DNA from: Escherichia coli | Lineage (GTDB): Bacteria > Pseudomonadota > Gammaproteobacteria > Enterobacterales > Enterobacteriaceae | Assembly (NCBI RefSeq): GCF_009931435.1 | Contig: NZ_CP043414.1 | Strand: one strand, 5' to 3' | Length of the DNA stretch: 64,000 nt | In this document: in pieces, positions 1-64,000 of the stretch | How the letters are laid out: each line of letters begins with the position of its first letter | Position numbering within the stretch: the first letter of the stretch is position 1 | Notes under the pieces: model-generated | The model's database searches: none | What the model was told of the DNA's origin: nothing | Seen by the model: the letters and a program-made list of their open reading frames with translations, nothing else | Program-made: the position numbers and the translations under genes

Positions 1-386
1 TACAGAAAACGGGAGGTGTCGCGCTGGCGGTGAAAGGGCTGATGGACATTGGCGGCGGTTACGGGCCACATATGATGCTGGGTTGTTTGTTTGTCTTGTC
101 GGCGGTTATTGGGCTATTTATCTCTAATACCGCAACGGCAGTGTTGATGGCTCCGATTGCGCTGGCTGCTGCCAAAACGATGGGTGTGTCGCCTTATCCA
201 TTTGCGATGGTCGTGGCGATGGCAGCATCCGCCGCCTTTATGACACCGGTTTCTTCACCTGTTAACACACTGGTTTTAGGCCCGGGAAATTACAGCTTCA
301 GTGACTTTGTGAAGTTGGGGGTACCGTTCACCATTATCGTGATGGCGGTTTGTGTGGTGATGATCCCGATGCTGTTTCCGTTTTGA
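1..386 (+). CDS. yfbS: YfbS-like membrane transporter, C-terminal part (5' end lies upstream of the window)
   Basis: Frame is open from the window edge to the stop at 384-386; translation is hydrophobic and TM-rich; convergent with yfbR as in K-12 synteny. Confidence 0.8.
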
Positions 387-444
387 CAAGAGCCTGATGT
401 CGCATCCGGCGCTTATTGCCTGATGCGACGCAGACTCCGGCTGC

Positions 445-1044
445 TTACAGCGGTGAATCCTGGCTAATCTCATCGAGCGAAAGATGGAAGCTGGGAACAA
501 AGACTTCCATGAAGTAGTCCATCTCCTGGCTGCGGCGCGCTTCAAGCGTCGCTTCCAGTCGCGTTTTTGCCAGCAAGAATTCATTATTTCCCGCCGCGAG
601 TTCTTCCAGACATTTCAGATATGCACACAGTGCATCTGCCTGTTTCACCAGAGATTTCTCTTCATCGCTGTATGCATGCTCGTCAATTAACGGCGCAAAA
701 ATATCCTGCAGCTCTTCCGGAACCATATCGACCAGTTTTTGCTGAGCGATTTTTTCAATAGCCTTGTATTCCTGAGCGATTTGCGAATTGAAGTATTTCA
801 CCGGGGTAGGGAGATCGCCGGTAAGCACTTCTGAGGCATCGTGGTACATCGCCAGTAAAGCGATACGTTCGGCGTTGACATTACCGCCAAATTTACGATT
901 TTTGATAGCTGCCAGCGCATGGGCGACCATCGCTACCTGCAAACTGTGTTCGGACACATTTTCCGTCCGCACGTTGCGCATTAGCGGCCAGCGGTTAATG
1001 AGTTTCAGGCGGGAGAGATGGGCAAAAAAATGGCTCTGTTTCAT
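445..1044 (-). CDS. yfbR: HD-domain 5'-deoxynucleotidase YfbR
   Basis: 199 aa ORF with ATG start; H...HD metal-binding motif ([13 protein letters not shown] ... YHDASEV); position upstream of alaA. Confidence 0.9.
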
Positions 1045-1127
1045 AGTGACCTTACGTATGATGACATCATCAGGTCATTGTGGCGGGATAACACTGCCGG
1101 ATGCAATCTCCGGCAGTGAAATTAAGA

Positions 1128-2345
1128 TTACAGCTGATGATAACCAGAAAGGAAACGCGCGAACTTACTCAAAGACAGCTCGATATCATCAACACGTGGT
1201 AGTGTGACAATGCGGAAGTGATCCGGCCACGGCCAGTTGAATGCTGTCCCTTGAACCAGCAGGACTTTTTCCTGCAACAGGAAATCCAGCACCATTTTCT
1301 GGTCGTCGTGAATGTTAAAGCGTTTAGCGTCGATTTTCGGGAACATATACAGCGCACCGCGCGGTTTCACGCAGGAAACGCCCGGAATGTCGTTGATCAA
1401 TTCCCACGCGCGGTTACGCTGCTCATAAAGACGCCCGCCGGGAGTAATAAATTCACTGATGCTCTGATAACCGCCTAGTGCTGTCTGAATGGCGTGTTGC
1501 GCAGGAACGTTAGCACACAGGCGCATTGAAGCCAGCATTTCCAGACCTTCGATGTAACCTTTGGCGTGTTTTTTCGGCCCGTTCAACACCATCCACCCCT
1601 GACGGAAGCCTGCAACGCGGTACGTTTTCGACAATCCGTTAAAGGTAATGGTCAGCAGATCAGGTGCCAGCGGCGCAATTGAGTGATGCTCAGCGTCGTC
1701 GTAGAGAATTTTGTCATAAATTTCATCGGCGAAGATAATGAGATTATGCTGACGTGCAATCTCCACTATCTCCATTAAAAGCTCTTTGGAATATACCGCG
1801 CCGGTTGGGTTATTTGGGTTGATAATAACGATCCCACGCGTACGAGGCGTAATTTTAGCGCGAATATCATCAAGGTCCGGGAACCAGTCAGAGGATTCAT
1901 CGCAAAGATAATGCACCGCTTTACCGCTGGAGAGCGAAACCGCTGCGGTCCATAGTGGGTAATCAGGTGCAGGAACCAACATTTCGTCCCCGCTGTTCAG
2001 CAATGCCTGCATTGCCTGAACGATAAGCTCCGATACACCATTGCCGATGTAAATATCTTCCACGGTAACATCACGCATGCCACGAGCCTGGTAGTGCTGC
2101 ATGATGGCTTTACGCGCGGAGTAAAGCCCTTTGGAATCGCAATACCCTTGAGCGGTAGGCAGGTTGCGAATCACGTCAACGAGGATTTCATCTGGCGCGT
2201 CAAAACCGAACGGGGCAGGGTTGCCGATGTTCAGTTTCAGTACCTTGTTACCTTCTTCTTCCAGGCGTTTTGCTTCTTTCAGCACCGGACCACGGATGTC
2301 GTAACAGACATTCTCTAATTTGCTGGATTTTTCAATGGGGGACAT
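1128..2345 (-). CDS. alaA: Glutamate-pyruvate aminotransferase AlaA (PLP-dependent class I aminotransferase)
   Basis: 405 aa ORF, fold-type I aminotransferase with SKTYRVAGFRQGW lysine region; synteny yfbR-alaA-lrhA. Confidence 0.9.
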   Translation of the reverse strand: MSPIEKSSKLENVCYDIRGPVLKEAKRLEEEGNKVLKLNIGNPAPFGFDAPDEILVDVIRNLPTAQGYCDSKGLYSARKAIMQHYQARGMRDVTVEDIYIGNGVSELIVQAMQALLNSGDEMLVPAPDYPLWTAAVSLSSGKAVHYLCDESSDWFPDLDDIRAKITPRTRGIVIINPNNPTGAVYSKELLMEIVEIARQHNLIIFADEIYDKILYDDAEHHSIAPLAPDLLTITFNGLSKTYRVAGFRQGWMVLNGPKKHAKGYIEGLEMLASMRLCANVPAQHAIQTALGGYQSISEFITPGGRLYEQRNRAWELINDIPGVSCVKPRGALYMFPKIDAKRFNIHDDQKMVLDFLLQEKVLLVQGTAFNWPWPDHFRIVTLPRVDDIELSLSKFARFLSGYHQL

Positions 2346-3261
2346 GAATCTTGACCTTTTTTGCTGTTATCGCCACTCCCTGCCGTGGAAGTCAGCTTAG
2401 AACAATGTACTCCCCCAGGACGGCGTTTTGAAGGTCTGCAGAATAAGATTTTGCCAGAGGGGAAGACTCGATTGTGCTGTTAATAACTTAATAATGGCAA
2501 AATAATGAGGTGTATATGCTTAGTAATTAATGTTATGTAGTGAATTGTTCTGATTCTTAATTGTGAGTGTGGTTTTTTTATCTGTAAGATAATTGTTTGA
2601 AAATGCCTCGTTTAAGAATTCACTAATGAATCGTGATGATGATATTTCCGCATTACGGAGAGTTTAACAGCGTGATGATTTCCGAGGTGTCGTAATGGGT
2701 GCAAGGTGTGAAACTATTGTTAAGCGGGATTAATGAATGAGGATGATGCTAATTAATTATTATTTAATATTCAAAAAGGTTTTGTTGTGCTTATTAATAA
2801 TAGAAGATTACTTTGCCTAACATAACATAACTTTGCATCAGATAATTCGCAATGACCCTTATAAATAAAAGGTTTTTGGGGTAAAATGCTCGCATAAATG
2901 ACGGATCCCTGCTCTTGATGCCGCCTCACCATTGCTGTTTGTACGTGTTCGCGTATGACCAGCGATGCTGCACGAGAGTGGAACAAGGACTCACATTTAC
3001 ATTTATACAAACACGCGCATGTCATAAATACAAAAGAGTGAGTAACTTAATAGATATGCGATTCCTGAAGATATATTCTGTGATCTACTTCAGGCATTAT
3101 AACGGAACAATGTGAGTCGCTTTTTTAGTGCAACTCATATGCATTTTTACTTTCGTCCGGGTTCCGGATGAAACTGCCAGGGAGGCACATTACAAATGGA
3201 ATTGCTTGTTTGTGTGTGCACAGCATTAACCAGCTCAGTACGAGCCGCCAGTAAGTGATAA

Positions 3262-4203
<942 letters not shown>

Positions 4204-4247
4204 TCGACGGACCATAGATAATTTCTAAGACAATAGTGTAAAAACGA

Positions 4248-4286
4248 GCCGCTGGGGGTGTTTTAAACCCCAGCGGCTTTTTTTTA
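4248..4286 (+). terminator. Rho-independent terminator downstream of lrhA
   Basis: GC-rich inverted repeat gccgctgggg / ccccagcggc followed by a run of 9 T. Confidence 0.7.
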
Positions 4287-4832
4287 GTAAAAAGCCTTCC
4301 TCGTATCGTGCAGAACGCACAAAACTGTTCATTTTTCAATCACCAGAGATTCACGTCCCGAACGCACAAATAATCGCCTGAAAAAAATCACCTGCTACAA
4401 TGATGTTAAAAAATACGTAAATTTGTTGCTGCGTTTTTGTTATGGAATGACAAAAGCGTGTCACAGATCAAGAAAATACTCTCTTTTGGGGGGAGGAATC
4501 GACACAAATTCCTGTCAAAATAGACCCGTATTTTTTCCATTGCTTCACAACGGACACGATTCAACAACATCTAATTATCCTGGAGTCGTCAAGGATCTGG
4601 GGTGAAAGGGCATTAAATGCTAATAGTGTTGATATTATGTAAACTAATGTGAAGAAACTTTTGTTAAAGTTGACAAAAGGTTATAGAAAGGAGTAAAAGA
4701 CCACATCAATTAGCTGTATAAAAGAGTTTCTACAGTGATTGTAAGGTTTTTTTTATTCCTCCCCATGAATCGATGTGGCGTCCATCTGCCGTGAAGAGCA
4801 GTGAATCTGGCGCTACTTTTGATGAGTAAGCA

Positions 4833-5276
4833 ATGAGTATGTCAACATCCACTGAAGTCATCGCTCATCACTGGGCATTCGCTATCTTTCTTATCGTTGC
4901 CATTGGCCTGTGTTGCCTGATGCTGGTAGGCGGTTGGTTTTTAGGCGGTCGCGCACGCGCGAGGTCGAAAAACGTTCCGTTTGAATCCGGTATCGACTCG
5001 GTCGGCTCCGCCCGCTTACGCCTGTCCGCCAAGTTTTATCTGGTGGCCATGTTCTTCGTTATCTTCGACGTTGAAGCGCTGTATCTGTTCGCATGGTCAA
5101 CCTCTATCCGCGAAAGCGGCTGGGTAGGCTTTGTGGAAGCTGCAATTTTTATTTTTGTGTTACTGGCTGGTCTGGTTTATCTGGTGCGTATTGGCGCGCT
5201 GGACTGGACGCCCGCGCGTTCACGCCGCGAGCGTATGAACCCGGAAACGAACAGTATCGCTAATCGTCAACGCTAA
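4833..5276 (+). CDS. nuoA: NADH:quinone oxidoreductase subunit A
   Basis: 147 aa membrane protein, first gene of a 13-gene cluster with complex I order. Confidence 0.93.
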
Positions 5277-5291
5277 CCGCGAGGCATTAAG

Positions 5292-5954
5292 ATGGATTAT
5301 ACGCTCACCCGCATAGATCCCAACGGTGAGAACGACCGTTACCCCCTGCAAAAGCAGGAGATCGTAACCGACCCTCTGGAGCAAGAAGTTAACAAAAACG
5401 TGTTTATGGGCAAGCTCAATGACATGGTTAACTGGGGTCGTAAAAACTCAATTTGGCCGTATAACTTCGGTCTTTCCTGCTGTTACGTTGAGATGGTGAC
5501 TTCGTTTACCGCGGTGCATGACGTGGCACGTTTTGGCGCAGAAGTATTGCGTGCTTCGCCGCGTCAGGCTGACCTGATGGTGGTTGCAGGAACCTGCTTT
5601 ACCAAAATGGCACCGGTTATTCAGCGTCTGTATGACCAGATGCTGGAACCAAAATGGGTTATCTCAATGGGGGCCTGTGCCAACTCTGGCGGTATGTACG
5701 ATATTTATTCCGTTGTGCAGGGCGTTGATAAATTCATCCCGGTTGATGTGTATATCCCGGGCTGCCCGCCACGTCCTGAAGCGTACATGCAGGCACTGAT
5801 GCTGTTGCAGGAATCTATCGGTAAAGAACGTCGTCCGCTCTCCTGGGTGGTTGGCGATCAGGGCGTTTATCGCGCCAATATGCAATCAGAGCGCGAACGC
5901 AAGCGCGGTGAACGCATTGCCGTTACCAACCTGCGTACACCTGACGAGATTTAA
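5292..5954 (+). CDS. nuoB: NADH:quinone oxidoreductase subunit B (N2 Fe-S cluster subunit)
   Basis: 220 aa; conserved CCxxE ... GxCxxxGG ... GCPP cysteine motifs. Confidence 0.93.
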
Positions 5955-6047
5955 TTTGCGCCTGTCGGCAAAGGGATTTTTCTTCGCTTATTCCTAAATC
6001 TATTTCGCGAAGCTTACTGCGCCGACAGTCACCACGGACCATTTGCA

Positions 6048-7850
6048 ATGGTGAACAATATGACCGACTTAACCGCGCAAGAACCCGCCTGGCAGACCCG
6101 CGATCATCTTGATGATCCGGTGATTGGCGAACTGCGCAACCGTTTTGGGCCGGATGCCTTTACTGTTCAGGCGACTCGCACCGGGGTTCCCGTTGTGTGG
6201 ATCAAGCGTGAACAATTACTGGAAGTGGGTGATTTCTTAAAGAAACTGCCGAAACCTTACGTCATGCTGTTTGACTTACACGGCATGGACGAACGTCTGC
6301 GCACACACCGCGAAGGGTTACCTGCCGCGGATTTTTCCGTTTTCTACCATCTGATTTCTATCGATCGTAACCGCGACATCATGCTGAAGGTGGCGCTGGC
6401 AGAAAACGACCTGCACGTACCGACCTTCACCAAGCTGTTCCCGAACGCTAACTGGTATGAGCGTGAAACCTGGGATCTGTTTGGCATTACTTTCGATGGT
6501 CACCCCAATTTGCGCCGCATCATGATGCCGCAAACCTGGAAAGGTCACCCGCTGCGTAAAGATTACCCGGCGCGCGCTACCGAATTCTCGCCGTTTGAGC
6601 TGACCAAAGCCAAACAGGATCTGGAGATGGAAGCCCTGACCTTCAAACCGGAAGAGTGGGGGATGAAGCGTGGCACCGAAAATGAAGACTTCATGTTCCT
6701 CAACCTCGGTCCGAACCACCCGTCGGCGCACGGTGCTTTCCGTATCGTTTTGCAACTCGATGGCGAAGAGATTGTCGACTGCGTACCAGACATCGGTTAC
6801 CACCATCGTGGTGCGGAGAAAATGGGCGAGCGCCAGTCATGGCACAGCTACATTCCGTATACCGACCGTATCGAATATCTCGGTGGCTGTGTTAACGAGA
6901 TGCCGTATGTACTGGCGGTAGAGAAACTGGCCGGGATCACCGTGCCGGATCGCGTTAACGTCATTCGCGTAATGCTTTCTGAGCTGTTCCGCATCAACAG
7001 CCACCTGCTGTATATCTCGACCTTTATTCAGGACGTCGGCGCGATGACGCCAGTGTTCTTCGCCTTTACCGATCGTCAGAAAATTTACGATCTGGTGGAA
7101 GCAATCACTGGTTTCCGTATGCACCCGGCGTGGTTCCGTATTGGCGGCGTAGCGCACGACCTGCCGCGCGGCTGGGATCGCCTGCTGCGTGAGTTCCTCG
7201 ACTGGATGCCGAAACGTCTGGCGTCTTATGAGAAAGCGGCGCTGCAAAACACCATTTTGAAAGGCCGTTCCCAGGGCGTAGCCGCCTACGGCGCGAAAGA
7301 GGCGCTGGAGTGGGGCACCACTGGTGCTGGTTTGCGTGCTACCGGGATCGACTTCGATGTGCGTAAGGCGCGCCCTTATTCTGGCTATGAAAACTTCGAC
7401 TTTGAAATCCCGGTTGGTGGTGGTGTTTCTGACTGCTACACCCGCGTAATGCTGAAAGTGGAAGAACTGCGTCAGAGTCTGCGCATTCTTGAGCAGTGCC
7501 TCAACAACATGCCGGAAGGCCCGTTCAAAGCGGATCACCCGCTGACCACGCCGCCGCCGAAAGAGCGCACGCTGCAACATATCGAAACCCTGATCACCCA
7601 CTTCCTGCAAGTGTCGTGGGGGCCGGTGATGCCTGCCAATGAATCTTTCCAGATGATTGAGGCGACCAAAGGGATCAACAGTTACTACCTGACCAGCGAC
7701 GGCAGCACTATGAGTTATCGCACCCGTATCCGTACGCCGAGTTATGCGCATTTGCAGCAAATTCCGGCGGCGATCCGCGGCAGCCTGGTGTCTGACCTGA
7801 TTGTTTATCTGGGCAGTATCGATTTTGTTATGTCAGATGTGGACCGCTAA
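6048..7850 (+). CDS. nuoC: NADH:quinone oxidoreductase fused subunit C/D
   Basis: 600 aa ORF, typical fused NuoCD of enterobacteria; stop overlaps the nuoE RBS region. Confidence 0.93.
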
Positions 7851-7852
7851 TT

Positions 7853-8353
7853 ATGCACGAGAATCAACAACCACAAACCGAGGCTTTTGAGCTGAGTGCG
7901 GCTGAGCGTGAAGCGATTGAGCACGAGATGCACCACTACGAAGACCCGCGTGCGGCGTCCATTGAAGCGCTGAAAATCGTTCAGAAACAGCGTGGATGGG
8001 TGCCAGACGGCGCGATCCACGCGATCGCTGACGTTCTGGGTATTCCCGCAAGTGATGTCGAAGGCGTGGCTACTTTCTACAGCCAGATCTTCCGCCAGCC
8101 GGTTGGTCGCCATGTGATCCGTTATTGCGACAGCGTGGTCTGTCACATTAACGGTTACCAGGGCATTCAGGCGGCACTGGAGAAAAAACTGAACATCAAA
8201 CCAGGGCAAACGACGTTTGACGGTCGCTTTACGCTGCTGCCAACTTGCTGCCTGGGGAACTGTGATAAAGGGCCAAACATGATGATCGATGAGGACACTC
8301 ACGCGCATCTGACCCCGGAAGCGATTCCTGAACTGCTGGAGCGGTATAAATGA
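7853..8353 (+). CDS. nuoE: NADH:quinone oxidoreductase subunit E (2Fe-2S)
   Basis: 166 aa, thioredoxin-like 2Fe-2S ferredoxin cysteines (CDSVVC ... [10 protein letters not shown]). Confidence 0.93.
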
Positions 8354-9687
8354 AAAACATTATCCGTACTCCCGAAACGCATCCGCTGACCTGGCGTCTG
8401 CGTGATGACAAACAGCCAGTGTGGCTGGACGAATATCGCAGCAAAAACGGTTACGAAGGAGCGCGTAAGGCGCTGACCGGACTGTCTCCGGACGAGATCG
8501 TCAATCAGGTTAAAGACGCTGGCCTGAAAGGGCGCGGCGGTGCGGGCTTTTCGACTGGTCTGAAGTGGAGCCTGATGCCGAAAGACGAATCCATGAACAT
8601 CCGTTACCTGCTGTGTAACGCCGATGAAATGGAGCCGGGCACCTATAAAGACCGCCTGCTGATGGAGCAACTGCCGCACCTGCTGGTGGAAGGTATGCTC
8701 ATTTCCGCATTTGCGCTGAAAGCTTATCGTGGCTACATCTTCCTGCGTGGCGAATATATTGAAGCGGCAGTGAATCTGCGCCGCGCCATTGCCGAAGCGA
8801 CCGAAGCGGGTCTGCTTGGCAAAAACATTATGGGAACAGGGTTCGATTTCGAACTGTTCGTCCATACCGGGGCAGGGCGCTACATCTGCGGGGAAGAAAC
8901 AGCGTTAATCAACTCCCTGGAAGGGCGTCGTGCTAACCCACGCTCGAAACCCCCCTTCCCGGCAACCTCCGGCGTATGGGGCAAACCGACCTGTGTCAAC
9001 AACGTCGAAACCCTGTGTAACGTTCCGGCGATCCTCGCTAACGGCGTGGAGTGGTATCAGAACATCTCGAAAAGTAAAGATGCTGGCACCAAGCTGATGG
9101 GCTTCTCCGGTCGGGTGAAAAATCCGGGCCTGTGGGAACTGCCGTTCGGCACTACCGCACGCGAGATCCTCGAAGATTACGCCGGTGGTATGCGTGACGG
9201 CCTGAAATTCAAAGCCTGGCAGCCAGGCGGTGCGGGCACTGACTTCCTGACCGAAGCGCACCTTGACCTGCCGATGGAATTCGAAAGTATCGGTAAAGCG
9301 GGCAGCCGTCTGGGTACGGCGCTGGCGATGGCGGTTGATCACGAGATCAACATGGTGTCGCTGGTACGAAACCTGGAAGAATTTTTCGCCCGTGAGTCCT
9401 GCGGCTGGTGTACGCCGTGCCGCGACGGTTTGCCGTGGAGCGTGAAAATTCTGCGCGCGCTGGAGCGTGGCGAAGGTCAGCCGGGCGATATCGAAACACT
9501 TGAGCAACTGTGTCGATTCTTGGGGCCGGGTAAAACTTTCTGTGCCCACGCACCTGGTGCAGTGGAGCCGTTACAGAGCGCCATCAAATATTTCCGCGAA
9601 GAATTTGAGGCGGGAATCAAACAGCCGTTCAGCAATACCCATTTGATTAATGGGATTCAGCCGAACCTGCTGAAAGAGCGCTGGTAA
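8350..9687 (+). CDS. nuoF: NADH:quinone oxidoreductase subunit F (NADH/FMN-binding, 4Fe-4S)
   Basis: 445 aa; GRGGAGF glycine-rich FMN/NADH motif; 4-nt overlap with nuoE. Confidence 0.93.
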
Positions 9688-9739
9688 CCGAATTTCGATT
9701 AACGCTCAGTCTCTGACTGAGAAAACTGGAAGCATGCTA

Positions 9740-12466
9740 ATGGCTACAATTCATGTAGACGGCAAAGAATACGAGGTCAACGGAGCGGACAACCTGCTGG
9801 AAGCTTGTCTGTCTCTGGGCCTTGATATTCCTTACTTTTGCTGGCATCCGGCGCTGGGAAGCGTCGGTGCTTGCCGCCAGTGTGCGGTGAAGCAATACCA
9901 AAACGCGGAAGACACGCGTGGTCGCCTGGTGATGTCCTGTATGACACCGGCTTCCGATGGCACCTTTATTTCCATTGACGACGAAGAAGCGAAACAGTTC
10001 CGTGAAAGCGTGGTCGAGTGGTTGATGACCAACCACCCGCACGATTGTCCGGTATGTGAAGAGGGCGGTAACTGCCATCTTCAGGATATGACCGTGATGA
10101 CCGGACACAGCTTCCGTCGCTACCGTTTCACCAAACGTACCCACCGCAATCAGGATCTGGGGCCGTTCATCTCTCACGAAATGAACCGTTGCATCGCCTG
10201 CTACCGCTGCGTGCGTTACTACAAAGATTACGCTGACGGTACAGATCTGGGCGTTTACGGTGCACATGACAACGTCTACTTCGGTCGCCCGGAAGACGGC
10301 ACCCTGGAAAGCGAATTCTCCGGTAACCTGGTCGAAATTTGCCCGACCGGCGTATTCACCGACAAAACGCACTCCGAGCGTTATAACCGTAAATGGGATA
10401 TGCAGTTTGCGCCGAGCATCTGCCAGCAATGTTCCATCGGCTGTAACATCAGCCCCGGCGAGCGTTATGGCGAACTGCGTCGTATCGAAAACCGTTACAA
10501 CGGTACGGTAAACCACTACTTCCTCTGCGACCGAGGTCGTTTCGGTTACGGCTACGTCAACCTGAAAGATCGTCCGCGTCAGCCAGTACAGCGTCGTGGC
10601 GATGATTTCATTACCCTCAACGCCGAGCAGGCAATGCAGGGCGCGGCAGATATTCTGCGTCAGTCGAAGAAAGTCATCGGCATCGGTTCTCCGCGTGCCA
10701 GCGTGGAAAGCAACTTTGCGCTGCGTGAGCTGGTGGGCGAAGAAAACTTCTATACCGGTATCGCTCACGGTGAGCAGGAACGTCTGCAACTGGCACTAAA
10801 AGTGCTGCGTGAAGGCGGCATTTATACTCCGGCTCTGCGCGAAATCGAATCTTATGATGCGGTACTGGTGCTGGGCGAAGACGTTACCCAGACCGGCGCG
10901 CGCGTTGCGCTGGCAGTGCGTCAGGCGGTGAAAGGTAAAGCACGCGAAATGGCGGCAGCACAGAAAGTGGCTGACTGGCAGATTGCGGCAATCCTCAACA
11001 TTGGCCAACGTGCGAAGCATCCGCTGTTTGTGACTAACGTTGATGACACCCGTCTGGATGATATCGCGGCGTGGACTTACCGCGCACCGGTTGAAGATCA
11101 GGCGCGTTTAGGTTTTGCCATTGCCCATGCTCTGGATAACTCCGCGCCAGCGGTTGACGGTATCGAGCCTGAACTGCAAAGCAAAATCGACGTCATCGTG
11201 CAGGCACTGGCAGGTGCGAAGAAACCGTTAATTATCTCCGGGACGAACGCTGGTAGCGCTGAAGTGATTCAGGCAGCGGCTAACGTGGCGAAAGCCCTGA
11301 AAGGTCGCGGCGCTGACGTCGGTATCACCATGATTGCCCGTTCCGTCAACAGCATGGGGCTGGGCATTATGGGCGGTGGATCGCTTGAAGAAGCGTTAAC
11401 CGAACTGGAAACCGGACGCGCCGACGCGGTGGTGGTGCTGGAAAACGATCTGCATCGTCACGCTTCCGCTACCCGCGTGAATGCTGCGCTGGCGAAAGCG
11501 CCGCTGGTGATGGTGGTTGACCATCAACGCACGGCGATCATGGAAAACGCCCATCTGGTGCTTTCTGCCGCCAGCTTTGCTGAAAGCGACGGTACGGTGA
11601 TCAACAATGAAGGCCGTGCCCAACGTTTCTTCCAGGTTTACGATCCGGCTTATTACGACAGCAAAACTGTGATGCTGGAAAGCTGGCGCTGGCTGCACTC
11701 GCTGCACAGCACCCTACTGAGCCGTGAAGTGGACTGGACGCAGCTCGACCATGTGATTGACGCTGTTGTGGCGAAAATCCCGGAACTGGCAGGTATCAAA
11801 GATGCTGCGCCGGATGCGACATTCCGTATTCGTGGTCAGAAACTGGCCCGTGAGCCGCACCGTTACAGTGGTCGTACCGCCATGCGCGCCAACATCAGCG
11901 TTCATGAGCCGCGTCAGCCGCAGGATATTGACACCATGTTCACCTTCTCGATGGAGGGTAACAACCAGCCGACCGCGCACCGTTCGCAAGTGCCGTTTGC
12001 CTGGGCGCCGGGCTGGAACTCCCCGCAGGCGTGGAACAAATTCCAGGACGAAGTGGGCGGCAAACTGCGCTTTGGCGATCCGGGCGTGCGTCTGTTTGAA
12101 ACCAGCGAAAACGGTCTGGATTACTTCACCAGCGTACCGGCACGCTTCCAGCCGCAGGAAGGGAAATGGCGTATCGCGCCGTACTACCACCTGTTTGGCA
12201 GCGATGAATTGTCACAGCGTGCCCCGGTCTTCCATAGCCGTATGCCGCAACCGTACATCAAACTCAACCCAGCGGATGCCGCGAAGTTGGGAGTGAACGC
12301 GGGTACACGCGTCTCCTTTAGTTACGATGGCAACACGGTCACGCTGCCGGTTGAAATCGCCGAAGGACTGACGGCAGGGCAGGTGGGCTTGCCGATGGGC
12401 ATGTCCGGTATTGCTCCGGTGCTGGCTGGCGCGCATCTTGAGGATCTCAAGGAGGCACAACAATGA
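9740..12466 (+). CDS. nuoG: NADH:quinone oxidoreductase subunit G (molybdopterin-like Fe-S subunit)
   Basis: about 908 aa; N-terminal 2Fe-2S and 4Fe-4S cysteine clusters; an ATG two codons upstream (9734) is an alternative start. Confidence 0.9.
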
Positions 12467-13440
12467 GTTGGATATCACCGGAACTGATTGAGATCCTGCT
12501 GACCATCCTCAAAGCGGTGGTGATCCTGCTGGTAGTTGTCACCTGCGGGGCATTCATGAGCTTTGGCGAACGTCGCCTGCTGGGTCTGTTCCAGAACCGT
12601 TACGGACCTAACCGTGTTGGCTGGGGCGGTTCGCTCCAGCTGGTCGCGGACATGATCAAAATGTTCTTTAAAGAAGACTGGATCCCGAAATTCTCGGATC
12701 GCGTCATCTTTACCCTGGCACCGATGATTGCCTTTACCTCGCTGCTGCTGGCCTTTGCGATTGTGCCAGTCAGTCCGGGTTGGGTAGTTGCCGACCTGAA
12801 CATCGGGATTTTGTTCTTCCTGATGATGGCAGGTCTGGCGGTTTACGCGGTGCTGTTTGCGGGCTGGTCAAGTAACAACAAATACTCGCTGCTGGGTGCG
12901 ATGCGTGCTTCTGCGCAGACCCTGAGCTACGAAGTGTTCCTCGGGCTTTCCCTGATGGGCGTGGTGGCGCAGGCCGGTTCATTCAACATGACCGACATCG
13001 TTAACAGCCAGGCGCACGTGTGGAACGTCATCCCGCAATTCTTTGGTTTTATTACCTTTGCCATCGCGGGCGTGGCGGTGTGTCACCGTCACCCGTTTGA
13101 CCAGCCGGAAGCCGAGCAGGAACTGGCGGATGGTTACCACATTGAATATTCCGGCATGAAGTTCGGTCTGTTCTTCGTGGGCGAATACATCGGGATTGTG
13201 ACCATCTCCGCATTGATGGTGACGCTGTTCTTCGGTGGCTGGCAAGGCCCGTTCTTACCGCCATTCATCTGGTTCGCGCTGAAAACCGCGTTCTTTATGA
13301 TGATGTTCATTTTGATTCGTGCGTCGTTACCGCGTCCGCGTTATGACCAGGTAATGTCCTTCGGCTGGAAAATCTGCCTGCCGCTGACGCTGATCAACTT
13401 GCTGGTAACGGCGGCTGTCATTCTCTGGCAGGCGCAATAA
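12463..13440 (+). CDS. nuoH: NADH:quinone oxidoreductase subunit H (membrane)
   Basis: 325 aa polytopic membrane protein; 4-nt overlap with the nuoG stop. Confidence 0.93.
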
Positions 13441-13454
13441 GGGGCACTAAGACC

Positions 13455-13997
13455 ATGACCTTAAAAGAATTGTTAGTAGGTTTCGGCACCCAGGTTCGTA
13501 GTATCTGGATGATCGGCCTGCACGCGTTCGCCAAACGCGAAACGCGAATGTACCCGGAAGAGCCGGTCTATCTGCCGCCCCGTTATCGTGGTCGCATCGT
13601 TCTGACCCGCGACCCGGATGGCGAAGAGCGTTGCGTAGCCTGTAACCTCTGCGCGGTCGCCTGCCCGGTCGGCTGTATCTCGCTGCAAAAAGCAGAAACC
13701 AAAGACGGTCGCTGGTATCCGGAATTTTTCCGCATCAACTTCTCACGCTGCATTTTCTGTGGTCTGTGCGAAGAAGCCTGTCCGACCACGGCGATTCAGT
13801 TAACCCCGGATTTCGAAATGGGGGAATACAAGCGCCAGGATCTGGTTTATGAGAAAGAGGATCTGCTGATCTCCGGTCCGGGCAAATACCCGGAATATAA
13901 CTTCTACCGGATGGCAGGTATGGCAATCGACGGCAAAGATAAGGGCGAAGCAGAGAACGAAGCCAAGCCTATCGACGTCAAGAGCCTGTTACCGTAA
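13455..13997 (+). CDS. nuoI: NADH:quinone oxidoreductase subunit I (2x 4Fe-4S ferredoxin)
   Basis: 180 aa; two CxxCxxCxxxCP motifs. Confidence 0.93.
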
Positions 13998-14008
13998 GGA
14001 GAGGGGCA

Positions 14009-14563
14009 ATGGAGTTCGCTTTTTATATCTGTGGCCTGATAGCCATACTTGCGACCTTGCGAGTGATCACCCATACCAATCCGGTACACGCATTGCTGTA
14101 CCTGATTATTTCGCTGCTGGCGATTTCCGGGGTGTTCTTCTCACTGGGCGCTTACTTCGCCGGTGCGCTGGAAATTATCGTCTACGCGGGTGCCATTATG
14201 GTGCTGTTCGTGTTCGTGGTGATGATGCTCAACCTGGGCGGTTCGGAAATCGAACAGGAACGCCAGTGGCTGAAACCGCAGGTGTGGATTGGTCCGGCAA
14301 TTTTGTCAGCCATCATGCTGGTGGTGATTGTTTACGCCATTCTCGGTGTTAACGATCAGGGTATCGACGGTACGCCAATCAGTGCTAAAGCAGTGGGTAT
14401 TACGCTGTTCGGGCCTTACGTACTGGCGGTGGAACTGGCTTCTATGCTGCTGCTGGCTGGTCTGGTTGTGGCCTTCCACGTCGGTCGTGAAGAGCGTGCG
14501 GGTGAAGTGCTGAGCAATCGTAAAGACGACAGCGCGAAAAGAAAAACGGAGGAGCACGCATGA
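14009..14563 (+). CDS. nuoJ: NADH:quinone oxidoreductase subunit J (membrane)
   Basis: 184 aa hydrophobic protein in conserved operon position. Confidence 0.92.
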
Positions 14564-14862
14564 TCCCCTTACAACATGGACTGATCCTCGCGGCAATCTT
14601 ATTCGTTCTTGGCTTAACCGGTCTGGTTATCCGTCGCAATCTGCTCTTTATGCTGATTGGTCTGGAAATCATGATTAACGCCTCTGCGCTGGCCTTTGTG
14701 GTCGCCGGAAGCTACTGGGGTCAGACCGACGGTCAGGTGATGTACATTCTCGCCATCAGCCTCGCGGCGGCGGAAGCGAGTATCGGCCTTGCGCTGCTGC
14801 TGCAACTTCACCGTCGTCGCCAGAACCTGAACATCGATTCAGTAAGTGAGATGCGCGGATGA
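14560..14862 (+). CDS. nuoK: NADH:quinone oxidoreductase subunit K (membrane)
   Basis: 100 aa hydrophobic protein; overlaps nuoJ stop and nuoL start. Confidence 0.92.
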
Positions 14863-16700
14863 ACATGCTTGCCTTAACCATTATTTTGCCATTGATTGGC
14901 TTCGTCTTGCTGGCGTTCTCCCGTGGGCGCTGGTCTGAAAATGTCTCGGCGATCGTGGGCGTAGGCTCTGTGGGCCTGGCGGCGCTGGTAACCGCCTTTA
15001 TCGGCGTTGACTTCTTCGCTAACGGCGAGCAGGCATACAGCCAGCCGCTGTGGACATGGATGTCGGTAGGCGACTTTAACATCGGTTTCAATCTGGTGCT
15101 GGACGGCCTGTCGCTGACCATGCTCTCGGTGGTCACCGGTGTCGGTTTCCTTATTCACATGTACGCCTCCTGGTATATGCGTGGTGAAGAGGGCTACTCT
15201 CGCTTCTTCGCCTACACCAACCTGTTCATCGCCAGCATGGTGGTTCTGGTTCTTGCCGACAACCTGCTGCTGATGTACCTCGGCTGGGAAGGCGTGGGCC
15301 TGTGCTCCTATCTGTTGATCGGTTTCTATTACACCGATCCGAAGAATGGCGCAGCGGCAATGAAAGCGTTTGTCGTGACCCGTGTGGGTGACGTGTTCCT
15401 CGCTTTCGCGCTGTTCATTCTCTACAACGAACTGGGCACCCTGAACTTCCGTGAAATGGTGGAACTGGCACCCGCGCACTTTGCTGACGGCAATAACATG
15501 CTGATGTGGGCGACGCTGATGCTGCTGGGCGGTGCGGTTGGTAAATCTGCGCAGCTACCGTTGCAGACATGGCTTGCCGACGCGATGGCTGGCCCGACAC
15601 CTGTCTCCGCGCTGATCCACGCCGCAACGATGGTAACCGCGGGTGTCTACCTGATCGCCCGTACCCACGGCCTGTTCCTGATGACACCAGAAGTTCTGCA
15701 TCTGGTGGGTATTGTCGGGGCAGTTACGCTGCTGCTGGCCGGTTTTGCCGCGCTGGTACAGACCGACATCAAACGTGTTCTCGCTTACTCCACCATGAGC
15801 CAGATTGGCTACATGTTCCTTGCGCTTGGCGTACAGGCATGGGATGCGGCGATTTTCCACTTGATGACCCACGCGTTCTTTAAAGCGCTGCTGTTCCTGG
15901 CATCCGGTTCCGTCATTCTGGCCTGCCATCACGAACAGAACATCTTCAAGATGGGCGGTCTGCGTAAATCTATTCCGCTGGTTTATCTCTGCTTCCTGGT
16001 GGGTGGTGCAGCACTGTCGGCACTGCCGCTGGTTACTGCGGGCTTCTTCAGTAAGGATGAGATCCTCGCTGGTGCGATGGCGAATGGTCATATCAATCTG
16101 ATGGTGGCAGGTCTGGTCGGTGCGTTTATGACCTCTCTCTACACCTTCCGTATGATTTTCATCGTCTTCCACGGGAAAGAACAAATTCACGCTCACGCCG
16201 TGAAAGGGATTACTCACAGCCTGCCGCTGATTGTGCTGCTGATCCTTTCCACCTTCGTTGGCGCACTGATTGTACCGCCGCTGCAGGGCGTGCTTCCGCA
16301 AACTACGGAACTGGCGCACGGCAGCATGTTGACCCTGGAAATTACCTCTGGCGTGGTCGCGGTGGTTGGTATTCTGCTGGCAGCCTGGCTGTGGCTGGGT
16401 AAACGTACTCTGGTGACCTCCATCGCCAACAGTGCGCCGGGCCGTCTGCTGGGTACCTGGTGGTACAACGCCTGGGGCTTTGACTGGCTGTACGACAAAG
16501 TGTTCGTCAAGCCGTTCCTGGGTATTGCCTGGTTGCTGAAACGCGATCCGCTGAACTCAATGATGAACATCCCGGCTGTCCTTTCCCGCTTTGCAGGTAA
16601 AGGTCTGCTGTTAAGCGAGAACGGTTATCTGCGCTGGTATGTGGCATCCATGAGCATCGGTGCGGTCGTGGTGCTGGCACTGTTGATGGTACTGCGTTGA
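14859..16700 (+). CDS. nuoL: NADH:quinone oxidoreductase subunit L (antiporter-like)
   Basis: 613 aa Mrp-antiporter-like membrane subunit. Confidence 0.93.
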
Positions 16701-16738
16701 GTTAAGGATTGTGGGCTTGCCCCTGGGCATATAAGAAC

Positions 16739-16776
16739 GTAGGTCGGATAAGCCGCCTTCGCGGCGCATCCGACAC
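16739..16776. repeat. REP (repetitive extragenic palindrome) element in the nuoL-nuoM spacer
   Basis: gtaggtcggataagccgccttcgcggcgcatccgacac matches the enterobacterial REP consensus (imperfect palindrome). Confidence 0.6.
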
Positions 16777-16865
16777 TACAACCACAATCCGAAGAGAATT
16801 TTCTGTCGTGAGAATTCGTTGAAAATCCGGTCCTGACGGGACTTTTACAAGGAATAAAGATCGCC

Positions 16866-18395
16866 ATGTTACTACCCTGGCTAATATTAATTCCCTTTAT
16901 CGGCGGCTTCCTGTGCTGGCAGACCGAACGCTTTGGCGTCAAGGTGCCGCGCTGGATCGCGCTGATCACCATGGGATTGACGCTGGCGCTGTCGCTGCAA
17001 CTGTGGTTGCAGGGCGGTTATTCACTGACGCAATCCGCCGGAATTCCGCAGTGGCAGTCTGAATTCGACATGCCGTGGATCCCGCGTTTTGGTATCTCTA
17101 TCCATCTCGCCATTGACGGGCTATCGCTGCTGATGGTCGTGCTGACCGGTCTGCTCGGTGTGCTGGCGGTACTCTGTTCGTGGAAAGAGATCGAAAAATA
17201 TCAGGGCTTCTTCCACCTCAACCTGATGTGGATCCTGGGCGGCGTTATCGGCGTGTTCCTTGCCATCGACATGTTCCTGTTCTTCTTCTTCTGGGAAATG
17301 ATGCTGGTGCCGATGTACTTCCTGATCGCACTGTGGGGGCATAAAGCCTCTGACGGTAAAACGCGTATCACGGCGGCAACCAAGTTCTTCATTTACACCC
17401 AGGCGAGTGGTCTGGTGATGCTGATCGCCATCCTGGCGCTGGTTTTTGTTCACTACAATGCGACTGGCGTCTGGACCTTCAACTATGAAGAGCTGCTGAA
17501 TACGCCAATGTCTAACGGCGTGGAATATTTGCTGATGCTGGGCTTCTTCATCGCATTTGCGGTGAAAATGCCGGTGGTTCCGCTGCATGGCTGGCTGCCG
17601 GATGCGCACTCCCAGGCTCCGACCGCCGGTTCCGTTGACCTCGCGGGGATCTTGCTGAAAACTGCCGCTTACGGTTTGCTGCGTTTCTCCCTGCCGCTGT
17701 TCCCGAACGCGTCGGCAGAGTTTGCACCAATCGCTATGTGGCTGGGTGTTATCGGCATCTTCTACGGTGCGTGGATGGCCTTCGCCCAGACCGATATCAA
17801 ACGTCTGATCGCCTACACCTCGGTTTCCCACATGGGCTTCGTGCTGATTGCTATCTACACCGGCAGCCAGTTAGCCTACCAGGGCGCGGTCATTCAGATG
17901 ATTGCTCACGGCTTGTCGGCGGCGGGTCTGTTTATTCTCTGCGGTCAGCTTTATGAGCGTATCCATACCCGCGATATGCGCATGATGGGCGGTCTGTGGA
18001 GCAAAATGAAATGGCTGCCAGCACTGTCACTGTTCTTTGCGGTGGCAACGCTTGGGATGCCGGGCACCGGTAACTTCGTCGGCGAATTTATGATTCTGTT
18101 CGGCAGCTTCCAGGTTGTCCCGGTGATTACCGTTATCTCTACCTTTGGGCTGGTCTTTGCATCTGTTTATTCGCTGGCGATGTTGCATCGCGCTTACTTC
18201 GGTAAAGCGAAAAGCCAGATTGCCAGCCAGGAACTGCCAGGGATGTCGCTGCGTGAGCTGTTTATGATCCTGTTGCTGGTGGTGCTGCTGGTACTGCTGG
18301 GCTTCTATCCGCAGCCGATTCTGGATACCTCGCACTCCGCGATTGGCAATATCCAGCAGTGGTTTGTTAATTCCGTTACTACTACAAGGCCGTAA
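16866..18395 (+). CDS. nuoM: NADH:quinone oxidoreductase subunit M (antiporter-like)
   Basis: 509 aa membrane protein. Confidence 0.93.
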   Translation: MLLPWLILIPFIGGFLCWQTERFGVKVPRWIALITMGLTLALSLQLWLQGGYSLTQSAGIPQWQSEFDMPWIPRFGISIHLAIDGLSLLMVVLTGLLGVLAVLCSWKEIEKYQGFFHLNLMWILGGVIGVFLAIDMFLFFFFWEMMLVPMYFLIALWGHKASDGKTRITAATKFFIYTQASGLVMLIAILALVFVHYNATGVWTFNYEELLNTPMSNGVEYLLMLGFFIAFAVKMPVVPLHGWLPDAHSQAPTAGSVDLAGILLKTAAYGLLRFSLPLFPNASAEFAPIAMWLGVIGIFYGAWMAFAQTDIKRLIAYTSVSHMGFVLIAIYTGSQLAYQGAVIQMIAHGLSAAGLFILCGQLYERIHTRDMRMMGGLWSKMKWLPALSLFFAVATLGMPGTGNFVGEFMILFGSFQVVPVITVISTFGLVFASVYSLAMLHRAYFGKAKSQIASQELPGMSLRELFMILLLVVLLVLLGFYPQPILDTSHSAIGNIQQWFVNSVTTTRP

Positions 18396-18401
18396 ATCGC
18401 C

Positions 18402-19859
18402 ATGACAATAACTCCACAAAACCTGATCGCACTGCTACCGTTGCTGATCGTCGGCTTGACGGTGGTGGTTGTGATGCTCTCCATTGCGTGGCGACGCAAT
18501 CATTTCCTCAACGCTACGATCTCGGTTATTGGGCTTAACGCGGCGCTGGTTTCGCTCTGGTTTGTCGGCCAGGCGGGCGCTATGGACGTTACGCCGCTGA
18601 TGCGCGTTGATGGTTTCGCCATGCTTTACACCGGGCTGGTATTGTTGGCGAGCCTCGCCACCTGTACTTTCGCCTACCCGTGGCTTGAAGGCTATAACGA
18701 CAACAAGGACGAGTTCTACCTGTTGGTGTTAATTGCCGCGCTGGGCGGGATCCTGCTGGCGAATGCCAACCATCTGGCGTCTCTGTTCCTCGGTATTGAA
18801 CTGATCTCTTTGCCGCTGTTTGGCCTGGTCGGTTACGCTTTCCGCCAGAAACGTTCGCTGGAAGCCAGTATCAAATACACTATCCTTTCTGCCGCAGCGT
18901 CTTCTTTCCTGCTGTTCGGTATGGCGCTGGTGTATGCGCAGTCTGGCGACCTGTCGTTTGTCGCGCTGGGTAAAAACCTCGGCGACGGTATGCTCAACGA
19001 GCCGCTGTTGCTGGCAGGTTTCGGCCTGATGATTGTTGGCCTTGGCTTCAAACTCTCTCTGGTGCCGTTCCACCTGTGGACGCCAGACGTATACCAGGGC
19101 GCGCCTGCGCCGGTTTCCACTTTCCTGGCGACGGCGAGCAAAATCGCTATCTTCGGCGTGGTGATGCGTCTGTTCCTTTACGCACCAGTGGGCGACAGCG
19201 AAGCGATTCGCGTGGTGCTGGCGATTATCGCCTTTGCCTCTATCATCTTCGGTAACCTGATGGCGCTGAGCCAGACCAATATCAAACGTCTGCTCGGTTA
19301 CTCATCTATCTCTCACCTCGGCTATCTGCTGGTGGCGCTGATTGCGCTGCAAACTGGCGAGATGTCGATGGAAGCGGTAGGGGTTTACCTGGCCGGTTAT
19401 CTGTTCAGCAGCCTCGGCGCGTTCGGCGTGGTCAGCCTGATGTCCAGCCCGTATCGTGGCCCGGATGCTGATTCCCTGTTCTCTTACCGCGGTCTGTTCT
19501 GGCATCGTCCGATCCTCGCGGCAGTGATGACGGTGATGATGCTGTCACTGGCGGGTATCCCAATGACGCTGGGCTTTATCGGTAAGTTCTATGTGCTGGC
19601 GGTCGGTGTCCAGGCACACTTGTGGTGGCTGGTGGGTGCGGTGGTTGTCGGTTCGGCAATCGGCCTCTACTACTACCTGCGCGTAGCGGTGAGCTTATAC
19701 CTGCACGCCCCGGAGCAACCGGGTCGCGACGCACCGTCAAACTGGCAGTACAGCGCGGGTGGTATCGTGGTGCTGATCTCTGCACTGTTGGTACTGGTGC
19801 TGGGTGTATGGCCGCAACCGCTGATTAGCATTGTGCGGTTAGCAATGCCGCTGATGTAA
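18402..19859 (+). CDS. nuoN: NADH:quinone oxidoreductase subunit N (antiporter-like)
   Basis: 485 aa membrane protein, last gene of the operon. Confidence 0.93.
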
Positions 19860-19882
19860 GCTGTCAGTTCGTAAGTCAGAAA

Positions 19883-19910
19883 GCCGCCGACAAGTTCGGC
19901 GGTTTTTTTT
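19883..19910 (+). terminator. Rho-independent terminator of the nuo operon
   Basis: Stem ccgccga / tcggcgg with a 5-nt loop followed by 8 T, 24 nt after the nuoN stop. Confidence 0.75.
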
Positions 19911-19926
19911 GGTGCCCTGACCCCCA

Positions 19927-20430
19927 TCACCCAACAATAACCGTCAGCGCATGATTCCCTTGCCGCAGCATACGTCGATACGCGCTAATCAGCTTTTCCA
20001 TATCGAGCATGATCGAAGCAAAGAGTTGCCCCTCTAACTCTTCTGAAAAGGTTACTCCCGGATAAATCTCCATTTCATTGAGTCGTTTAATGGAAAACTG
20101 TTTACGCAGCACATTTCGGTCAAGAGCTTCCAGTCGGTCGATTGTCGCGGCTAACTCCTGATTCCAGGTCAATCCCAGGAATCCATCTATGCCATCTTCG
20201 AGGCTGTGTTCACCAAGCACGGCACGACTCAGCGGATCATTCTTCGCGGGATCAAAAGCAGAGGTGCCTGTCAGCCCAAAGTGTAAAAAATCCCAGCGTT
20301 TATCAATATCCAGTCGGCGTAATCCTGAAAGCGTGTCATGTATATTATCCATCAAAGGTTTTTGAGTAGACTCAAGAAGTTGGTTAATCTTTTCTGAGTC
20401 AATTTCTGCAAAATAGCCAATCATTCCCAT
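19927..20430 (-). CDS. yfbM: DUF1877-family protein YfbM
   Basis: 167 aa ORF with ATG start; recognised as YfbM; convergent with nuoN. Confidence 0.85.
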   Translation of the reverse strand: MGMIGYFAEIDSEKINQLLESTQKPLMDNIHDTLSGLRRLDIDKRWDFLHFGLTGTSAFDPAKNDPLSRAVLGEHSLEDGIDGFLGLTWNQELAATIDRLEALDRNVLRKQFSIKRLNEMEIYPGVTFSEELEGQLFASIMLDMEKLISAYRRMLRQGNHALTVIVG

Positions 20431-20532
20431 TTTATTTTCCTCCGTTGAATTTCATGTTTCGCATCTTAAAACAGACGAGGGAAAATAAAATGTACATGTC
20501 GCTTTTTCTGGACCCGCCTCGAGAAATTTTTA

Positions 20533-21504
20533 TTATTTACTGTTGTATAACAAAGTTATAACCCCATCCACTACCTGAGCCATTTTCTGATAATTCAATC
20601 TGTCTGCGGTATCACCGGGCAAGTGGTATTGTTTATTACGATAAAAAGCGGTGTCGGTAATCATTACGGCGGGAATATCGTGTTGCCAATAATTAAGGTG
20701 ATCAGAGAAATCAATACCGGGAATAAACCCTGGGGCATTCATAGAATAAACAGATAAATCCTGAGATGACAACAATGCCGCTTTTAGCTGACGAACGGCG
20801 TTGATATCCTGCATTCTGCCGACCACGGCAATAAAGTCTCCCCGATCGGGATAAAGCCAGGACATTGCCGGGTAAGGGTAATCCTGACTACCAGGCGCAG
20901 AGTCGTAATAGCCAATCATCTCCAGCGCTATCATTAATCTAACTGGACGCTCAAGCGAAGCTGCATGTACCGCGCTCCCCATTTCATCGCTACGAAAGAA
21001 GGGCGGTTCTTCCGACGCATAGGCGACCAGCTGCACGCCAGTTTTCGGTGCTTGCTGCTGTAACAAACGTGCCAGTTCGAGTAATCCTGCCACGCCGCTG
21101 GCGTTATCATCCGCGCCCGGCGTATAGGTCAATTGATCGTTTTCATAACTGCTGACAGAATCATAGTGCGCACCAATAATAATCAGCGGTCCATCGGCAG
21201 GACCATAATCAGCAACAATGTTTTTGTAGGGACCTCCCGTAATGGGGACGTCCTGCGCGGTAACGCTGGCACCGCTACTGATAAAGACCTCTTTTATATA
21301 TTCTGCGGACCTTTTCAGATTATCAATATTGTCGGCACTACGGGGATGCACAGTTTGTGTAAGATAACGAACTGTTTTTTCTAATTGCTCAGGACTTGTG
21401 TGTCGGGGCGTTGGCGGTAATGCATTGACCCAGGGTTGGTAAAAAATAATCAGAGGGAGTGAAAACAGAATTAATATAATAAAAGCAAAGTTTATTTTTT
21501 TCAT
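20533..21504 (-). CDS. yfbL: M28-family aminopeptidase-like protein YfbL, signal peptide present
   Basis: 323 aa from the ATG at 21504 (the ORF-track start at 21510 is a TTG); N-terminal hydrophobic signal; metallopeptidase M28 hallmarks (HYDS ... DDNASG ... EE). Confidence 0.85.
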   Translation of the reverse strand: MKKINFAFIILILFSLPLIIFYQPWVNALPPTPRHTSPEQLEKTVRYLTQTVHPRSADNIDNLKRSAEYIKEVFISSGASVTAQDVPITGGPYKNIVADYGPADGPLIIIGAHYDSVSSYENDQLTYTPGADDNASGVAGLLELARLLQQQAPKTGVQLVAYASEEPPFFRSDEMGSAVHAASLERPVRLMIALEMIGYYDSAPGSQDYPYPAMSWLYPDRGDFIAVVGRMQDINAVRQLKAALLSSQDLSVYSMNAPGFIPGIDFSDHLNYWQHDIPAVMITDTAFYRNKQYHLPGDTADRLNYQKMAQVVDGVITLLYNSK

Positions 21505-21641
21505 ATGCAAATTATTAATGGGTTGCGTTATTGAATCATTATTTGTTATAGGTTTCGATATTGTATTTTATTAAGATTAGCAGGATTATACAAAGAGTAT
21601 ATTTTATGTCTGGTGCCTGAGTTTATTTAAAAGGATTTTAT

Positions 21642-23369
21642 ATGCGAAATAAAAATATAATCATGTTGCTTATGAGTAGTTTGATTTTGTCAGGATGTGG
21701 GCCGGAACCTGAGAATAAGGAAAGTCAGCAACAACAACCCAGTACTCCAACAGAGCAGCAAGTGCTTGCCGCGCAGCAAGCTGCAATAAAAGAGGCTGAG
21801 CAAAGCGCCGCCGCCGCGAAAGTCTTGGCCCAGCAAGAAGTGCAACAATATTCAGACAAACAGGCTTTACAGGGGCGATTGCAGGAAGCGCCAACATTTG
21901 CAAGAGCGGCTAAAGCAAAAGCTACACATGTCGCAAATCCAGGAACCGCTCGCTATCAGCAGTTCGATGATAATCCGGTTAAGCAGGTAGCGCAAAATCC
22001 GTTGGCGACGTTTAGTCTTGACGTTGACACTGGCAGTTATGCGAATGTACGGCGTTTCCTCAATCAAGGGCTGTTACCTCCGCCAGACGCTGTGCGGGTG
22101 GAGGAGATAGTCAATTATTTCCCGTCTGATTGGGATATCAAAGACAAACAATCTATTCCGGCCTCTAAGCCAATACCTTTCGCTATGCGCTACGAATTGG
22201 CACCTGCGCCATGGAATGAACAGCGAACATTGCTGAAAGTTGATATCCTGGCGAAAGATCGCAAAAGTGAAGAGTTACCAGCTTCTAATCTGGTCTTTCT
22301 TATCGACACTTCTGGTTCAATGATTTCTGATGAACGTTTGCCACTTATCCAGTCTTCGTTGAAATTATTGGTCAAAGAACTTCGTGAGCAGGATAACATT
22401 GCTATCGTGACCTACGCTGGCGACTCCCGTATTGCATTGCCTTCTATCTCCGGGAGTCATAAGGCGGAAATTAATGCCGCAATTGATTCGCTGGATGCCG
22501 AAGGCAGTACCAATGGCGGTGCCGGGCTGGAACTGGCTTATCAGCAGGCGGCGAAGGGGTTTATTAAGGGCGGTATCAATCGCATTTTATTGGCCACTGA
22601 CGGTGACTTTAACGTTGGTATTGACGATCCAAAATCGATTGAATCAATGGTCAAAAAACAGCGGGAGTCCGGTGTTACTCTGTCGACGTTTGGCGTGGGG
22701 GATGACAATTACAACGAGGCAATGATGGTGCGAATTGCCGATGTTGGCAACGGTAACTACAGCTACATTGATACCCTCTCTGAAGCGCAGAAAGTATTGA
22801 ACAGTGAAATGCGGCAGACGTTGATTACCGTAGCAAAAGATGTCAAAGCGCAAATTGAGTTTAACCCCGCGTGGGTAACGGAATACCGTCAGATTGGTTA
22901 TGAAAAGCGCCAACTTCGGGCGGAAGATTTTAATAACGACAACGTTGATGCGGGGGATATTGGCGCAGGCAAACATATAACGTTGTTATTTGAATTAACG
23001 CTGAACGGGCAAAAAGCATCAATTGATAAGTTACGCTATGCCCCGGATAACAAATCAGCGAAATCGGACAAAACGAAAGAACTGGCCTGGTTAAAAATTC
23101 GCTGGAAATACCCGCAGGGAAAAGAAAGTCAGTTAGTTGAATTCCCGCTGGGGCCAATAATAAACGCGCCCTCTGAAGATATGCGTTTTCGCGCAGCAGT
23201 AGCTGCATATGGGCAAAAGTTACGCGGTTCTGAATACCTGGACGAAATCTCATGGCAGCAGATAAAACAGTGGGCTCAGCAGGCAAAAGGGGAAGATCCA
23301 CAGGGTTACAGGGCGGAATTTATTCGCCTGGTTGAACTGGCGGATGGGGTGACTGGCATCAGTCCGTGA
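21642..23369 (+). CDS. yfbK: von Willebrand factor type A (vWA) domain lipoprotein YfbK
   Basis: 575 aa; lipobox LILSGC at the N-terminus; vWA MIDAS motif DTSGSM; AAGGA RBS upstream. Confidence 0.85.
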   Translation: MRNKNIIMLLMSSLILSGCGPEPENKESQQQQPSTPTEQQVLAAQQAAIKEAEQSAAAAKVLAQQEVQQYSDKQALQGRLQEAPTFARAAKAKATHVANPGTARYQQFDDNPVKQVAQNPLATFSLDVDTGSYANVRRFLNQGLLPPPDAVRVEEIVNYFPSDWDIKDKQSIPASKPIPFAMRYELAPAPWNEQRTLLKVDILAKDRKSEELPASNLVFLIDTSGSMISDERLPLIQSSLKLLVKELREQDNIAIVTYAGDSRIALPSISGSHKAEINAAIDSLDAEGSTNGGAGLELAYQQAAKGFIKGGINRILLATDGDFNVGIDDPKSIESMVKKQRESGVTLSTFGVGDDNYNEAMMVRIADVGNGNYSYIDTLSEAQKVLNSEMRQTLITVAKDVKAQIEFNPAWVTEYRQIGYEKRQLRAEDFNNDNVDAGDIGAGKHITLLFELTLNGQKASIDKLRYAPDNKSAKSDKTKELAWLKIRWKYPQGKESQLVEFPLGPIINAPSEDMRFRAAVAAYGQKLRGSEYLDEISWQQIKQWAQQAKGEDPQGYRAEFIRLVELADGVTGISP

Positions 23370-23395
23370 TGACTTTTTAGCAAACTATGTTCGAT

Positions 23396-23417
23396 CAGTC
23401 AGCATATTTGCTGACTG
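23396..23417. terminator. Hairpin between convergent yfbK and elaD (possible bidirectional terminator)
   Basis: Inverted repeat cagtcagca / tgctgactg with a 4-nt loop. Confidence 0.45.
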
Positions 23418-23439
23418 GTCGAATTGACTAACAATGATG

Positions 23440-24654
23440 TTAACTTACTCTTTTGCCTGATGCTCTATTTTGGGGTTGTGAGTGTTTTATTTCTAAGTCT
23501 CTATAATAATCATTGATATTTGCATCGCCATATTTATCTAAATAACAATTTCTGTTTACCTGTCGATGTTGAAAATCAATTTCGTACTGCTCTTCTGCTG
23601 AATATTTTTTAAATCTGTCAGCATAGTTTTTTAATAACGTATAGGGAGCGCTGTCAGAATTGCTTTCCCTTTGTTCAATTACTTCTTTGGCTGCCATGCA
23701 CACAAATGCACCGCAACTTTGGCTTAAGTATTGCTGAAGATCGGCATGTAAAAATGTTATCTCTTGTTCAGTTAAATGATCTGTTATATTCTTATTATTC
23801 GGCATTTCCCCCATGAATTTAGAATTGAAACTATTAATGACACGCTTAAGTGAATTTTCTTTATCATGGCCTAGTGCACGTAATGAGTTGAATATGACGC
23901 ATTTTATTTGTTGTGTGTTATTTTTTTCATTAACTATTTTTTGTAGCGAAACTAATATCCAGTGTCCGCCAGTATTTATGGGGAATAACTGGACTTCTTT
24001 CGGCCATGATGGATCGCTCTTAATATTATCATTGAGAGCGATTTCCAGGTAAGTGCTGTTGGAATCGGGGAGGTAGAGACCAGTAGGATAATTGACTTGA
24101 GTATTTTTTGCATTAGCGGCGATCTTCTGAAGATAGCAATCTATTTCATCCGTGGTTAATTGACGATTTTTATCCCAGAAGTTTGTACCATCGCTCAGTT
24201 CATTATTCTTATCATTTAAAAGTACCTTTGAAAGCGACTGTTTTTCTGATATGAGAGGAATGTCCTCACCGATAATTGTCATTAATTTCGAAGGGGAGAA
24301 TAGTTTTTTGAACAGGAGATTATCTGAATTATGTGATTTGAGGGGGTGTTTGGTTGCGGTATGTGCCAAATTATATAATTTTAAACAGGCATTTTTTATA
24401 AGCTTGATAATCGATAGGGTATCATTTGTTGGGTTTCTAACAATATGGTAAAGAATATCTTCAGCTTTTTTTCCAAATTCATCATAACCTAACGCAATAT
24501 TATGCAGTAACTCAATGCTTTCTTCATCTCCGGATAACGCTGTTTTTTTTAAAGACTGCAGTAATTCCTCGGTCACAGTAAATTTTTCTGCAAATGTCTG
24601 ACAGAGTTGGGTTTGAGATAATTGACAATAATTGCTGACAACTGTAACCATCAT
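23440..24654 (-). CDS. elaD: ElaD, CE-clan cysteine protease with deubiquitinase activity
   Basis: 404 aa ORF in a markedly AT-rich stretch; recognised as E. coli ElaD (..[16 protein letters not shown].. catalytic His region). Confidence 0.85.
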
Positions 24655-24840
24655 AGGCTCCTTTTAGTTGCAAAGATTGTGCTGAATGAAGATAAAAAGA
24701 GGCAACTTATTGCTCTGAATATAGTGCGTGCGGAGATGAATAAATATCAAAAATCGCTCAATATGCCCGTGTGGGTGGATATATGTGGCGCGGGTTGCGA
24801 TAACAGGGCAAGTTTCGCCCTGTTTTAGTAGGAAGCAGAG

Positions 24841-25758
24841 TTAAACGTTAAACACGGTGAAATCATGCGCCAGTTCAGTCGCCGGGAAAATTGACCTGCA
24901 TTCACGTAACAGGTGCTGACAACCTTTGTCATCATAGCGCGAGCTGACGTGGGTAATGATTAGCTTACCGACTCCAGCCTCACGGGCCAGTGTCGCAGCC
25001 TGGCGTGTAGAGCTATGACCGCGACTATTGGCTTTGGCTTCCATGGTTATATCCAGCGTCGCTTCGTGCACCATGACATCGACACCTTTAGCCAGGTCAA
25101 GTGCGGCATCGCAGGGGCCGGTATCGCCGAAAATAGCGAGCGCTTTACCTGGCACTGGAGCAGCTAAGTAATCTGCGCCGTTAATCTGCCTTCCATCTTC
25201 CAGCGTGATTGTTTTGCCCGCTTTTAATTCCTGAAACAGTGGGCCAGGCGGCACGCCAGCAGCTTTTAATGCCTGGGCATTTAATGCACCCGGTTTATCA
25301 TGTTCTTCAATACGATAGCCATAACATTCCAGTGGGTGTACCAGCGGATAAGCGGTTACTTTGCGCAGGCCATCATCGAAAATTTCGCCAGCGCCAATTT
25401 CGACAATTTCCAGCGGATAATCGGTCCATGAGCCGCTAATCCGCAGCGCAGTCTCCACAAATTCACGGAGACCTTGCGGACCATAAATCGTTAAGGGTTG
25501 GACAATACCAGACATAGAACGACTGCACAGCAAGCCGGGTAAACCAAAGAGATGATCGCCATGAAGATGGCTGATAAAAATCTTGTCCAGTTTTCCAGGG
25601 TTAAAGGCGGTATGCAGTAGCTGATGCTGGGTGCCTTCACCGCAGTCAAACAACCAAAGCCCGCTCTGGGTCGGATGTTGCAGGTTAAGCAATATTGCCG
25701 TGACATTGCGCGTACGGGTTGGCACACCGGCTGAAGTACCTAAAAAAATTAATTCCAT
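24841..25758 (-). CDS. rbn: RNase BN / RNase Z (metallo-beta-lactamase fold)
   Basis: 305 aa from [13 protein letters not shown]; HxHxDH motif (HLHGDHLFG); the ORF-track start lies 6 codons upstream. Confidence 0.88.
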
Positions 25759-25822
25759 GAGTTCATCACGTTTCAAAAAATATTCCGGCTAGTATAAGGC
25801 ATACATCTAAAAGGAGAGCATT

Positions 25823-26284
25823 ATGATTGAATGGCAAGATCTGCATCACTCTGAATTATCGGTTTCCCAGCTTTATGCCTTATTACAACTGCGTTGCGCG
25901 GTTTTTGTTGTTGAGCAGAATTGCCCTTATCAGGATATCGATGGTGATGATTTGACGGGGGATAATCGCCATATTCTCGGTTGGAAAAATGATGAACTGG
26001 TGGCGTATGCGAGGATTCTGAAAAGTGATGATGATCTTGAGCCGGTCGTTATAGGTCGGGTGATTGTCAGTGAAGCGTTGCGTGGCGAAAAAGTGGGGCA
26101 GCAGCTGATGAGTAAAACACTCGAAACATGTACGCGTCACTGGCCTGATAAACCTGTTTACCTCGGGGCGCAGGCGCATCTGCAAAACTTCTACCAAAGT
26201 TTTGGCTTTATCCCTGTGACGGAGGTCTATGAAGAAGATGGTATCCCACACATTGGGATGGCACGCGAGGTAATTCAGGCGTAA
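25823..26284 (+). CDS. elaA: GNAT-family acetyltransferase ElaA
   Basis: 153 aa; AAGGAG RBS; divergent from rbn. Confidence 0.88.
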   Translation: MIEWQDLHHSELSVSQLYALLQLRCAVFVVEQNCPYQDIDGDDLTGDNRHILGWKNDELVAYARILKSDDDLEPVVIGRVIVSEALRGEKVGQQLMSKTLETCTRHWPDKPVYLGAQAHLQNFYQSFGFIPVTEVYEEDGIPHIGMAREVIQA

Positions 26285-26338
26285 TCAATAACCATTGTCT
26301 ATAGTTAGTGACAGGTTTTACGCAAATGGAGAACGAGA

Positions 26339-26644
26339 ATGTCTAATCAGTTTGGTGATACACGTATCGATGACGACCTGACGCTGCTTAGTGAAACACT
26401 GGAAGAGGTGCTCCGCTCCTCTGGCGATCCCGCCGATCAGAAATATGTTGAGCTGAAAGCGCGTGCAGAAAAAGCGCTGGATGATGTGAAAAAACGGGTT
26501 AGCCAGGCTTCAGACAGTTATTACTATCGGGCGAAGCAGGCTGTTTATCGTGCTGATGACTACGTCCACGAAAAACCCTGGCAAGGAATTGGGGTGGGCG
26601 CGGCCGTTGGGCTGGTATTAGGACTGTTGCTGGCACGCCGTTAA
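26339..26644 (+). CDS. elaB: Ribosome/membrane-associated DUF883 protein ElaB
   Basis: 101 aa with C-terminal hydrophobic tail (GVGAAVGLVLGLLLARR). Confidence 0.88.
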   Translation: MSNQFGDTRIDDDLTLLSETLEEVLRSSGDPADQKYVELKARAEKALDDVKKRVSQASDSYYYRAKQAVYRADDYVHEKPWQGIGVGAAVGLVLGLLLARR

Positions 26645-26657
26645 AACCTCCCTACAC

Positions 26658-26688
26658 CGGGGTACTGCATTTTTTTTGTAGTACCCCG
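26658..26688 (+). terminator. Hairpin downstream of elaB with a T-run in the loop
   Basis: cggggtact ... agtaccccg inverted repeat; overlaps a candidate menF -10 (tataat at 26689-26694). Confidence 0.4.
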
Positions 26689-26722
26689 TATAATGTGAGG
26701 CTTTTAACAGGGAGAGGTCCGC

Positions 26723-28021
26723 GTGCAATCACTCACTACGGCGCTGGAAAATCTACTGCGCCTTTTGTCGCAAGAGATTCCAGCGACACCCGGCATTCGG
26801 GTTATTGATACTCCTTTCCCTCTCAAAGATGCTTTTGATGCCTTGAGCTGGCTGGCCAGTCAGCAAACGTATCCGCAATTCTACTGGCAACAACGTAATG
26901 GTGATGAAGAAGCTGCCGTCCTGGGCGCGATTACCCATTTTACCTCGTTGGACCAGGCGCAACGTTTTCTTCACCAGCACCCGGAACATGCCGACTTACG
27001 CATCTGGGGGCTGAATGCGTTTGACCCGTCGCAGGGCAATTTACTTTTACCCCGCCTGGAATGGCGACGCTGTGGCGGTAAAGCCACGCTGCGGCTGACG
27101 CTATTCAGCGAAAGCTCCCTTCAGCACGATGCGATAAAGGCAAAAGAATTTATCGCCACACTGGTGAGTATCAAGTCCCTGCCAGGGTTACATTTAACCA
27201 CCACGCGAGAACAACACTGGCCGGACAAAACGGGCTGGACGCGATTAATCGAACTGGCAACGCAAACTATCGCCGAAGGTGAACTCGACAAAGTCGTTCT
27301 TGCACGGGCGACCGATCTGCATTTTGCAAGCCCGGTTAACGCAGCGGCGATGATGGCAGCCAGCCGTCGGCTCAATCTGAACTGCTATCATTTCTTTATG
27401 GCCTTTGATGGCGAGACCGCGTTTCTGGGTTCGTCTCCTGAGCGGCTATGGCGGCGGCGTGCCAAAGCGCTGCGTACTGAAGCGCTGGCGGGAACGGTAG
27501 CAAATCATCCTGATGATAAGCAGGCGCAGCAGTTGGGCGAGTGGCTGATGGCGGATGATAAAAACCAGCGCGAGAACATGCTGGTGGTGGAAGATATTTG
27601 CCAACGATTGCAGGCCGATACCCAGACGCTGGATGTTTTACCGCCGCAGGTACTGCGTCTGCGTAAAGTGCAGCATCTGCGCCGCTGTATCTGGACTTCA
27701 CTCAACAAAGCGGATGATGTGATCTGTTTACATCAGTTGCAGCCAACGGCCGCGGTTGCGGGCTTACCGCGTGACCTGGCGCGGCAGTTTATCGCCCGTC
27801 ACGAACCGTTCACCCGTGAATGGTATGCCGGTTCCGCGGGCTATCTTTCGTTACAACAAAGCGAATTCTGCGTTTCCCTGCGCTCAGCAAAAATTAGCGG
27901 CAATGTCGTGCGGTTATATGCTGGCGCGGGCATTGTCCGTGGCTCCGACCCCGAGCAAGAGTGGCAGGAAATCGACAACAAAGCGGCAGGGCTGCGTACT
28001 TTATTACAAATGGAAGAGTAA
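26723..28021 (+). CDS. menF: Isochorismate synthase MenF
   Basis: 431 aa; GTG start; chorismate-binding fold; first gene of the menaquinone cluster. Confidence 0.88.
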
Positions 28022-28106
28022 TGAGTCGCATCATTACCGATTCATATCAATAATCTATTTTTGTAGCTCCTTATACTTAGCCGCAATATTGATACCGGAC
28101 AAACTC

Positions 28107-29777
28107 ATGTCAGTAAGCGCATTTAACCGACGCTGGGCGGCGGTCATTCTGGAAGCATTAACGCGTCACGGCGTCAGACACATCTGTATCGCCCCTGGCT
28201 CGCGTTCTACACCGTTAACGTTAGCGGCAGCGGAGAATTCCGCATTCATTCACCACACCCATTTTGATGAGCGTGGACTGGGGCATCTGGCGCTGGGGCT
28301 GGCGAAAGTCAGCAAGCAGCCGGTGGCGGTGATAGTGACCTCCGGCACGGCGGTAGCAAATCTCTATCCGGCACTAATAGAAGCTGGGTTAACCGGAGAA
28401 AAACTGATCCTGTTAACCGCCGATCGCCCGCCGGAGCTCATTGACTGCGGCGCGAATCAGGCGATTCGTCAGCCGGGAATGTTCGCCTCTCATCCTACGC
28501 ATAGCATTTCACTGCCGCGCCCGACGCAGGATATTTCTGCCCGTTGGCTGGTCTCTACTATCGACCACGCCCTTGGTACGCTTCATGCTGGAGGAGTTCA
28601 TATCAACTGCCCGTTTGCTGAACCGCTATATGGCGAGATGGACGACACCGGGCTTAGTTGGCAACAGCGTCTTGGCGACTGGTGGCAGGACGATAAACCG
28701 TGGCTGCGTGAAGCGCCTCGTCTGGAAAGTGAAAAACAGCGTGACTGGTTCTTCTGGCGACAAAAGCGCGGCGTGGTAGTTGCTGGTCGCATGAGTGCGG
28801 AAGAGGGCAAAAAAGTTGCTCTGTGGGCGCAAACTCTTGGCTGGCCGCTGATTGGCGACGTCCTGTCGCAAACCGGACAGCCGCTGCCGTGTGCCGATCT
28901 CTGGTTAGGCAATGCCAAAGCGACAAGCGAACTGCAACAGGCGCAGATTGTGGTGCAACTGGGCAGCAGCCTGACGGGCAAACGGCTCCTGCAATGGCAG
29001 GCAAGCTGTGAACCAGAAGAGTACTGGATTGTTGATGACATTGAAGGGCGACTTGATCCGGCACACCATCGCGGACGCCGCTTAATTGCCAATATTGCCG
29101 ACTGGCTGGAGCTGCATCCGGCAGAAAAACGCCAGCCCTGGTGCGTTGAAATCCCGCGCCTGGCGGAACAGGCAATGCAGGCGGTTATTGCCCGTCGCGA
29201 TGCGTTTGGCGAAGCGCAACTGGCGCATCGCATCAGCGACTATTTGCCGGAACAGGGGCAACTGTTTGTTGGCAACAGCCTGGTGGTACGTCTGATTGAT
29301 GCGCTTTCGCAACTTCCGGCGGGTTACCCGGTGTATAGCAACCGTGGGGCCAGCGGTATTGACGGGCTGCTATCTACTGCCGCAGGCGTTCAGCGGGCCA
29401 GTGGCAAACCGACGCTGGCGATTGTGGGCGATCTCTCAGCACTTTACGATCTCAACGCGCTGGCGCTATTGCGCCAGGTTTCCGCGCCGCTGGTATTAAT
29501 TGTGGTGAACAACAACGGCGGGCAAATTTTCTCGCTGCTGCCGACACCGAAAAGCGAGCGTGAGCGTTTCTATCTGATGCCGCAAAACGTCCATTTTGAG
29601 CACGCCGCCGCGATGTTCGAGCTGAAATATCATCGTCCGCAAAACTGGCAGGAACTTGAAACGGCACTTGCCGACGCCTGGCGCACGCCGACCACCACGG
29701 TAATTGAAATGGTGGTTAATGACACCGATGGTGCGCAAACCCTCCAGCAACTGCTGGCGCAGGTAAGCCATTTATGA
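28107..29777 (+). CDS. menD: SEPHCHC synthase MenD (ThDP-dependent)
   Basis: 556 aa from [13 protein letters not shown]; the longer ORF in the track (from 27756) would overlap menF in another frame. Confidence 0.88.
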
Positions 29778-30532
29778 TCCTGCACGCGCAGGCAAAACAC
29801 GGCAAACCAGGTTTACCCTGGCTGGTGTTTTTGCACGGTTTTTCCGGCGATTGCCAGGAATGGCAAGAAGTGGGCGAGGCGTTTGCCGACTACTCGCGGT
29901 TGTATGTTGATCTCCCTGGTCACGGTGGTTCGGCAGCAATTAGCGTCGATGGATTTGATGATGTCACCGGCTTACTGCGTAAAACTCTGGTTAGTTACAA
30001 CATCCTTAACTTCTGGCTGGTGGGGTACTCGCTCGGCGGACGGGTGGCGATGATGGCGGCTTGCCAGGGGATGGCGGGGCTTTGTGGCGTGATTGTCGAA
30101 GGTGGGCATCCCGGGCTGCAAAGTGCTGAACAACGCACGGAACGTCTGCTTTCCGATCGCCAATGGGCGCAGCGTTTTCGCACAGAACCATTAACGGCGG
30201 TATTTGCCGACTGGTATCAACAGCCTGTCTTTGCCTCGCTCAATGACGATCAACGCCGGGAGCTGGTGGCGCTGCGTAGCCACAATAACGGTGTAACGCT
30301 TGCTACTATGCTGGAGGCCACTTCTCTCGCCGTCCAGCCTGATTTACGTGCTAACCTTAGCGCCCGCACATTTGCGTTTTATTATTTATGTGGTGAACGT
30401 GACAGCAAATTCCGCGCTCTGGCGGCGGAACTGGCTGCCGACTGCCATGTCATTCCTCGCGCCGGACATAACGCGCACCGGGAAAATCCCGCTGGCGTAA
30501 TCGCAAGTCTGGCGCAGATCTTGCGTTTCTGA
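29774..30532 (+). CDS. menH: SHCHC synthase MenH (alpha/beta hydrolase)
   Basis: 252 aa; GYSLGG nucleophile elbow; ATGA overlap with menD. Confidence 0.88.
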
Positions 30533-30546
30533 CTAAAGGACACAAT

Positions 30547-31404
30547 ATGATTTATCCTGATGAAGCAATGCTTTACGCACCGGTTGAATGGCACGACTGC
30601 TCCGAAGGTTTCGAGGACATTCGTTATGAAAAATCCACCGACGGTATCGCAAAAATCACCATTAATCGTCCGCAGGTGCGCAATGCCTTCCGTCCACTGA
30701 CGGTCAAAGAGATGATCCAGGCACTGGCAGATGCGCGTTATGACGACAACATCGGCGTGATCATTCTGACTGGTGCAGGCGATAAAGCGTTCTGCTCTGG
30801 TGGCGACCAGAAAGTGCGTGGCGATTACGGCGGCTATAAAGATGATTCCGGCGTACATCATCTGAATGTGCTGGACTTCCAGCGTCAGATCCGTACCTGT
30901 CCGAAACCGGTTGTCGCGATGGTAGCGGGTTACTCCATCGGCGGCGGTCACGTTCTGCACATGATGTGCGACCTGACCATCGCGGCGGAAAACGCCATCT
31001 TCGGTCAGACTGGCCCGAAAGTCGGTTCCTTCGATGGCGGCTGGGGCGCTTCCTATATGGCGCGCATTGTTGGGCAGAAAAAAGCGCGTGAAATCTGGTT
31101 CCTGTGCCGTCAGTACGACGCGAAACAAGCGCTGGATATGGGCCTTGTGAACACCGTGGTGCCGCTGGCAGATCTGGAAAAAGAAACCGTGCGTTGGTGC
31201 CGCGAAATGCTGCAAAACAGCCCGATGGCGCTGCGTTGCCTGAAAGCTGCGCTGAACGCTGACTGTGACGGTCAGGCGGGTCTGCAGGAACTGGCGGGCA
31301 ACGCCACCATGCTGTTCTACATGACGGAAGAAGGTCAGGAAGGTCGCAACGCCTTCAACCAGAAACGTCAGCCTGACTTCAGCAAATTTAAACGGAATCC
31401 GTAA
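30547..31404 (+). CDS. menB: 1,4-dihydroxy-2-naphthoyl-CoA synthase MenB (crotonase fold)
   Basis: 285 aa, enoyl-CoA hydratase/isomerase family. Confidence 0.9.
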
Positions 31405-32366
31405 TGCGTAGCGCGCAGGTATACCGCTGGCAGATCCCCATGGACGCGGGGGTGGTTCTGCGCGACAGGCGGTTAAAAACCCGCGACGGGCTATACGTTT
31501 GCCTGCGCGAGGGCGAGCGCGAAGGGTGGGGAGAGATCTCCCCACTGCCGGGCTTCAGTCAGGAAACCTGGGAAGAGGCGCAAAGTGCGCTGCTTGCCTG
31601 GGTAAATAACTGGCTGGCAGGCGATTGCGAATTACCGCAAATGCCTTCCGTCGCCTTTGGCGTAAGCTGTGCATTGGCTGAGCTGGCAGACACGTTACCA
31701 CAGGCGGCAAATTTCCGTGCTGCACCGTTGTGTAATGGTGATCCTGACGATCTGATCCTCAAACTTGCCGATATGCCAGGCGAGAAAGTGGCGAAGGTCA
31801 AAGTGGGATTGTACGAAGCGGTGCGCGACGGCATGGTGGTGAATCTGTTGCTGGAGGCCATTCCGGATCTGCATTTGCGTCTTGACGCGAATCGCGCCTG
31901 GACACCGCTGAAAGGCCAGCAGTTTGCCAAATACGTTAACCCGGATTATCGCCACCGCATCGCGTTTCTCGAAGAACCGTGCAAAACCCGCGAGGATTCC
32001 CGCGCCTTTGCCCGTGAAACGGGTATTGCCATTGCCTGGGATGAAAGCCTGCGTGAGCCGGATTTTGCCTTTGTGGCGGAAGAAGGCGTGCGAGCGGTGG
32101 TGATCAAACCCACGCTCACGGGCAGCCTGGAGAAAGTGCGCGAGCAGGTGCAGGCGGCGCACGTGCTGGGGCTGACGGCGGTGATCAGTTCATCTATTGA
32201 GTCGAGCTTAGGCTTAACGCAACTGGCGCGGATTGCCGCCTGGTTAACGCCAGACACTATCCCGGGGCTGGACACGCTGGATCTGATGCAGGCGCAGCAG
32301 GTTCGTCGCTGGCCGGGTAGCACGCTGCCTTTTGTCGACGTTGATGCACTGGAGCGGTTGTTATGA
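31404..32366 (+). CDS. menC: o-succinylbenzoate synthase MenC (enolase superfamily)
   Basis: 320 aa; start overlaps the menB stop by 1 nt. Confidence 0.9.
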
Positions 32367-33718
32367 TCTTCTCTGACTGGCCGTGGCGTCACTGGCGGCA
32401 AGTGCGGGGAGAAGCCATCGCCTTACGTCTCAATGATGAGCAACTCAACTGGCGCGAGCTTTGTGTTCACGTCGATGAATTAGCCTTAGGCTTTGCGGCG
32501 CAGGGCGTGGTTGAGGGCAGCGGCGTGATGTTGCGGGCGTGGAATACGCCGCAAACGCTGCTCTCCTGGCTGGCGCTACTGCAATGCGGGGCGCGGGTGT
32601 TGCCCGTGAACCCTCAGCTGCCGCAACCGTTGCTTGAAGAATTGCTGCCCAATCTAACGCTGCAATTTGCGCTGGTGCCGGAAGGGGAAAACACATTTTC
32701 GGCGTTAACGTCGCTGCACATTCAGCTGGTTGAAGGCGTACATGCTGCGGCGTGGCAGCCAACTCGTCTGTGCTCAATGACGTTGACCTCGGGTTCTACC
32801 GGGTTGCCGAAAGCCGCTGTCCATACTTATCAGGCCCATCTTGCCAGCGCCGAAGGGGTGTTATCGCTGATTCCGTTTGGCGATCACGATGACTGGTTGC
32901 TCTCTTTGCCGCTGTTTCACGTCTCCGGTCAGGGAATTATGTGGCGCTGGTTATACGCTGGTGCGCGGATGACGGTACGTGATAAACAGCCGTTGGATCA
33001 CATGCTGGCAGGCTGTACTCACGCATCGCTGGTGCCGACGCAGCTCTGGCGTTTGCTGGTTAACCGCAGTTCCGTTTCCCTGAAAGCAGTGTTGCTTGGC
33101 GGCGCGGCGATCCCGGTCGAGTTGACGGAACAGGCGCGCGAGCAGGGTATTCGTTGCTTTTGTGGCTATGGTCTGACCGAGTTTGCTTCCACGGTGTGTG
33201 CGAAAGAAGCCGACGGTCTGGCGGACGTCGGTTCGCCGCTGCCCGGTCGGGAAGTGAAAATCGTTAACGATGAAGTGTGGCTGCGGGCTGCCAGCATGGC
33301 AGAAGGTTACTGGCGTAACGGACAACTGGTGCCGCTGCTCAATGACGAAGGCTGGTACGCTACGCGCGATCGCGGCGAGATGCATAACGGTAAACTGACC
33401 ATTGTCGGGCGCTTAGATAATCTGTTCTTCAGTGGTGGCGAGGGTATTCAGCCGGAAGAGGTGGAGCGTGTAATTGCTGCACATCCTGCGGTTTTGCAGG
33501 TGTTTATCGTCCCCGTTGCGGACAAGGAGTTTGGTCATCGACCGGTAGCGGTGGTGGAGTATGACCATCAAAGCGTTGATCTCAGCGAATGGGTGAAAGA
33601 TAAGCTGGCCCGTTTTCAACAACCGGTGCGCTGGCTGACGCTTCCACCTGAACTGAAAAACGGTGGTATTAAAATTTCACGTCAGGCGCTAAAAGAGTGG
33701 GTGCAACGCCAGCAATAA
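32363..33718 (+). CDS. menE: o-succinylbenzoate-CoA ligase MenE (adenylate-forming)
   Basis: 451 aa; AMP-binding motif TSGSTGLPK. Confidence 0.9.
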
Positions 33719-33827
33719 TTAACCATCCGTTGCACTTCTCATTTCTGCCATTCCATTGCCGTTGATAAAGAGTTTATCTGTTAATCTGTAAATTGATGTG
33801 AAAACTCTTAGCAAACAGGATAATGCA

Positions 33828-34094
33828 ATGGAATGGCTGGTCAAAAAATCGTGCTGCGATAAACAAGATAACAGACATGTACTTATGCTCTGCGATGCTG
33901 GCGGCGCGATAAAAATGATCGCCGAAGTGAAGAGTGACTTCGCCGTGAAAGTGGGCGATTTACTCTCCCCTTTGCAGAATGCGCTTTACTGCATTAATCG
34001 TGAAAAGCTACATACGGTGAAAGTTCTCTCGGCATGCAGCTACAGCCCCGATGAGTGGGAACGGCAGTGTCAATCGGCTGAGAAAACTCAGTAA
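33828..34094 (+). CDS. pmrD: Signal transduction connector protein PmrD
   Basis: 88 aa from MEWLVKKS with AGGA RBS; the track ORF begins 10 codons upstream at a GTG. Confidence 0.8.
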
Positions 34095-34474
34095 CGTTGT
34101 TTTGTCGTGGGCAGGAAAATCAGCATCAACCCGCTCATAATACAGGCTACTCCCAGTAGTGCTTTCAGCGAAAAAGTCCCTTCCCAGCCGGGAAGTACCA
34201 TTGAAGCAATCCATACCAGCACATAACTCATACTGAGCAAGGCATAGGCTTTGCTTAGTGCAAGTTTATGTAGTGTTTTATACCAACAAAAAACGGAAAG
34301 CAGATAACCCAGCAGCCCGAGTAACAGTATCCGGGCATCCAGGCCAAAAGCTAACAGCGCCGCGATAAAATCCCATAAGTGCGTCATCGGCGGTAGATGA
34401 CTCGCCGCATAACCCAGGCTTAATTGCGCAGCTGAGGCAATAATGACGCTGAATAATCCCCACATCAGGCCCAT
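34088..34474 (-). CDS. arnF: Undecaprenyl-phosphate-aminoarabinose flippase subunit ArnF
   Basis: 128 aa small multi-TM protein from MGLMWGLFS; start overlaps the arnE stop. Confidence 0.85.
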
Positions 34475-34809
34475 TACACCGTACTCCCGAGGATCACAAT
34501 GCCGCCAATAATGAACGCCACCCCACACCAGTGACGCAGTGATACCGGCTCGTGCCACAGTTTTACTGCAGCCAGCGTCACCCAGACAAAATTCAGACTT
34601 AACATCGGGTAGGCAATGCCTACCGGTACGTTCTGCAAGACCAGCAGCCAGAGCACCATGGCAAGGCCAAGACAAGCCAGCGCCAGTCCCAGCCACAGCA
34701 CGATATGTCTGCGCCGTTTGTTTATCGCCACAAAGCAGGTTGCTTGTTTCTGACACAACTGCCCGGCAACGCTAAGCAAGCTGGCAAAGACTAATGTTAG
34801 CCAGATCAT
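34474..34809 (-). CDS. arnE: Undecaprenyl-phosphate-aminoarabinose flippase subunit ArnE
   Basis: 111 aa SMR/EamA-like small membrane protein. Confidence 0.88.
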
Positions 34810-36458
34810 TTGGGCCGATACTGAATCAGCACCAGACGCTCCTGACGATCGATGGCATCTGCGGGCGGAATGGCGAGACTGTTGATATCTTCATCGCGGT
34901 CAACCGAAAGCACGAGTGTAATAACCCCCTCCTGACGATGTTGATTAAGCCAGTTTGCGAACTCATCACCGCTGACAAATCTCCCTTTCGCATCCGGATA
35001 ATTTAGGCCGTATTTCAATTCCCCTGTCTGGCGATACATGATGATGTCATCACGTCTCAGGCTCCATGCCAGACCAGCAGCAACGCCGACGCTATCGGTA
35101 AGAATATAGCGGCTTGGCTGCAGTGATTCTTGTGTCGTCTCGACAAAAAATTGCGGATGTTTTCCTTCCATGACTCTGTCAGGAATTGAAAATCCTACCA
35201 GCAACGCCAGCCCAAGCGGGCAAAGTGCGGCAAAAGGCCAGTTTTTTTCGACGTTTGTTAAGGTATACCAGCCGAAAAATGCCCATAGCGAAAAAATCGA
35301 CCATGCACAGAAGACTTTATAGCTCTCGAAGGTTTGCCACACCGGCGTGCTCATAGGTCCCCAGGGGGAGACCACAAACGTAGCAATAATGCCAGTGACG
35401 CCAAAAGCGATGTTAATCCAGCCATTAATCCGCAACGCCAGAGGATTATTTTTTGCTGCCAGCAAAGCGTAATGCGCCATCAGCATTGCCAGAGGTGCAA
35501 AGCAGGAAAGAATATAGGTGGGCAATTTGCCTTTGGCAACGGAGAAAAACAGCAGCGGCATTACCGCCCAGCTCAATAAATAGACGGTTGCGGAATGCTT
35601 GCGGTTTTTCCAGCCTGTGTACAGTGCTCCGGGGAGTAATCCCAGCCACGGCAGGCTACCGGCAATGATGACCGGCAAGTAGTACCAGAACGGAGCTCTA
35701 TGCTGGGCATCATCCAGTGCAAAGCGTTGAATATGCTCAACCCAGAAAAAATAGTGCCAGAAGTCAGGCTCCCGCTGCGCTATCGCCAGTCCCCAGGGGA
35801 GAACCGTCAGTACGCAACTGATAACCGCCAGCCAGCCGTAAATAAAGAGATCTTTCCAGCGTTTTTGCGTTGCAACCCATGGCAGCACGCTTAATACCGG
35901 CACGGCAAGGGCGAGAAAACCTTTGGTCATCACCCCCATGCCGCAGGTGATTCCCAGCAGTAAAAATCCCGCGCTTTTGCCTTTCCACGTCTGTGCCTGC
36001 ATTGCCAGCCAGAAGCTGCACATTCCCGCCACCAGCCAGAATGCAATAAACGGATCGAGCACGGCATAAGTGCCAATGGCATAGACAATAAACAGTGAGA
36101 GATAAATCACTGCGGCGAGTAGAGCCAGACGTTTATCGCGCCATAAGCGCAGGGTAAACCAGGTCACCAGCGCGGCAGTTAACAGGGTCGCAAAGATAAC
36201 GCCTGCCCGCACACCAAAGTTATTTGCGCCAAATAGCCATTGCCCAATACTGTTAATCCAGTATCCGGCAATGGGTTTTTCGAAATAACGTAGCCCTAAC
36301 ATATGGGGCACAATCCAGTCGCCGGATGCCAGCATTTCCCGACTGATTTCCGCATAACGCGTTTCATCTGGTTGCCAGAGCAGACGCGTGCTGATCGGTA
36401 ACAGGTAATAGCAGGCAATAAACGCGAAGAGGCCGATAAGGTAACGTACCGATTTCAT
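34806..36458 (-). CDS. arnT: Lipid A 4-amino-4-deoxy-L-arabinose transferase ArnT
   Basis: 550 aa polytopic glycosyltransferase family 83 protein. Confidence 0.9.
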
Positions 36459-37348
36459 CAGCGACTACCCGCAATTTGTTGGCAACCCAGCCAGCCTTCA
36501 CGTCCGGCAATATTTCCGCGAACAACTTGTCCGAGCGGCAACGTCCCTGATAACAGTTCGCTTAAAGGGCAAAATGTCACGCCTTCCTGGGCTGCGCGTT
36601 TCAGGAGATCCACAAAATTATGCTGATAAGCGCAGCCTTCAACTTCTGCATGAATGGTATAAACCGGCGTGCCTTTATCTCGCAGGATGCGGTTGAGTAA
36701 CCAACCGTTAAAATCTTCAGCTTTCACATCCCGACCAATCACTTCATCCCAGGTGGGTAAGGTCACCGGAATTTGCGCCGTGCCGGGTTTTCCTGTTTCG
36801 AGCAATGGACGAAACGGCATAGCCCCACGACAATCGCTGTTGTAGCGCAAATGGAACGCTTCTTTTGCTTCGATCACCTGCTGGTCGGCACGCCAGCCAG
36901 CGGCTGCGGAGCAGGTTACCGGTTGGCCGATAATTTCTTCCAGGGTGCGAAGGCCGCGTGCGATATCGTCGACCATTGTTTGCCGATCCCAGTTACTGCT
37001 ATGGGCTTGCCAGGCATGGTGATCCCAGGCGTGCAGGCCGACTTCGTGATGTTTAGCCGCTTCACGAATGATATCGGCATTGGCATGACCAATCTCTTTA
37101 CCTGGCCAGGCCGTACCTGCCAGTAAAATATCCCAGCCATAAAGCGATGCCGCGTTTGAGCGCAGCATCTTCCACAAAAACTGTGGCTTCACCAGTCGCC
37201 AGAGATGGCGGCCCATATTGTCCGGGCCGACGCTGAAAAAAATGCTGGCCTGAATATTATGCTTACTCAAGATTTCCAGCAGACGCGGCACGCCTTCACG
37301 GGTGCCACGAAAGGTATCGACATCAATGCGTAAGCCTACTTTTGTCAT
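36458..37348 (-). CDS. arnD: Undecaprenyl-phosphate 4-deoxy-4-formamido-L-arabinose deformylase ArnD
   Basis: 296 aa polysaccharide-deacetylase-like protein. Confidence 0.9.
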
Positions 37349-39326
37349 GATGGTTTATCCGTAAGCTCGACGGTGCGCAAGAAGAAATCCAGCGTTTCGT
37401 CGATGGTTTCCTGCATATCAATTTTGGGTTCCCAGTCCAGGCAGCGGCGGGCATTACGGATGCTTGGTTTACGATGCTCTACGTCCTGATATCCCTTGCC
37501 GTAGTAGCTGCTACTTTCGACAACGCGAAAGCCCGCAAACGGTGGGAAGTGATGGCGCAGCGGATGTTTTTCGAAGCTCGCCAGCAGCATCTCGCCCAGT
37601 TCCTCAATGCTCGCTTCGTTATCAGGATTGCCAATGTTGATAATTTCGCCGTCGCAGCGATTGCCTGCATTTTCGATAATGCGATACAACGCTTCAATGC
37701 CATCCCGGATATCAGTAAAGCAGCGTTTTTGTTTTCCGCCATCAATCAGCTTAATCGGTGAACCTTCCACCAGGTTGAGAATGAGTTGCGTAATAGCGCG
37801 GGAGCTGCCAATTCGCGCTGCATTAAGGTTATCCAGTCGTGGCCCCATCCAGTTAAACGGGCGGAAGAGGGTAAACTGTAAACCCTCTTTTTCGCCATAG
37901 GCCCAGATCACTCGATCAAGTAATTGTTTAGACACCGAATAGATCCAGCGTGGTTTATTCACCGGGCCGACGATTAAATTAGAATGGTCTTCATCGAAGT
38001 ATTTATCGCTACACATCCCATAAACTTCTGAAGTCGACGGGAAGATGATTCGCTTACGGTACTTCACGCAGTAGCGGATAATGCGCAGATTCTCTTCAAA
38101 ATCGAGTTCAAATACGCGCAGCGGGTTGCGGGTATATTCAATCGGCGTGGCTATCGCCACCAAAGGCAAGACGACATCACATTTTTTGACGTGATACTCA
38201 ATCCATTCGGAATGAATACTGATATCGCCTTCGACAAAGTGAAAATGCGGATGATTCAGAAAACGGCTTATCGCATCGCTGCCGATATCCAGACCGTAGA
38301 CTTCATAGTGATCTTCGCGCAGCAGGCGTTCTGTCAGATGGTTGCCAATAAAGCCATTCACCCCGAGGATGAGTACCCGTGTACGGCGTCGGGCGGCGCA
38401 GGCAGGCTGGCTATTCAAGCGTGAACCTTGCACCAGCCCCAGTGTCTGCGCCAATTGCGAGCCTTGCATAGTAATGCCGTCGCCCGCCTGTCCGGTGACG
38501 ATTTCCAGCGCGCCATCGCCACAGGCAATCAGCAACGGCGCAACAGAAATCACGCTTCCCGGCTGCGCTGCGGATGTATGAGGATGTACGCGTGACGACC
38601 AGACGGTAAATTTTTGATTACCAACATAGCTGAAGGCTCCCGGCCACGGATCGGCGACGGCACGCACCATGTTATGCAATACTGCTGCCGGTTTATGCCA
38701 CTCGAGGAAGCTGTCTTCTGGCGTTCTGCGACCAAAACAGGTGGCTTCGTTTTCGCGCTGGACGATTTCCAGAATATTACCGTCTTTAATGGCGGGTAAT
38801 GTCTGCTCCAGTAGCTGGCGCGCGGCATGGCATAACTTGTGATGAAGCGTAATGGCGATATCGTCTGGCGCAATGGCAATGCGCAATTGGGCCACAATGG
38901 CCCCAGCATCGGCACGTTTCACCATTCGGTGCAATGTCACGCCAGTTTCCGTTTCACCGTTCACCAGCACCCAGTTCAGCGGCGCGCGACCACGATATTT
39001 TGGTAACAGCGAACCATGCAGATTAAATGCGCCTGCAGGGGCGAGCTGCAAAATCTCGTCGTGAATAAGATGGCGATAATAAAACGAGAAAATCACCTCC
39101 GGCGACATTTGGGCAATGCGCTCCACCCATAGTGGATGATTAACGTTATCCGGCGCGTAAACCGGAATGCCTCTTTCCGCTGCAAGTCGGGCAACCGAAC
39201 CATAAAAGGCTTTTTCACCGGGATTATCAGTATGAGTAAAAATAGCGCTAATTTCGTAACCGGCAGCCAGCAGGGCTTCAATACCGAGGCATCCCATATC
39301 GTGGTAGGCAAAAACGACGGTTTTCA

Positions 39327-39327
<1 letters not shown>
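37345..39327 (-). CDS. arnA: Bifunctional UDP-glucuronate decarboxylase / UDP-Ara4N formyltransferase ArnA
   Basis: 660 aa; N-terminal formyltransferase and C-terminal NAD-dependent epimerase/dehydratase ([10 protein letters not shown] Rossmann motif). Confidence 0.92.
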
Positions 39328-40298
<971 letters not shown>

Positions 40299-41456
40299 TT
40301 ATTGTCCTGCGAGTTGCTGAAGGGCTGTGATGACGCGGTCGGCATCGGCGGTGGTCATATCCGGGAACAGCGGCAACGAACAGATGCGTTCGCTATTCCA
40401 TTCGGTATTCGGTAACGACAGCTCGGGAAAACGCTCGCGATAATATTTTTGTGTGTGAGCGGCGCGGAAATGTAACCCGGTACCAATGCCTCTTTCTTTT
40501 AACGCTTCCATCAACGCATCGCGACTGATACCACAACGTTGTTCATCGACACGAATAATAAACAGATGCCAGGCGTGAACGTGCGGCCAGGCGGGAAGGC
40601 TTAATGGCTCAAAGGGGAGAGCTGCCAGAGCTTGCTGATATTGCAGAGCAATTTCGCACCGACGGGTGTTGAGGTGCTCTAATTTGGCTAACTGGGTCAG
40701 GGCAATCGCGGCGTTAATATCGGTCAGATTATACTTATAGCCCGGCGTTAAGACTTCAGCTTGCGGTGCACGGCCCCAGGTTTGTCTGTCATATGCATCG
40801 ACACCCAGACCGTGAAATTTCAGCATCCGTAGCTGGCGGGCAAGGTTTTCATTATCAGTAACAATCAGGCCACCTTCCGCACAGGTAATATTTTTGATGG
40901 CGTGAAACGAAAAAATAGCGGTACCTTTTGCGCCAATATGTCGGCCTTTGTAATACGTACCGACGGCATGGGCAGCATCTTCGATAACTGCGATGCCGTA
41001 ACGTTCGCCAATGGCGCGAATGGCGTCAATATCTGCTGGCGCACCGGCATAATGCACCGGAATGATGGCTTTAGTGCGTGGCGTAATGGCTGCTTCGATC
41101 GTTTCAGGCGTGACCATCAGCGTATCGCGGTCGACATCCACCATTACCGGCGTTGCACCCAACAAGGAGATCATATTGAGGGTTGAAACCCAGGTCAGGG
41201 AAGGCGTAATCACTTCATCGCCCTTGCCAATTTCCAACGCCATTAGCGTGATATGCATTCCGGCGGTGGCTGAACTGACCGCGATGGCATGCTGATTTCC
41301 CGTCAACTGGCAAAAGGCTTGTTCAATCGCCTGATTCTTCGGACCGGTTGTGATCCAACCGGATTCGAGAACCTCTTTAACTGCTGCGAGTTCCTCCACG
41401 CCCATTGCTGGTCGCGAAAAAGGCAAAAATTCTGACATTGCTTTTCCTTCCGCCAT
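40299..41456 (-). CDS. arnB: UDP-4-amino-4-deoxy-L-arabinose aminotransferase ArnB (PLP-dependent)
   Basis: DegT/ArnB aminotransferase; start ambiguous between ATG 41456 ([10 protein letters not shown]), ATG 41438 (MSEF, preceded by GGAAGGA) and GTG 41471. Confidence 0.88.
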
Positions 41457-41536
41457 TGAATACCTGTCCACTTATATTTGCTATAAAGAGTGTTGTGTAT
41501 ATTTTGCCATTTGGAGCGAAATTCTAAGGATAGAAT

Positions 41537-41553
41537 ATTAACTTAACCTTAAG
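41537..41553 (-). promoter_or_regulatory. Candidate PmrA (BasR) box in the arnB/ais divergent region
   Basis: On the arn strand reads cttaag-gttaa-gttaat, a direct hexamer repeat with 5-nt spacer resembling YTTAAK-N5-YTTAAK; about 85-100 nt upstream of the arnB start. Confidence 0.4.
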
Positions 41554-41745
41554 AAATTAATATTAGACGTAAATATTGAAATTTTTATATTTTTTCTTAT
41601 TTAGGCTTTGCATTTGGCAAAATTTTGAGGCATTTTGCCGGCATCGTAGGATTTTTAATATTACACCAACTGCTAATTATCGCCAGAAATGTCGCTCAAT
41701 TTCACGGTAATTGTCTGGTTGCGCTTGTCTATAGGTGGAGTTTAC

Positions 41746-42348
41746 GTGTTAGCTTTTTGCCGCTCTTCGTTGAAGTCAAAAAAATATTTCATCATTTTAC
41801 TGGCGCTCGCTGCAATTGCCGGACTGGGTACTCATGCCGCCTGGAGTAGCAATGGTTTGCCACGTATCGACAATAAAACACTGGCCAGACTGGCACAGCA
41901 GCACCCGGTTGTCGTTTTGTTTCGCCATGCTGAACGTTGCGATCGTTCAACCAATCAATGCTTGTCAGATAAAACAGGTATTACGGTCAAAGGTACCCAG
42001 GATGCCCGTGAACTGGGCAACGCTTTTAGCGCTGACATCCCTGATTTCGATCTTTATTCCAGTAATACCGTCCGGACCATTCAGTCGGCGACCTGGTTTT
42101 CAGCGGGGAAAAAGCTGACGGTAGATAAACGACTTCTTCAATGCGGTAATGAGATTTATAGTGCAATTAAGGACTTACAAAGCAAAGCACCTGATAAAAA
42201 TATCGTTATTTTTACCCATAATCATTGCCTGACATATATTGCTAAAGATAAGCGTGATGCGACATTTAAACCTGATTATCTGGATGGTTTAGTCATGCAT
42301 GTAGAAAAAGGCAAAGTTTATCTGGATGGGGAATTCGTTAACCACTAA
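41746..42348 (+). CDS. ais: Lipopolysaccharide core heptose(II)-phosphate phosphatase Ais (histidine phosphatase fold)
   Basis: 200 aa from a GTG ([15 protein letters not shown]); signal peptide; RHAER histidine-phosphatase motif; divergent from arnB. Confidence 0.85.
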
Positions 42349-42386
42349 ATTTTCAATCTGACAGCCAGTAATGGCTGCCATCACTG

Positions 42387-42812
42387 TTACAGAAGACCTT
42401 TCAAACGTAACGTTTTTCGGGTGGCGACATTCAAATCATAATGCACCAGATCTTCAGGTTTTACCCACGCGTAGTCCTGAAACTCTTCGTTTATTTTCAC
42501 TTCTCGGTTGGCAGAAACGCAGTCAAAAATCAGGTAAATCATATAAATCTCTTCCTTGCGGCCATCTGCATACGTCTTGGTGCGAATATCATCGCTGAAG
42601 GTCCACGGCGTGATTTCTGTCAAAAGCAGCTGTTCTCCCAGTTCTTCGCGAATTTCGCGGCGTAGTGCCTCTTCAATTCGTTCACCAGGCTCCACGCCGC
42701 CACCCGAAAGCGCCCATTGACCGGGGAAAACGCCGCGATCGTCGGCCATTTTACACAGCAAATAAGCACCATCATTTTCAATCAAAGGGCATACAATAGT
42801 CCGTTGTCGCAC
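42387..42812 (-). CDS. nudI: Nudix nucleoside triphosphatase NudI
   Basis: 141 aa from GTG preceded by AGGAG; Nudix box [24 protein letters not shown]. Confidence 0.88.
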
Positions 42813-43090
42813 AGGAGTATTCCTTATAAATAAAAAGAAACCATGAGAATACGGCAACTTAGAAATATGTGAAAGTGACAGTAATCTCTTTTGCGATGAT
42901 AACTGTACTTATTATTATTTTTGTGTGTATCGGTAAAGTGTGTTTATTTTTTCGGCGTTTAATTATTTAAGAAGTATTTAGTTACAATAAGTGACTAGAT
43001 CCCTTTTTTCGCTCATTGAATCCTCTGTGCCAGGCAGTACAATCCCGCAGCTTTGGGAATTTTGATTTATTGCTTGTGGGAGAGGGGAAA

Positions 43091-43633
43091 ATGAAAAAAA
43101 TTGCGCTAGCAGGTCTGGCCGGAATGCTGTTGGTTTCTGCATCGGTCAATGCAATGAGTATCAGCGGTCAGGCGGGTAAAGAATACACCAATATTGGTGT
43201 CGGTTTTGGTACGGAATCGACGGGCCTGGCGTTAAGCGGTAACTGGACACATAACGACGACGACGGTGACGTCGCGGGTGTGGGGCTGGGGTTGAATCTG
43301 CCTCTTGGTCCGTTAATGGCGACCGTTGGCGGTAAAGGTATTTATACCAATCCGAATGATGGTGATGAAGGCTATGCCGCTGCTGTTGGTGGTGGTTTGC
43401 AGTGGAAAATTGGCAACAGCTTCCGTTTGTTTGGCGAGTATTACTACTCTCCAGATTCGCTCTCCAGCGGTATTCAAAGTTATGAGGAAGCGAATGCGGG
43501 TGCGCGTTACACCATTATGCGTCCAGTCAGTATTGAGGCAGGTTATCGCTATCTGAATCTGTCGGGTAAAGATGGTAACCGCGACAACGCCGTGGCTGAC
43601 GGTCCATATGTTGGGGTTAACGCCAGTTTCTGA
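43091..43633 (+). CDS. yfaZ: Outer-membrane protein YfaZ
   Basis: 180 aa from MKKIALAGLAGMLLVSASVNA (signal peptide); Gly/aromatic-rich beta-barrel-like sequence ending in F. Confidence 0.85.
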   Translation: MKKIALAGLAGMLLVSASVNAMSISGQAGKEYTNIGVGFGTESTGLALSGNWTHNDDDGDVAGVGLGLNLPLGPLMATVGGKGIYTNPNDGDEGYAAAVGGGLQWKIGNSFRLFGEYYYSPDSLSSGIQSYEEANAGARYTIMRPVSIEAGYRYLNLSGKDGNRDNAVADGPYVGVNASF

Positions 43634-43732
43634 TGCCTTCCGGCGCGGCATTCTGTCGCGCCATTCAGTTTCTTACTACGCCTTATCTCCCTTTGCGTTA
43701 TAGTGATTCGATAACAAAAGCAGGAGATAACC

Positions 43733-44935
43733 ATGTTAACAGTGGAAATGTTATCCACCGGGGATGAAGTGTTACACGGGCAAATCGTTGACACTAACGC
43801 TGCCTGGCTGGCCGATTTTTTCTTTCATCAGGGGTTGCCATTATCTCGCCGTAATACGGTGGGGGATAACCTCGATGACTTAGTGACCATTCTTCGTGAA
43901 CGTAGTCAGCACGCCGATGTGCTGATTGTGAACGGCGGGCTGGGGCCGACCAGTGATGATTTAAGCACACTCGCCGCTGCGACTGCAAAAGGAGAAGGCC
44001 TGGTGCTGCATGAGGCCTGGCTCAAAGAGATGGAACGCTATTTCCGCGAACGTGGACGGGTGATGGCACCGAGCAACCGTAAACAAGCGGAGCTGCCAGC
44101 CAGTGCAGAATTTATCAATAACCCGGTAGGCACCGCTTGTGGTTTTGCCGTGCAGCTTAATCGTTGTCTGATGTTCTTTACCCCCGGCGTACCGTCGGAA
44201 TTTAAGGTGATGGTCGAGCACGAAATCCTGCCGCGCCTGCGCGAACGTTTTTCTTTACCGCAGCCGCCGATTTGTCTGCGTTTGACTACCTTCGGTCGTT
44301 CGGAAAGCGATCTGGCGCAAAGCCTGGACTCCCTGCAACTGCCGCCGGGCGTAACAATGGGCTATCGCTCTTCTATGCCGATAATTGAACTTAAGCTGAC
44401 CGGACCGGCAAGCGAGCAACAGGCGATGGAAAAACTGTGGCTGGACGTTAAACGTGTTGCCGGACAGAGTGTGATTTTCGAAGGTACTGAAGGACTGCCC
44501 GCGCAGATCAGCCGCGAATTGCAAAGCCGTCAGTTCAGCCTGACATTGAGTGAGCAATTCACCGGTGGTTTAATGGCTTTGCAACTTTCTCGCGCAGGTG
44601 CTCCATTGCTGGCGTGTGAAGTAGTTCCTTCACAGGAAGAAACCCTGGCGCAAACTGCGCACTGGATTACAGAACGGCGTGCCAACCATTTTGCCGGGCT
44701 GGCACTGGCTGTTTCGGGTTTCGAGAACGAACATCTCAACTTTGCGCTAGCCACGCCAGACGGCACTTTCGCTTTGCGTGTGCGTTTTAGCACTACGCGC
44801 TACAGTCTGGCTATTCGCCAGGAAGTCTGCGCAATGATGGCACTGAATATGCTGCGCCGTTGGTTAAACGGTCAGGACATCGCCAGTGAGCATGGCTGGA
44901 TTGAGGTTGTTGAGTCCATGACTTTATCTGTCTGA
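43733..44935 (+). CDS. yfaY: CinA-like protein YfaY (MoCF-binding domain)
   Basis: 400 aa; AGGAG RBS; N-terminal molybdopterin-binding-like fold typical of CinA. Confidence 0.85.
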   Translation: MLTVEMLSTGDEVLHGQIVDTNAAWLADFFFHQGLPLSRRNTVGDNLDDLVTILRERSQHADVLIVNGGLGPTSDDLSTLAAATAKGEGLVLHEAWLKEMERYFRERGRVMAPSNRKQAELPASAEFINNPVGTACGFAVQLNRCLMFFTPGVPSEFKVMVEHEILPRLRERFSLPQPPICLRLTTFGRSESDLAQSLDSLQLPPGVTMGYRSSMPIIELKLTGPASEQQAMEKLWLDVKRVAGQSVIFEGTEGLPAQISRELQSRQFSLTLSEQFTGGLMALQLSRAGAPLLACEVVPSQEETLAQTAHWITERRANHFAGLALAVSGFENEHLNFALATPDGTFALRVRFSTTRYSLAIRQEVCAMMALNMLRRWLNGQDIASEHGWIEVVESMTLSV

Positions 44936-45154
44936 TTCCGCCACTCCGTGCCGGTTTACTGCACCGGCACATTCCCCCTCCGGCAAAATTTGTCCAACCT
45001 GTTGTACTCAATAAGAAAAAATCCGTGCGCTGATTCACAAATTTGTGCGTAATTTCTCCAGTCCGCTGGACGAGGTGCGGGATTTGATGCGCTTCACAAT
45101 TTTACTCCCCCTGAGCAACGAGACTGATTCCAGTATCTAAGACTGGAGTCCAGT

Positions 45155-45937
45155 ATGTTGGAATCAAGCAAAGTTCCCGCCCTGACACGGGCTATTGATA
45201 TTCTCAATTTGATTGCCCGCATTGGCCCCTGTAGTGCTGCGACGATCATTGACACATTGGGGATCCCTAAAAGCACGGCCTATTTGCTGCTTAATGAACT
45301 CAGGCGTCAGCGTTTTCTTAGCCTTGATCACCAGGAAAATTTTTGTTTGTGGACCAAGCTGGTGGAGCTTTCCGGTCATGCGTTAAGCAAGATGGATCTC
45401 CGGGAACTGGCTCGACCGCGTTTGACGCAACTGATGGATACCACCGGGCTGTTATGTCACCTGGGGATTATTGATAACGGCAGCGCTTATTACATTTTGA
45501 AAGTGGAGTCATCAGCCACTATCAGCGTGCGTTCCCATGAAGGAAAAAGCCTTTCGCTTTATCGCTCCGGAATAGGTAAATGCCTGCTAGCCTGGCAACC
45601 TGCATCTGTACAGCAAAGTATTATCGAAGGGCTGGTCTGGGAGCAGGTGACACCCACAACGATTACTCATCCACAGCAACTTCACGAAGAACTGGCGCGT
45701 ATTCGCCGTCAGGGCTGGAGCTATGACAATGGCGAAGATTACGCCGATGTCCGTTGTGTTGCTGCGCCGGTGTTTAACGCCAATAACGAGCTTACCGCTG
45801 CGATCTCGGTGGTCGGTACCCGCTTACAAATCAATGAAGAATACCGTGATTATCTGGCGGGCAAGGCCATTGCCTGCGCCAGGGATATTTCACGTCTGTT
45901 GGGATGGAAAAGTCCCTTTGACTTACAGGCCTCATAA
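45155..45937 (+). CDS. rhmR: IclR-family transcriptional regulator RhmR
   Basis: 260 aa; N-terminal HTH, C-terminal IclR effector domain; precedes the rhamnonate genes. Confidence 0.85.
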
Positions 45938-45951
45938 CAATGGAGAACAGC

Positions 45952-47157
45952 ATGACCCTACCAAAAATCAAACAGGTTCGCGCCTGGTTTACTGGCGGTG
46001 CGACAGCAGAAAAAGGCGCTGGCGGCGGTGATTATCACGACCAGGGGGCGAATCACTGGATTGACGATCATATTGCCACCCCGATGAGTAAATACCGCGA
46101 TTACGAGCAGTCACGCCAGTCATTTGGCATTAACGTTCTTGGCACGTTGATTATTGAAGTCGAAGCAGAAAACGGCCAGACCGGATTCGCCGTTTCGACA
46201 GCCGGTGAAATGGGCTGTTTTATTGTCGAAAAACACCTTAACCGTTTCATTGAGGGTAAATGTGTCAGTGATATCAAACTGATCCACGATCAAATGCTCA
46301 ATGCCACCCTGTATTACTCCGGCTCTGGTGGCCTGGTGATGAATACGATTTCCTGTGTCGATCTGGCTCTGTGGGATCTGTTCGGCAAAGTGGTCGGGCT
46401 TCCGGTTTATAAACTTTTAGGCGGCGCAGTTCGTGATGAGATTCAGTTCTACGCCACAGGTGCGCGTCCGGATCTGGCAAAAGAGATGGGCTTTATCGGT
46501 GGCAAAATGCCGACGCACTGGGGGCCACATGATGGCGATGCGGGGATCCGCAAAGATGCCGCTATGGTCGCGGATATGCGTGAAAAATGCGGTGAGGATT
46601 TCTGGTTAATGCTCGACTGCTGGATGAGTCAGGACGTGAACTATGCCACCAAACTGGCCCACGCTTGCGCGCCCTATAACCTGAAATGGATCGAAGAGTG
46701 CCTGCCGCCACAGCAGTATGAAGGTTATCGTGAACTGAAACGCAACGCGCCAGTCGGAATGATGGTCACCAGCGGTGAGCATCACGGCACACTGCAATCT
46801 TTCCGTACGCTTTCAGAAACCGGTATCGACATTATGCAGCCGGATGTTGGCTGGTGCGGTGGCTTAACCACGCTGGTGGAAATTGCCGCAATCGCCAAAT
46901 CCAGAGGGCAACTGGTGGTGCCGCACGGTTCGTCTGTTTACTCTCACCATGCGGTGATCACCTTCACCAATACGCCATTCAGCGAATTCCTGATGACCAG
47001 CCCGGATTGTTCAACGATGCGTCCGCAATTTGATCCGATTCTGCTTAATGAGCCAGTGCCAGTGAATGGTCGTATTCATAAATCAGTGCTTGATAAACCC
47101 GGTTTCGGCGTCGAGCTCAATCGTGACTGCAATTTGAAACGCCCCTACAGCCACTAA
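45952..47157 (+). CDS. rhmD: L-rhamnonate dehydratase RhmD (enolase superfamily)
   Basis: 401 aa from [13 protein letters not shown] with GGAGA RBS; an in-frame ATG at 45940 is an alternative start. Confidence 0.88.
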
Positions 47158-47213
47158 TCATTCCGGGCGTTGCTGTGACAACGGTAACGCCCACATATTT
47201 TAAGGAGCTTTTT

Positions 47214-48503
47214 ATGAGCACCGCTTTGCTTGACGCCGTGGTGAAGAAAAACCGTGCGCGTTTAATTCCGTTTATGTTGGCGCTGTATGTGCTGGCGTTT
47301 CTCGACCGTTCGAATATCGGTTTTGCCAAACAGACCTACCAGATTGATACCGGGCTGAGTAATGAAGCTTATGCGCTGGGAGCAGGCATTTTTTTTGTGG
47401 TATATGCGTTTCTGGGTGTTCCGGCGAATCTTTTGATGCGCAAACTGGGGGCAAGAACCTGGATTGGTACGACAACACTGCTGTGGGGATTTCTTTCGGC
47501 AGCCATGGCATGGGCCGATACTGAAGCGAAATTTCTGATCGTTCGCACTCTGCTTGGTGCTGCGGAGGCCGGGTTCTTCCCTGGTATGATTTATCTCACC
47601 TCGCAATGGTTTCCGCAGCGTAATCGCGCCAGCATTATGGGGCTGTTCTATATGGGCGCACCGTTGGCGTTAACACTGGGATCACCGCTTTCCGGCGCGC
47701 TGCTGGAGATGCATGGATTTATGGGGCATCCCGGCTGGTTCTGGATGTTTGTGATTGAAGGATTGCTGGCAGTCGGCGCTGGTGTATTCACATTCTTTTG
47801 GCTTGATGACACGCCAGAGCAGGCTCGTTTTCTGAGTAAAGAAGAAAAAACGTTGCTTATCAACCAACTGGCAAGTGAAGAACAACAGAAAGTGACTTCT
47901 CGACTGAGCGATGCGCTGCGTAATGGGCGAGTCTGGCAACTGGCGATTATCTACCTGACCATTCAGGTGGCGGTTTACGGATTAATTTTCTTCCTGCCGA
48001 CGCAGGTTGCTGCATTGTTGGGGACAAAAGTGGGCTTTACGGCGTCGGTGGTCACCGCCATTCCGTGGGTCGCGGCCTTGTTTGGGACCTGGCTTATTCC
48101 GCGCTATTCCGATAAAACCGGCGAACGGCGTAATGTCGCGGCGCTGACATTACTGGCGGCGGGCATTGGTATTGGTCTCTCCGGGCTGCTTTCTCCAGTA
48201 CTGGCGATCGTAGCGCTGTGTGTTGCAGCCATCGGGTTTATTGCCGTGCAGCCGGTGTTCTGGACGATGCCGACACAACTGCTTTCCGGTACGGCGCTGG
48301 CGGCGGGGATTGGTTTTGTAAACCTGTTTGGTGCAGTGGGCGGGTTTATTGCCCCGATCCTGCGCGTGAAAGCAGAAACGTTGTTTGCCAGCGATGCGGC
48401 TGGATTACTGACGCTGGCAGCGGTGGCGGTCATCGGTTCGCTGATTATTTTCACTCTGCGTGTAAATCGCACTGTTGCGCAGACCGACGTGGCACATCAT
48501 TAA
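47214..48503 (+). CDS. rhmT: MFS transporter RhmT (putative L-rhamnonate transporter)
   Basis: 429 aa from [10 protein letters not shown] with AAGGAG RBS; multi-TM major facilitator protein. Confidence 0.88.
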
Positions 48504-48519
48504 TAGGTTAAGGAACACC

Positions 48520-49323
48520 ATGAACGCATTATTAACCAATCCCTTTAAAGAACGTTTACGCAAGGGCGAAGTGCAAATTGGTCTGTGGTTAAGCTCGACT
48601 ACTTCTTATATGGCAGAAATTGCCGCCACCTCCGGTTATGACTGGTTGCTGATTGACGGGGAGCACGCGCCAAACACCATTCAGGATCTTTATCACCAGC
48701 TACAGGCGGTAGCGCCCTATGCCAGCCAACCCGTGATCCGTCCGGTGGAAGCCAGTAAGTCGCTGATTAAACAAGTCCTGGATATTGGCGCGCAAACTCT
48801 ACTGATCCCGATGGTCGATACTGCCGATCAGGCACGTCAGGTGGTGTCTGCCACGCGCTATCCTCCCTACGGTGAGCGTGGTGTCGGGGCCAGTGTGGCA
48901 CGGGCTGCGCGCTGGGGACGCATTGAGAATTACATGGCGCAAGTCAACGATTCGCTTTGTCTGTTGGTGCAGGTGGAAAGTAAAACAGCACTGGATAACC
49001 TGGACGAAATCCTCGACGTCGAAGGGATTGACGGCGTGTTTATTGGACCTGCGGATCTTTCTGCCTCGTTGGGCTACCCGGATAACGCCGGGCACCCGGA
49101 AGTGCAGCGAATTATTGAAACCAGTATTCGGCGGATCCGTGCTGCGGGTAAAGCGGCTGGTTTTCTGGCTGTGGCTCCTGATATGGCGCAGCAATGCCTG
49201 GCATGGGGAGCGAACTTTGTCGCTGTTGGCGTTGACACGATGCTCTACAGCGATGCCCTGGATCAACGACTGGCGATGTTTAAATCAGGCAAAAATGAGC
49301 CACGCATAAAAGGTAGTTATTGA
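48520..49323 (+). CDS. rhmA: 2-keto-3-deoxy-L-rhamnonate aldolase RhmA (HpcH/HpaI aldolase family)
   Basis: 267 aa from [13 protein letters not shown]; class II aldolase fold. Confidence 0.88.
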
Positions 49324-49329
49324 TATCAA

Positions 49330-49358
49330 AGGCCCACGGGGAATTGCATGTGGGCCTG
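49330..49358 (+). terminator. Hairpin between convergent rhmA and rpnB
   Basis: aggcccac ... gtgggcct stem followed by a T-rich tract. Confidence 0.45.
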
Positions 49359-49364
49359 TGTTTA

Positions 49365-50267
49365 TTAGTGGTTATTGGCTGCAAGATCGGCTTCGCTTAG
49401 CTGGATGGCTGCGAGCACCTGGTCACGATCAATGCCCTGTTCCAGCATGCGCAAGGCAATTTTAATGGCTTGTTCATGCATGCCTTCCTGCCAGCCAATT
49501 TGATGCCCTTCCTGCCGTAGCCGTTCAGCAATAGTCATCAATCTCTCCTTTTGTAGTGGTGAACGTTCGGCAATCTCCTCAATAAAACGGGTGAAACGGG
49601 AGGTATCGCCGCATTGCAGCAGATAATTAAACAGCGTTTGTAGCTGGCTGTCATTAGTGAAGCCTCTAACCAAAAGCGTGGTGATCCTGTCGACCATACC
49701 GATTAAATCGCGGTCGCGAATATGCTTTTGAATCAGTTCCAGCAGAGCTATACGCCGATGTTGCATGATCTCATCGTCAGGCACGATGGTGATATCCACC
49801 AACGGAAAAGCTTCGGTGTACAACTGCCGGGCAAGTTGCGGATCATCAAACTCATCCAGCCAGTTAAGTGAGTATGGGTAGGGCGAGGTTTCGCCGTGAT
49901 AAAACAGCAACGGCACCACCAGAGGGACTCTGTCATAGCCTTTGTCCAGGTGACGCTGCATGGCGGCGGTGGCATAGCGCATTAGCCGAAAAGCCATATT
50001 CTTTTCTGCGGAACTTTGATGTTCAATCACGCAGTAGATATAGCCGTCACCATCGCTGGTTTCCACCGACCACAAAACATCCGAGTAGTAAGCGCGTAAA
50101 CTTTTTTCAATAAAGCTGGTGGGTTCCAGGCGTAAGGTTTGCAGGTTGCAAAGTTTACGCAGTGGCTCCGGTAGATGTATTTCGAGAAAATCCCGCGCGG
50201 TTTCGGGCGAGAACATAAAGGTTTTAAACACCGCATCATGCGGGGAGGAGGTTGTTGATTCGGTCAT
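49365..50267 (-). CDS. rpnB: Rpn-family recombination-promoting nuclease (YhgA-like, transposase_31 / PD-(D/E)XK)
   Basis: 300 aa; recognised as YfaD/RpnB ([33 protein letters not shown]...). Confidence 0.8.
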
Positions 50268-50412
50268 GGTTGTCCGTCACCTGATATTTATGATGACGCG
50301 ACATTACGGGGATCTCGAAACAATGACATCTGCCAGTTTCTGCCTTTGCGAGACGTTTTCAGAAGAATTTTCAAAGCGATGCAACGCATACATTGAGCGA
50401 GGAATCGCGCCC

Positions 50413-50447
50413 GCAAAAATGCCCGATAAGCAATGCGCTTACCGGGC
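50413..50447 (-). terminator. Rho-independent terminator downstream of glpC
   Basis: On the minus strand gcccggtaagc ... gcttatcgggc stem (one mismatch) followed by ATTTTT. Confidence 0.6.
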
Positions 50448-50460
50448 ATCACAAGGAAGA

Positions 50461-54525
<4,065 letters not shown>

Positions 54526-54672
54526 TGTTATCCCTCTGAAGTTCGTTTTTTTACCATTTAGCCATAGTAAAAACATGAATTGTTTGATTTCGCGCATATT
54601 CGCTCATAATTCGAAAGTGAAACGTGATTTCATGCGTCATTTTGAACATTCTGTAAATCTTATTTAATAATG

Positions 54673-54688
54673 TGTGCGGCAATTCACA
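54673..54688. promoter_or_regulatory. CRP binding site in the glpA/glpT divergent control region
   Basis: tgtgc-ggcaat-tcaca matches the CRP consensus TGTGA-N6-TCACA in both half-sites. Confidence 0.6.
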
Positions 54689-54798
54689 TTTAATTTCTGA
54701 ATGTTTTCTTAACATCGCGGCAACTCAAGAAACGGCAGGTTCTCCCACTGAATCAGGCTGTTAATCATAAATAAGACCACGGGCCACGGAGGCTTTCA

Positions 54799-56157
54799 AT
54801 GTTGAGTATTTTTAAACCGGCGCCACACAAAGCGCGCTTACCTGCCGCGGAGATCGATCCGACTTATCGTCGATTGCGCTGGCAAATTTTCCTGGGGATA
54901 TTCTTTGGCTATGCTGCTTACTATTTGGTTCGTAAGAACTTTGCGCTCGCTATGCCTTACCTGGTGGAGCAGGGATTCTCACGCGGTGATTTAGGTTTCG
55001 CGCTTTCTGGGATCTCGATCGCCTATGGATTTTCGAAATTCATCATGGGTTCGGTGTCGGATCGCTCGAATCCGCGCGTTTTCCTCCCCGCAGGTTTGAT
55101 TCTGGCGGCGGCAGTGATGCTGTTTATGGGCTTTGTGCCATGGGCGACATCGAGCATTGCGGTAATGTTTGTACTGTTGTTCCTCTGCGGCTGGTTCCAG
55201 GGGATGGGGTGGCCGCCGTGTGGTCGTACTATGGTGCACTGGTGGTCGCAGAAAGAACGTGGCGGCATTGTGTCGGTGTGGAACTGTGCGCACAACGTCG
55301 GTGGTGGTATTCCGCCGCTGCTGTTCCTGCTGGGGATGGCCTGGTTCAATGACTGGCACGCGGCCCTCTATATGCCCGCTTTCTGCGCCATTCTGGTGGC
55401 ACTATTCGCCTTTGCGATGATGCGCGATACCCCACAATCCTGTGGCTTGCCGCCGATCGAAGAGTACAAAAACGATTATCCGGACGACTATAACGAAAAA
55501 GCGGAACAGGAGCTGACCGCAAAGCAAATTTTCATGCAGTACGTGCTGCCGAACAAACTGCTGTGGTACATCGCCATCGCCAACGTGTTCGTTTATCTGC
55601 TGCGTTACGGCATCCTCGACTGGTCACCGACCTACCTGAAAGAAGTTAAGCATTTCGCGCTGGATAAATCCTCCTGGGCCTACTTCCTTTATGAATATGC
55701 GGGCATTCCGGGCACCCTGTTATGCGGCTGGATGTCGGATAAAGTCTTCCGCGGTAACCGTGGGGCAACCGGCGTCTTCTTTATGACACTGGTGACCATC
55801 GCAACTATCGTTTACTGGATGAACCCGGCGGGCAATCCCAACGTCGATATGATTTGTATGATTGTCATCGGCTTCTTGATCTACGGTCCTGTGATGTTGA
55901 TCGGTCTGCATGCGCTGGAACTGGCACCGAAAAAAGCGGCAGGTACGGCAGCGGGCTTTACCGGTCTGTTTGGTTACCTGGGCGGTTCGGTGGCGGCGAG
56001 CGCGATTGTTGGTTACACCGTGGACTTCTTCGGCTGGGATGGCGGTTTTATGGTAATGATTGGCGGCAGCATCCTGGCGGTTATCCTGTTGATAGTTGTG
56101 ATGATTGGCGAAAAACGTCGCCATCAGGAATTACTGCAAAAACGCAATGGAGGCTAA
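54799..56157 (+). CDS. glpT: Glycerol-3-phosphate:phosphate antiporter GlpT (MFS)
   Basis: 452 aa; GGAGG RBS; 12-TM organophosphate:Pi antiporter. Confidence 0.92.
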
Positions 56158-56161
56158 TGGC

Positions 56162-57238
56162 ATGAAATTGACGCTGAAAAACCTTAGCATGGCGATCATG
56201 ATGAGTGGAATGATCATGGGAAGCAGTGCAATGGCGGCGGATAGCAACGAAAAAATAGTCATCGCCCATCGCGGTGCCAGTGGATATTTACCGGAGCATA
56301 CGCTGCCAGCAAAAGCGATGGCGTATGCGCAGGGGGCAGATTATCTGGAACAGGATTTGGTGATGACCAAAGACGACCATCTGGTTGTTCTGCATGACCA
56401 TTATCTCGATCGTGTTACTGATGTCGCCGATCGTTTCCCGGACAGGGCGCGTAAAGATGGCCGTTACTACGCGATAGATTTTACGCTGGATGAAATTAAG
56501 TCGCTGAAATTTACCGAAGGTTTCGATATTGAAAACGGTAAAAAAGTGCAGACTTATCCGGGGCGTTTCCCGATGGGTAAGTCTGACTTCCGGGTGCACA
56601 CCTTTGAAGAAGAGATTGAATTTGTTCAGGGGTTAAATCACTCTACCGGGAAAAATATCGGTATCTATCCAGAAATTAAAGCGCCGTGGTTCCATCATCA
56701 GGAAGGGAAGGATATTGCGGCAAAAACGCTGGAAGTGCTGAAGAAATATGGTTACACCGGCAAGGACGACAAAGTTTATTTGCAATGTTTTGATGTTGAT
56801 GAACTGAAGCGCATTAAAAATGAGCTGGAACCCAAAATGGGCATGGACCTCAATCTGGTACAGTTGATTGCCTATACCGACTGGAATGAAACGCAGCAGA
56901 AACAGCCGGACGGAAGCTGGGTTAATTACAGCTATGACTGGATGTTCAAGCCGGGCGCTATGAAACAGGTAGCGGAATATGCTGATGGCATTGGTCCGGA
57001 TTACCATATGGTGATTGAGGAGACATCGCAGCCGGGTAATATCAAGCTTACCGGAATGGTAAAAGATGCACAGCAGAATAAGCTGGTGGTGCATCCTTAT
57101 ACCGTGCGGGTCGACAAGCTGCCGGAATATGCCACCGATGTGAATCAGTTGTATGATGCTCTGTATAACAAAGCGGGTGTAAATGGGCTGTTTACTGATT
57201 TCCCTGATAAGGCAGTAAAATTCCTTAATAAAGAGTAA
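56162..57238 (+). CDS. glpQ: Periplasmic glycerophosphodiester phosphodiesterase GlpQ
   Basis: 358 aa from MKLTLKNLSMAIMMSGMIMGSSAMA (signal peptide); HRGASGYLPEHT catalytic motif. Confidence 0.92.
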   Translation: MKLTLKNLSMAIMMSGMIMGSSAMAADSNEKIVIAHRGASGYLPEHTLPAKAMAYAQGADYLEQDLVMTKDDHLVVLHDHYLDRVTDVADRFPDRARKDGRYYAIDFTLDEIKSLKFTEGFDIENGKKVQTYPGRFPMGKSDFRVHTFEEEIEFVQGLNHSTGKNIGIYPEIKAPWFHHQEGKDIAAKTLEVLKKYGYTGKDDKVYLQCFDVDELKRIKNELEPKMGMDLNLVQLIAYTDWNETQQKQPDGSWVNYSYDWMFKPGAMKQVAEYADGIGPDYHMVIEETSQPGNIKLTGMVKDAQQNKLVVHPYTVRVDKLPEYATDVNQLYDALYNKAGVNGLFTDFPDKAVKFLNKE

Positions 57239-57245
57239 TGCTACT

Positions 57246-57274
57246 GCAGGATGGCGTTTATGCGCCATCCTCTG
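57246..57274 (+). terminator. Hairpin just downstream of glpQ
   Basis: ggatggcg / cgccatcc stem with a 6-nt loop, 8 nt after the glpQ stop; no strong T-run. Confidence 0.45.
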
Positions 57275-57457
57275 CTAAAGCGAAATAATGCTACTACCGG
57301 TTATTCTTTTCATTAACGGGTGCATCCTGTAAAAAGATGCCAACATAATTTTCGTAAAACTCATTCGTTAAAAAAGCTAACACTGTGCATTGTTATTCTT
57401 TAAACAGTATGAATAGGTCTCAATAATAAATTGTAATGCAGTTTATACTGTAAAGTA

Positions 57458-58528
57458 TTATTCGAATTTCGGAAAGGTAAAGAAAATATTAATGTATCTT
57501 ATTAATTTATCATATTGTTCTTGGGTGAATGCTGTTTGCACACCTTCAGGGCAATATTTACCAGTAATAACCAGTTGCCCATTGCTGTGTTGTACCATTA
57601 AACCTTCTTTTTCCTTTGGATCTACAAAATTAGAATTATCAAATGTGAAGATATTTTTTTCCTGTTTTGAGTAAGTAAAGAAATCTCGTGTATAGCTGAA
57701 ACTATCATTTATTAATGGTGCTAACTTTTTGTCGGCGATATCGATAAGCTCACCACTTAATTTATTGATGTATTTAATTTGCTTCAATTTTTTCTGCGCT
57801 TGCACAATTTGCTTGTAGGTGTTTTCAATTTTTTTAGAAGAATTCTTAAATACATCATAGCGTTCCTCGGAGGATGTGTATTTGTACCATTCTGTATTTT
57901 TCTCAGAATGTTGTAGCAGGTCTGTATATTTTTTTTGATCGCTGTAAAGTTGACTTTTAATACTTTCCTCACTGCTGATCTTATAATGTTTATCAGAGTT
58001 GTTTGTTTTTGAAATGTCCTTTTCTGTCAGTGTCTGGTCCGTGTTGTGGGTATTTTCTTTTGCAACATGCTCATTGATGATGTTAATTGCAGTTTCATAT
58101 TCATTTAAATTTATTGTTCTTTGTGAAAGAAACCCTTCTTTGCTTTCGATACTCAAAACACCTTCGTTGTTTTCACCTCTGGTAAAGGTAAGGATATAGG
58201 GTTCATAATCTTCTGCAAATTCATTTTTATACGTTATGACATGCTCGACAAAATGTCTTATTGGTACGAAACCATAACTGTGAACGTCAATTTTTTTGGT
58301 CTTGACACTATCAATTTCATCTGAGGCTTTCGTGAAAAAAGCCAATAAATTAGCTATGTTGTCTGCTGAGGTTGATAACCCGAATCTACTTTGAGATATT
58401 TTTAGAAACTCATTGCAAAAAATCTCAAGTTTCGCGGTTTGTTGTGATTCTTTGTAAATTTCTGCTGTTTGCAATTTATTATTTTGTAAAATATTACAGC
58501 GAGATAAGTGAATAGATGTATTTGGCAT
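57458..58528 (-). CDS. Orphan hypothetical protein of about 356 aa, no family recognised; AT-rich, foreign-looking
   Basis: Long uninterrupted ORF in a very AT-rich block; ATG at 58528 preceded by AAGGA at good spacing (the track start at 58564 is a TTG); Lys/Glu/Ser/Asn-rich, no TM segment, no motif I can place. Confidence 0.6.
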   Translation of the reverse strand: MPNTSIHLSRCNILQNNKLQTAEIYKESQQTAKLEIFCNEFLKISQSRFGLSTSADNIANLLAFFTKASDEIDSVKTKKIDVHSYGFVPIRHFVEHVITYKNEFAEDYEPYILTFTRGENNEGVLSIESKEGFLSQRTINLNEYETAINIINEHVAKENTHNTDQTLTEKDISKTNNSDKHYKISSEESIKSQLYSDQKKYTDLLQHSEKNTEWYKYTSSEERYDVFKNSSKKIENTYKQIVQAQKKLKQIKYINKLSGELIDIADKKLAPLINDSFSYTRDFFTYSKQEKNIFTFDNSNFVDPKEKEGLMVQHSNGQLVITGKYCPEGVQTAFTQEQYDKLIRYINIFFTFPKFE

Positions 58529-58993
58529 AAATGATTCCTTGTAGTGTGAGTTAACAAGATACAATTTAATCTTTGCAGAATATATTCACTATCAAATTTA
58601 GCTCATTTTATTACGAAGACCTTTACGCATGTTAGAAAGTATCATTATTGTTAATAAATACGGTAATAAGTAACAAACAGATATTGATAACTTCCCTGAC
58701 AAGTTATTAGGTATCCCACTTGAAGATTGAGAATGGCTCCAGAGTAGACTGTGTACTGTTCGCCGGAGTGTCATTACTCTCAACAATCGGTTTTGACAGT
58801 GAGTCGGGCGCTTCATACCGGTTTCTACCTGGAGTCATTGTCACTTCCCTAATCTGGATAAATATTTATCGCTAATTCACAAAGTGGACCAAAATCAGGT
58901 GAAAACGAATTATTACGCATGGTAAAGACTACAGGCCAACTAAGTGTGGCGAATCAGACAATCTTACATTTGTCATCAATCTCATGTCTCACA

Positions 58994-59212
58994 TCAAATT
59001 TTTCCACTCACCACGAGTTGTTCCGTACACGTTTGTAGTAAAAACAGTGGACTGCCTTCTACCGGCTTTTCTTTAGCCAACAACGAAATCTGTCGATAGA
59101 AGGTTGGTTCGTGAGGAACGGAACACAATTCACCTGCAATGGTTTTCAGCGTTAACTCTGGTAATAAGGCGATGCCTAATCCCTGTCGAATAAAATTCAT
59201 CGCTGTATCCAT
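58994..59212 (-). pseudogene. yfaH: C-terminal fragment of a LysR-type regulator (yfaH-like remnant)
   Basis: 72 aa ORF resembling only the C-terminal effector-domain end of LysR proteins (GLGIALLPELTLK...); no HTH-encoding region upstream. Confidence 0.5.
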
Positions 59213-59415
59213 CTGATTAAATTCACATTTTATTTGCTGGGCGCACTATTAGTGGTAGTGGCTGGTGGAGTCTATGCGCTGCAAATGAAGGGTAAAAGCG
59301 GTGTCGCGCTAGTAGTGGCAAAAGAAATTCATTAATACGACACGTTTCATTAAGATTTTTCGCAGGTAACCACCTATAGTCATTGTCGTTAATAAAAAAT
59401 GACAGGCGATAGGGT

Positions 59416-60066
59416 ATGGCAGTTTCAGCAAAGCACGATGAATTTAATCACTGGTGGGCAACAGAGGGCGACTGGGTTGAAGAGCCTAACTATCGCCGTA
59501 ATGGTATGAGCGGGGTGCAATGCGTCGAGCGCAACGGCAAAAAGCTGTATGTGAAGCGCATGACGCATCATCTGTTTCATTCCGTACGTTATCCGTTCGG
59601 TCGACCGACGATTGTCCGTGAGGTTGCGGTAATTAAAGAGCTGGAACGGGCTGGTGTCATTGTGCCGAAAATCGTTTTTGGTGAAGCGGTGAAAATTGAG
59701 GGTGAATGGCGCGCGTTGCTGGTGACGGAAGATATGGCGGGGTTCATAAGTATTGCTGACTGGTATGCCCAGCATGCAGTAACACCTTATTCTGACGATG
59801 TTCGGCAAGCCATGTTGAAAGCTGTGGCGATGGCGTTTAAGAAAATGCATAGCGTTAATCGTCAGCATGGCTGTTGTTACGTTCGCCACATCTATGTGAA
59901 AACAGAAGGTATGGTAGAAGCTGGTTTTCTTGATCTGGAGAAAAGTCGTCGCCGCTTACGTCGGCATAAAGCGATTAATCATGATTTCCGCCAGCTGGAA
60001 AAATATCTGGAGCCGATCCCTAAAGCGGACTGGGAGCAGGTTAAAGCGTATTACTACGCCATGTAA
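59416..60066 (+). CDS. inaA: Acid-inducible Kdo/WaaP-family kinase-like protein InaA
   Basis: 216 aa ORF with ATG start; recognised as InaA. Confidence 0.88.
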   Translation: MAVSAKHDEFNHWWATEGDWVEEPNYRRNGMSGVQCVERNGKKLYVKRMTHHLFHSVRYPFGRPTIVREVAVIKELERAGVIVPKIVFGEAVKIEGEWRALLVTEDMAGFISIADWYAQHAVTPYSDDVRQAMLKAVAMAFKKMHSVNRQHGCCYVRHIYVKTEGMVEAGFLDLEKSRRRLRRHKAINHDFRQLEKYLEPIPKADWEQVKAYYYAM

Positions 60067-60070
60067 TCAC

Positions 60071-60108
60071 GTAGGCCAGATAAGACGCGTAAGCGTCGCA
60101 TCTGGCAC
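60071..60108. repeat. REP element between convergent inaA and yfaE
   Basis: gtaggccagataagacgcgtaagcgtcgcatctggcac, a REP-consensus-like imperfect palindrome. Confidence 0.6.
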
Positions 60109-60118
60109 AAGTACCCGA

Positions 60119-60373
60119 TCACAACTCGATTTCAATATCGCCTTTTGCCCGGCAACAACAGGGCAAAATTTCCCCCGGCTGAATAAAGGCTAACGGTTCG
60201 GCAATCCAGTCCACCTGGCCTGCAACAAGGCGTGTGCGACAGGAACCGCAGTAACCTTCGCGGCACTGGTACTCAACCGCCACATTGTGGGATTCCAGCG
60301 CCGCCAGAAGGGAAGGGTGTTCATCCTGGCACAGCAGTTGTGTGCCAGTGATGCGCAGGGTAACGCGAGCCAT
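60119..60373 (-). CDS. yfaE: 2Fe-2S ferredoxin YfaE (NrdB diferric-tyrosyl cofactor maintenance)
   Basis: 84 aa; plant-type ferredoxin cysteines (CREGYCGSC ... C); start abuts the nrdB stop. Confidence 0.9.
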   Translation of the reverse strand: MARVTLRITGTQLLCQDEHPSLLAALESHNVAVEYQCREGYCGSCRTRLVAGQVDWIAEPLAFIQPGEILPCCCRAKGDIEIEL

Positions 60374-61503
60374 CAGAGCTGGAAGTTACTTAAATCGTCG
60401 GTGTCCACTTCCGAGTCAATCTGCCCGACCAGATAAGAACTCACTTCCACTTCCTGCGGAGCAACCTGTACGTTATCAGACACCAGCCAGGTGTTGATCC
60501 ACGGGATCGGGTTGGAGCGTGTCTGGAACGGCAGATCCAAACCGACCGCCTGCATACGGATATTGGTGATGTATTCAACGTACTGGCAGAGAATGTCTTT
60601 ATTCAGACCAATCATCGAACCGTCACGGAACAGATAATCCGCCCAGTCTTTCTCTTGCTGTGCCGCCTGGACAAACAGGTCATAGCACTCCTGCTTACAC
60701 TCTTCGGCAATTTCTGCCATTTCCGGATCATCCGCACCGCTGCGCAGCAGATTCAGCATATGCTGCGTACCGGTCAGGTGCAGGGCTTCATCGCGGGCAA
60801 TCAGGCGAATAATCTTGGCGTTACCTTCCATCAGTTCGCGTTCTGCAAAGGCAAAGGAACAAGCAAAGCTGACGTAGAAGCGAATGGCTTCCAGTGCGTT
60901 AACGCTCATCAGGCAGAGATACAGTTTTTTCTTCAGCTCACGTAGGCTAACGGTCACGGTTTTACCGTTGACGGTGTGGGTGCCTTCGCCCAGCAGGTGC
61001 CAGTAGCTGGTCATTTCGATCAGTTCATCGTAATAGCTGGAGATCCCTTCCGCACGTTTCTGGATCTGCTCGTTGGTGACGATATCGTCAAACACAACAG
61101 ACGGATCGTTAACGATATTACGAATGATATGAGTATAGGAACGGGAATGAATTGTTTCTGAGAATGCCCAGGTTTCTACCCAGGTTTCCAGTTCCGGGAT
61201 CGAGATCAGCGGCAGCAGTGCCACGTTCGGGCTGCGACCCTGAATGGAGTCCAGCAACGTCTGATATTTCAGGTTGCTGATAAATATGTGTTTTTCGTGT
61301 TCAGGCAGTGCCTGGTAATCGATACGGTCACGAGAAACGTCAACTTCTTCCGGACGCCAGAAGAAAGAGAGCTGCTTTTCGATCAGCTTTTCGAAGATGT
61401 CATATTTTTGCTGATCGTAGCGAGCCACGTTGACCGGCTGACCAAAGAACATCGGTTCTTTGAGCTGATCATTTTTCGTCTGAGAAAAGGTGGTATATGC
61501 CAT
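60373..61503 (-). CDS. nrdB: Class Ia ribonucleotide reductase beta subunit NrdB
   Basis: 376 aa from [17 protein letters not shown]; the track ORF extends 48 codons upstream into the REP region. Confidence 0.93.
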
Positions 61504-61528
61504 GAATGTGTCCTGTTGGGAGTTTAAT

Positions 61529-61640
61529 GCCGGATAAGGCATTTTACGCCGCATCCTGTGCCTGATGCGACGCTGGCGCGTCTTATCAGGCCTACAAATT
61601 CGAGCCGTAGGCCGGATAAGGCATTTACGCCGCATCCGGC
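61529..61640. repeat. BIME: cluster of three REP elements in the nrdA-nrdB spacer
   Basis: Three REP-consensus copies in alternating orientation (gccggataaggcattttacgccgcatcc; gcctgatgcgacgctggcgcgtcttatcaggcctac; gtaggccggataaggcatttacgccgcatccggc). Confidence 0.7.
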
Positions 61641-61649
61641 ATCTCAATA

Positions 61650-63935
61650 TCAGATTTTACATGCGCCGCTTTCGCAGCCATCGTCCTGGATTGACGGCAC
61701 CAGATCGTCTTGTGCGTCTTCAGCACCGTCACGGGTGTTCTGATAATACAGCGTTTTGACCCCGAATTTGTAGGCGGTGAGCAGGTCTTTCAGCAACTGC
61801 TGCATCGGCACTTTTCCTGACGGGAAGCGTGATGGATCGTAGTTGGTGTTAGCAGAGATCGACTGATCGATAAATTTCTGCATGATACCCACCAGTTGCA
61901 GGTAGCCATCGTTACCCGGCATTTCCCACAGCAGCTCATAGGCGTCGTGCAGATGCTCGTAGTCCGGCACCACCTGGCGCAGAATACCGTCTTTCGACGC
62001 TTTGATGCTGACGTAACCACGCGGCGGTTCAATACCGTTAGTAGCGTTAGAGATCTGCGAAGAAGTCTCTGACGGCATCAGAGCAGAAAGCGTGGAGTTA
62101 CGCAGGCCGTGCGTTTTGATTGACTCACGCAGTGCTTCCCAGTCGTAATGCAGCGGCTCATTAGCGATGGCATCCAGATCTTTCTTATAGGTATCGATCG
62201 GCAGGATCCCTTTCGCGTAAGTGGTTTCGTTAAACCACGGGCACGCGCCTTGCTCTTTCGCCAGCTCATTAGAGGCTTTCAGCAGGTAATACTGAATAGC
62301 TTCGAAGGTTTTATGCGTCAGGTTGTTGGCGCTGCCGTCGGAGTAGCGTTTACCGTGCTTCGCCAGGTAGTAAGCGAAGTTGATCACACCAATACCCAGC
62401 GTACGACGACCCATCGCTCCACGTTTGGCGGCCGGGATCGGGTAATCCTGATAATCCAGCAGCGCGTCGAGTGCGCGTACTGCCAGAATCGCCAGCTCTT
62501 CCAGTTCATCCAGGCTATTAATTGCGCCCAGGTTGAAAGCAGACAGCGTACACAGCGCGATTTCACCGTTCTCGTCGTTGACATCATTCAGCGGTTTGGT
62601 CGGCAGGGCGATTTCCAGGCACAGGTTAGACTGGCGCACTGGCGCGATGGCCGGATCAAACGGGCTATGGGTATTGCAGTGGTCAACGTTCTGAATATAG
62701 ATACGACCGGTAGACGCACGTTCCTGCATCATCAGCGAGAACAGCTCAACGGCTTTCACACGCTGCTTGCGGATGCTGTCGTCTTTCTCATATTTGGTGT
62801 ACAGGCGTTCAAACTCTTCCTGATCGGCGAAGAACGCGTCGTACAGCCCCGGTACGTCGGACGGGCTGAACAGGGTGATATCTTCACCTTTCAGCAGACG
62901 GGTATACATCAGTTTGTTGATTTGTACCCCGTAGTCCATATGACGCACGCGGTTGCCTTCAACCCCACGGTTGTTTTTCAACACCAGCAGGCTTTCCACT
63001 TCCAGATGCCACATAGGGTAGAACAGTGTTGCCGCACCGCCGCGCACACCGCCCTGAGAGCAGGATTTCACTGCCGTCTGGAAATGTTTGTAGAACGGAA
63101 TACAACCGGTGTGGAATGCTTCGCCACCGCGAATCGGGCTACCCAGCGCACGAATACGCCCGGCGTTAATGCCGATCCCGGCACGCTGGGAAACGTATTT
63201 AACAATCGCGCTGGAGGTGGCGTTGATGGAATCCAGGCTGTCGCCGCACTCGATCAGTACGCAGGAGCTGAACTGACGAGTCGGGGTACGCACGCCGGAC
63301 ATGATTGGCGTCGGCAGCGAAATTTTAAATGTGGAAACCGCGTCGTAAAAACGCTTCACGTATTGCAGGCGCGTTTCACGCGGGTAGTTCGAGAACAGGC
63401 ACGCAGCAACCAGAATATAGAGGAACTGGGCGCTCTCATAGATTTCGCCGGTCACGCGGTTCTGTACCAGATATTTGCCTTCCAGCTGCTTAACGGCAGC
63501 ATAAGAGAAGGTCATATCACGGTCGTGATCGATAAACGTGTCCATCTGCTTGAACTCTTCTTCCGTGTAGTCTTCCAGCAGATGATTATCGTATTTGCCC
63601 ATCTCGACCATTTTCACCACGTGGTCGTACAGCGCAGGCGGCTCAAACTGGCCATAGGCTTTTTTACGCAGGTGGAAAATTGCCAGGCGCGCGGCGAGAT
63701 ACTGATAATCCGGCGCATCACGGGAGATCAGGTCTGCGGCAGCCTTGATAATGGTTTCGTGGATGTCAGAGGTCTTGATACCGTCATAAAACTGAATGTG
63801 GGAGCGCAGCTCGACCTGGGAAATCGAAACGTTATGCAGTCCTTCTGCCGCCCAATCCAGAACGCGATGGATTTTGTCGAGATTGATGCGCTCTGTGCTA
63901 CCGTCGCGCTTTGTCACCAGCAGATTCTGATTCAT
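61650..63935 (-). CDS. nrdA: Class Ia ribonucleotide reductase alpha subunit NrdA
   Basis: 761 aa from [26 protein letters not shown] (ATP-cone), C-terminal redox-active cysteine pair. Confidence 0.93.
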
Positions 63936-64000
63936 GTATGTCGTACCTGTTTTTGGAATTCTTTCCGCAATAGTTTCATGCAGACTACCTGTAGTGAGGG

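Follow-up and report, generated by a model that had tools for sequence, protein, structure and literature searches.

The 629 bp between lrhA and nuoA (4204-4832) in the stretch of Escherichia coli DNA analysed here (64,000 nucleotides of contig NZ_CP043414.1, hereafter the window) correspond to the known regulatory region of the nuo operon, which probably operates at two levels, as DNA over approximately 4400-4705 and as RNA over 4705-4832, with a leaky attenuator formed by the terminator-like hairpin SL2 in the RNA portion. The nuo control region is already known and published and our analysis adds to it a map of constraint and a structured, abundant leader. NADH enters respiration in E. coli mainly through complex I, and the nuo operon is a textbook example of regulation by many global factors. 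The features discussed below are collected in Table 1.

Table 1 Features of the lrhA-nuoA region in window coordinates
Feature	Coordinates	Strand	Details
lrhA terminator-like hairpin and T8 run	4246-4285	+	Stem 4248-4257/4268-4277; T8 at 4278-4285
Non-conserved spacer	4286-4399	.	Mean identity 0.31, 78 species
Putative distal promoter	4393-4408	+	Extended -10 TGcTACAAT (4393-4401), start 4408
Upstream control DNA	4403-4625	.	Per-base conservation in 81 sequences and alignments
Spurious 60-codon ORF	4423-4605	+	TTG start, 60 aa, no ribosome-binding site
Further published RNA ends upstream of P1	4528-4608	+	Start 4528; '+1' 4570; Term-seq 3' end 4608
Candidate CpxR-like site	4639-4653	+	GTAAA-N5-GTGAA; 9/10 against the CpxR consensus; near-invariant, 81 species
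Inverted repeat	4658-4679	.	CTTTTGT (4658-4664) / ACAAAAG (4673-4679); straddles the -35 hexamer; near-invariant
Main promoter P1	4670-4705	+	-35 TTGACA 4670-4675; 18-nt spacer; -10 TAAAAG 4694-4699; start A4705
SL1 hairpin	4707-4741	+	CAAUUA.CUGUA ... UACAG UGAUUG; 2 nt from the 5' end of the P1 transcript
Pyrimidine tract	4747-4764	+	U8-AUU-CCUCCCC; unpaired in the predicted fold; highly conserved
Candidate Cra-like site	4766-4774	.	TGAATCGAT; resembles a Cra half-site; conserved
SL2 terminator-like hairpin	4775-4816	+	Outer stem GUGGCGUC/GGCGCUAC; inner CUGCC/GAGCAG (4786-4801)
U-tract	4817-4823	+	UUUUGAU; published RNA 3' ends at 4819 and 4823
RyhB pairing site	4826-4844	+	nuoA ribosome-binding site, start codon and first codons
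nuoA CDS	4833-5276	+	ATG 4833; first gene of the complex I operon

On the evidence of the sequence and the list of open reading frames lrhA occupies 3265-4203 on the plus strand, and of the spacer that follows it 547 bp (4286-4832) lie beyond the lrhA terminator, in agreement with the original prediction of about 550 bp. The hairpin preceding the T8 run has a perfectly paired GC stem with a folding energy of -27.9 kcal/mol and is kept in K-12, and the published lrhA 3' end falls upstream of it at approximately 4234. An A-run found 5' of the hairpin could allow it to act in both directions. The K-12 MG1655 spacer is 630 bp long (2405073-2405702), carries no annotated feature, as is also the case in strain 042, and differs from the window by about a dozen substitutions and one 1-nt indel. 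The flanks are annotated as lrhA and nuoA in both MG1655 and 042, and this is therefore the same locus. A 751-nt query gave a single match per genome in 5423 of 5426 complete E. coli genomes. The window is ordinary E. coli and its lrhA-nuoA spacer is orthologous to the K-12 nuoA-N control region. A consensus promoter and terminator scan of 4150-4900 returned 0 matches, which is uninformative because the rules of the scan exclude elements that lie there, namely the P1 -10 (no T at position 6), the lrhA terminator with its 10-nt loop and SL2 with its internal loops. A cmscan of 3900-5200 against Rfam 15 on both strands (E<=10) gave chance-level matches only, all far under their gathering scores.

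Transcription of nuo begins at several positions in published K-12 data. Starts from SMRT-Cappable-seq at 2405200, 2405210, 2405230, 2405252, 2405377 and 2405497 (PMC6131387, supplementary file 4) correspond to 4705, 4695, 4675, 4653, 4528 and 4408 in the window, and in the scheme that we propose 4705 would be the main start, used by P1, with weaker starts at 4695, 4675 and 4653 and distal starts at 4528 and 4408 among near-invariant blocks of sequence. A sigma-70 promoter tabulated for nuoA, TTGACA-18-TAAAAA (PMC3946193), maps to 4670-4675/4694-4699 and agrees with the start at 4705. The -10 hexamer reads TAAAAG in the window where K-12 has TAAAAA; we rejected G4699 as a peculiarity of this strain as it is the majority E. 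coli allele, and 4275 of 5423 E. coli genomes share the same 57-nt core of P1. Transcripts from K-12 2405497 (4408) extend to nuoA-nuoC in the SMRT-Cappable-seq data; the extended -10 element given for this start, like the promoter hexamers of the minor starts, is a putative assignment made from sequence. The '+1' used by Chareyre et al. lies at 4570 (PMC6497325, oligo PBAD-nuoA-F), a position absent from the SMRT-Cappable-seq capped starts, and the Term-seq 3' end at 4608 (K-12 2405297) is represented by 31,207 reads. The Cappable-seq supplement holds no entries for the lrhA-nuoA region. The six capped starts together with the tabulated sigma-70 promoter support the multi-promoter control region that had been proposed from the length of the spacer.

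The same locus in K-12 is the subject of Bongaerts et al. 1995 (Mol Microbiol 16:521) and Wackwitz et al. 1999 (Mol Gen Genet 262:876), and the regulators reported for nuo are ArcA, NarL, FNR, IHF, Fis, Cra and CpxR. Regulation by NarL and FNR is attributed to Bongaerts 1995 in PMC1805755 and regulation by ArcA to Bongaerts 1995 and Park 2013 in PMC12210985, Fis is reported to bind several upstream nuo sites (Wackwitz 1999; Zhang 2004), Cra binding 5' of nuoA was observed by ChIP-exo (PMC5888115) and CpxR sites have been reported in the nuo promoter (PMC8831704). The expectation of multi-regulator control is likewise supported by this regulation and binding (NarL, FNR, ArcA, Fis, Cra and CpxR), and the alternative of one promoter near nuoA with no regulated sequence upstream is contradicted by the mapped starts and the reported regulators. 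The CpxR-like and Cra-like sequences of Table 1 and a NarL-like AGGAGTA at 4689-4695 resemble the respective consensus sequences, and the first two are leads only. The GAATCGA motif is also present at 4496-4502.

Comparison across the family shows how strongly this region is constrained. Of 80 Enterobacteriaceae species, about 60 have lrhA and nuoA 628-639 bp apart. Identity to the window averaged 0.72-0.75 over 4400-4832 and 0.93 over 4637-4700, as compared with 0.485 for the four-fold degenerate sites of lrhA and nuoA and 0.31 for 4290-4399 (78 species). In the 430 bp 5' of nuoA change has been much slower than at synonymous sites, and the conserved blocks keep a fixed spacing. Near-invariant blocks were found in 81 sequences at 4403-4413, 4425-4438, 4445-4480, 4489-4500, 4508-4523, 4551-4568 and 4605-4625, and between them lie spacers that are variable in sequence and fixed in length; the length of the region is nearly constant. 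The blocks within 4403-4625 are presumably bound by the published regulators (ArcA, NarL, FNR, IHF, Fis, Cra and CpxR), and their spacing would be held by the demands of helical phasing and DNA bending. A third copy of the ACAAAAG arm of the inverted repeat at the -35 hexamer occurs at 4450-4456. Inside the non-conserved spacer the window carries a 17-nt direct repeat (4307-4323 and 4354-4370) that is specific to E. coli.

The constraint 5' of 4705 acts on the DNA and is not accompanied by covarying RNA structure, whereas RNA-level constraint is found 3' of 4705, so that the two are split cleanly at the P1 start. With 81 sequences RNAalifold recovered almost no consensus structure or covariation upstream of P1 (-14.4 kcal/mol over 313 nt, of which the covariation term is -0.71). 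This result speaks against the idea that the conserved 300 bp 5' of P1 act mainly as RNA, in the form of a long, structured and riboswitch-like leader of up to 425 nt. In favour of such a leader are the capped transcripts from 4408 and 4528 that reach the nuo genes and the start of conservation almost exactly at the distal start, and a 463-nt long leader does fold more stably than shuffles (z = -3.7), with GAAAGGAGUAAAAGA (4686-4700) pairing with the U8-AUUCCU tract in this fold such that the structures of long and short mRNAs would differ. We consider it very improbable nonetheless, as it finds no Rfam match, as DNA bound by proteins typically shows invariant blocks set apart by spacers that vary in sequence but keep their length, as far-upstream binding has been reported for Fis and other factors and as the 3' end at 4608 suggests that many distal transcripts end before P1.

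Least credible of all, in our assessment, is that a small protein or leader peptide underlies the conservation. Four ORFs come into question, the one at 4423-4605 and those at 4617-4652 (11 codons), 4649-4696 (15) and 4765-4794 (9), all of which are present in E. coli and would be carried by distal transcripts, and one of which, with its ATG at 4617, has AAGGG 6 nt before it. None displays three-base periodicity of conservation. The approximately 12 nt preceding the longest (aaatacgtaaatTTG) contain no purine-rich Shine-Dalgarno sequence, and among 80 Enterobacteriaceae the frame is open only in Escherichia sequences although the DNA is conserved. The Escherichia versions comprise that of the window, one in E. 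albertii with TTA in place of the start and one in a second E. coli without the stop, and in every other genus a frameshift near 4433 leads to a stop by codon 5-9; the suspicion that this ORF is spurious and lacks a ribosome-binding site is therefore well founded. As for the others, the ORF at 4617 is variable in its middle and changed at its end by a 1-nt indel, that at 4649 shows nearly no nucleotide variation even at synonymous sites, which is no coding signature, and overlaps the -35 and -10 hexamers, and that at 4765, the only ORF within the P1 leader, is preceded by CCUCCCC rather than a Shine-Dalgarno sequence and has lost its start or shifted frame in several genera. No conserved ORF with a ribosome-binding site was found overlapping the terminator, as ribosome-mediated leader-peptide attenuation would involve. 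An ORF on the minus strand (4406-4570) was also rejected, being intact in only 15 of 81 sequences. The original prediction had left room for a leader peptide or a leader RNA structure, and of these the structured leader is present while the peptide is unsupported, the ORFs not having been kept.

The last approximately 125 bases 5' of nuoA encode what is, by its predicted fold, a conserved leader RNA with two hairpins, of which we found no discussion in the literature searched. It has no paralogues in E. coli, occurring in one copy per genome, and our model of it (R1) matches only the leader. For SL1, 9 of 11 pairs have changed on both sides, pairing in a fixed register is seen in 73-76% of cells and a 5' hairpin is also predicted separately in most genera. 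For SL2, the RNAalifold consensus contains three compensatory pairs, 98-100% of cells are paired as against 22-46% in slid controls, and 0 of 500 shuffles attain the observed score; its energy is -15.3 kcal/mol in the window and ranges from -10 to -17.5 across 73 species. The folding energy of the leader is not exceptional (z = -1.5), and the support for its structure therefore comes from covariation and not from stability. SL1 may protect the 5' end of the P1 transcript. An extension of SL2 by AUCGA/UUGAU was judged weak, at 75.7% paired.

No conserved alternative pairing that could serve as an antiterminator, nor a ligand-sensing alternative to SL2, was found in the leader, and because of this we speak of a leaky terminator and not of a regulated attenuator. 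The one candidate antiterminator, CCACAUC(AAUU)/(AAUC)GAUGUGG, was rejected since it lies mostly 5' of the 4705 start and has no supporting covariation. The CCACAUC/GAUGUGG pairing is broken in Kluyvera, and the CCACAUCAAUU/AAUCGAUGUGG repeat is not kept in Kluyvera or Klebsiella. We also set aside a long-range pairing of GGGGAGGAAU (4490-4499) with AUUCCUCCCC (4755-4764), which amounts to a single repeat near chance expectation whose motif is not enriched in the window; covariation is uninformative here, both arms being invariant.

Published RNA 3' ends lie directly after SL2. In the Term-seq data of Adams 2021 one end at K-12 2405086 (282,730 reads; Rho score 0.82, 'No'; intrinsic-terminator score 11.56, where a score of at least 3 is predictive) and another at 2405082 (475,924 and 124,622 reads) correspond to 4819 and 4823, with read counts that match those of the abundant sRNAs ChiX and CyaR. 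The 4819 end, recorded in LB at OD 0.4, falls within the U-run. In the mechanism that we favour the P1 transcript would present SL1, then the free U8-CCUCCCC tract and then SL2 with a short U-tract 15-16 nt before the start codon; part of transcription would stop at 4819-4823 while the remaining polymerase reads through into nuoA. SL2 would thus be a leaky Rho-independent terminator, or attenuator, yielding a stable leader RNA of approximately 115-119 nt, a length that combines a 5' start (4705) and 3' ends (4819/4823) mapped in separate datasets. The tract after SL2, UUUUGAUG, has 5 U in 8 nt of which only 4 are consecutive and is short for an efficient terminator; all 73 distinct leaders have 3-6 U among the first 8 nt that follow the stem. 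Against an attenuator stand the shortness of the U-tract (UUUU then GAU), which implies that termination would be inefficient, and the high coverage of nuo mRNA downstream (609 vs 259 reads in 800-nt windows).

Term-seq does not distinguish termination from processing, and it is possible, if clearly less probable than termination, that the ends at 4819 and 4823 are products of RNase E cleavage in the A/U-rich initiation region (UUUUGAUGAGUAAGCAAUG), with SL1 and SL2 guarding the 5' fragment that survives. SL2 would on this account have been kept as a stabiliser, or as a spacer holding the start site single-stranded, rather than as a terminator. Most 3' ends in 5' UTRs were estimated by Adams et al. 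to be processing products, and the ompA 5' UTR, a classic stabilised leader, gives an equally abundant fragment in the same data (284,198 reads); the short U-tract and the abundance of downstream mRNA fit processing also. The ompA fragment scores only 1.65 as an intrinsic terminator, however, against 11.56 for the nuoA leader, the LB OD 0.4 end lies inside the U-run, and in each of the 73 leaders the stem is followed at once by a tail rich in U. The 4823 end does coincide with the base of the extended SL2 helix, but conservation of the AUCGA/UUGAU extension is poor (75.7% paired). We infer that the ends arise by termination rather than by processing.

A further reading gives the leader a role in trans. 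The pyrimidine tract is anti-Shine-Dalgarno-like and is the exact complement of the conserved GGGGAGGAAT at 4490-4499, which distal-promoter transcripts contain, and a leader of approximately 115 nt could as a 5'-UTR-derived sRNA or sponge pair through U8-CCUCCCC with purine-rich, Shine-Dalgarno-like RNAs and in this way link other genes to the nuo promoter. We think this unlikely. An architecture of 5' hairpin, single-stranded conserved tract and terminator hairpin is what such an RNA would have, it reaches the read counts of ChiX and CyaR, the tract is conserved beyond structural need and other 5'-UTR fragments act as sponges according to Adams et al., but the conservation of the tract could be explained equally well by a function in cis or by a site in the DNA, and one 10-nt inverted repeat in approximately 550 bp is near chance (about 0.1-0.15 by our own estimate). 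The 3' U-run of only 4 U is moreover short for Hfq-dependent sRNAs, no target, Hfq/ProQ binding or phenotype is known, the literature searched yielded no link of nuoA to an RNA of this kind and one RIL-seq supplement has no nuoA entry. The broader proposition, that the last approximately 120 nt 5' of nuoA are an uncharacterised family-wide RNA element, a leaky attenuator whose RNA of approximately 115 nt acts in trans via U8-CCUCCCC or is sequestered in cis in distal transcripts, and in either case ties other genes to the activity of the complex I promoter, seems to us similarly doubtful.

Transcripts that are read through into nuoA meet a further layer of control. Pairing of RyhB with nuoA has been validated by compensatory mutations (PMC6497325), in which the mutated bases AGT>TCA correspond to 4836-4838. 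We predicted a duplex of RyhB nt 37-61 with 4806-4844 at -19.3 kcal/mol, using the RyhB core in place of the whole molecule, for which the prediction was no better than shuffles, and AAGCAATG (4828-4835) within the site is near-invariant. In the proposed mechanism RyhB would pair with 4826-4844 on the transcripts that escape termination and block translation in iron starvation.

A structured and highly abundant nuoA leader RNA adjoins the RyhB site, and if the leader attenuates or acts in trans it would provide an extra, post-initiation layer of complex I control. The reporter fusion used for RyhB, which began at 4570 (PMC6497325), contained the whole leader, and this would then matter for the design of reporters. 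Our map of selected bases across 80 species could in addition guide the placing of published footprints.

When compared with the K-12 nuoA-N region the window has the same gene order, promoter (TTGACA-18-TAAAA(A/G)) and published regulator set, and differs at the last base of the -10 hexamer, which is G where K-12 has A. The nuoA-N operon of Pseudomonas putida (PMC6072106) likewise has a long, multi-site complex I control region, with two promoters and four Fis sites over approximately 150 bp, centred -145 to -290 from the start codon, where Fis activates; it belongs to another bacterial family, shows no detectable sequence similarity and has no reported leader hairpins. As in the repression of sdhCDAB and sodB, RyhB covers the ribosome-binding site and start codon of nuoA, which is one component of the region and does not explain the length of the spacer. 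In ompA the 5'-terminal stem-loop is reported to protect the mRNA from RNase E (Emory, Bouvet and Belasco 1992). The nuoA leader resembles the ompA 5' UTR in that a hairpin sits approximately 2 nt or less from the 5' end and that the 5' fragment is abundant and stable, and differs from it in its terminator score (11.56 vs 1.65) and in that the stabilising role of SL1 is putative. Among the 3' ends in 5' UTRs of Adams et al. 2021 the end of the nuoA leader is present in the tables, with its score of 11.56 and no Rho dependence, and goes undiscussed in the text. The ispU leader (6-bp stem followed by U8, score 14.1) shares with nuoA the arrangement of a hairpin and U-run between transcription start and start codon, and while the U-run of nuoA is shorter (4 U) its leader is additionally supported by family-wide covariation.

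The spacer between lrhA and nuoA is gene-free in the window sequence and measures 629 bp, of which 547 bp lie 3′ of the T-run following lrhA, matching the original prediction of about 550 bp between the lrhA terminator and nuoA. Of 5426 complete E. coli genomes, 5423 contain a single match to a 751-nt query, always flanked by genes annotated lrhA and nuoA. The K-12 MG1655 spacer is 630 bp long, carries no annotated feature and is separated from the window by one 1-nt indel and about a dozen substitutions. The window is therefore ordinary E. coli and the observation of a long spacer is confirmed. Judged by sequence, the hairpin and T8 at 4246-4285 look like the lrhA terminator, and with an A-run 5′ and a T-run 3′ of the hairpin bidirectional termination is possible. 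Published Term-seq data assign to lrhA a 3′ end (K-12 2405672/3, ~41-47 thousand reads) that maps to ~4234, upstream of these elements, and list none at the T-run itself. Upstream of lrhA (~2970-3265) there is a long lrhA leader with published RNA ends, namely capped starts at K-12 2406799 and 2406820 (~3107 and 3086 in the window), an 'orphan' 3′ end at K-12 2406691 with a terminator score of 3.75, 50 nt 5′ of the lrhA ATG, and further 'orphan' 3′ ends at K-12 2406927/2406933 (~2973-2979).

Features of the lrhA-nuoA region, in window coordinates
Feature	Position	Strand	Details	Basis
lrhA	3265-4203	+		sequence and ORF list
GC-rich perfect hairpin 3′ of lrhA	stem 4248-4257/4268-4277		followed by T8, 4278-4285	sequence
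SL1 (leader hairpin)	4707-4741	+	starts 2 nt past 4705	predicted in E. coli fold
SL2 (leader hairpin), outer stem	4775-4782 with 4809-4816	+	GUGGCGUC with GGCGCUAC	RNAalifold
SL2, inner stem	4786-4790 with 4796-4801	+		RNAalifold
nuoA	ATG at 4833	+	nuoB and nuoCD next	sequence and ORF list

The nuoA promoter is tabulated as TTGACA-18-TAAAAA in a genomic SELEX paper (PMC3946193) and corresponds in the window to 4670-4675 and 4694-4699, the last -10 base being G. K-12 and all other genera carry A at this position (4699; TAAAAG in the window). Since 4275 of 5423 E. coli genomes share the 57-nt core with G4699 unchanged, the K-12 A allele is a minority, ancestral-looking one. SMRT-Cappable-seq places nuo capped 5′ ends at K-12 2405200, 2405210, 2405230, 2405252, 2405377 and 2405497 (PMC6131387), which become window 4705, 4695, 4675, 4653, 4528 and 4408 respectively (K-12 = 2409905 - window, verified on the nuoA start codon). 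The start at 4705 agrees with the tabulated promoter (hereafter P1) and that at 4408 with an extended -10, TGcTACAAT (4393-4401); the '+1' of Chareyre et al., TCTAATTATCC at 4570, differs from the other starts (PMC6497325). The arms of a perfect 10-nt inverted repeat, AAAAAATACG (4408-4417) and CGTATTTTTT (4527-4536), begin at or beside the distal starts 4408 and 4528.

NarL and FNR (cited in PMC1805755), ArcA (cited in PMC12210985) and CpxR (PMC8831704) are reported regulators of nuo, several upstream Fis sites are reported or cited (PMC12210985) and Cra has been located at nuo by ChIP-exo (PMC5888115). The small RNA RyhB base-pairs across the nuoA ribosome-binding site and start codon and thereby represses the gene, as shown with compensatory mutations (PMC6497325); the bases mutated in that test are window 4836-4838, and the predicted partner of the RyhB core is 4806-4844. 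Given these published starts and regulators, the reading of the spacer as a multi-promoter, multi-regulator control region is correct and already known: it is the published nuo control region, not a new one.

An 'orphan' Term-seq 3′ end lies at 4608 (K-12 2405297; 31,207 reads, LB OD 0.4), ~100 nt 5′ of the main start, with no clear terminator hairpin or U-run 5′ of it. Its source must be the distal promoters (starts 4408, 4528 or 4570), which implies that some distal transcripts end before P1 as short upstream RNAs.

We compared the nuoA locus of 80 Enterobacteriaceae species, 81 sequences with the window. The upstream neighbour is lrhA in all 80 species. About 60 of them have lrhA 628-639 bp from nuoA, with longer spacers in Klebsiella and Raoultella (about 655-660 bp) and insertions in Intestinirhabdus alba (959 bp), Kosakonia oryziphila and one Buttiauxella (both about 750 bp). 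Mean identity to the window is 0.485 at four-fold degenerate sites of lrhA and nuoA, 0.31 at 4290-4399, 0.72 at 4400-4704, 0.75 at 4705-4832 and 0.93 at 4637-4700. A 17-nt direct repeat, CGTGCAGAACGCACAAA (4307-4323) and CGTCCCGAACGCACAAA (4354-4370), with its copies 47 bp apart, occurs where the spacer lacks conservation outside Escherichia. Near-invariant blocks (4403-4413, 4425-4438, 4445-4480, 4489-4500, 4508-4523, 4551-4568, 4605-4625 and 4637-4720) are separated by variable stretches that almost never change in length, the segment 4400-4712 measuring 303-315 nt, mostly 310-313, in 81/81 sequences. Two derived substitutions mark the window and K-12 at 4447-4454, on the border of the most conserved block upstream: both carry GGAATGAC, where E. 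albertii, a further E. coli and every other genus carry GGATTAAC.

Coding does not account for these blocks. The ORF at 4423-4605 (TTG start, 60 aa), which looked spurious for want of an RBS, is indeed spurious: it lacks a Shine-Dalgarno sequence and is open in Escherichia sequences only among the 81. Every other genus has lost it through a deletion of 1 nt near 4433 and stop codons by codon 5-9, with the DNA still conserved. A minus-strand ORF (4406-4570) is intact in only 15/81 sequences, ORF 4617-4652 varies in its middle and has its end altered by an indel, ORF 4649-4696 is nearly invariant including synonymous sites and shares bases with both the -35 and -10 hexamers, and several genera lack the start or the frame of ORF 4765-4794. 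RNAalifold on the 81 sequences found almost no RNA structure upstream of the P1 start (-14.4 kcal/mol over 313 nt, covariation term -0.71). Protein-binding sites held in helical register would be expected to leave such a pattern, with invariant blocks set apart by variable spacers of fixed length. The region probably works on two levels, DNA and RNA, and at the DNA level global regulators bound to phased sites across ~300 bp would govern initiation from P1 as well as from the minor and distal promoters. The P1 -35 hexamer lies at the centre of an inverted repeat, CTTTTGT-N8-ACAAAAG (4658-4679), and a third ACAAAAG is found ~220 bp upstream (4450-4456); all copies are invariant across the family, and the arrangement resembles an operator bound by a dimeric factor, perhaps with looping.

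Two further sequences form a perfect inverted repeat of 10 nt: GGGGAGGAAT (4490-4499), Shine-Dalgarno-like without an ORF, and ATTCCTCCCC (4755-4764), anti-Shine-Dalgarno-like and in the leader, with 255 nt between. Both arms are near-invariant in the 80 species, so covariation is uninformative on their pairing. The fold of the long distal-promoter transcript pairs the pyrimidine tract instead with GAAAGGAGUAAAAGA (4686-4700), and its exposure may therefore differ between long and short mRNAs. A local inverted repeat AGGAAT/ATTCCT (4494-4499/4508-4513) has a variable 8-nt spacer.

Downstream of 4705, RNAalifold on 73 distinct leaders predicted SL2, in which both bases have changed in three pairs (GC>AU in 15 sequences, CG>UA in 14 and UA>CG in 19), and SL1 was predicted separately in most genera from differing sequences. 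Scored on an alignment made from sequence alone, the proposed structure pairs in 86.4% of cells vs 27-46% with slid partners, and 0/500 shuffles matched the observed score; 98-100% of cells pair in SL2 and 75.8% in SL1, where both sides changed in 9/11 pairs. A covariance model built from that alignment gave one match per locus, in the leader only; pairing counts were unchanged on the model's own alignment, but this alignment is biased towards the model. The region matched no Rfam family and the folding energy of the leader is unremarkable on its own (z = -1.5). Of the leader RNA structure or leader peptide originally left open, the structure is supported by the covariation of SL1 and SL2, and a peptide is not supported by its candidate ORFs across genera.

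RNA 3′ ends are also seen in vivo in the leader. Adams et al. 2021 tabulate, in their supplement, Term-seq 3′ ends at K-12 2405086 (282,730 reads, LB OD 0.4) and 2405082 (475,924 reads in LB OD 2.0; 124,622 in minimal medium). These map to 4819 and 4823, 14 and 10 nt 5′ of the nuoA ATG, within UUUUGAU immediately 3′ of SL2. For the LB OD 0.4 end the Rho score is 0.82 ('No') and the intrinsic-terminator score 11.56, at least 3.0 being taken as predictive by the authors. Across the 73 leaders SL2 has -10 to -17.5 kcal/mol, 3-6 U in the 8 nt 3′ of its stem and 15-16 nt from stem end to ATG. The same tables give 445,279 and 552,306 reads for ChiX, 112,316 and 325,335 for CyaR, 92,121 and 36,200 for Spot 42, 175,710 and 82,465 for the lpp terminator and 284,198 for an ompA 5′-UTR fragment. 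Their text does not mention nuo, and we found no literature tying nuoA to attenuation, Term-seq or RIL-seq. The one lead from the region is this nuoA leader RNA, which is abundant and conserved and has gone undiscussed.

We favour a reading in which SL2 is a leaky Rho-independent terminator, so that some transcripts would end there as a stable ~115-119-nt RNA and the remainder would read on into nuoA. The short U-run and plentiful downstream mRNA speak for the main rival, that the short RNA is left over from decay after a cut in the A/U-rich start region and is shielded by SL1 and SL2; we consider this somewhat unlikely, as the terminator score is high, one of the 3′ ends lies within the U-run and the U-rich tail is conserved. 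No antiterminator was found in the nuoA leader, and regulated attenuation is accordingly not claimed. At the RNA level, the P1 transcript presents in order SL1, a free U8-CCUCCCC tract, SL2 with its short U-tract and the RyhB-targeted start region, and SL1 probably serves as a 5′-end protector of the type known from ompA.

Follow-up and report, generated by a model that had tools for sequence, protein, structure and literature searches.

The stretch of DNA analyzed here, referred to as the window, comprises 64,000 nucleotides of Escherichia coli sequence (RefSeq assembly GCF_009931435.1, contig NZ_CP043414.1) and includes the nuo operon genes. According to the list of open reading frames (ORFs) and the sequence, nuoL ends at position 16700 and the ATG of nuoM begins at 16866. 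The spacer between them therefore occupies exactly 16701–16865, and its length of 165 bp agrees with the initial annotation. The names nuoL and nuoM were taken from the RefSeq annotation of E. coli genomes that are 100% identical; a 365-nt query spanning the junction matched 5423 of 5426 complete E. coli genomes, in which nuoL and nuoM are the genes annotated under the match. The remaining nuo junctions in the window measure +15, +93, +2, −4, +46, −4, +14, +11, −4, −4, and +6 nt, which makes the nuoL–nuoM gap the largest in the operon, as no other exceeds +93 nt. The features discussed below are listed with the evidence for each in parentheses.

14859–16700, plus strand: nuoL coding sequence, 613 aa, stop included (ORF list, RefSeq annotation of identical genomes)
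16701–16865, plus strand: nuoL–nuoM intercistronic spacer, 165 bp, window allele (sequence and ORF list)
16706–16714, plus strand: left arm of the outer helix, GGATTGTGG (9-bp perfect inverted repeat with 16782–16790)
16717–16732, plus strand: TTGCCCCTGGGCATAT, probable relic of a second, inverted REP (comparison with Citrobacter)
16739–16776, plus strand: REP element, 38 nt, with its GTAG head at the 5' end of the sense strand (palindrome, motif, alignment, fold, copy number)
16782–16790, plus strand: right arm of the outer helix, CCACAATCC (pairs with 16706–16714; polymorphic in E. coli)
16791–16828, plus strand: A/U-rich conserved linker, including GAATTTT and the 15-mer AATTCGTTGAAAATC at 16813–16827 (cross-genus alignments)
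16829–16843, plus strand: hairpin 2, GGTCCT-GAC-GGGACT, just 5' of the nuoM ribosome-binding site (fold, covariation)
16849–16854, plus strand: nuoM Shine-Dalgarno sequence AAGGAA (invariant in all core-type spacers)
16866–18395, plus strand: nuoM coding sequence, 509 aa, stop included (ORF list, RefSeq annotation of identical genomes)

Folded as RNA, the complete 165-bp spacer reaches −61.2 kcal/mol (z = −4.3). Two candidate coding features were considered and set aside. A minus-strand ORF of 115 aa at 16625–16972, which spans the spacer, was rejected because two natural alleles described below disrupt it: the 163-bp allele shifts its frame by 2 nt, and the 230-bp allele removes it. A GTG...TGA mini-ORF in the 3' core was dropped as a translational relay because the nuoL stop is 90 nt away from its E. 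coli copy, which also lacks a ribosome-binding site.

The palindrome that the initial annotation had called REP-like proved to be a genuine REP by its fold, its alignment with family members, and its copy number. The element at 16739–16776 reads GTAGGTCGGATAAGCCGCCTTCGCGGCGCATCCGACAC, with palindrome arms at 16743–16756 and 16761–16774, and has the size and structure of the family, namely an imperfect palindrome of ~35–40 nt forming a stable stem-loop. Its RNA hairpin folds at −25.9 kcal/mol (z = −6.6), a value equaled by none of 200 shuffled sequences. The REP consensus is present throughout, comprising the GTAG head, GGYCNGATAAG ... GCATCNGRC, and a covarying lower stem. The exact head motif GTAGGYCKGATAAG lies in the spacer and occurs five times in the window, compared with 0.73 occurrences expected by chance. 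Furthermore, the spacer REP can be aligned in register with three other REPs of the window (at 60071, 61607, and, on the minus strand, 61595), yielding 25 invariant columns and a lower stem that covaries among the four copies as TCGG/CCGA, CCGG/CCGG, CCAG/CTGG, and CCTG/CAGG. A 44-nt REP query identified a median of 34 places per E. coli genome among the matches listed (E up to 10), consistent with a multi-copy family, and the element is extragenic, lying between the nuoL stop and the nuoM start. The spacer palindrome is thus an ordinary REP, placed in the only long gap between genes of the nuo operon.

The REPs used as family references for this comparison lie elsewhere in the window. One is a single REP at 60071–60108; the others form a BIME of two inverted REPs at 61560–61642, which read GCCTGATGCG...CTTATCAGGCCTAC and GTAGGCCGGATAAGG...CATCCGGCA. 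Searched against Rfam, the window spacer scored 23 bits (E ~0.09) with naRNA4, a REP-derived family, a weak match below the gathering score of 59.5. The K-12 RefSeq record shows no REP annotation at nuoL–nuoM; this is uninformative, since the same record shows no REP feature at malE–malF either.

The REP is enclosed by an outer helix, and the module formed by the two (16706–16790) folds at −44.3 kcal/mol (z = −6.5). In the majority 163-bp allele of E. coli, the right outer arm is CCCCAGTCC and the helix is weaker. The outer helix is retained in Klebsiella, Citrobacter, and Superficieibacter, where it encloses different REP cargo, and one compensatory change (T:A to C:G) occurs in Superficieibacter. 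Conservation of the helix across genera, together with this compensatory change, hints that some structure here may be under selection.

Between the left outer arm and the REP lies TTGCCCCTGGGCATAT, which matches both ends of a left-hand REP with the middle missing. The corresponding site in Citrobacter sp. R56 and C. amalonaticus is occupied by a complete left-hand inverted REP, TGCCCGGTGGCGCTAACGCTCACCGGGCCTAC, and the two copies there fold together as one long hairpin. Folded alone, the E. coli mini-hairpin at 16717–16732 does no better than chance (z = 0.1). The comparison points to a BIME/REPIN in decay: the E. coli element was probably an inverted REP pair until the middle of its left copy was lost.

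Three forms of the spacer circulate in E. coli. The 165-bp window allele, with its perfect outer helix, is found in 323 of 5426 complete genomes, and the 163-bp allele, which is that of K-12, ST131, and ATCC 25922, in approximately 4375. The remaining form is an unrelated 230-bp allele carried by 725 of the 5426 genomes (13%), including O157:H7 and E. coli C, and represented by three of the loci compared. It replaces approximately 16693–16939 of the window, lacks both the REP and the 15-mer, and contains an ERIC-like palindrome of ~127 bp, to which a median of four places per E. coli genome are related.

The 230-bp spacer matches the one in Salmonella enterica subsp. arizonae with 100% identity. 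The tract identical to Salmonella is at most 312 bp long; it starts 8 nt before the end of nuoL, covers the spacer, and extends 74 nt into nuoM, where it includes four Salmonella-type synonymous sites. The flanking DNA is ordinary E. coli DNA, 96–100% identical to the window and only ~87% identical to Salmonella. The tract therefore looks like a very short patch exchanged between species, which would have put an ERIC-like spacer in place of the REP-bearing one. Citrobacter freundii has this spacer type as well, so the transfer was probably into E. coli. Given this natural replacement in 13% of E. coli, the REP part of the spacer is, on the genomic comparison, to be regarded as dispensable.

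Among ten sampled REP-type alleles of E. coli, variation is concentrated in the upper stem of the REP, at one lower-stem position, and in the right outer arm, and the 3' core is nearly invariant, with two singleton changes only. Three of the four REP stem variants in this sample still pair as G:U in the sense RNA, and the fourth breaks its pair. Retention of G:U pairing would weakly fit selection on an RNA hairpin, within the bounds of a small sample in which one variant breaks the pair.

To place the junction in a wider context, 80 species genomes of the Enterobacterales were compared. In none of them do nuoL and nuoM overlap, and the gap between them measures anywhere from 24 to 289 nt. It is shortest (24–41 nt) in Pluralibacter, Trabulsiella, and Hafnia, whose gaps hold little beyond a ribosome-binding region. 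Enterobacter, Atlantibacter, and C. werkmanii have a 76-nt core alone in the gap, and Klebsiella, Citrobacter, and Superficieibacter combine this core with the outer helix around species-specific REPs. In Kosakonia, Siccibacter, Shimwellia, Raoultella, and C. youngae, the core is split at hairpin 2 by an ERIC-like element; the same element is found without the core in Pantoea, Erwinia, and Mixta. This variety of repeats indicates that the junction gathers different mobile repeats and that the REP is not orthologously conserved.

Several observations concern the ERIC-like elements themselves. In many genera, represented by nine loci, the ~127-bp palindrome inserted at hairpin 2 has GGAC on either side, a possible target duplication. 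Internally shortened versions occur in three species, as palindrome-driven deletion would predict. In four Serratia loci, the nuoL–nuoM gap holds what we read as a canonical ERIC, GAATCCCCAGGAGCTTAC...AAGTAAGTGACTGGGGTGAG; an Rfam search of the Serratia spacer gave a weak match only, to the Vibrio antisense RNA family V_AS5.

The conserved 3' part of the spacer is the 76-nt core (~16790–16865 of the window), in which GAATTTT, the 15-mer, hairpin 2, and AAGGAA follow one another up to the nuoM ATG. The 15-mer AATTCGTTGAAAATC is unchanged across 11 species from seven genera. Pairwise identity in the core is 80% vs 67–72% at third codon positions of nuoL and nuoM; ten loci served for the core comparison. 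Hairpin 2, with a stem of 6–7 bp, folds at −6.3 kcal/mol, which alone is not significant. Because MAFFT mis-registered this hairpin, its arms were taken from fixed sequence anchors before pairs were counted. Across genera, 95.9% of the cells are paired, both sides change in three of seven pairs, and the register scores better than every slid register. No Rfam family matches the core, as judged from the window spacer; the other alleles searched gave weak repeat-derived matches only. The linker also holds two GAAUU motifs (GA|AUU at 16796–16800 and 16812–16816), which would fit the RNase E preference quoted in the literature, RN|WUU. Taken together, conservation and covariation suggest that the 76-nt core probably matters for nuoM expression.

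Transcription signals were sought in the spacer itself and in published RNA maps of K-12. A scan of the spacer found neither a terminator-like nor a sigma-70-like promoter consensus. The REP is followed by ACTACAACCACAATCC, with no T-run or U-tract, and hence does not constitute an intrinsic terminator. An internal promoter candidate, TTGAAA-18 nt-TTTTAC, was rejected because its −10 hexamer lacks the required A2 and T6. The K-12 spacer, which is the 163-bp allele, corresponds to NC_000913.3 2393042–2393204. The curated K-12 Term-seq table of Adams et al. (2021), covering three conditions, lists nuo 3' ends at 2391429 (nuoN), 2394829 (nuoL), and 2399938 (nuoG), none in the spacer and none labeled nuoM, and the Rho-termination table of the same study has no entry for nuoL, nuoM, or nuoN. 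Dar and Sorek (2018) included nuo among 390 operons tested for differential decay; the nuo genes appear in their list of analyzed operons only, and none is found among the differentially decaying pairs, the protective 3' structures, or the RNase E sites. In the RNase E table of Clarke et al. (2014), nuoL has two sites and nuoN, nuoG, and nuoC are also represented; no entry carries the label nuoM.

The Term-seq end at 2394829 lies 217 nt into nuoL, at ~15076 of the window. The coordinates of Clarke et al. (2014) appear to use an older K-12 numbering, and if a shift of ~1978 nt applies, this end would be ~8 nt from an RNase E site. The two together suggest processing early in nuoL, not in the spacer.

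The initial annotation had been right about the structure, a REP in a long intercistronic gap. Its functional part, according to which the REP acts as an mRNA stability or partial termination element and may adjust the stoichiometry of the distal subunits, finds no support in the published tables, and the element is replaced in 13% of genomes. A stabilizer of the malEFG type would be expected to produce discrete 3' ends at the REP, with the segment before it more stable or abundant than the one after; the published K-12 tables list no 3' end in the spacer and do not include nuo among the differentially decaying operons. Partial termination fares no better, with no terminator consensus and no Rho-termination region for nuoL, nuoM, or nuoN. 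Tuning of NuoM and NuoN is likewise unsupported; among related genera, the junction varies from a 24-nt gap to 289 nt of other repeats. That annotation had also named uniform transcript coverage with no 3' ends or processing sites at the REP as evidence against its proposal; so far as published data go, the curated K-12 tables list none in the spacer. These maps are curated, thresholded lists for K-12, whose outer helix is weaker than that of the 165-bp window allele. They argue against a strong effect of the REP and not against any effect, leaving room for low-abundance REP-stabilized intermediates or for an effect in other growth conditions.

REPs, which the RAYT (TnpA-REP) transposase mobilizes, are repeats of a selfish or near-neutral kind. 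On the reading that we consider probable, the REP is left over from an inverted pair and rides as a near-neutral passenger in the one nuo junction that tolerates insertions, the conserved 3' core is what likely matters for nuoM, and there is no termination and no measurable effect on subunit ratios. The anatomy, membership of the REP family, the pattern of conservation, the natural replacement of the spacer, and the lack of mapped 3' ends in the published tables are observations; we infer that the REP is neutral, that a second REP left a relic, and that the 76-nt core has a role. Under this reading, the 5' 90 nt of the spacer (16701–16790) would be a repeat module, in which one intact REP is nested in an older conserved helix and represents the survivor of a BIME/REPIN pair whose left copy lost its middle. 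The junction would tolerate insertions because nuoM has its own ribosome-binding site and no translational coupling to nuoL; ribosomes would load independently at the 3' 76 nt, that is, the A/U-rich stretch, the 15-mer, hairpin 2, and the Shine-Dalgarno sequence. In the nuoA–N mRNA, the REP is predicted to fold into a stable hairpin that would at most slow 3'-to-5' exonucleases on upstream decay intermediates. It would neither terminate transcription nor measurably set the NuoL:NuoM:NuoN ratio, and any effect on mRNA stability is probably small. Complex I contains one copy each of NuoL, NuoM, and NuoN, which leaves no obvious reason to express them unequally.

The main rival to the passenger reading is segmental mRNA processing, which we regard as unlikely. 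Here RNase E would cut the linker at its GA|AUU motifs, the REP and outer helix would guard the 3' end of the nuoA–L segment, hairpin 2 would guard the 5' end of nuoMN, and decay of the two halves would be uncoupled. The layout fits both models of Dar and Sorek (2018): in one, a structure protects the 3' end, and in the other, RNase E cleaves ahead of a 5' hairpin. The REP hairpin has high stability, conservation of the linker and hairpin 2 exceeds that of synonymous sites, and hairpin 2 covaries. However, nuo lies outside the differentially decaying operons of that study, the K-12 spacer has no Term-seq 3' end, and the RNase E table has no nuoM entry although nuoN, nuoL, nuoG, and nuoC are all present. 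In addition, lineages such as O157:H7 have fixed the 230-bp allele, in which REP and 15-mer are both missing.

A more ambitious proposal, which we consider speculative and rather improbable, combines two ideas. The junction would be a conserved landing pad, with two old hairpins of which the first captures REPs and the second ERIC-like elements, and with whole spacers moving between species, as the 312-bp patch identical to Salmonella in 13% of E. coli shows; the 76-nt core would be an undescribed cis-acting RNA element, sister to the nuoG motif, that controls nuoM translation or RNase E processing.

The other alternatives are less likely still than segmental processing. As a partial attenuator, the REP would pause RNA polymerase or expose untranslated RNA to Rho, bringing transcription of nuoM and nuoN below that of nuoA–L. 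Some BIMEs reportedly attenuate transcription, and the spacer does provide 165 nt of untranslated RNA between the ORFs and a strong hairpin as a possible pause site. We nonetheless hold attenuation to be very unlikely, as the spacer offers no U-tract and no terminator-like match, the published K-12 tables show neither a Rho-termination region for nuoL, nuoM, or nuoN nor a 3' end in the spacer, only one intact REP is present rather than a full BIME, and complex I is generally understood to need equimolar NuoL, NuoM, and NuoN.

Translational down-regulation of nuoL, through ribosome stalling at the stop codon by nearby REP structure and subsequent tmRNA tagging, is highly improbable. REP-mediated stalling is said to require the REP itself within ~15 nt of the stop codon. 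The outer helix does begin just 5 nt past the stop (16706 vs 16700), but the REP itself starts 38 nt beyond the final base of the nuoL stop codon; the helix has just 9 bp, encloses a large loop, and pairs imperfectly in the majority allele. A role at the DNA level, in binding gyrase, IHF, or DNA polymerase I or in organizing the nucleoid, as reported for some BIME classes, is likewise highly improbable here: membership of the REP family and the weak match to naRNA4, a nucleoid-associated RNA family, favor it, but the REP is single with no BIME pair, the match reaches 23 bits vs a gathering score of 59.5, and the REP is replaced in 13% of strains and absent from many genera.

Intercistronic REPs correspond to the family's original description; the finding is therefore already known in kind and ordinary here. 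The REP in the nuoL–nuoM gap adds little by itself and gives no sign of complex I regulation. Full-text literature searches for the nuoL–nuoM gap, for a REP in nuo, and for ERIC in nuo returned nothing relevant, and one mention of "nuoLMN" was a GO-term artefact only. Subscription literature aside, three results may be new, namely the spacer patch in which 13% of E. coli are identical to Salmonella, the junction as a trap for repeats of several families, and the conserved core with a covarying hairpin that lies outside Rfam. The three natural E. coli alleles (strong helix with REP, weaker helix with REP, and the Salmonella-type ERIC-like spacer) amount to a natural experiment on repeats in a long equimolar operon. 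The nuoM core and the nuoG motif, for their part, point to small conserved structures in what few real gaps the nuo mRNA has.

The nuoG motif is the nearest counterpart within the operon. This curated RNA motif (RF01748) lies in the nuoF–nuoG gap at 9690–9732 of the window on the plus strand (50.3 bits). Like hairpin 2, it places a short conserved hairpin just 5' of the ribosome-binding site in a nuo intercistronic gap; its layout consists of GAATTTCGATTAAC, the hairpin, an A-rich stretch, and the ribosome-binding site, and GAATTTCGATTAAC loosely resembles GAATTCGTTGAAAATC upstream of hairpin 2. At E values up to 10, RF01748 finds no match in 16400–17200 of the window, so hairpin 2 does not belong to the nuoG motif and the likeness is one of layout only.

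The ERIC/IRU elements, imperfect palindromes of ~127 bp in enterobacteria, have a counterpart at this junction, where the 230-bp allele and many genera carry an ERIC-like palindrome. They form a family distinct from the window REP, inserted at hairpin 2 and not in the REP module. The closest parallels for the REP itself are those of malE–malF and hisJ–hisQ, which share the GTAG head, a covarying lower stem, a GC-rich upper stem, multiple copies, and a position between genes of one operon. At malE–malF, the REPs stabilize the upstream segment and lead to unequal expression. In contrast, nuoL–nuoM has no reported 3' end or differential decay, and the nuo subunits are needed in equal amounts.

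Finally, the BIME or REPIN is defined by two or more inverted REPs, and with one intact REP the window element falls outside this definition. The orthologous site of Citrobacter sp. R56 and C. amalonaticus falls within it, being made of two inverted REPs, of which E. coli keeps the right copy and what look like the two ends of the left.

Follow-up and report, generated by a model that had tools for sequence, protein, structure and literature searches.

The directly adjacent nuoN and yfbM genes of an Escherichia coli genome: probably an ancestral junction free of the yfbN-yfbO-yfbP islet of K-12

In the stretch of Escherichia coli DNA analysed here (64 kb, referred to below as the window), nuoN is followed directly by the convergent gene yfbM, with none of the three genes that separate them in K-12 MG1655. 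This unoccupied junction is common in Escherichia and probably the ancestral one, whereas K-12 and some 18% of E. coli carry an acquired low-GC islet that would have been spread or removed by recombination in its flanks. An earlier note on this DNA had described yfbN, yfbO and yfbP as apparently absent, and they are indeed missing from the window; the loss which "absent" implies is, however, unsupported, since most E. coli have the empty junction, which is shared, together with a homologous spacer, by other Escherichia. The indel is an ordinary accessory-gene polymorphism of a known kind, seen here from its islet-free side. The comparison of K-12 with O157:H7 by Perna and co-workers in 2001 reportedly described strain-specific islets of the K-island and O-island type. 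Like yfbN-yfbO-yfbP, such islets are small low-GC blocks in K-12, made up of uncharacterised genes that other strains lack at the corresponding point of the backbone; the window differs from them in being the islet-free partner, to which nothing has been added.

The nuoN gene of the window, whose counterpart in E. coli records is annotated under the same name, is 97.6% identical in nucleotides to nuoN of MG1655, with a single amino-acid difference over 486 aligned codons. Of its 35 nucleotide differences from K-12, 32 fall in third codon positions. On the other side of the junction, the yfbM product matches the Pfam family DUF1877 from end to end (E=4.5e-34), and the gene, also annotated as yfbM in the matching E. 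coli records, shares 97.0% of its nucleotides with K-12 yfbM and differs from it by three amino acids. The stop codons of the two genes are separated by exactly 67 bp, the spacing given in the earlier note, and this gap, which is devoid of coding capacity, consists of a 23-nt leader, a hairpin followed by eight T's and a 16-nt spacer that abuts the yfbM stop codon (Table 1). A scan of the gap against Rfam brought no family near its gathering score, the best matches being sroD (19.8 bits, for a cut-off of 50) and ryfA (15.6 bits, for a cut-off of 80).

The earlier note had also placed the terminator of the nuo operon in this gap, where a fitting hairpin with its T8 tract is found. The hairpin starts 24 nt past the nuoN stop, on the coding strand and after the last gene of the operon, and combines a stem of 7-8 bp, six of them G-C pairs, with a 5-nt loop and a U8 tail, so that both the GC-rich stem-loop followed by a U-tract and the position past the last stop that are expected of a rho-independent terminator are present. 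The plus strand of the gap folds at -26.4 kcal/mol (z=-4.09), a stability that none of 200 shuffled sequences equalled, and the stem is invariant in five Escherichia lineages (the window, E. coli, SCPM-O-B-8794, E. whittamii and E. albertii). On these grounds the element is predicted to be a textbook rho-independent terminator of the nuo operon. This call rests on the thermodynamic fold and not on a consensus search, as a simple consensus terminator scan listed zero sites at the gap; the miss is probably explained by the AAA run upstream of the stem, which is able to pair with the T-run, thereby extending the stem and using up the T tail. On the minus strand the GC core of the hairpin still forms, followed only by CUUUCU, and the overall fold is unexceptional (z=-1.3); termination of yfbM transcripts at this hairpin would be weaker.

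Table 1. Positions in the window of the features at the nuoN-yfbM junction and of other loci mentioned in the text
Feature	Position	Strand	Description
nuoN	18402-19859	+	485 aa ORF; last gene of the nuo operon (NADH:quinone oxidoreductase I)
nuoN stop codon	19857-19859	+	TAA
Gap between the two stops	19860-19926		67 bp
A-run	19880-19882		AAA, upstream of the stem
Predicted intrinsic terminator, nuo operon	19883-19910	+	RNA fold and U-run
Hairpin	19883-19902	+	stem GCCGCCGA/TCGGCGG (19883-19890 / 19896-19902), loop CAAGT
T8 run	19903-19910	+	directly 3' of the hairpin
Spacer GGTGCCCTGACCCCCA	19911-19926		16 nt, from terminator T-run to yfbM stop; position of the K-12 islet
yfbM	19927-20430	-	167 aa ORF, convergent with nuoN
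yfbM stop codon	19927-19929	-	TGA (TCA on the plus strand)
yfbL	20533-21504
yfbK	21642-23369
elaD segment	23345-24837
elaD	23440-24654	-	intact
Overlap of two MG1655 BLAST segments	49423-49552		~130 bp, near the K-12 rpnE/glpC boundary
Second indel relative to MG1655	57271-58982		~1.7 kb without K-12 counterpart
AT-rich ORF in the second indel	57458-58564	-	368 aa

The gene order that the earlier note gives for K-12, with yfbP, yfbO and yfbN lying between nuoN and yfbM, agrees with the annotation of MG1655, which runs yfbM (b2272), yfbN (b2273), yfbO (b2274), yfbP (b2275) and nuoN (b2276). The window is collinear with positions 2344805-2409905 of MG1655, in reverse orientation, and a pairwise BLAST alignment of the two breaks at window position 19907, within the T-run of the terminator (MG1655 2390000), to start again at position 19926, 1 bp short of the yfbM stop codon (MG1655 2387438). 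Between these points, 2,561 bp of K-12 stand against 18 bp here (window 19908-19925), which have no MG1655 counterpart. The flanking genes, their orientation and the terminator hairpin are the same in both genomes, and the flanks are 96.8-97.5% identical, whereas the stop-to-stop interval of MG1655 measures 2,610 bp and carries three genes. MG1655 does not have nuoN directly adjacent to yfbM, so the strain-level indel proposed in the earlier note is real. The K-12 insert has a GC content of 39.8%, as against 55.9% in the neighbouring nuoM-nuoN segment.

Searches with the YfbN, YfbO and YfbP proteins over the whole window (tblastn) gave only chance-level matches, the best with E=0.011, and the three genes are therefore missing from the window rather than relocated within it. 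No islet of the K-12 type lies between nuoN and yfbM, and neither fragments of the three genes nor residual repeats, which the earlier note had proposed to look for at the junction, were found in the window. The ends of the insert in K-12, and those of a related insert in E. coli UID2309220013 (locus L006), show no direct or inverted repeats beyond short, chance-level matches. At L006, a 16-nt direct repeat (81%) between the 3' ends of the yfbO-like gene and yfbM was considered as a deletion repeat and rejected, as its product would not match the empty junction that is observed.

How common each allele is was surveyed in 5,426 complete E. coli genomes (RefSeq). A 1-kb probe recovered a contiguous junction in 4,310 of them, a count that may include insertions of up to ~1 kb such as the IS200/IS605 element of H30, and a 111-bp probe did so in 4,207, CFT073 and O157:H7 among them, which means that the empty junction is found in ~78-79% of the complete E. 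coli genomes. The K-12 insert was matched in 1,015 of the 5,426 genomes, 946 of them with a coverage of at least 80% and 985 with an identity of at least 99%; carriers of the K-12-type islet thus number ~950-1,000 genomes, or roughly 18% of sequenced E. coli. An identity of at least 99% in 985 genomes would fit a single recent origin of the K-12 islet. BLR(DE3) has no K-12 islet, so the B lineage also does without it. In the common empty E. coli junction (CFT073, O157:H7 TR01 and UTME-12), the nuoN stop is followed by the hairpin with its T-run, a spacer of ~15 nt and the yfbM stop, just as in the window, which differs from most of these junctions by point differences only (GACCCCCA instead of GACACCA, and a loop CAAGT instead of CATGT); over the 111-bp probe, the best identity to the window is 98.2%. 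Being so common, the empty state makes a weak strain marker. The suggestion that the indel helps to place the strain background holds insofar as the ~18% of genomes with a K-12-type islet are set aside, and otherwise says little: an empty junction excludes only a K-12-like background.

The same arrangement extends beyond E. coli. A scan of a collection with one genome per species returned four loci, among them that of SCPM-O-B-8794, a genome labelled E. coli whose nuo genes are ~94.5% identical to those of the window and in which the junction is contiguous, as it also is in E. whittamii. E. albertii is an early branch of the genus, and five independent genomes of this species, 98.9-99.5% identical to the type-strain contig, show a gap of 63 bp. 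In E. albertii and E. whittamii, nuoN and yfbM converge as in the window, 63-68 bp apart and with an invariant terminator stem, although the spacer has diverged, being 4 nt shorter in E. albertii, and the flanks are 83-96% identical to those of the window. Homologous spacers are seen in UTME-12 (GGTGCCCTGACACCA), SCPM-O-B-8794 (GGCGCCCTGACACCA) and E. whittamii (GGTGCTCTGATACCA), together with the shorter one of E. albertii. Aligned with one another, the unoccupied junctions of the window, one E. coli strain and the three other lineages are collinear, spacer included, with a mean column identity of 89%. Deletions arising independently would not share both breakpoints and spacer, and the empty junction is therefore one inherited state, older than E. 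coli itself.

The gap has also been filled in other ways. About 24 E. coli genomes, UID2309220013 among them (L006 7001-8322), harbour a yfbN-yfbO pair without yfbP, of ~85% nucleotide identity to K-12, whose L006 proteins share 79% (YfbN) and 89% (YfbO) of their amino acids with those of K-12. In the lineage of Escherichia sp. MOD1-EC7003 (L009/L020; L020 6656-8547), a gap of 2,120 bp holds the three genes orf191-yfbN-yfbO. The left breakpoints of both L006 and L020 keep the ATGGT of the empty spacer. The occurrence of such strongly diverged versions at the same position means that the yfbN-yfbO core is old at this site. Moreover, the 63-67-bp gap is a repeated target of insertion sequences: ISEcB1 sits in it in BLR(DE3) and TUM17668, and an IS200/IS605 element in two further genomes, one of E. 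coli (15.TR.026_OXA) and one of E. albertii whose sequence is identical to that of the type-strain contig; UTME-12 carries an IS66 inside yfbM. These insertions, in the gap or in the adjoining yfbM, were located at L023 2587-3944, L005 9528-10531, L024 2155-2613, L018 6625-7246 and L004 9774-12109. TUM17668 is missing the genes yfbM-yfbL-yfbK-elaD.

From the shared empty junction, the low GC content of the insert and the near identity of the islet among its carriers, we infer the direction of the event, namely an insertion in K-12 and the ancestral state in the window. The low-GC islet of 2.56 kb (yfbN-yfbO-yfbP) would have come in by horizontal transfer and taken the place of the spacer that separates the T-run of the terminator from the yfbM stop codon. 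One old illegitimate insertion could have been the origin of the islet, which would later have been spread or removed by homologous recombination in the conserved nuoN and yfbM flanks, so that the lineage of the window would either never have had it or have inherited the empty allele. This is the best account, given that the islet comes without an integrase, a transposase or flanking repeats, and homologous recombination in the flanks would be the likeliest route by which the alleles moved. A lineage-specific deletion, by which the window strain or a recent ancestor lost a yfbN-yfbO-yfbP islet that it once had, would agree with the presence of these genes in K-12 and with the fact that the closest complete genomes over window positions 8000-32000 (97.3%) are islet carriers. 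A fresh deletion would nevertheless not recreate a 16-nt spacer with homologues in ~4,200 genomes of E. coli and in three further Escherichia lineages; no remnants are found in the window, and the ends of the K-12 insert show no repeats through which the loss could have occurred. Such a deletion is very unlikely.

The alternative that Escherichia originally had yfbN-yfbO at this site and lost it in one early deletion, with the empty allele then spreading by recombination and the occupied alleles surviving as old polymorphisms, is improbable as well, if less so than a recent deletion. It would account for three diverged occupied alleles at one site, whose nucleotide identity (85-92%) is well below that of the flanks (94-98%), and for the ATGGT motif retained at two left breakpoints. 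However, the early-branching E. albertii is empty in all five genomes, the insert is low in GC, and the occupied alleles differ in their content (yfbP, orf191 or neither), which fits the acquisition of cassettes better than vertical descent. As to a collapse or omission of a 2.5-kb segment in the source assembly, the chance is practically nil: the identical 67-bp junction is present in three independent assemblies (L011-L013) that match the window at 98.8-99.99% identity, and thousands of complete genomes share the arrangement. An ancestral empty junction, later occupied in K-12 and its like, is accordingly the reading that we retain.

What the islet proteins do, and how they may have travelled, was approached through domain and database searches. 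Pfam returned only weak matches below the cut-offs, UBA-like for YfbN and TPR for YfbP, and the identification of YfbN, YfbO and YfbP as a defence system was discarded after zero PADLOC hits. None of the occupied alleles is accompanied by an integrase, a transposase or terminal repeats, and neither end repeats nor a recombinase domain that would mark the junction as an excision scar or attachment site of a mobile element were found. Searches (tblastn) with YfbN and YfbO detected nothing in a phage collection and, among plasmids, one 100%-identical match in a 365-kb E. coli record, besides weak matches in Hymenobacter. This record may represent chromosomal DNA that was deposited as a plasmid, and YfbN and YfbO appear, judging from these matches, not to reside on real plasmids. 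In the literature, the loss of yfbO, as well as that of yfbL, has been described to render K-12 resistant to phage N4 (preprint 10.1101/2025.09.29.679331), and yfbN and yfbO have been listed among the blockers in a retron toxin/antitoxin screen (preprint 10.1101/2020.06.22.160242); these leads concern the K-12 islet, and nothing carried in the window.

The lineage of the window may be a deep-branching, E. coli-like one. It has no representative among the 5,426 complete genomes, the closest of which reach 97.3% identity over positions 8000-32000 and 98.6% over 26000-50000. Contigs from metagenome-derived and NCBI data (GCA_044679585.1 and ENA ERZ27237940) match the window at 99.98-99.99% and show exactly its junction. 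The differences from K-12 fall overwhelmingly in third codon positions and are mostly synonymous, so the divergence is natural. Some further features of the region can be recorded here. The nuoN-rbn interval is low in GC (~43.5% in K-12) and variable in content; elaD, intact in the window, lies in a segment that is missing in the E. albertii, E. whittamii, MOD1-EC7003 and SCPM-O-B-8794 lineages and in E. coli UID2309220013. The products of yfbL and yfbK differ from those of K-12 at 20 of 324 and 17 of 576 amino acids, respectively, as compared with 1-4 differences in each of the nuo proteins at a similar DNA identity, so that these accessory-like genes show far more non-synonymous change. At a second indel relative to MG1655 the window has an AT-rich ORF of no obvious identity, where K-12 shows the yfaH pseudogene region between glpQ and inaA, and the overlap of two BLAST segments near the rpnE/glpC boundary suggests a short duplication or a repeat-associated small indel.

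A broader proposal, which we consider unlikely, is that the nuoN-yfbM gap could be a conserved cassette site of Escherichia, in which recombination in the flanks would exchange alternative small modules, each with yfbN-yfbO at its core and with yfbP, orf191 or nothing in addition, and the module would affect the interactions with phages; if this were true, the empty allele of the window would be functional in its own right, with another profile of phage susceptibility, and more than the mere lack of an islet. The alternative fillings of the 63-67-bp gap and the repeated IS hits in it are mildly useful for pangenome annotation, but bring in nothing that the window itself contains. Above all, the comparison corrects a bias of the reference genome, since K-12 is the unusual strain at this position, and genes "absent relative to K-12" are not to be taken for deleted ones.

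Follow-up and report, generated by a model that had tools for sequence, protein, structure and literature searches.

Three adjacent genes, yfbM, yfbL and yfbK, lie at positions 19927–23369 of the 64,000-nucleotide stretch of Escherichia coli DNA analyzed here (the window), and the question they raise is whether they make up one working system of the cell envelope, as an earlier note on this DNA had proposed, or stand side by side by history. The genes were found to be neighbors by history and no working unit. It is rather probable that the three genes, all of them intact, are accessory genes with separate functions, encoding an orphan YfbK, a periplasmic YfbL and an unrelated cytoplasmic YfbM. 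Because the genes are catalogued and are neighbors by history only, the finding is an ordinary one. It carries little weight as a discovery and its main use is negative and practical, the upshot being that yfbM, yfbL and yfbK should not be annotated or studied as a single system.

Gene content and intergenic features

All three genes are intact, already catalogued E. coli genes, annotated likewise in RefSeq E. coli genomes, with a best DNA identity of 97.6% in the E. coli set (Table 1). The earlier note had named them as encoding a DUF1877 protein, an M28 peptidase and a vWA lipoprotein, and this was right, the open reading frames being in place and the Pfam scores above their cut-offs. YfbM matches DUF1877 over its full length (118 bits, cut-off 22) and has the 1RYL fold, YfbL matches Peptidase_M28 (93.5 bits, gathering score 21.3), and YfbK carries in order the vWF_A (PF12450; 113 bits), VWA (PF00092; 79.5 bits) and YfbK_C (PF12034; 228 bits) domains, for which the cut-offs are 25, 23.8 and 25. 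The remark that none of the genes has an established role also holds, as no function for yfbM, yfbL or yfbK was found in the literature searched, and the divergent transcription of yfbL and yfbK across 137 bp was confirmed.

The K-12 orthologs are yfbK (b2270), yfbL (b2271) and yfbM (b2272; PDB 1RYL), which have identical order and orientation, share 97, 94 and 98% protein identity, respectively, with the window copies and are, like these, annotated as uncharacterized. With the genes catalogued and the structure of YfbM solved, the content of the locus is already known. The segment in which the genes sit is variable and is bordered by the conserved nuo operon on one side and by rbn/elaA/elaB on the other; K-12 has yfbN-yfbO-yfbP between yfbM and nuoN, which the window lacks.

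Table 1. Coordinates of genes, protein regions and intergenic features in the window
Feature	Position	Strand	Residues or length	Details
yfbM	19927-20430	-	167 aa	
yfbL	20533-21504	-	323 aa	From ATG (the RefSeq start)
yfbK	21642-23369	+	575 aa	
YfbL N-terminal hydrophobic anchor/signal	21439-21495	-	aa 4-22	
YfbL catalytic domain	about 20554-21222	-		HMMER alignment to Vibrio aminopeptidase 1AMP family
YfbK signal and lipobox	21642-21698	+	aa 1-19	
YfbK Ala/Gln-rich linker	21699-21944	+	aa 20-101	
YfbK vWF_A N-domain	21945-22238	+	aa 102-199	
YfbK VWA	22287-22790	+	aa 216-383	MIDAS DxSxS at 22305-22319
YfbK YfbK_C	22818-23345	+	aa 393-568	
yfbL-yfbK spacer	21505-21641		137 bp between start codons	AT-rich, GC about 0.36; from the sequence
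yfbL-yfbM spacer	20431-20532	-	102 bp	Contains yfbM Shine-Dalgarno GGAGG
Hairpin CCGCCG-ACAAGTT-CGGCGG and T run	19884-19910			In the 67-bp gap from nuoN stop to yfbM stop; likely terminator; read from the sequence
Inverted repeat, 4-nt loop	23390-23423		15 bp	Between convergent yfbK and elaD stops; likely bidirectional terminator

The divergent spacer contains a single sigma-70-like match for yfbL (21612 to 21585, 10/12). Promoter-like sites in 19800–23600 were not above chance (9 against 6.9 ± 2.8 in shuffled sequence), and as the counts of the consensus promoter and terminator scan were no higher than in shuffled sequence, the scan speaks neither for nor against a shared control region. It gave no terminator-like site between yfbL and yfbM, and the likely terminator downstream of nuoN was also missing from its output. 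A search of 19000–25000 against Rfam at E ≤ 0.1 gave no match. An alternative start of yfbL is possible at a TTG at 21510, two codons upstream of the ATG.

Two candidate regulatory features were considered and rejected. An 18-nt inverted repeat (20428–20445/20475–20492) could pair with the yfbM Shine-Dalgarno sequence and AUG; the fold over this ribosome-binding site has an energy of -27.2 kcal/mol with a z-score of only -1.6, and because of this weak z-score and the lack of the upstream arm in E. albertii a regulatory role is improbable. An LldR gSELEX peak reported inside yfbK was set aside as regulation, being one in vitro peak within a coding region.

Predicted properties of the three proteins

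In YfbK, the earlier note had described a lipoprotein signal and an intact MIDAS motif, and both were borne out. The signal of a bacterial lipoprotein is present, its lipobox L-S-G-C ending at Cys19 (MRNKNIIMLLMSSLILSG-C19), and the five MIDAS residues (D222-T-S224-G-S226, T290 and D320) are all invariant in 97 family members. The protein has a maximum Kyte-Doolittle value of at most 1.6 over any 19-residue window. As residue +2 is Gly, and not the Asp of the inner-membrane retention signal, YfbK, predicted to face the periplasm, is probably anchored in the outer membrane. By analogy with ITIH heavy chains and integrin I-domains, the conserved 470-residue module of vWF_A N-domain, VWA with MIDAS and YfbK_C would most likely use the MIDAS metal to bind a protein ligand at an acidic residue. 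Knockouts of yfbK have turned up in several screens, including those for conjugation efficiency and rifampin-induced persistence.

YfbL had been called a secreted M28 peptidase, of which the family stands and the secretion is less certain. The N-terminus is a very hydrophobic stretch of 19 residues (Kyte-Doolittle 2.5); next to it, all 26 orthologs have an invariant Q-P and a conserved motif. This N-terminus looks no less like an uncleaved membrane anchor than a cleaved signal peptide, and for this reason the secreted status of YfbL is not established. With the metal-ligand identities of the Vibrio enzyme as reference, alignment to 1AMP-family chains gives H113, D133, E166, E195 and H269 as the metal ligands and E165 as the catalytic residue, and this co-catalytic zinc site is invariant in the 26 orthologs. 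YfbL may be pictured, from its sequence, as a di-zinc M28 aminopeptidase that would work in the periplasm, either membrane-anchored or secreted.

YfbM, with a pI of 4.98, has neither a signal peptide nor a hydrophobic segment and is therefore predicted to be cytoplasmic.

Distribution, selection and the readings of the locus

A set of 5426 complete E. coli genomes was used to assess the presence of the genes. Counted as present when at least 80% covered, yfbM was found in 5355 of these (99%), full-length yfbL in 3292 (61%), and yfbK was matched in 2539 (46–47%). yfbK is therefore not a core gene, being missing from more than half of the genomes through one old deletion. This 1558-bp deletion haplotype is present in about 2610 genomes (at least 90% identity to the scar), most of which also bear a separate 326-bp deletion in yfbL; the haplotype mostly goes together with an independent yfbL deletion or frameshift. 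There are also at least about 750 genomes, such as L090, with full-length yfbL and no yfbK, in which the catalytic motifs of yfbL are all kept (the per-genome overlap of the two genes was derived from the totals). The selection regimes differ likewise. With the window compared to K-12 or E. albertii, dN/dS was 0.02–0.07 for yfbM, 0.35 for yfbL, 0.30 for yfbK and 0.01 for nuoN, so that yfbM is strongly constrained and yfbL and yfbK are relaxed. In E. albertii, yfbL carries an in-frame stop.

Outside E. coli, the genes also occur apart. Salmonella has an intact yfbK and no yfbL; what it carries at the site of yfbM is a DUF1877 pseudogene that shares only 35% identity with YfbM. In Superficieibacter (YfbK 66% and YfbL about 61% identical) and in the L095 lineage, yfbK and yfbL occur with no yfbM beside them, and among the matches listed at least three enteric lineages, namely Escherichia, Superficieibacter and L095, retain yfbK and yfbL as a divergent pair. 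All 120 matches listed in the YfbK homolog search were E. coli variants, and distant relatives were taken from a representative search instead. At 78 non-enteric YfbK-family loci, neither M28 nor DUF1877 genes occurred within 10 kb, and none of five non-enteric loci of YfbL orthologs (50–58% identity) had a vWA gene, a DUF1877 gene or any common neighbor. The family of YfbL is widespread and occurs on its own in other genomes, and beyond close relatives the three genes are present, absent and located independently of each other.

The proposal of the earlier note, a single co-regulated envelope module made up of the three genes, fits with their adjacency in the window and about half of E. coli genomes, and with a spacing of 102 bp between yfbL and yfbM that has no terminator-like site. 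It is left unsupported by the unequal presence of the genes in E. coli, by the Salmonella yfbK without yfbL and by the separate non-enteric loci; genomic co-occurrence had been suggested as a check, and the independent distribution named there as refuting the cluster is largely what was found. Further points against it are the predicted cytoplasmic location of YfbM, the contrast between an intact yfbM in 99% of E. coli genomes and the decay of yfbK and yfbL, a dN/dS for yfbM that is 5–10 times below that of the other two, and the lack of yfbM beside yfbK/yfbL in Superficieibacter and L095. DUF1877 genes are also found in unrelated contexts, in Fulvitalea and in Neisseria lactamica, where the gene sits between smpB and glcD (PMC5118866); this context is drawn from two loci and one paper, a homolog search with the Fulvitalea protein having given three matches. 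We regard a single module as extremely improbable.

A narrower reading leaves out yfbM and takes yfbK and yfbL as an enteric-specific pair with a common control region, in which the membrane M28 aminopeptidase would process the vWA lipoprotein, be recruited by it, or act on its ligand, as part of an envelope process. The divergent arrangement retained in the three enteric lineages speaks for such a pair, as do the predicted periplasm-facing location of both proteins, the in-frame stop in E. albertii yfbL and the yfbL lesions on the yfbK-deletion haplotype, which could mean that YfbL depends on YfbK. Such joint decay is, however, equally expected of two dispensable neighbors. Salmonella keeps yfbK intact without yfbL, the 750 or more E. 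coli genomes keep a motif-complete yfbL without yfbK, the families are never adjacent at the non-enteric loci sampled, and promoter-like sites in the region are at chance level. A functional pair is thus judged unlikely.

A role in phage infection was also considered. In a preprint, yfbL and yfbO knockouts were resistant to phage N4 and were complemented, and given this phenotype YfbL is not simply junk. Together with the yfbK-deletion haplotype, this one preprint phenotype gives rise to the reading that YfbL, perhaps with YfbK and the K-12 yfbO product, is an envelope host factor that N4 requires for infection, the deletion haplotype being a phage-driven resistance polymorphism. In that case, neutral decay would not account for the missing yfbK and broken yfbL of roughly half of E. 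coli. We consider this highly improbable.

Lastly, yfbM could be cargo of a variable island beside nuoN, such as a gene for a small protein of an immunity-like or anti-phage-related kind. What lies between yfbL and nuoN does vary, with yfbM alone in the window, yfbN-O-P in K-12, an SMI1/KNR4 fragment in ET350, IS200 in L090 and an AAA_21 ATPase with an unknown gene in L095, and the divergent Salmonella pseudogene at the same site is consistent with this. On the other hand, yfbM is nearly universal in Escherichia and under strong purifying selection, which is atypical of island cargo, no toxin adjoins it, and the PADLOC defense models gave no match for YfbM, YfbL, YfbK, YfbN, YfbO or YfbP; this reading is very unlikely. 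Returning to the favored reading of three separate genes, YfbM would be a strongly conserved cytoplasmic protein with a function unrelated to that of YfbK and YfbL. Because it is the sole member of the trio under strong purifying selection, it makes a better target for functional studies than the other two.

Comparison with known systems

For YfbM, a lead only is offered by the Neisseria DNA mimic DMP12 (PDB 3W1O), with 8% identity and partial overlap. YfbL resembles the Vibrio/Aeromonas proteolytica leucyl aminopeptidase (1AMP) and Legionella LapA (NF045908) in having the M28 fold along with the metal and catalytic set H, D, E-E, H, but the similarity is weak (E of 1e-10 to 1e-14, far under the 600-bit equivalog cut-off). 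At the fourth ligand position YfbL has Glu195, invariant in its subfamily, and the Vibrio enzyme Asp179, and unlike 1AMP and LapA, YfbL lacks a propeptide domain and carries a membrane segment at its N-terminus. An assignment as a mono-zinc glutaminyl cyclase was rejected, since the cyclase matches are partial (E of 6e-9 to 4e-6 across about 80–110 residues only) and the full two-metal ligand set is kept.

The fold of YfbK is closest to those of ITIH1 (PDB 6FPY) and the calcium-channel alpha2delta subunit, at an identity of only 14–19%; unlike YfbK these are eukaryotic, have other N- and C-terminal domains and lack a lipid anchor. The label 'Ca-activated chloride channel homolog' (KEGG K07114) was rejected as a functional hint for YfbK, as the NCBIfam hCaCC match scores 20 bits against a cut-off of 901 and extends over the vWA domain only. 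The C-terminal vWA fold of the vWA 'force transducer' proteins resembles E. coli YfbK according to their authors (Mol Biol Evol 2025, PMC12204202), and the fused homologs of YfbK have the same layout as those proteins, with a TM segment and a long Pro/Ala-rich linker. In contrast, E. coli YfbK is lipid-anchored, lacks both a TM helix and a motor-box region, and is not adjoined by ExbBD/TolQR-type genes.

Parallels are also found among proteins associated with extracytoplasmic function (ECF) sigma factors. The family to which YfbK belongs, one of extracytoplasmic vWA modules, is very large, and an ECF sigma gene lies within 300 bp in 45 of 80 sampled family loci; Pfam searches of selected N-termini confirmed Sigma70_r2, r4 and ECF domains, and zf-HC2 in one fused form. 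In bacteria other than enterics the module usually acts as the presumed extracytoplasmic partner of an ECF sigma factor, in one of two layouts. In the first it is fused to an anti-sigma/TM segment and encoded directly after a sigma gene; in the second it is a separate lipoprotein encoded just upstream of genes for sigma and single-pass anti-sigma-like proteins. Lipoprotein-sigma-anti-sigma operons of the second kind were found in Pseudomonas, Shewanella and Colwellia, and among the matches listed a sigma gene is immediately downstream of all nine evaluable non-enteric full-length lipoprotein-type homologs. The link of vWA to ECF sigma is already in the literature for group ECF289, which has a DUF3520 and vWF anti-sigma factor (Casas-Pastor et al., 2021; PMC7826278).

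At yfbK itself, no sigma-like ORF was found, either beside the gene or anywhere in the 64-kb window, and no anti-sigma-like gene adjoins it, the downstream neighbor being the convergent elaD. Given this lack of a sigma or anti-sigma partner, enteric YfbK appears to be an orphaned sensor module that lacks a transcriptional output of its own, which would be dispensable and is being lost in E. coli. The sigma linkage points to Pseudomonas, Shewanella and Mesorhizobium as the best organisms in which to find the ligand of the module. Unlike the ECF289 type, the window YfbK begins with a lipoprotein signal and not with an anti-sigma/TM region; the vWF_A-VWA-YfbK_C module itself is common to YfbK and the ECF sigma-associated vWA/DUF3520 proteins, with 41–54% identity and an invariant MIDAS among the matches listed.

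Gene content of the yfbM-yfbK interval

The three genes that the earlier note had placed in this interval were all recovered as intact ORFs, and the ORF list, Pfam and the spacer sequence confirmed the divergent arrangement of yfbL and yfbK (see table). Pfam assigned YfbM to DUF1877, YfbL to Peptidase_M28 and YfbK to vWF_A, VWA and YfbK_C, each well over the gathering score, and PDB entry 1RYL matches YfbM over its full length. These are already-known genes, and the same three are annotated in complete E. coli genomes with DNA identity of up to 97.6%. The proposed intact MIDAS (metal-ion-dependent adhesion site) and lipoprotein signal of YfbK were likewise found, with residues D222, S224, S226, T290 and D320 present and a lipobox ending at Cys19.

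Features of the interval and of compared loci
Feature	Sequence	Coordinates	Strand	Description
nuoM-nuoN	window	16866-19859		compared flank
nuoN	window	18402-19859		flank, yfbM side
nuoN-yfbM gap	window	19860-19926		67 bp
yfbM-yfbK segment	window	19800-23500		compared segment
yfbM	window	19927-20430	-	intact ORF, 167 aa
yfbM start region	window	20428-20492	-	18-nt inverted repeat
yfbL	window	20533-21504	-	intact ORF, 323 aa from ATG
yfbL internal deletion	window	20918-21243		326 bp, L085 (yfbK-less E. coli) vs window
yfbL/yfbK divergent spacer	window	21505-21641		137 bp
yfbK	window	21642-23369	+	intact ORF, 575 aa
yfbK deletion	window	21774-23331		1558 bp, nearly whole gene, L085 vs window
elaD	window	23440-24654	-	flank, yfbK side, then rbn
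yfbN-yfbO-yfbP	L001 (K-12)	9439-12048		slot content
DUF1877 pseudogene	L003 (Salmonella enterica)	6001-6357		two in-frame stops
Lipoprotein, ECF sigma, single-pass protein	L010 (Pseudomonas)	11446-12740		three genes in this order
Lipoprotein, ECF sigma, single-pass protein	L019 (Colwellia)	11896-13474		three genes in this order
Lipoprotein, ECF sigma, single-pass protein	L050 (Shewanella)	11920-13243		three genes in this order

Downstream of yfbK and convergent to it lies elaD, of very low GC (0.33-0.36), whose product is a deubiquitinase of the ElaD/SseL family (NCBIfam, 429 bits). The gene is intact in the window, a pseudogene or missing in several E. coli strains examined, and replaced by a cheV-like gene in Salmonella and Superficieibacter. 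A consensus scan of 19800-23600 gave 9 promoter-like sites versus 6.9 +/- 2.8 in shuffled sequence. The inverted repeat at the yfbM start can sequester the Shine-Dalgarno sequence and start codon; its predicted stability is ordinary (z -1.6), and E. albertii does not preserve its pairing. At yfbM/yfbN, a non-canonical sigma-32 ChIP signal has been reported (PMC3738151).

Gene loss and variation in E. coli and other enterics

Each gene was queried separately against 5426 complete E. coli genomes. Matches to yfbM (at least 80% covered) were found in 5355 and to yfbL in 5352, the latter full length in only 3292, while yfbK was matched in only 2539; these totals imply at least ~750 genomes in which yfbL is full length and yfbK is absent. 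Compared with the window, a representative yfbK-less strain has two separate deletions, and the remnant between them shares ~81% identity with the intact allele. A probe spanning both scars matched ~2610 genomes at 90% identity or more, some of which have yfbL intact and annotated; the yfbL deletion accompanies that of yfbK in most haplotype carriers. This yfbK-deletion haplotype is old. Its carriers (~2600/5426) include O157:H7. Additional losses stem from IS1 insertions, and yfbM is intact throughout. These losses agree with the ordering of pairwise dN/dS (window versus K-12 or E. albertii), which was 0.02-0.07 for yfbM, 0.35 for yfbL and 0.30 for yfbK (0.12 against E. albertii), with nuoN at 0.01 for comparison.

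The yfbM-yfbK segment is more polymorphic than the nuoM-nuoN flank, sharing just 90-95% identity with most E. coli genomes, whereas the flank shares 95-99% with every one (best 98.4%). The window therefore derives from a somewhat divergent Escherichia.

Between yfbL and nuoN lies a slot with variable insertions. Only yfbM occupies it in the window, against yfbM with yfbN-yfbO-yfbP in K-12, an SMI1/KNR4 fragment in strain ET350 and IS200 in an E. coli locus with full-length yfbL but no yfbK. Superficieibacter and an enteric metagenome scaffold (L095) keep the divergent yfbK/yfbL pair, lack yfbM and have different genes in the slot; those of L095, an AAA_21 ATPase and a gene of no assigned function, may form a defence system. 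In Salmonella the order is rbn, cheV, yfbK (71% identical), DUF1877 pseudogene and nuoN, with neither yfbL nor elaD. The pseudogene is only 35% identical to E. coli YfbM and may either come from a distinct DUF1877 lineage occupying that position or have decayed fast. The E. albertii type strain has an in-frame stop within yfbL.

YfbK relatives and ECF sigma factors

A search of cluster representatives returned 7208 clusters with the YfbK module (E <= 1e-30), typically ~50% identical across residues 95-572 with highly variable N-termini. A family-alignment scan, taking one genome per species, gave at least 80 YfbK-family loci in many phyla. Among the matches listed, a YfbL relative was present only at the two enteric loci and a YfbM relative in E. 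albertii alone. The proposal of a single yfbM-yfbL-yfbK cluster is thus largely refuted by independent distribution across genomes. The yfbK/yfbL pair is also independently distributed outside the enterics, and a link restricted to enterics is possible: the pair is retained in three enteric lineages, and yfbL decays mainly where yfbK is already lost. Two dispensable neighbours would also give this pattern, and the genes are separated in Salmonella, as they are in several hundred E. coli genomes.

The recurrent neighbour of the YfbK family was an ECF sigma factor gene, within 300 bp in 45 of 80 loci among the matches listed, with sigma domains confirmed by Pfam. Nine evaluable non-enteric homologues among the matches listed align with the lipoprotein from end to end, and in all nine the sigma gene lay directly downstream. 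In Gammaproteobacteria a lipoprotein-type YfbK precedes the sigma gene, followed by a single-pass anti-sigma-like gene in four loci examined. Alphaproteobacteria, Planctomycetota, Verrucomicrobiota and Omnitrophota have a fusion protein whose start is overlapped by the sigma gene; it combines a cytoplasmic N-domain (zf-HC2 in one case) with a TM helix, a long linker and, after these, the vWA module. Bacteroidota have a CarboxypepD_reg-vWA protein with a divergent sigma gene. The single-pass protein of the Pseudomonas, Colwellia and Shewanella loci has a disordered periplasmic part, gives no Pfam match and is presumably an anti-sigma factor of a new type. The literature searched yielded no experimental work on this three-gene system.

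YfbK would use the metal of its MIDAS to bind a protein ligand. No sigma-like ORF occurs within the 64-kb window, and enteric YfbK would be an orphan whose sigma output is gone, a reading consistent with its relaxed constraint and frequent deletion.

YfbL as a putative aminopeptidase

Full-length YfbL orthologues (50-58% identity) occur in Lysobacter, Hydrogenophaga, Burkholderiales and others, where yfbL is a stand-alone gene; none of five distant loci examined had a vWA gene, a DUF1877 gene or a common neighbour. Knockouts of yfbL and yfbO are reported in a preprint to resist phage N4, with complementation; no other specific phenotype for these genes was found in the literature searched. The description of YfbL as a signal-peptide-bearing M28 peptidase held for the peptidase. 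Its N-terminus is a long, highly hydrophobic segment, after which every orthologue has an invariant Gln-Pro and a conserved motif. This segment may stay uncleaved as a membrane anchor rather than being a cleaved signal peptide. Judging from its sequence, YfbL most likely works as an active aminopeptidase on the periplasmic side. It retains the complete co-catalytic M28 set, with Glu195, invariant in the subfamily, in place of the Asp of the Vibrio aminopeptidase.

Follow-up and report, generated by a model that had tools for sequence, protein, structure and literature searches.

The AT-rich elaD islet of Escherichia coli: an intact deubiquitinase gene and very probably a foreign insertion between yfbK and rbn

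The gene elaD of Escherichia coli, which encodes a deubiquitinase of the CE clan, is found between the core genes yfbK and rbn, and its base composition raises the question of where it came from and in which direction the locus has changed: did the common ancestor of all E. coli strains already carry elaD, which phylogroup B2 then lost, is elaD a native gene in decay, or was it inserted from outside? Deubiquitinase activity, the inactive mutant C313S and the absence from extraintestinal pathogenic (ExPEC) and B2 strains have already been published (PMC1847702, PMC4961225, PMC12575377); the gene, its activity, its absence from B2 and the idea of a horizontal origin belong to the literature of 2007, 2016 and 2025. 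In the literature searched, nothing was found on the history of the locus itself. A stretch of 64 kb of an E. coli chromosome containing elaD, here called the window, was therefore compared with other genomes. An initial annotation of this DNA, made from the letters alone, had described elaD as an AT-rich islet of old horizontal origin. It is concluded here that elaD is very probably an intact gene for a known CE-clan deubiquitinase, foreign to its surroundings, and a derived insertion which reached non-B2 E. coli by recombination.

The ElaD protein and its gene

The coding sequence (23440..24654, minus strand) is intact, with 404 amino acids and a stop codon, as judged from the list of open reading frames and from matches to Pfam families PF22103, PF22102 and PF02902. 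The product is identical (100%) to WP_105287761.1, whose record name is "ElaD/SseL family deubiquitinase [Escherichia]", and reached 429.3 bits with the NCBIfam ElaD/SseL equivalog NF008812 (cut-off 250). An N-terminal helical ElaD/SseL domain (24241..24567, minus strand; residues 30–138) was recognized with PF22103 (E 1e-47) and by alignment with the N-domain of SseL; it is helical in the AlphaFold model also, with pLDDT values of about 80–92. The SseL counterpart is a VHS-like domain for ubiquitin binding and localization (PMC4961225), and by analogy the N-domain of ElaD may bind ubiquitin and localize the enzyme. The C-terminal Ulp1-like catalytic domain of the CE clan (23563..24183, minus strand; residues 158–364) was detected with PF22102 (E 4e-28) and with PF02902, Peptidase_C48 (E 3e-26); in MEROPS terms the family is C48-like.

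Catalytic residues were examined in a family alignment of ElaD and 26 members (27 sequences, with identities down to 20%). The catalytic His231 (codon at 23962..23964, minus strand), which was read off the sequence, the oxyanion-hole residue Gln307 (23734..23736, minus strand) and the catalytic Cys314 (23713..23715, minus strand) were invariant, and the hallmark Trp232 directly after the histidine (23959-23961, minus strand) was conserved in at least 90% of the 27 sequences. The third triad residue is Asn256 (23887..23889, minus strand) in the motif F255-N256-S257; this position is Asn or Asp across the family, and Asp, Asn or Glu are allowed in the CE clan (PMC1847702). Cys314 corresponds to C313 in the published numbering, since the window allele has one more residue upstream than K-12-type alleles. 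All residues of the site are thus present, and no disruption was found.

The AlphaFold model of the window protein had a pLDDT of 80.4. With Foldseek it matched SseL (5haf) with an E value of 1e-20 and a TM score of 0.72, and the catalytic domain of SseL (5ubw) with a TM score of 0.89 and rmsd of 2.6–2.8; weaker matches were OtDUB, CidB, poxvirus I7L and SENPs. By sequence, the nearest solved structure was again SseL 5HAF (E 1e-26), and this search of the structure database gave no entry under the name ElaD. PADLOC defence models yielded no match for ElaD, YfbK, Rbn or ElaA. The assignment in the initial annotation to eukaryote-type, deubiquitinase-like cysteine proteases is upheld by Pfam, NF008812 and the fold match with SseL; homology and conserved residues mark the window protein as a papain-like cysteine protease of the CE clan.

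Alleles which are 94–95% identical to that of the window were labelled by ubiquitin probes and cleaved Ub-AMC, and their C313S mutant was inactive (PMC1847702, Catic et al. 2007). ElaD was described as ubiquitin-specific (PMC4961225), and a 2026 preprint reports a preference for K63 linkages. By likeness to these alleles, a ubiquitin-specific isopeptidase activity would be expected for the window allele: His231, Asn256 and Cys314, together with Gln307, would cut the isopeptide bond that follows the Gly-Gly at the C-terminus of ubiquitin.

The two sides of the gene were as first described. Between the convergent genes yfbK and elaD, folding confirmed a hairpin (23389..23424) with a perfect stem of 16 bp (dG -28.3 kcal/mol; z -5.2 for the plus and -4.7 for the minus strand); none of 200 shuffled sequences folded as well. 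It is probably a shared transcript-end structure of both genes; no T-tract follows it, and the terminator scan therefore did not call it. On the other side is the spacer between rbn and elaD (24655..24840, minus strand), which is exactly 186 bp long, carries a Shine-Dalgarno sequence AGGAG at 24658-24662 and would be the promoter region of elaD. A consensus scan of both elaD spacers for promoters and terminators gave no strong -35/-10 elements and no terminator; the promoter and terminator roles proposed at elaD are therefore inferred. For K-12, genomic SELEX with RpoD (sigma-70 holoenzyme) has placed a "constitutive promoter" peak in the rbn>elaD spacer, and this peak has no H-NS-association flag in the same table (PMC3946193).

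A second hairpin directly 3' of the rbn stop codon (24802..24824, minus strand; dG -16.7, z -4.0) was absent from the initial annotation; it is located inside the islet and is probably the rbn terminator. A search of Rfam gave a chance-level match only. The hairpin in the corresponding spacer of E. albertii bears a weak resemblance to that of the window (6 of 300 shuffles were as good). Most simply, the hairpin and the spacer beside elaD are ordinary transcript-end and promoter regions rather than scars of mobility. The gene would be transcribed alone, starting in the spacer of 186 bp that follows rbn, and its transcription would stop at the hairpin with the 16-bp stem, which it would share with the convergent yfbK.

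The ratio dN/dS of elaD is 0.47, the highest in a neighbourhood with values of 0.01–0.35. In a sample of ten E. coli loci where elaD DNA is present over its full length, a frameshift or stop interrupts two copies and a third is truncated; at an eleventh locus, only 111 bp remain after a deletion of elaD. Together, the ratio and the frequent pseudogenes indicate weak constraint or some diversifying selection. At ten further loci, reached via ElaB, yfbK and yfbL are decayed too in many strains.

The question thus arises whether elaD of the window is a silent relic without present function, which persists by default and is repressed by H-NS as AT-rich DNA. Such a state would agree with the weak constraint and the frequent natural knock-outs, with the complete lack of type III secretion system (T3SS) genes in the 64-kb window, and with the literature on ElaD, in which no secretion experiment and no delivery route to eukaryotic ubiquitin were found; a statement on H-NS binding at the locus was likewise not found there. 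It is unlikely, though, since the reading frame has remained intact over 404 codons in an AT-rich, stop-prone sequence with all catalytic residues kept, dN/dS is still below 1, the Shine-Dalgarno sequence is strong, and the sigma-70 holoenzyme peak in the K-12 spacer is not flagged for H-NS.

Composition and limits of the islet

The initial annotation had called elaD far more AT-rich than its neighbours, and the profiles of GC content and codon usage leave no doubt about this: the gene has 34.7% GC, compared with 48–51% in yfbK and rbn (chi-square 65.3, p 6.5e-16; third codon positions alone, p 1.5e-7), and a composition like that of the flanks was not observed. In detail, GC was 0.347 for elaD (GC1 0.427, GC2 0.304, GC3 0.311), 0.476 for yfbK (21642..23369, plus strand; GC3 0.467) and 0.506 for rbn (24841..25776, minus strand; GC3 0.471), with means of 0.515 +/- 0.049 (GC) and 0.555 +/- 0.090 (GC3) over 53 long open reading frames of the window. 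The first and second codon positions are affected as well (0.43/0.30, compared with about 0.59/0.41 as the norm of the window), and the amino acid composition of ElaD is shifted (FYMINK 34%, GARP 14%). Of all 1215-bp segments in the 64 kb, only 1.4% reach the AT content of elaD. In synonymous codon usage, elaD was the most deviant of 31 genes (KL 0.275; median 0.075). Along the sequence, GC drops from 0.55 to 0.30 over 23280-23520 and recovers between 24700 and 24950.

More exact limits were obtained by comparison with the B2 strain ExPEC XM. Homology to this strain is lost at 23342/23343 and returns at 24838, and these BLAST breakpoints delimit an islet of 1,495 bp (23343..24837) with a GC content of 0.363. 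Opposite the islet the B2 strain has 144 bp, which do not resemble it (25 of 200 shuffles scored as well). The left edge lies within the last 5–9 codons of yfbK, and therefore the tail of YfbK differs between haplotypes with elaD and empty ones; on the right, 3 bp separate the edge from the stop codon of rbn. The islet contains the yfbK tail, the convergent hairpin, elaD, its promoter spacer and the hairpin after rbn.

The surroundings are core chromosome, with the gene order nuoC-N, yfbM, yfbL, yfbK, elaD, rbn, elaA, elaB, menFDHBCE, in line with the non-pathogenic type of chromosomal context which had been noted at first. A scan of positions 15000-32000 found no tRNA gene; there is no integrase or IS element around elaD, which is the sole open reading frame of the islet with family support, and repeats flanking the islet were short ones only, at chance level. 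The islet thus lacks the integrase, the att/tRNA site and the direct repeats by which genomic islands or integrative elements are recognized, and does not belong to either.

Junctions in related genomes and mode of entry

The distribution of elaD across E. coli, by which its horizontal origin could be judged, is patchy. When presence was defined as at least 80% of positions 23300-24900, the islet was carried by 4,197 of 5,426 complete E. coli genomes, while 915 had the empty junction of the B2 type, 914 of them at 99% identity or more, including the type strain ATCC 11775. The other genomes include secondary deletions, e.g., in strain FY10, where a 111-bp remnant of elaD is found beside a deletion of yfbK, and in strain TUM17668, where elaD was deleted by an IS-mediated event. 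These counts agree with a published survey, which reported elaD in 353 of 530 strains, none of them in B2, and premature stops in 16.6% (PMC12575377).

The slot between yfbK and rbn contains elaD in non-B2 E. coli (window and K-12) and a spacer of 120 bp in E. coli B2. In E. marmotae (locus L028) it is filled by a spacer of 121 bp, in E. albertii by a spacer of its own (115 bp) without elaD, and in both E. fergusonii and Salmonella by cheV, in the same orientation as elaD in E. coli. The locus L028 was assigned to E. marmotae through the names of other members in its ElaA cluster, and its housekeeping genes have identities of 85–94% to all three E. coli compared; two "E. coli" outliers in ElaA (L026 and L027) were excluded as error-ridden assemblies. 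The spacers of E. marmotae and B2 are 91.7% identical, which is the level of the adjacent yfbK (91%), and the YfbK tail ...GLDNSQN* is common to both. Since they share spacer and tail, the empty junction is very probably ancestral and elaD a derived insertion. The spacer of E. albertii is unlike that of B2 and E. marmotae, which implies that the content of the slot was replaced more than once; searches with blastn and tblastn found no remnants of cheV in the islet of the window or in the B2 filler. With Salmonella as the only outgroup, the YfbK tail of the window had appeared nearer to the outgroup than that of B2, and the inclusion of E. marmotae, E. albertii and E. fergusonii reversed this picture.

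The marks by which horizontally acquired DNA is recognized were thus all found: a composition unlike that of the surroundings, a patchy occurrence, and relatives in which the site is empty. The proposal of an old horizontal acquisition stands, on the basis of composition and of the empty or cheV-filled slot in the outgroups, and "old" can be given a narrower meaning. In a comparison of the window with a K-12-like strain, dS was 0.10 for elaD and 0.10 for the nuo genes (nuoM/N), and the islet should therefore be as old as the split of these two lineages; it would have been acquired after E. coli parted from E. marmotae and E. albertii. This polarity was derived from one locus per outgroup species, the outgroups being E. 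marmotae, E. albertii, E. fergusonii and Salmonella. The clade-I strain TW15838 is listed with ElaD; a single gain after the split of B2 would then imply that recombination spread the gene later, unless clade I is no strict outgroup.

In the literature (PMC12575377), the distribution was read in the opposite sense, i.e., all E. coli would have inherited elaD from their ancestor, and phylogroup B2 would have lost it. The listing of ElaD for most phylogroups and for a strain of cryptic clade I would be in line with this, and independent secondary deletions do exist, as FY10 and TUM17668 demonstrate. No trace of elaD is seen in B2, however; the 144 bp in its slot have no relationship to the islet and recur together with the same YfbK tail in E. 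marmotae, at 91.7% identity, and E. albertii is also without elaD. A deletion could not recreate an ancestral spacer. An ancestral elaD with loss in B2 is thus very improbable, and the reverse reading is better supported, namely that B2 never had elaD and keeps the ancestral empty site. The absence of elaD from B2 ExPEC strains would then be a primitive state and not an adaptive loss, which could be of modest weight for comparisons of pathotypes. Finally, that elaD is a native, weakly expressed and decaying gene which became AT-rich through relaxed selection and AT-biased mutation, as its dN/dS of 0.47, its frequent pseudogenes (see also PMC12575377) and its likewise AT-rich intergenic flanks might suggest, is extremely improbable, since the orthologous slot is without elaD in every outgroup species examined, the norm of the window is far from being reached by GC1 and GC2 as well, the amino acid composition is shifted towards that of AT-rich genes, dS of elaD does not exceed that of nuo, and a like AT offset is seen in homologues from other hosts.

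With elaD taken as a derived insertion, the flanks of the islet point to the manner of its entry. At the left, in the 3' end of yfbK (23088..23342), E. marmotae is 5 points nearer to B2 than to the window and K-12, and the identity between window and B2 falls to 0.88; at the right, in the 3' end of rbn (24838..25037), E. marmotae is 0.90 identical to B2 and 0.85 to the window. Over about 250 bp on each side, where window and B2 are down to 0.87–0.88 identity, the haplotype with elaD thus departs from both B2 and E. marmotae. These derived flanks suggest entry by homologous recombination, although the signal amounts to just 3–5 points of identity over about 250 bp and could instead reflect reduced recombination beside an indel.

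The following course of events would account for the locus. The ancestral arrangement in Escherichia would have been yfbK, a short spacer and rbn. The ancestral line of non-B2 E. coli would then have received a segment of 1.5 kb, rich in AT, in place of the spacer and of the last codons of yfbK, most likely by homologous recombination in the end portions of the two genes yfbK and rbn; the donor would be an unsampled relative already carrying elaD in the yfbK-rbn slot. After its entry, the segment would have been under weak constraint and often inactivated.

A HMMER search over 1.84 billion representative proteins gave 83 matches in all. Escherichia ElaD was found at about 89% identity or more, and every other match at 34% or less, a gap which indicates that the donor of elaD is unsampled; named distant relatives were from Providencia and Plesiomonas. 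No relative was found among species-representative genomes, neither with ElaD nor with the alignment of ElaD alleles; since exact peptide words are required for a match here, this absence is no more than indicative, and E. coli itself seems to be represented by its type strain, which is of the B2 type. The phage collection contained no relative of ElaD. In the plasmid collection, six Escherichia matches were on Mb-sized, evidently chromosomal records or on big entries of doubtful status labelled "plasmid" (from 126 kb up to 1.4 Mb), and three Salmonella matches were sseL. The gene sseL has a GC content of 0.38 between flanks of 0.55, and two other distant homologues are also lower in GC than their own flanks (0.41 and 0.51; 0.33 and 0.39). 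ElaD would thus represent an orphan lineage of unsampled source. To what was published before, this analysis makes modest additions: the exact limits of the islet, the ancestral empty junction common to B2 and E. marmotae, the presence of cheV in the slot of E. fergusonii and Salmonella, and the signs of a recombinational entry from an unsampled donor.

Comparison with known systems

As a locus, elaD resembles single-gene AT-rich islets which were acquired by homologous recombination. Deviant composition, patchy distribution and the empty ancestral site in relatives are shared with these, as are the lack of an integrase, a tRNA gene and flanking repeats and the raised divergence in the adjoining core; elaD differs in being without a donor that could be named.

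ElaD (b2269) of K-12 and O157:H7 has the same yfbK-rbn locus, architecture and catalytic cysteine as ElaD of the window. Identity of the window allele to the K-12 type is 94.2% for DNA and about 95% for protein, and the window protein differs by its length of 404 amino acids, with one extra residue in the loop 285-290, and by scattered substitutions. The host lineage of the window has no close match in the set of complete E. coli genomes, with 98.9% as the highest identity for nuoG.

SseL, an effector of the SPI-2 T3SS of Salmonella enterica, shares with ElaD the VHS-like N-domain and the CE-clan domain, the catalytic residues and the fold, and sseL, too, is an AT-rich islet in a chromosome of normal GC content. 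The two proteins are only 26–30% identical, and ElaD has an extra insertion of ~20 amino acids (about 277-297, poorly modelled) and a C-terminal helical extension of ~40 amino acids. Orthology of ElaD and SseL was considered and ruled out: with the SseL equivalog NF011421, ElaD of the window scored 113 bits, far below the cut-off of 624, and sseL is located between glpC and yfaU, which is about 25 kb away in terms of the window and not syntenic; the window has the transposase-like yfaD (49365-50267) at this position.

Delivery by a T3SS was demonstrated for SseL alone. ElaD may be delivered into host cells as well; the model shows residues 1-16 as disordered, which would be compatible with a secretion signal but is no proof of one. 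It would appear improbable, but is worth stating, that ElaD is not a conventional T3SS effector and would instead meet its substrate by another route, e.g., through vesicles, lysis in phagocytes or protist grazers, or would act on a ubiquitin-like conjugate which is not from a host. The thought of a route independent of a T3SS starts from the solo entry of elaD, without secretion genes, into a commensal-type chromosome, its preservation in intact form under weak constraint, the lack of an injection system nearby and the identity gap between 34% and about 89%, observations which speak neither for it nor against it.

More distantly, ElaD can be compared with Ulp1/SENP proteases and with the bacterial enzymes ChlaDUB1, OtDUB, CidB, XopD and RickCE. 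The papain-like Ulp1 fold, the triad His-Asp/Asn-Cys, the glutamine of the oxyanion hole and the tryptophan after the histidine are common to all of them, whereas identities are as low as 11–16% and Foldseek E values range from 1e-5 to 1e-3; the accessory domains and substrate preferences of these other CE-clan enzymes differ from those of ElaD (PMC4961225).

Mosaic ancestry of the window

The best identity to nuoG (9734-12466) among complete RefSeq genomes of E. coli was 98.9%, and the best match to the elaD region reached 98.7%; the lineage of the window is therefore poorly represented. It is an Escherichia coli-like lineage, sparse among complete genomes and mosaic relative to them. The men operon (menF-menC, 26723-32200) possessed identities of 95.5-99.2% to a chromosome of E. 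fergusonii (L031; L-numbers designate comparison loci from public assemblies) and of just 94-96% to K-12 and phylogroup B2, whereas the adjoining genes rbn-elaA-elaB were 76-84% identical to the same E. fergusonii. These identities point to recombination between species, with a break located between elaB and menF. The men alleles of the window were common to strains 2020CK-00188 (L001) and L020.

Two deeply diverged alleles of elaA (25638-26337 in the window) exist. Comparison of the allele present in the window and K-12 with that of B2 showed a DNA identity of 77-85% and a protein identity of 87%. The elaA gene of E. marmotae had identities of 0.90-0.95 to B2, versus 0.76-0.85 to the window; with E. 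marmotae being far nearer to B2, the common K-12-type elaA looks like the imported allele. Between the elaA patch and the elaD islet (23343-24837), rbn is ordinary in sequence over ~600 bp.

Other AT-rich sequences

Besides elaD, strong AT-richness (GC 0.322) was found in an ORF of 368 aa on the minus strand at 57458-58564, flanked by glpQ and inaA. It is annotated as "hypothetical protein", its codon usage ranked second in deviance among 31 window genes, and searches with Pfam, NCBIfam and PADLOC yielded no matches. Of the 5,426 complete genomes of E. coli, just 1,044 contained this region. The third region of the window containing 1215-bp windows at ≤40% GC was 2424-3649, between an ORF ending at 2345 and an ORF starting at 3265.

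Gene content and entry slots near elaD

The entire stretch yfbL-yfbK-elaD is a decay-prone zone. In many elaD-positive E. coli, yfbK (encoding a vWA-domain protein, 21642-23369) and yfbL were themselves deleted or uncalled (L001, L004, L012, L014, L017-L019), and yfbK of L001 consisted of stitched remnants only. The Gln-rich 5' part of yfbK (21700-21990) was hypervariable, with 77-83% identity to B2. Upstream, yfbM follows nuoN directly in the window (gap 19860-19926), whereas yfbP, yfbO and yfbN (~2.5 kb) fill this gap in K-12-like strains, and in E. fergusonii and L020 the genes preceding yfbM are instead two others, both unannotated.

Exactly in the yfbK-rbn slot, equivalent to 23370-24840 of the window, Salmonella (L022-L025) and E. 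fergusonii (L031, L032) carry, in the orientation of elaD, a gene of the cheV type (GC 0.47-0.52) that encodes a CheW and a receiver domain in 327-333 aa; E. coli, E. albertii and E. marmotae lack this gene, with no detectable remnant. Between yfaU and glpC, Salmonella possesses sseL, whereas the window contains a yfaD-type ISNCY/Rpn-family transposase-like gene (49365-50267, minus strand). With sseL located at yfaU-glpC and elaD at yfbK-rbn, these two ElaD/SseL-family genes thus entered different slots, ~25 kb apart, in related chromosomes.

Follow-up and report, generated by a model that had tools for sequence, protein, structure and literature searches.

Overlap of the elaB 3' end signal with the menF promoter in a short intergenic spacer of Escherichia coli

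Can the end of one gene's message and the start of the next be encoded in the same few dozen base pairs? The question is raised by the spacer between elaB and menF in a 64,000-nucleotide stretch of Escherichia coli DNA (NZ_CP043414.1; hereafter the window), in which rbn lies on the minus strand and is followed by elaA, elaB, menF and menD, all on the plus strand. The locus is matched at 97-100% in 5421 of 5426 complete genomes. The elaB coding sequence occupies 26339-26644, with its TAA stop codon at 26642-26644 (ORF list and RefSeq annotation of the identical K-12 locus), and menF occupies 26723-28021 from a GTG start (ORF list, with the same start in RefSeq NP_416768.4). The 78-bp spacer that separates them, 26645-26722, is the same as that of K-12 at every base, so that K-12 transcript maps can be applied directly to the window. 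In the K-12 RefSeq annotation elaA, elaB and menF are on the minus strand, with elaB at 2380722-2381027 and menF at 2379348-2380643, and a K-12 position equals 2407366 minus the window position. All junction features described below lie on the plus strand of the window.

Two promoters feed RNA into this spacer from upstream. The rbn and elaA promoters are divergent and almost back to back (window 25785-25823), and SMRT-Cappable-seq maps the start of rbn to 2381581(+), window 25785, and that of elaA to 2381565(-), window 25801, 16 bp apart (PMC6131387). A table of RppH targets (TSS) also gives elaB a start of its own in the elaA-elaB spacer, at 2381053(-) or window 26313, with AGG as first bases; it sits 8 nt downstream of TCTATAGT (26298-26305), by its appearance a sigma-S-type -10. 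Since elaB has its own start, transcripts from both the elaA and the elaB promoters reach the sequence that follows the elaB stop codon.

That sequence is a hairpin, which begins 14 nt past the stop. Its 5' arm CGGGGTACTGCA (26658-26669) and 3' arm TGTAGTACCCCG (26677-26688) form 12 pairs, including one G-U, and are separated by 7 nt that are all T; the complete run of eight T occupies 26670-26677, of which 26670-26676 are the loop and 26677 belongs to the closing pair. As DNA, the 5' arm corresponds to about -44 to -33 of the menF promoter, while the 3' arm doubles as the promoter spacer. The RNA fold has a free energy of -21.9 kcal/mol against a shuffle mean of -7.2 ± 2.3 (z = -6.3), and none of 200 shuffled sequences was equally stable. 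The junction therefore has the stable, GC-rich stem-loop of an intrinsic terminator, and lacks the U-rich tract directly 3' of the stem. What follows instead is TATAATGT, whose RNA form UAUAAUGU starts with U-A-U and holds four U in 8 nt. This 8-nt tail would form a hybrid of -6.7 kcal/mol, which places it among the weakest 7.6% of 8-mers in the window (mean -10.3). The nearest-neighbour values behind this energy are reportedly those of Sugimoto 1995.

A consensus terminator scan does not call the elaB hairpin, and its sole terminator-like call, a weak 5-bp hairpin at 26646-26663 whose T-run begins 6 nt away, was discarded on account of this gap. A permissive Rfam search of 25500-28000 returned nothing relevant at the junction, with two chance snoRNA matches elsewhere. 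The hairpin is not a repeated or mobile element: the window has one copy, and each locus compared has it once, invariably at the elaB-menF junction.

Immediately beyond the stem lies the menF promoter. The hexamer TATAAT (26689-26694) starts at the first base past the 3' arm, ends 29 nt before the menF GTG, and as RNA (UAUAAU) supplies an A/U-only tail to the hairpin. It is a perfect sigma-70 -10 element, conserved in nearly all species examined. SMRT-Cappable-seq assigns a separate start at 2380664(-), window 26702, to the menF-menD and menF-menD-menH transcripts (PMC6131387); this 5'-triphosphate end, which comes from a single dataset, falls 8 nt after the hexamer, within the 6-9 nt usual for a primary start, and leaves a 21-nt leader. 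There is neither a -35 nor an extended -10 element, as a 17-bp spacer gives TGCATT (two matches of six) and CCG, not TGn, precedes TATAAT, and a sigma-70 consensus scan found no promoter with both hexamers at the junction. The mapped start also falls on T, an unusual initiating base. Even so, the menF promoter has good support from three sides: a consensus -10 element, sequence conservation and a primary 5' end mapped at the expected place. For translation, the leader provides the Shine-Dalgarno region GGGAGAGG (26710-26717), which ends 5 nt before the start codon and hardly varies among 48 species. Because of an in-frame TAA 18 nt upstream (26705-26707), the GTG at 26723 is the first possible start, in agreement with RefSeq for K-12.

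The first-pass annotation had placed the T-run inside the loop and not after the stem, the downstream arm against a TATAAT, that hexamer about 30 bp before menF, and the menF start at a GTG. This description of the junction is confirmed in every detail.

A separate feature of the menF start is that position 26702 lies on the T-run GGCTTTTAAC (26700-26708), whose GG(T/C)TTTT motif is shared by all genera. When transcription begins on a homopolymer run, as it does at pyrBI, codBA and upp, polymerase can slip and transcribe reiteratively. That something of the kind might occur at menF is pure speculation by analogy.

Where does elaB RNA actually end? In the Term-seq data of Adams et al. 2021 (PMC7815308), the dominant 'primary' elaB 3' end is at 2380674(-), window 26692; it is entered three times in Supplementary file 1, one tab per growth condition, and scores 54,112 and 221,851 in two of the condition tabs. 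An RNA ending at this position finishes in CCCCGUAUA, 4 nt beyond the stem and within TATAAT. SMRT-Cappable-seq, which reads whole primary transcripts (Yan et al. 2018, PMC6131387), reports an elaA-elaB transcript from TSS 2381565 that ends at the same 2380674, labelled 'novelTTS', together with an elaA-elaB-menF read-through unit. Thirty reads start at this TSS, of which 10 end at 2380674 and 16 run at least 50 bp beyond it, the median extension being 199 nt; none ends within the 50 bp downstream. The hairpin thus stops about 40% of the transcripts that arrive from upstream, and the other 60% or so continue. A third dataset, the ribonuclease targetome (PMC10667835), lists the site in its RNase II sheet with a stop at 2380674 and a start at 2380670, corresponding to 4 nt of trimming. 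The end formed without RNase II is thus window 26696, 8 nt past the stem and within the 7-9 nt typical of an in vivo terminator end, which in wild type becomes 26692. The known ompC terminator has the same RNase II pattern in that table (2311604/2311600). The TERMITe and Cappable-seq supplements gave no match for the junction.

These maps bear directly on the earlier proposal that elaB termination and menF initiation share the same 80 bp. Published K-12 data contain both a defined elaB 3' end, at 26692 to 26696, and an independent 5'-triphosphate start for menF at 26702. The proposal holds, and the data support an overlap tighter than first thought: elaB RNA ends in or just past the -10 element, 6-10 nt upstream of the menF start. 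Signal and promoter together occupy about 45 bp, interleaved with each other. The proposal needs two further refinements: the stop at the hairpin is only partial, and the hairpin is not a canonical intrinsic terminator.

The arrangement is probably best read as two overlapping signals in the 78-bp spacer, a leaky elaB stop and the menF promoter. RNA from the elaA and elaB promoters would form the 12-bp stem-loop (26658-26688) after the elaB stop codon, and the stem-loop would end about 40% of transcripts at around 26696, 8 nt past the stem. The final 8 nt of the RNA:DNA hybrid at that point, UAUAAUGU, would be the -10 element of the next promoter plus GU, a weak A/U-rich hybrid taking the place of the U-tract. 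RNase II would then trim the tail back to 26692 while the hairpin shields the elaB message. At the DNA level, the 3' arm, the T-run and TATAAT would compose the menF promoter, from which transcripts of menF, menD and further genes would begin at 26702 with a 21-nt leader, the strong Shine-Dalgarno sequence GGGAGAGG and the GTG start. The parts of this reading differ in strength. Its anatomy, the mapped RNA ends, the incomplete stop and the conservation are observed directly. It is almost certain that the hairpin makes the elaB 3' end. That it does so as a true, if leaky, intrinsic terminator is the reading we favour with some reserve, and we infer that 26696 is a factor-independent release site, not an exonuclease stall, and that TATAAT acts as its weak-hybrid tail.

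Release at 26696 is suggested by the canonical distance of the untrimmed end from the stem, by an RNase II nibble like that of known terminators, and by the absence of a listed Rho region, of a downstream PNPase start among the matches listed, and of reads ending in the next 50 bp. The weak hybrid of the tail and the canonical terminator that sister genera have at this position point the same way. Against release stand the missing U-tract, the read-through of about 60% and the steady-state nature of all the RNA-end data. Exonucleases working from the 3' end also stall a few bases past stable stems, and an end at stem +8 fits processing too. Could the hairpin be only a barrier, then? In that case polymerase would run on into menF, 3' ends would be made downstream, either by Rho acting on poorly translated menF RNA or by RNase E cutting in the single-stranded UAUAAU, and PNPase and RNase II would trim back to the stem, which would stabilise the elaB message. 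A stem without a U-tract is what such a barrier would look like, 16 of the 26 informative reads continue past the site and reach a median of only 199 nt into menF, RNase II does act at the elaB end, and the AU-rich stretch beside the stem resembles the RNase E preference for U two bases past the cut (U+2). Hairpin-limited trimming of Rho-terminated and RNase E-cut RNAs has moreover been described as common in E. coli (PMC6061677, PMC10667835). However, no bicyclomycin-sensitive (Rho-termination) region is listed anywhere in elaB or menF, and the elaB site is missing from the PNPase partial-degradation sheet of stops and starts, among the matches listed (PMC10667835). Trimming should also leave intermediates, yet no SMRT-Cappable-seq read ends in the 50 bp downstream, and the untrimmed end has precisely the 8-nt distance to the stem seen at bona fide terminators of the same table (PMC10667835). 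A further objection comes from related genera, in which a canonical terminator occupies the same place (see below). The barrier explanation is on balance unlikely, and release at a leaky terminator remains the preferred reading.

Two known classes of 3' end come closest to that of elaB. Like other E. coli intrinsic terminators, such as that of ompC, it has a GC-rich stem-loop soon after the stop codon, an end at stem +8, an RNase II nibble of 3-5 nt and no reported Rho signal. Unlike them, it carries the tail UAUAAUGU in place of a U-tract, has its T-run in the loop and stops only about 40% of transcripts, and its factor independence is putative. With the hairpin-protected ends produced by Rho and RNases (Dar & Sorek 2018, PMC6061677; Adv Sci 2023, PMC10667835) it shares a stable stem without U-tract that sets the steady-state 3' end, as well as RNase II trimming of the tail. 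It differs from them in having no listed bicyclomycin-sensitive region, no downstream PNPase start among the matches listed and a canonical release distance. A roadblock by RNA polymerase bound at the menF promoter was considered as a source of the end and rejected by reasoning, as the footprint of a holoenzyme would be expected to stall oncoming polymerases tens of bases before the observed position.

As a piece of gene organisation this is a well-packed but ordinary junction: both RNA ends were already in public datasets, and overlapping terminator-promoter junctions are already known. Its interest lies in the apparent double use of one A/T-only hexamer, as the menF -10 element and as the weak-hybrid tail of the elaB terminator. 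Such double use helps to explain why real 3' ends escape terminator predictors that look for a U-tract; this one was labelled a 'novel TTS' by SMRT-Cappable-seq. Also mildly interesting is that separate lineages have rebuilt the terminator on a promoter older than itself, and that relatives of E. coli may insulate menF by fold-back; to these points we now turn.

For the comparison, 80 menF loci were fetched, one per species, the elaB-menF spacers were extracted, and about 75 Enterobacteriaceae were compared. elaB lies directly upstream of menF throughout the Enterobacteriaceae. The hairpin, TATAAT and GTG are together present in almost all E. coli genomes (5421 of 5426) and in some 50 other Enterobacteriaceae species, a conservation far beyond chance. 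From Escherichia to Buttiauxella, Cedecea, Atlantibacter and Franconibacter there is a near-invariant block, (A/C)CC(C/A)CGTATAAT followed by four variable bases and GG(T/C)TTTT, which continues into a purine-rich Shine-Dalgarno sequence and then GTG. Nearly all E-type and basal Enterobacteriaceae loci that have elaB upstream retain GTATAAT (in a few species GTATACT or GTATAGT), as does Yersinia, and the menF GTG stands at the aligned position in all species but Kosakonia cowanii, which has ATG.

The hairpin has a narrower distribution than the promoter. Yersinia, where elaB is not directly upstream, has no hairpin and keeps the T-rich stretch followed by CCCCGTATAAT. Because they are present there without elaB, the T-rich stretch, the CCCCG that ends the 3' arm and the -10 element can be regarded as old parts of the menF promoter. 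In Escherichia, Citrobacter, Salmonella, Enterobacter, Lelliottia, Kosakonia, Trabulsiella and their relatives the arrangement is GGGTACTG, a T-rich loop and CAGTACCC(C/T)G abutting TATAAT; the 5' arm core GGGTACTG is invariant in 48 species. Buttiauxella and Cedecea instead have a textbook terminator, for example AAATCTTACCCATTGGGTGGGAT followed by nine T, with the T-run where the loop T-run of E. coli sits, about 11-15 nt before the -10 element; Franconibacter also has a canonical hairpin and T-run, the latter shorter than T9. As in E. coli, the terminator of these three genera lies between elaB and CGTATAAT and uses the same T-run just upstream of the -10 region. The difference is that their stem precedes the T-run, whereas in the Escherichia-Citrobacter-Salmonella-Enterobacter group the stem spans it and takes the promoter's CCCCG as its 3' arm. 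The presence of a canonical hairpin and T-run in Buttiauxella, Cedecea and Franconibacter argues that termination at this junction is a conserved function. The spacer comparison thus points to the promoter block (T-rich stretch, CCCCG and TATAAT) as the older component, onto which the elaB terminator would have been built in more than one way, depending on the lineage.

Could the inverted repeat instead serve mainly as DNA? It would then be a menF operator bound by a dimeric regulator, for which SdiA or another LuxR-type protein is a candidate, and would affect elaB RNA only incidentally, if at all. The stretch from -44 to -14 of the menF promoter is taken up by the repeat, whose half-sites GGGTACTG and CAGTACCC are conserved by sequence and not by covariation; the repeat also contains a CTG...CAG core that may resemble lux-type boxes. 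In addition, menFDHBCE promoter fusions have been found to be SdiA-regulated (Schwieters & Ahmer 2024, PMC11619404). On a menF promoter-lux fusion SdiA repressed about 100-fold in E. cloacae, independently of AHL, and activated weakly in Salmonella; in E. coli it had no effect, although the same repeat is present there (PMC11619404). There was also no SdiA consensus with which to compare the repeat. The geometry is also an objection. A LuxR-type operator has fixed half-site spacing, while here the offset from GTAC to GTAC differs between species, at 17, 18 or 19 bp (manual counts): the 3' arm element GTACCCCG is at a fixed distance from TATAAT in all species, and the left arm floats as the loop changes length. 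Such variable spacing is expected of an RNA loop and not of an operator, which makes the operator explanation unlikely. The apical stem pair, moreover, changes in a pair-preserving manner (A-U, U-A, C-G or G-U), and the position of the RNA 3' end corresponds exactly to the stem. The stem of Enterobacter and some Citrobacter is longer and includes the TATA sequence (TATAC with GTATA). The stem core is invariant, so that covariation in the alignment speaks neither for nor against the stem. The overall pattern fits an RNA stem laid over constrained promoter sequence better than a protein operator of fixed geometry, and we regard a primary role as operator as very improbable.

If most upstream transcripts pass the hairpin, are they translated into MenF? 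A C-rich element, CCTCCCT (26647-26653), lies 5' of the hairpin and is complementary to the AGGGAG of the menF ribosome-binding site. As it lies about 50 nt upstream of the start at 26702, only read-through RNA can form this pairing. The core pairing CUCCCU:AGGGAG is available in 41-47 of 48 species. In most minimum free energy (MFE) folds outside Escherichia the segment pairs with the Shine-Dalgarno sequence across the hairpin and promoter in helices of 9-12 bp, such as ACCCUCCCU with AGGGAGGGU in Salmonella, CCCCUCCCUG with CAGGGAGGGG in Kosakonia and AACCUCCCU with GGGGAGGUU in Trabulsiella. Several changes are matched on the two sides. Salmonella has one base fewer on each; in Kosakonia an upstream A-to-C change accompanies an A-to-G change in the Shine-Dalgarno sequence, so that C-G replaces an A·A mismatch; the AACC/GGUU of Enterobacter is GACC/GGUC in Lelliottia, the position being A-U in 12 sequences, G-C in 5 and G-U in 3; and in Trabulsiella and Silvania both sides are remodelled. 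The segment is predicted to bind the Shine-Dalgarno sequence of its own species better than those of others (means of -13.59 and -12.44 kcal/mol; none of 20,000 permutations was as good, with the related species not being independent), and it is within the best 2% of same-strand positions of its locus in 25 of 54 loci. Mean predicted accessibility of the Shine-Dalgarno sequence falls from 0.45 in the RNA of menF's own promoter to 0.24 in read-through RNA. The RNAalifold covariation term for this pairing is about zero, the CUCCCU:AGGGAG core being invariant.

These observations allow a tentative model, possible rather than probable, in which the junction insulates the menaquinone operon, in two layers, against transcription from the stationary-phase elaB unit. 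The leaky hairpin terminator would be the first layer. The second would be the CCUCCCU-type segment, pairing across terminator and promoter with the menF Shine-Dalgarno sequence, so that read-through RNA would have its ribosome-binding site sequestered, stay untranslated and perhaps die early in menF. RNA from the menF promoter, which begins downstream of the anti-Shine-Dalgarno segment, would be translated. Fold-back inhibition of this sort in read-through transcripts was reportedly described for the transposase genes of IS10 and IS50 (Davis, Simons & Kleckner 1985; Schulz & Reznikoff 1991). As in those elements, a segment upstream of the start site is complementary to the ribosome-binding site and the helix can form only in transcripts from outside. 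The menF case differs from them in concerning a chromosomal biosynthetic operon and not a transposase, and its translational effect is putative; the two segments pair strongly in Salmonella, Enterobacter, Kosakonia and Trabulsiella, and in E. coli the pairing is limited to 6 bp and faces a rival outer helix. If the model is correct, a biosynthetic operon would be shielded from an upstream stress gene under strong induction with no need for a tight terminator, and an IS10/IS50-style defence against outside transcription would be at work in a core metabolic operon.

In the E. coli window itself, the 6-bp pairing of the segment with the Shine-Dalgarno sequence is at the 4th percentile and competes with the outer helix, and the predicted Shine-Dalgarno accessibility is 0.54 in both transcript types. 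The outer helix, absent from the first-pass annotation, can form only in read-through RNA. It joins a 5' arm GTTAAAACCTCC (26640-26651), which contains the elaB stop codon, to a 3' arm GTGAGGCTTTTAAC (26695-26708), which spans the menF discriminator, start site and first leader bases; with it included, the MFE fold of 26640-26725 reaches -35.5 kcal/mol (z = -4.3). The helix is specific to Escherichia, where a shorter spacer puts the stop codon beside CCTC. In E. albertii and Escherichia sp. MOD1 the segment reads CCTCAC or CCTCAT, which improves pairing with GTGAGG and abolishes complementarity to the Shine-Dalgarno sequence. Escherichia appears to have swapped the fold-back helix for another outer helix, GUUAAAACCUC with GAGGCUUUUAAC. 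This helix followed by CUUUU was also considered as the real elaB terminator and rejected, as no reads end within 50 bp past 26692 and the Term-seq end is at 26692, not at about 26706.

A second long-range pairing appears in the MFE fold of the read-through RNA, formed by an 11-nt inverted repeat that is 82% complementary, between the last elaB codons (TGCTGGCACGC, 26628-26638) and the menF start-codon region (GCGTGCAATCA, 26721-26731). It may be specific to E. coli, other genera having GCCCGC there.

Several loci of the comparison set depart from the common arrangement. The spacer carries an insertion of 110-125 bp in Enterobacter genomosp. O (locus L052, positions 2289-2501) and in two Buttiauxella loci (L056 and L078), with a shorter, related one in L058. 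The inserted sequence (containing GAATCCCCAGGAGCTTAC and AAGTAAGTGACTGGGGTGAGC) is presumably an ERIC/IRU repeat, judging by the primer sequences of that repeat. In L052 the insertion separates the C-rich segment from the hairpin, making this locus a natural test case for the fold-back. Enterobacter sp. EA-1 (L080, around 2425-2460) is a natural stemless variant that lacks the 3' arm and CCCCG or retains them only in degenerate form (GAGGTACTGCTATTACCCTAAATTGTATACT); a -10-like TATACT, GGTTTTT and the Shine-Dalgarno sequence are still in place. Its MenF is only 38% identical in the best segment, and the locus may be damaged. Finally, a contig titled Parasutterella muris, a betaproteobacterium (L025), encodes a MenF 69% identical to the E. 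coli protein, with TATAAT about 30 nt upstream of the gene. The upstream region is very AT-rich and elaB is absent from it; the gene may have come by horizontal transfer, or the assembly may be contaminated.

Follow-up and report, generated by a model that had tools for sequence, protein, structure and literature searches.

An octamer near-repeat upstream of pmrD in Escherichia coli probably lies by coincidence within the known PhoP-activated promoter

The intergenic region between menE and pmrD (33719-33827) was analysed within a stretch of 64,000 nucleotides of Escherichia coli DNA, called the window below. The genes menC and menE lie upstream of this region, and arnF, arnE and arnT are located downstream of pmrD on the minus strand. 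The earlier note had named the downstream gene pmrD, and this assignment was confirmed: the product belongs to PF11183 and is 94% identical to PmrD of E. coli K-12. In near-identical genomes, RefSeq has the gene begin at the ATG of 33828. The features to which the text refers are the following.

31404-32366, plus strand: menC.
32363-33718, plus strand: menE.
33759-33777, plus strand: PhoP box, a 19-mer read as C CGTTGA TAAAG AGTTTA T (CCGTTGATAAAGAGTTTAT), assigned from Harari 2010 Fig. S2 and from its matrix score.
33776-33791, plus strand: tandem octamers ATCTGTTA/ATCTGTAA, at about -24 to -9 from the predicted start.
33777-33788, plus strand: spacer TCTGTTAATCTG, 12 nt from the 3' half-site to the -10, the same distance as in 12 orthologues.
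33789-33794, plus strand: predicted -10 hexamer TAAATT, which aligns with the Salmonella -10 TAACGT (Zwir 2012 Table 2).
33800, plus strand: predicted transcription start G with a 28-nt leader, placed by carrying the S1-mapped start of the Salmonella promoter over through the alignment.
33817-33820, plus strand: Shine-Dalgarno AGGA, 7 nt upstream of the ATG, read from the sequence.
33828-34094, plus strand: pmrD coding sequence, 88 aa.
41537-41553, minus strand: near-perfect PmrA/BasR box CTTAAGGTTAAGTTAAT with 1 mismatch, upstream of arnB; the positive control of the PmrA scan.

The start region of pmrD, ATGCAATGGAATGG at 33823-33836, contains three ATGs in three frames, of which the second (33828) is the in-frame one, just as in K-12. 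This is the "start-site array" reported for pmrD of E. coli and Shigella (bioRxiv 10.1101/2021.07.26.453917). A search of Rfam gave no family match in 33500-34300 at E-values up to 1.

The segment 33772-33791, read off the window sequence, is GTTTATCTGTTAATCTGTAA. It contains the tandem octamer repeat to which the earlier note had drawn attention: the octamers at 33776-33783 and 33784-33791 are identical at 7/8 positions, and the pair starts 52 nt and ends 36 nt upstream of the pmrD ATG. The hexamer GTTTAT occupies 33772-33777 and overlaps the first octamer by 2 nt. This means that the presence of the repeat was borne out; its significance as a repeat was not. The 64-kb window has 26 positions, in 15 loci, where two adjoining octamers differ by no more than one base, and about 24 positions are expected from the base probabilities (64,000 x 3.8e-4). 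The octamers are thus not commoner than chance, as a tandem-repeat operator ought to be. Tandem Repeats Finder reported 33772-33793 with a period of 8, 2.8 copies and 85% matches at a score of 30, which is the minimum permitted, the default threshold being 50. First-order Markov simulations predict 1.1 lag-8 runs of this score in 64 kb, and such a run was present in 143 of the 200 simulations; if lags 4-12 are all counted, the expectation rises to about 10.6 runs in 64 kb. The prior for finding the repeat inside this 109-bp intergenic region is 0.2-1.8%, a value to be read with the post hoc choice of the site. The exact 16-mer made up of both octamers has no other copy within the 64-kb window. 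The near-repeat is real as sequence, yet it is not beyond chance and carries no statistical weight as a repeat.

The PhoP operator begins 17 bp upstream of the octamer pair. In Harari 2010 (Fig. S2, PMC2908699), the PhoP site of E. coli pmrD is given as CCGTTGAT and GAGTTTAT, with the three central bases omitted. With these bases filled in, CCGTTGAT-AAA-GAGTTTAT is the window sequence at 33759-33777. The two half-sites, CGTTGA (33760-33765) and AGTTTA (33771-33776), extend from about -40 to -24 relative to the predicted start and form a direct repeat of (T/G)GTTTA-like hexamers with a 5-nt gap, CGTTGA-TAAAG-AGTTTA. The reading of GTTTAT as a PhoP half-site in the earlier note was therefore correct, since this hexamer corresponds to the 3' half of the published box; by sequence, its partner is CGTTGA, 11 bp upstream. 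The octamer repeat itself does not qualify as the operator, because the box reaches upstream of GTTTAT; the octamers lie mainly over the spacer and run into the -10. More precisely, the pair covers the final base of the 3' half-site, the flanking T of the box, the spacer and nucleotides 1-3 of the -10 hexamer.

A PhoP position weight matrix was built from the 48 other sites of Harari 2010 Fig. S2, with both pmrD entries excluded. With this matrix, 33759-33777 scored 12.8 bits and ranked 6th of the 127,964 positions scored across the window. The runner-up site in the menE-pmrD intergenic region scored 2.8 bits, 10 bits below the box. The box is imperfect: 9/12 half-site positions fit (T/G)GTTTA, and its score lies below the training median of 16.2 bits, although it still exceeds that of 21% of the training sites.

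The matrix also picked out sites elsewhere in the window. Within the menE coding sequence, CGGTTTTGCAGGTGTTTAT (33489-33507, plus strand) gave 12.7 bits at 270 bp upstream of the pmrD box; this match is probably due to chance. In the nudI-yfaZ intergenic region, two adjacent PhoP-box-like 19-mers are found at 42944-42981 on the plus strand, TTATTTTTTCGGCGTTTAA with 12.8 bits and TTATTTAAGAAGTATTTAG with 15.2 bits, the latter being the top PhoP-matrix score in the window. The yfaZ ATG is at about 43092, and a good -10, TACAAT, is located at 42983-42988 downstream of the 19-mers, not at the 12-nt distance. In an Enterobacter study, YfaZ was among the most over-expressed envelope proteins in isolates exposed to colistin or CSA-13, most strongly in a colistin-resistant isolate without mgrB. 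These observations hint that yfaZ might be under PhoP control. It is also possible that the two 19-mers arise by chance, as the region is AT-rich.

The arrangement of the pmrD promoter was compared with that of its orthologues, which were collected by a genome scan based on PmrD alignment and comprise Escherichia spp., E. albertii, the Citrobacter amalonaticus-group, Salmonella enterica subsp. arizonae/diarizonae and Intestinirhabdus alba; Klebsiella pmrD was not recovered by that scan. The best matrix box lies at the same aligned column in 12/12 orthologous promoters, and the distance from the box to a TAnnnT hexamer is exactly 12 nt in all 12. No indel was found from the box to the -10 among these promoters. 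Among the columns invariant in the 12 upstream regions are TTG in the 5' half-site, GTTTA in the 3' half-site and, at the -10, T-TGTA. The -10 hexamer is TAAATT in Escherichia and TAACGT, TAACTT or TAGCGT in the other orthologues. TAAATT matches TATAAT at 4/6 positions, and its TAnnnT frame is kept in all orthologues.

The octamers did not follow this pattern. The two copies agree at 7/8 positions in E. coli and at 6/8 in E. albertii; the agreement drops to 4-5/8 in Citrobacter, to 3-4/8 in Salmonella, where the near-repeat is missing, and to 2/8 in Intestinirhabdus. The two octamers are not kept as a pair in orthologous promoters. The step from 6/8 to 7/8 corresponds to a single substitution at 33786, a position where E. 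coli has C, one Escherichia sp. has A, and E. albertii and most other genera have G. Judged from this comparison, the octamer repeat is a lineage-specific coincidence, neither a conserved element nor a duplication.

The promoter shows the features of architecture I, a layout that Zwir 2012 described in Salmonella and for which the 12-nt distance is diagnostic. A single box in direct orientation is placed at the -35 position, 12 nt (33776 to 33789) before the predicted -10, and there is no consensus -35 element. In the plus strand of 33600-34200, no sigma-70-type promoter with a -35 match was detected, which fits the expectation for an activator-dependent promoter. We infer the E. coli -10 hexamer, the start site and a class II mechanism, the first two by alignment with Salmonella. 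In Zwir 2012 (PMC3335776), Salmonella pmrD is assigned to architecture I: its box is CTATTGCCGTTTTGTTTAT, the -10 TAACGT follows after 12 nt, 5 nt separate this hexamer from +1, and the S1-mapped start gives a leader of 27 nt.

The Salmonella enterica promoter (Kato 2003; Zwir 2012) has the same aligned single direct box, 12 nt before a weak -10. Its box, CTATTGCCGTTTTGTTTA, aligns column for column with the E. coli box, the half-sites being TATTGC/TGTTTA in Salmonella and CGTTGA/AGTTTA here. The weak -10 is TAACGT there and TAAATT here, and the leader is of similar length, with one base more in E. coli. Salmonella has in addition a PmrA box giving feedback repression; none is detectable here. 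The architecture I promoters of mgtA, phoP, yrbL and slyB also carry the box over the -35, 12 nt from the -10, without a good -35, as observed here. Their boxes are near consensus, in contrast to the weaker box of pmrD.

It should be noted that a perfect 8-nt inverted repeat, AAGAGTTT/AAACTCTT (33768-33775 and 33802-33809), flanks the core promoter. Its upstream arm runs into the 3' PhoP half-site, and its downstream arm covers about +3 to +10. An RNA hairpin formed by these arms was considered and rejected: the upstream arm precedes the predicted start, and the arms are absent in E. albertii. This inverted repeat is probably a chance occurrence, as suggested by the absence of its arms in that species.

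Of 5,426 complete E. coli genomes, 3,825 (70%), K-12 among them, carry exactly the 86 bp found at 33745-33830, so that box, spacer, -10, leader and start codon are base-for-base those of K-12. The earlier note had expected the operator sequence of this strain to be informative. Since the promoter is the same as in K-12 and in 70% of the genomes, it holds no strain-specific information. In eight E. coli alleles taken from across the range of divergence, the box was variable only at 33769-33771 (AAAGAG or AATAGG). The spacer and -10 (33778-33794) showed 0/17 variable positions across the same alleles, compared with 19/73 (approximately 25%) in the flanking non-coding DNA. This is mild evidence for constraint on the core promoter, as expected, and the invariance of the spacer would leave room for an additional constraint on the spacer.

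Two main alleles of the pmrD box exist in E. coli: TAAAG-AGTTTA, present in this window and in K-12, and TAATA-GGTTTA. The latter was found exactly in 681 genomes, carries the consensus 3' half-site GGTTTA, which is also present in E. albertii, and scores 15.6 bits as against 12.8 bits. From its score, the TAATA-GGTTTA allele may confer stronger PhoP-dependent expression.

The coding sequence of pmrD in this window is an uncommon allele, unlike its promoter, which is the majority allele and shows no differences from K-12. Over 33690-34110 (421 bp), no more than 11 of 5,419 records reach 99% identity. Five of the 88 residues of PmrD differ from K-12 (N11D, S70C, K82Q, V83S and G85E), mostly in the C-terminal part. 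On this sequence evidence, the pmrD locus looks like a mosaic or recombinant.

The regulation of pmrD by PhoP is documented in the literature. Expression of E. coli pmrD is described as dependent on PhoP/PhoQ in PMC11429745 and, with reference to Winfield and Groisman 2004, in PMC3140997 and PMC2565834. K-12 is the strain of these statements, and the promoter analysed here does not differ from the K-12 promoter. Shigella flexneri without phoPQ expressed pmrD at 0.48 of the wild-type level, and PhoP dependence has also been reported in Salmonella and Klebsiella. The view in the earlier note that PhoP control of pmrD depends on the lineage is not in accord with these papers, which report the dependence in Salmonella, E. 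coli, Klebsiella and Shigella alike.

Taken together, the region is, with a probability of about 0.9, the E. coli pmrD promoter known to be activated by PhoP, and the similarity of the two octamers is incidental, without operator function. What was observed here is the sequence itself, where the box lies and how it scores, that the box is conserved and that the 12-nt distance is fixed; PhoP dependence is taken from the papers cited above. The promoter would operate as follows. At low Mg2+, PhoQ would phosphorylate PhoP, a dimer of which would bind the imperfect direct repeat CGTTGA-N5-AGTTTA (33760-33776) in place of a -35 element. PhoP would then recruit the sigma-70 RNA polymerase to the weak -10 TAAATT, 12 nt downstream, in a class II activation, and transcription would begin near G33800 with a leader of about 28 nt. 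The octamers would simply lie across the spacer and extend into the -10 hexamer.

Several other explanations of the octamers can be considered. It is very unlikely that the octamers, or the 8-bp-phased units GTTTAT, GTTAAT and GTAAAT, constitute a second PhoP site that extends the operator or represses through overlap with the -10. Such a site could be built on TGTTAA (33779-33784), which matches TGTTTA at 5/6 positions, and on the lag-8 self-match of 12/14 over 33772-33785; the unchanged spacer of the eight E. coli alleles would also be in line with it. However, the octamers have a period of 8 bp, whereas the half-sites of PhoP are spaced by 11 bp, as for dimers of the OmpR/PhoB family (about 11 bp). 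In addition, all 19-mer registers starting at 33760-33789, among them every one with half-sites on the octamers, score at or below -0.1 bits, compared with 12.8 bits for the box, and the middle unit varies, being GCTAAT, GCTACT, GTTGAT or AGCAAT in other genera.

There is similarly little probability that the octamers are the operator of another regulator, such as PmrA/BasR acting in feedback, a regulator recognizing an ArcA-like TGTTA half-site, or H-NS. PmrA binds and represses the Salmonella pmrD promoter, and GTTAAT resembles the PmrA half-site CTTAAT. The sequence TGTTAAT presumably resembles a putative half-site of ArcA. The search for PmrA boxes (YTTAAK-N5-YTTAAK, with up to 2 mismatches) nevertheless gave no match in 33719-33827, although the positive control upstream of arnB was recovered. 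The lack of a second copy of the 16-mer in the window and of conservation of the octamer repeat in the orthologues also speaks against such an operator, and according to Chen 2011 (PMC3140997) E. coli lacks this feedback by PmrA.

A further reading, which we regard as quite improbable, sees in the three GTWWAT units in 8-bp phase (33772, 33780 and 33788) a spacer element peculiar to Escherichia, by which the strength of the promoter or its PhoP-dependent kinetics would be tuned. The tuning might occur via contacts between spacer and sigma or via transient docking of an extra PhoP monomer. If true, this would explain why the spacer is invariant beside flanks that vary by about 25% across the E. 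coli alleles.

Finally, a small functionless duplication by slippage would fit the head-to-tail period of 8 bp with 2.8 copies, but it hardly deserves credence, because the length from box to -10 is constant, without an indel in the 12 promoters, and because 7/8 identity was reached from 6/8 by one substitution at 33786, which indicates a point change and not a duplication. A 6-bp insertion relative to Salmonella was also considered and discarded, since the stretch from box to -10 aligns without an indel.

The reading of this region as the PhoP-activated pmrD promoter has consequences for annotation and for the comparison of strains. The promoter and its PhoP box are already known and not new, and the annotation of the PhoP operator belongs at 33759-33777, not on the octamers. 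It is in the coding sequence of PmrD and in the two alleles of the PhoP box that strains differ at this locus, and the repeat has no part in these differences. The control that PhoP exerts on pmrD transcription is conserved; lineages differ in the effect of PmrD on PmrA/PmrB and in the feedback by PmrA. As the promoter is of the standard K-12 type, the transcriptional wiring from PhoPQ to PmrD is expected to be as in K-12.
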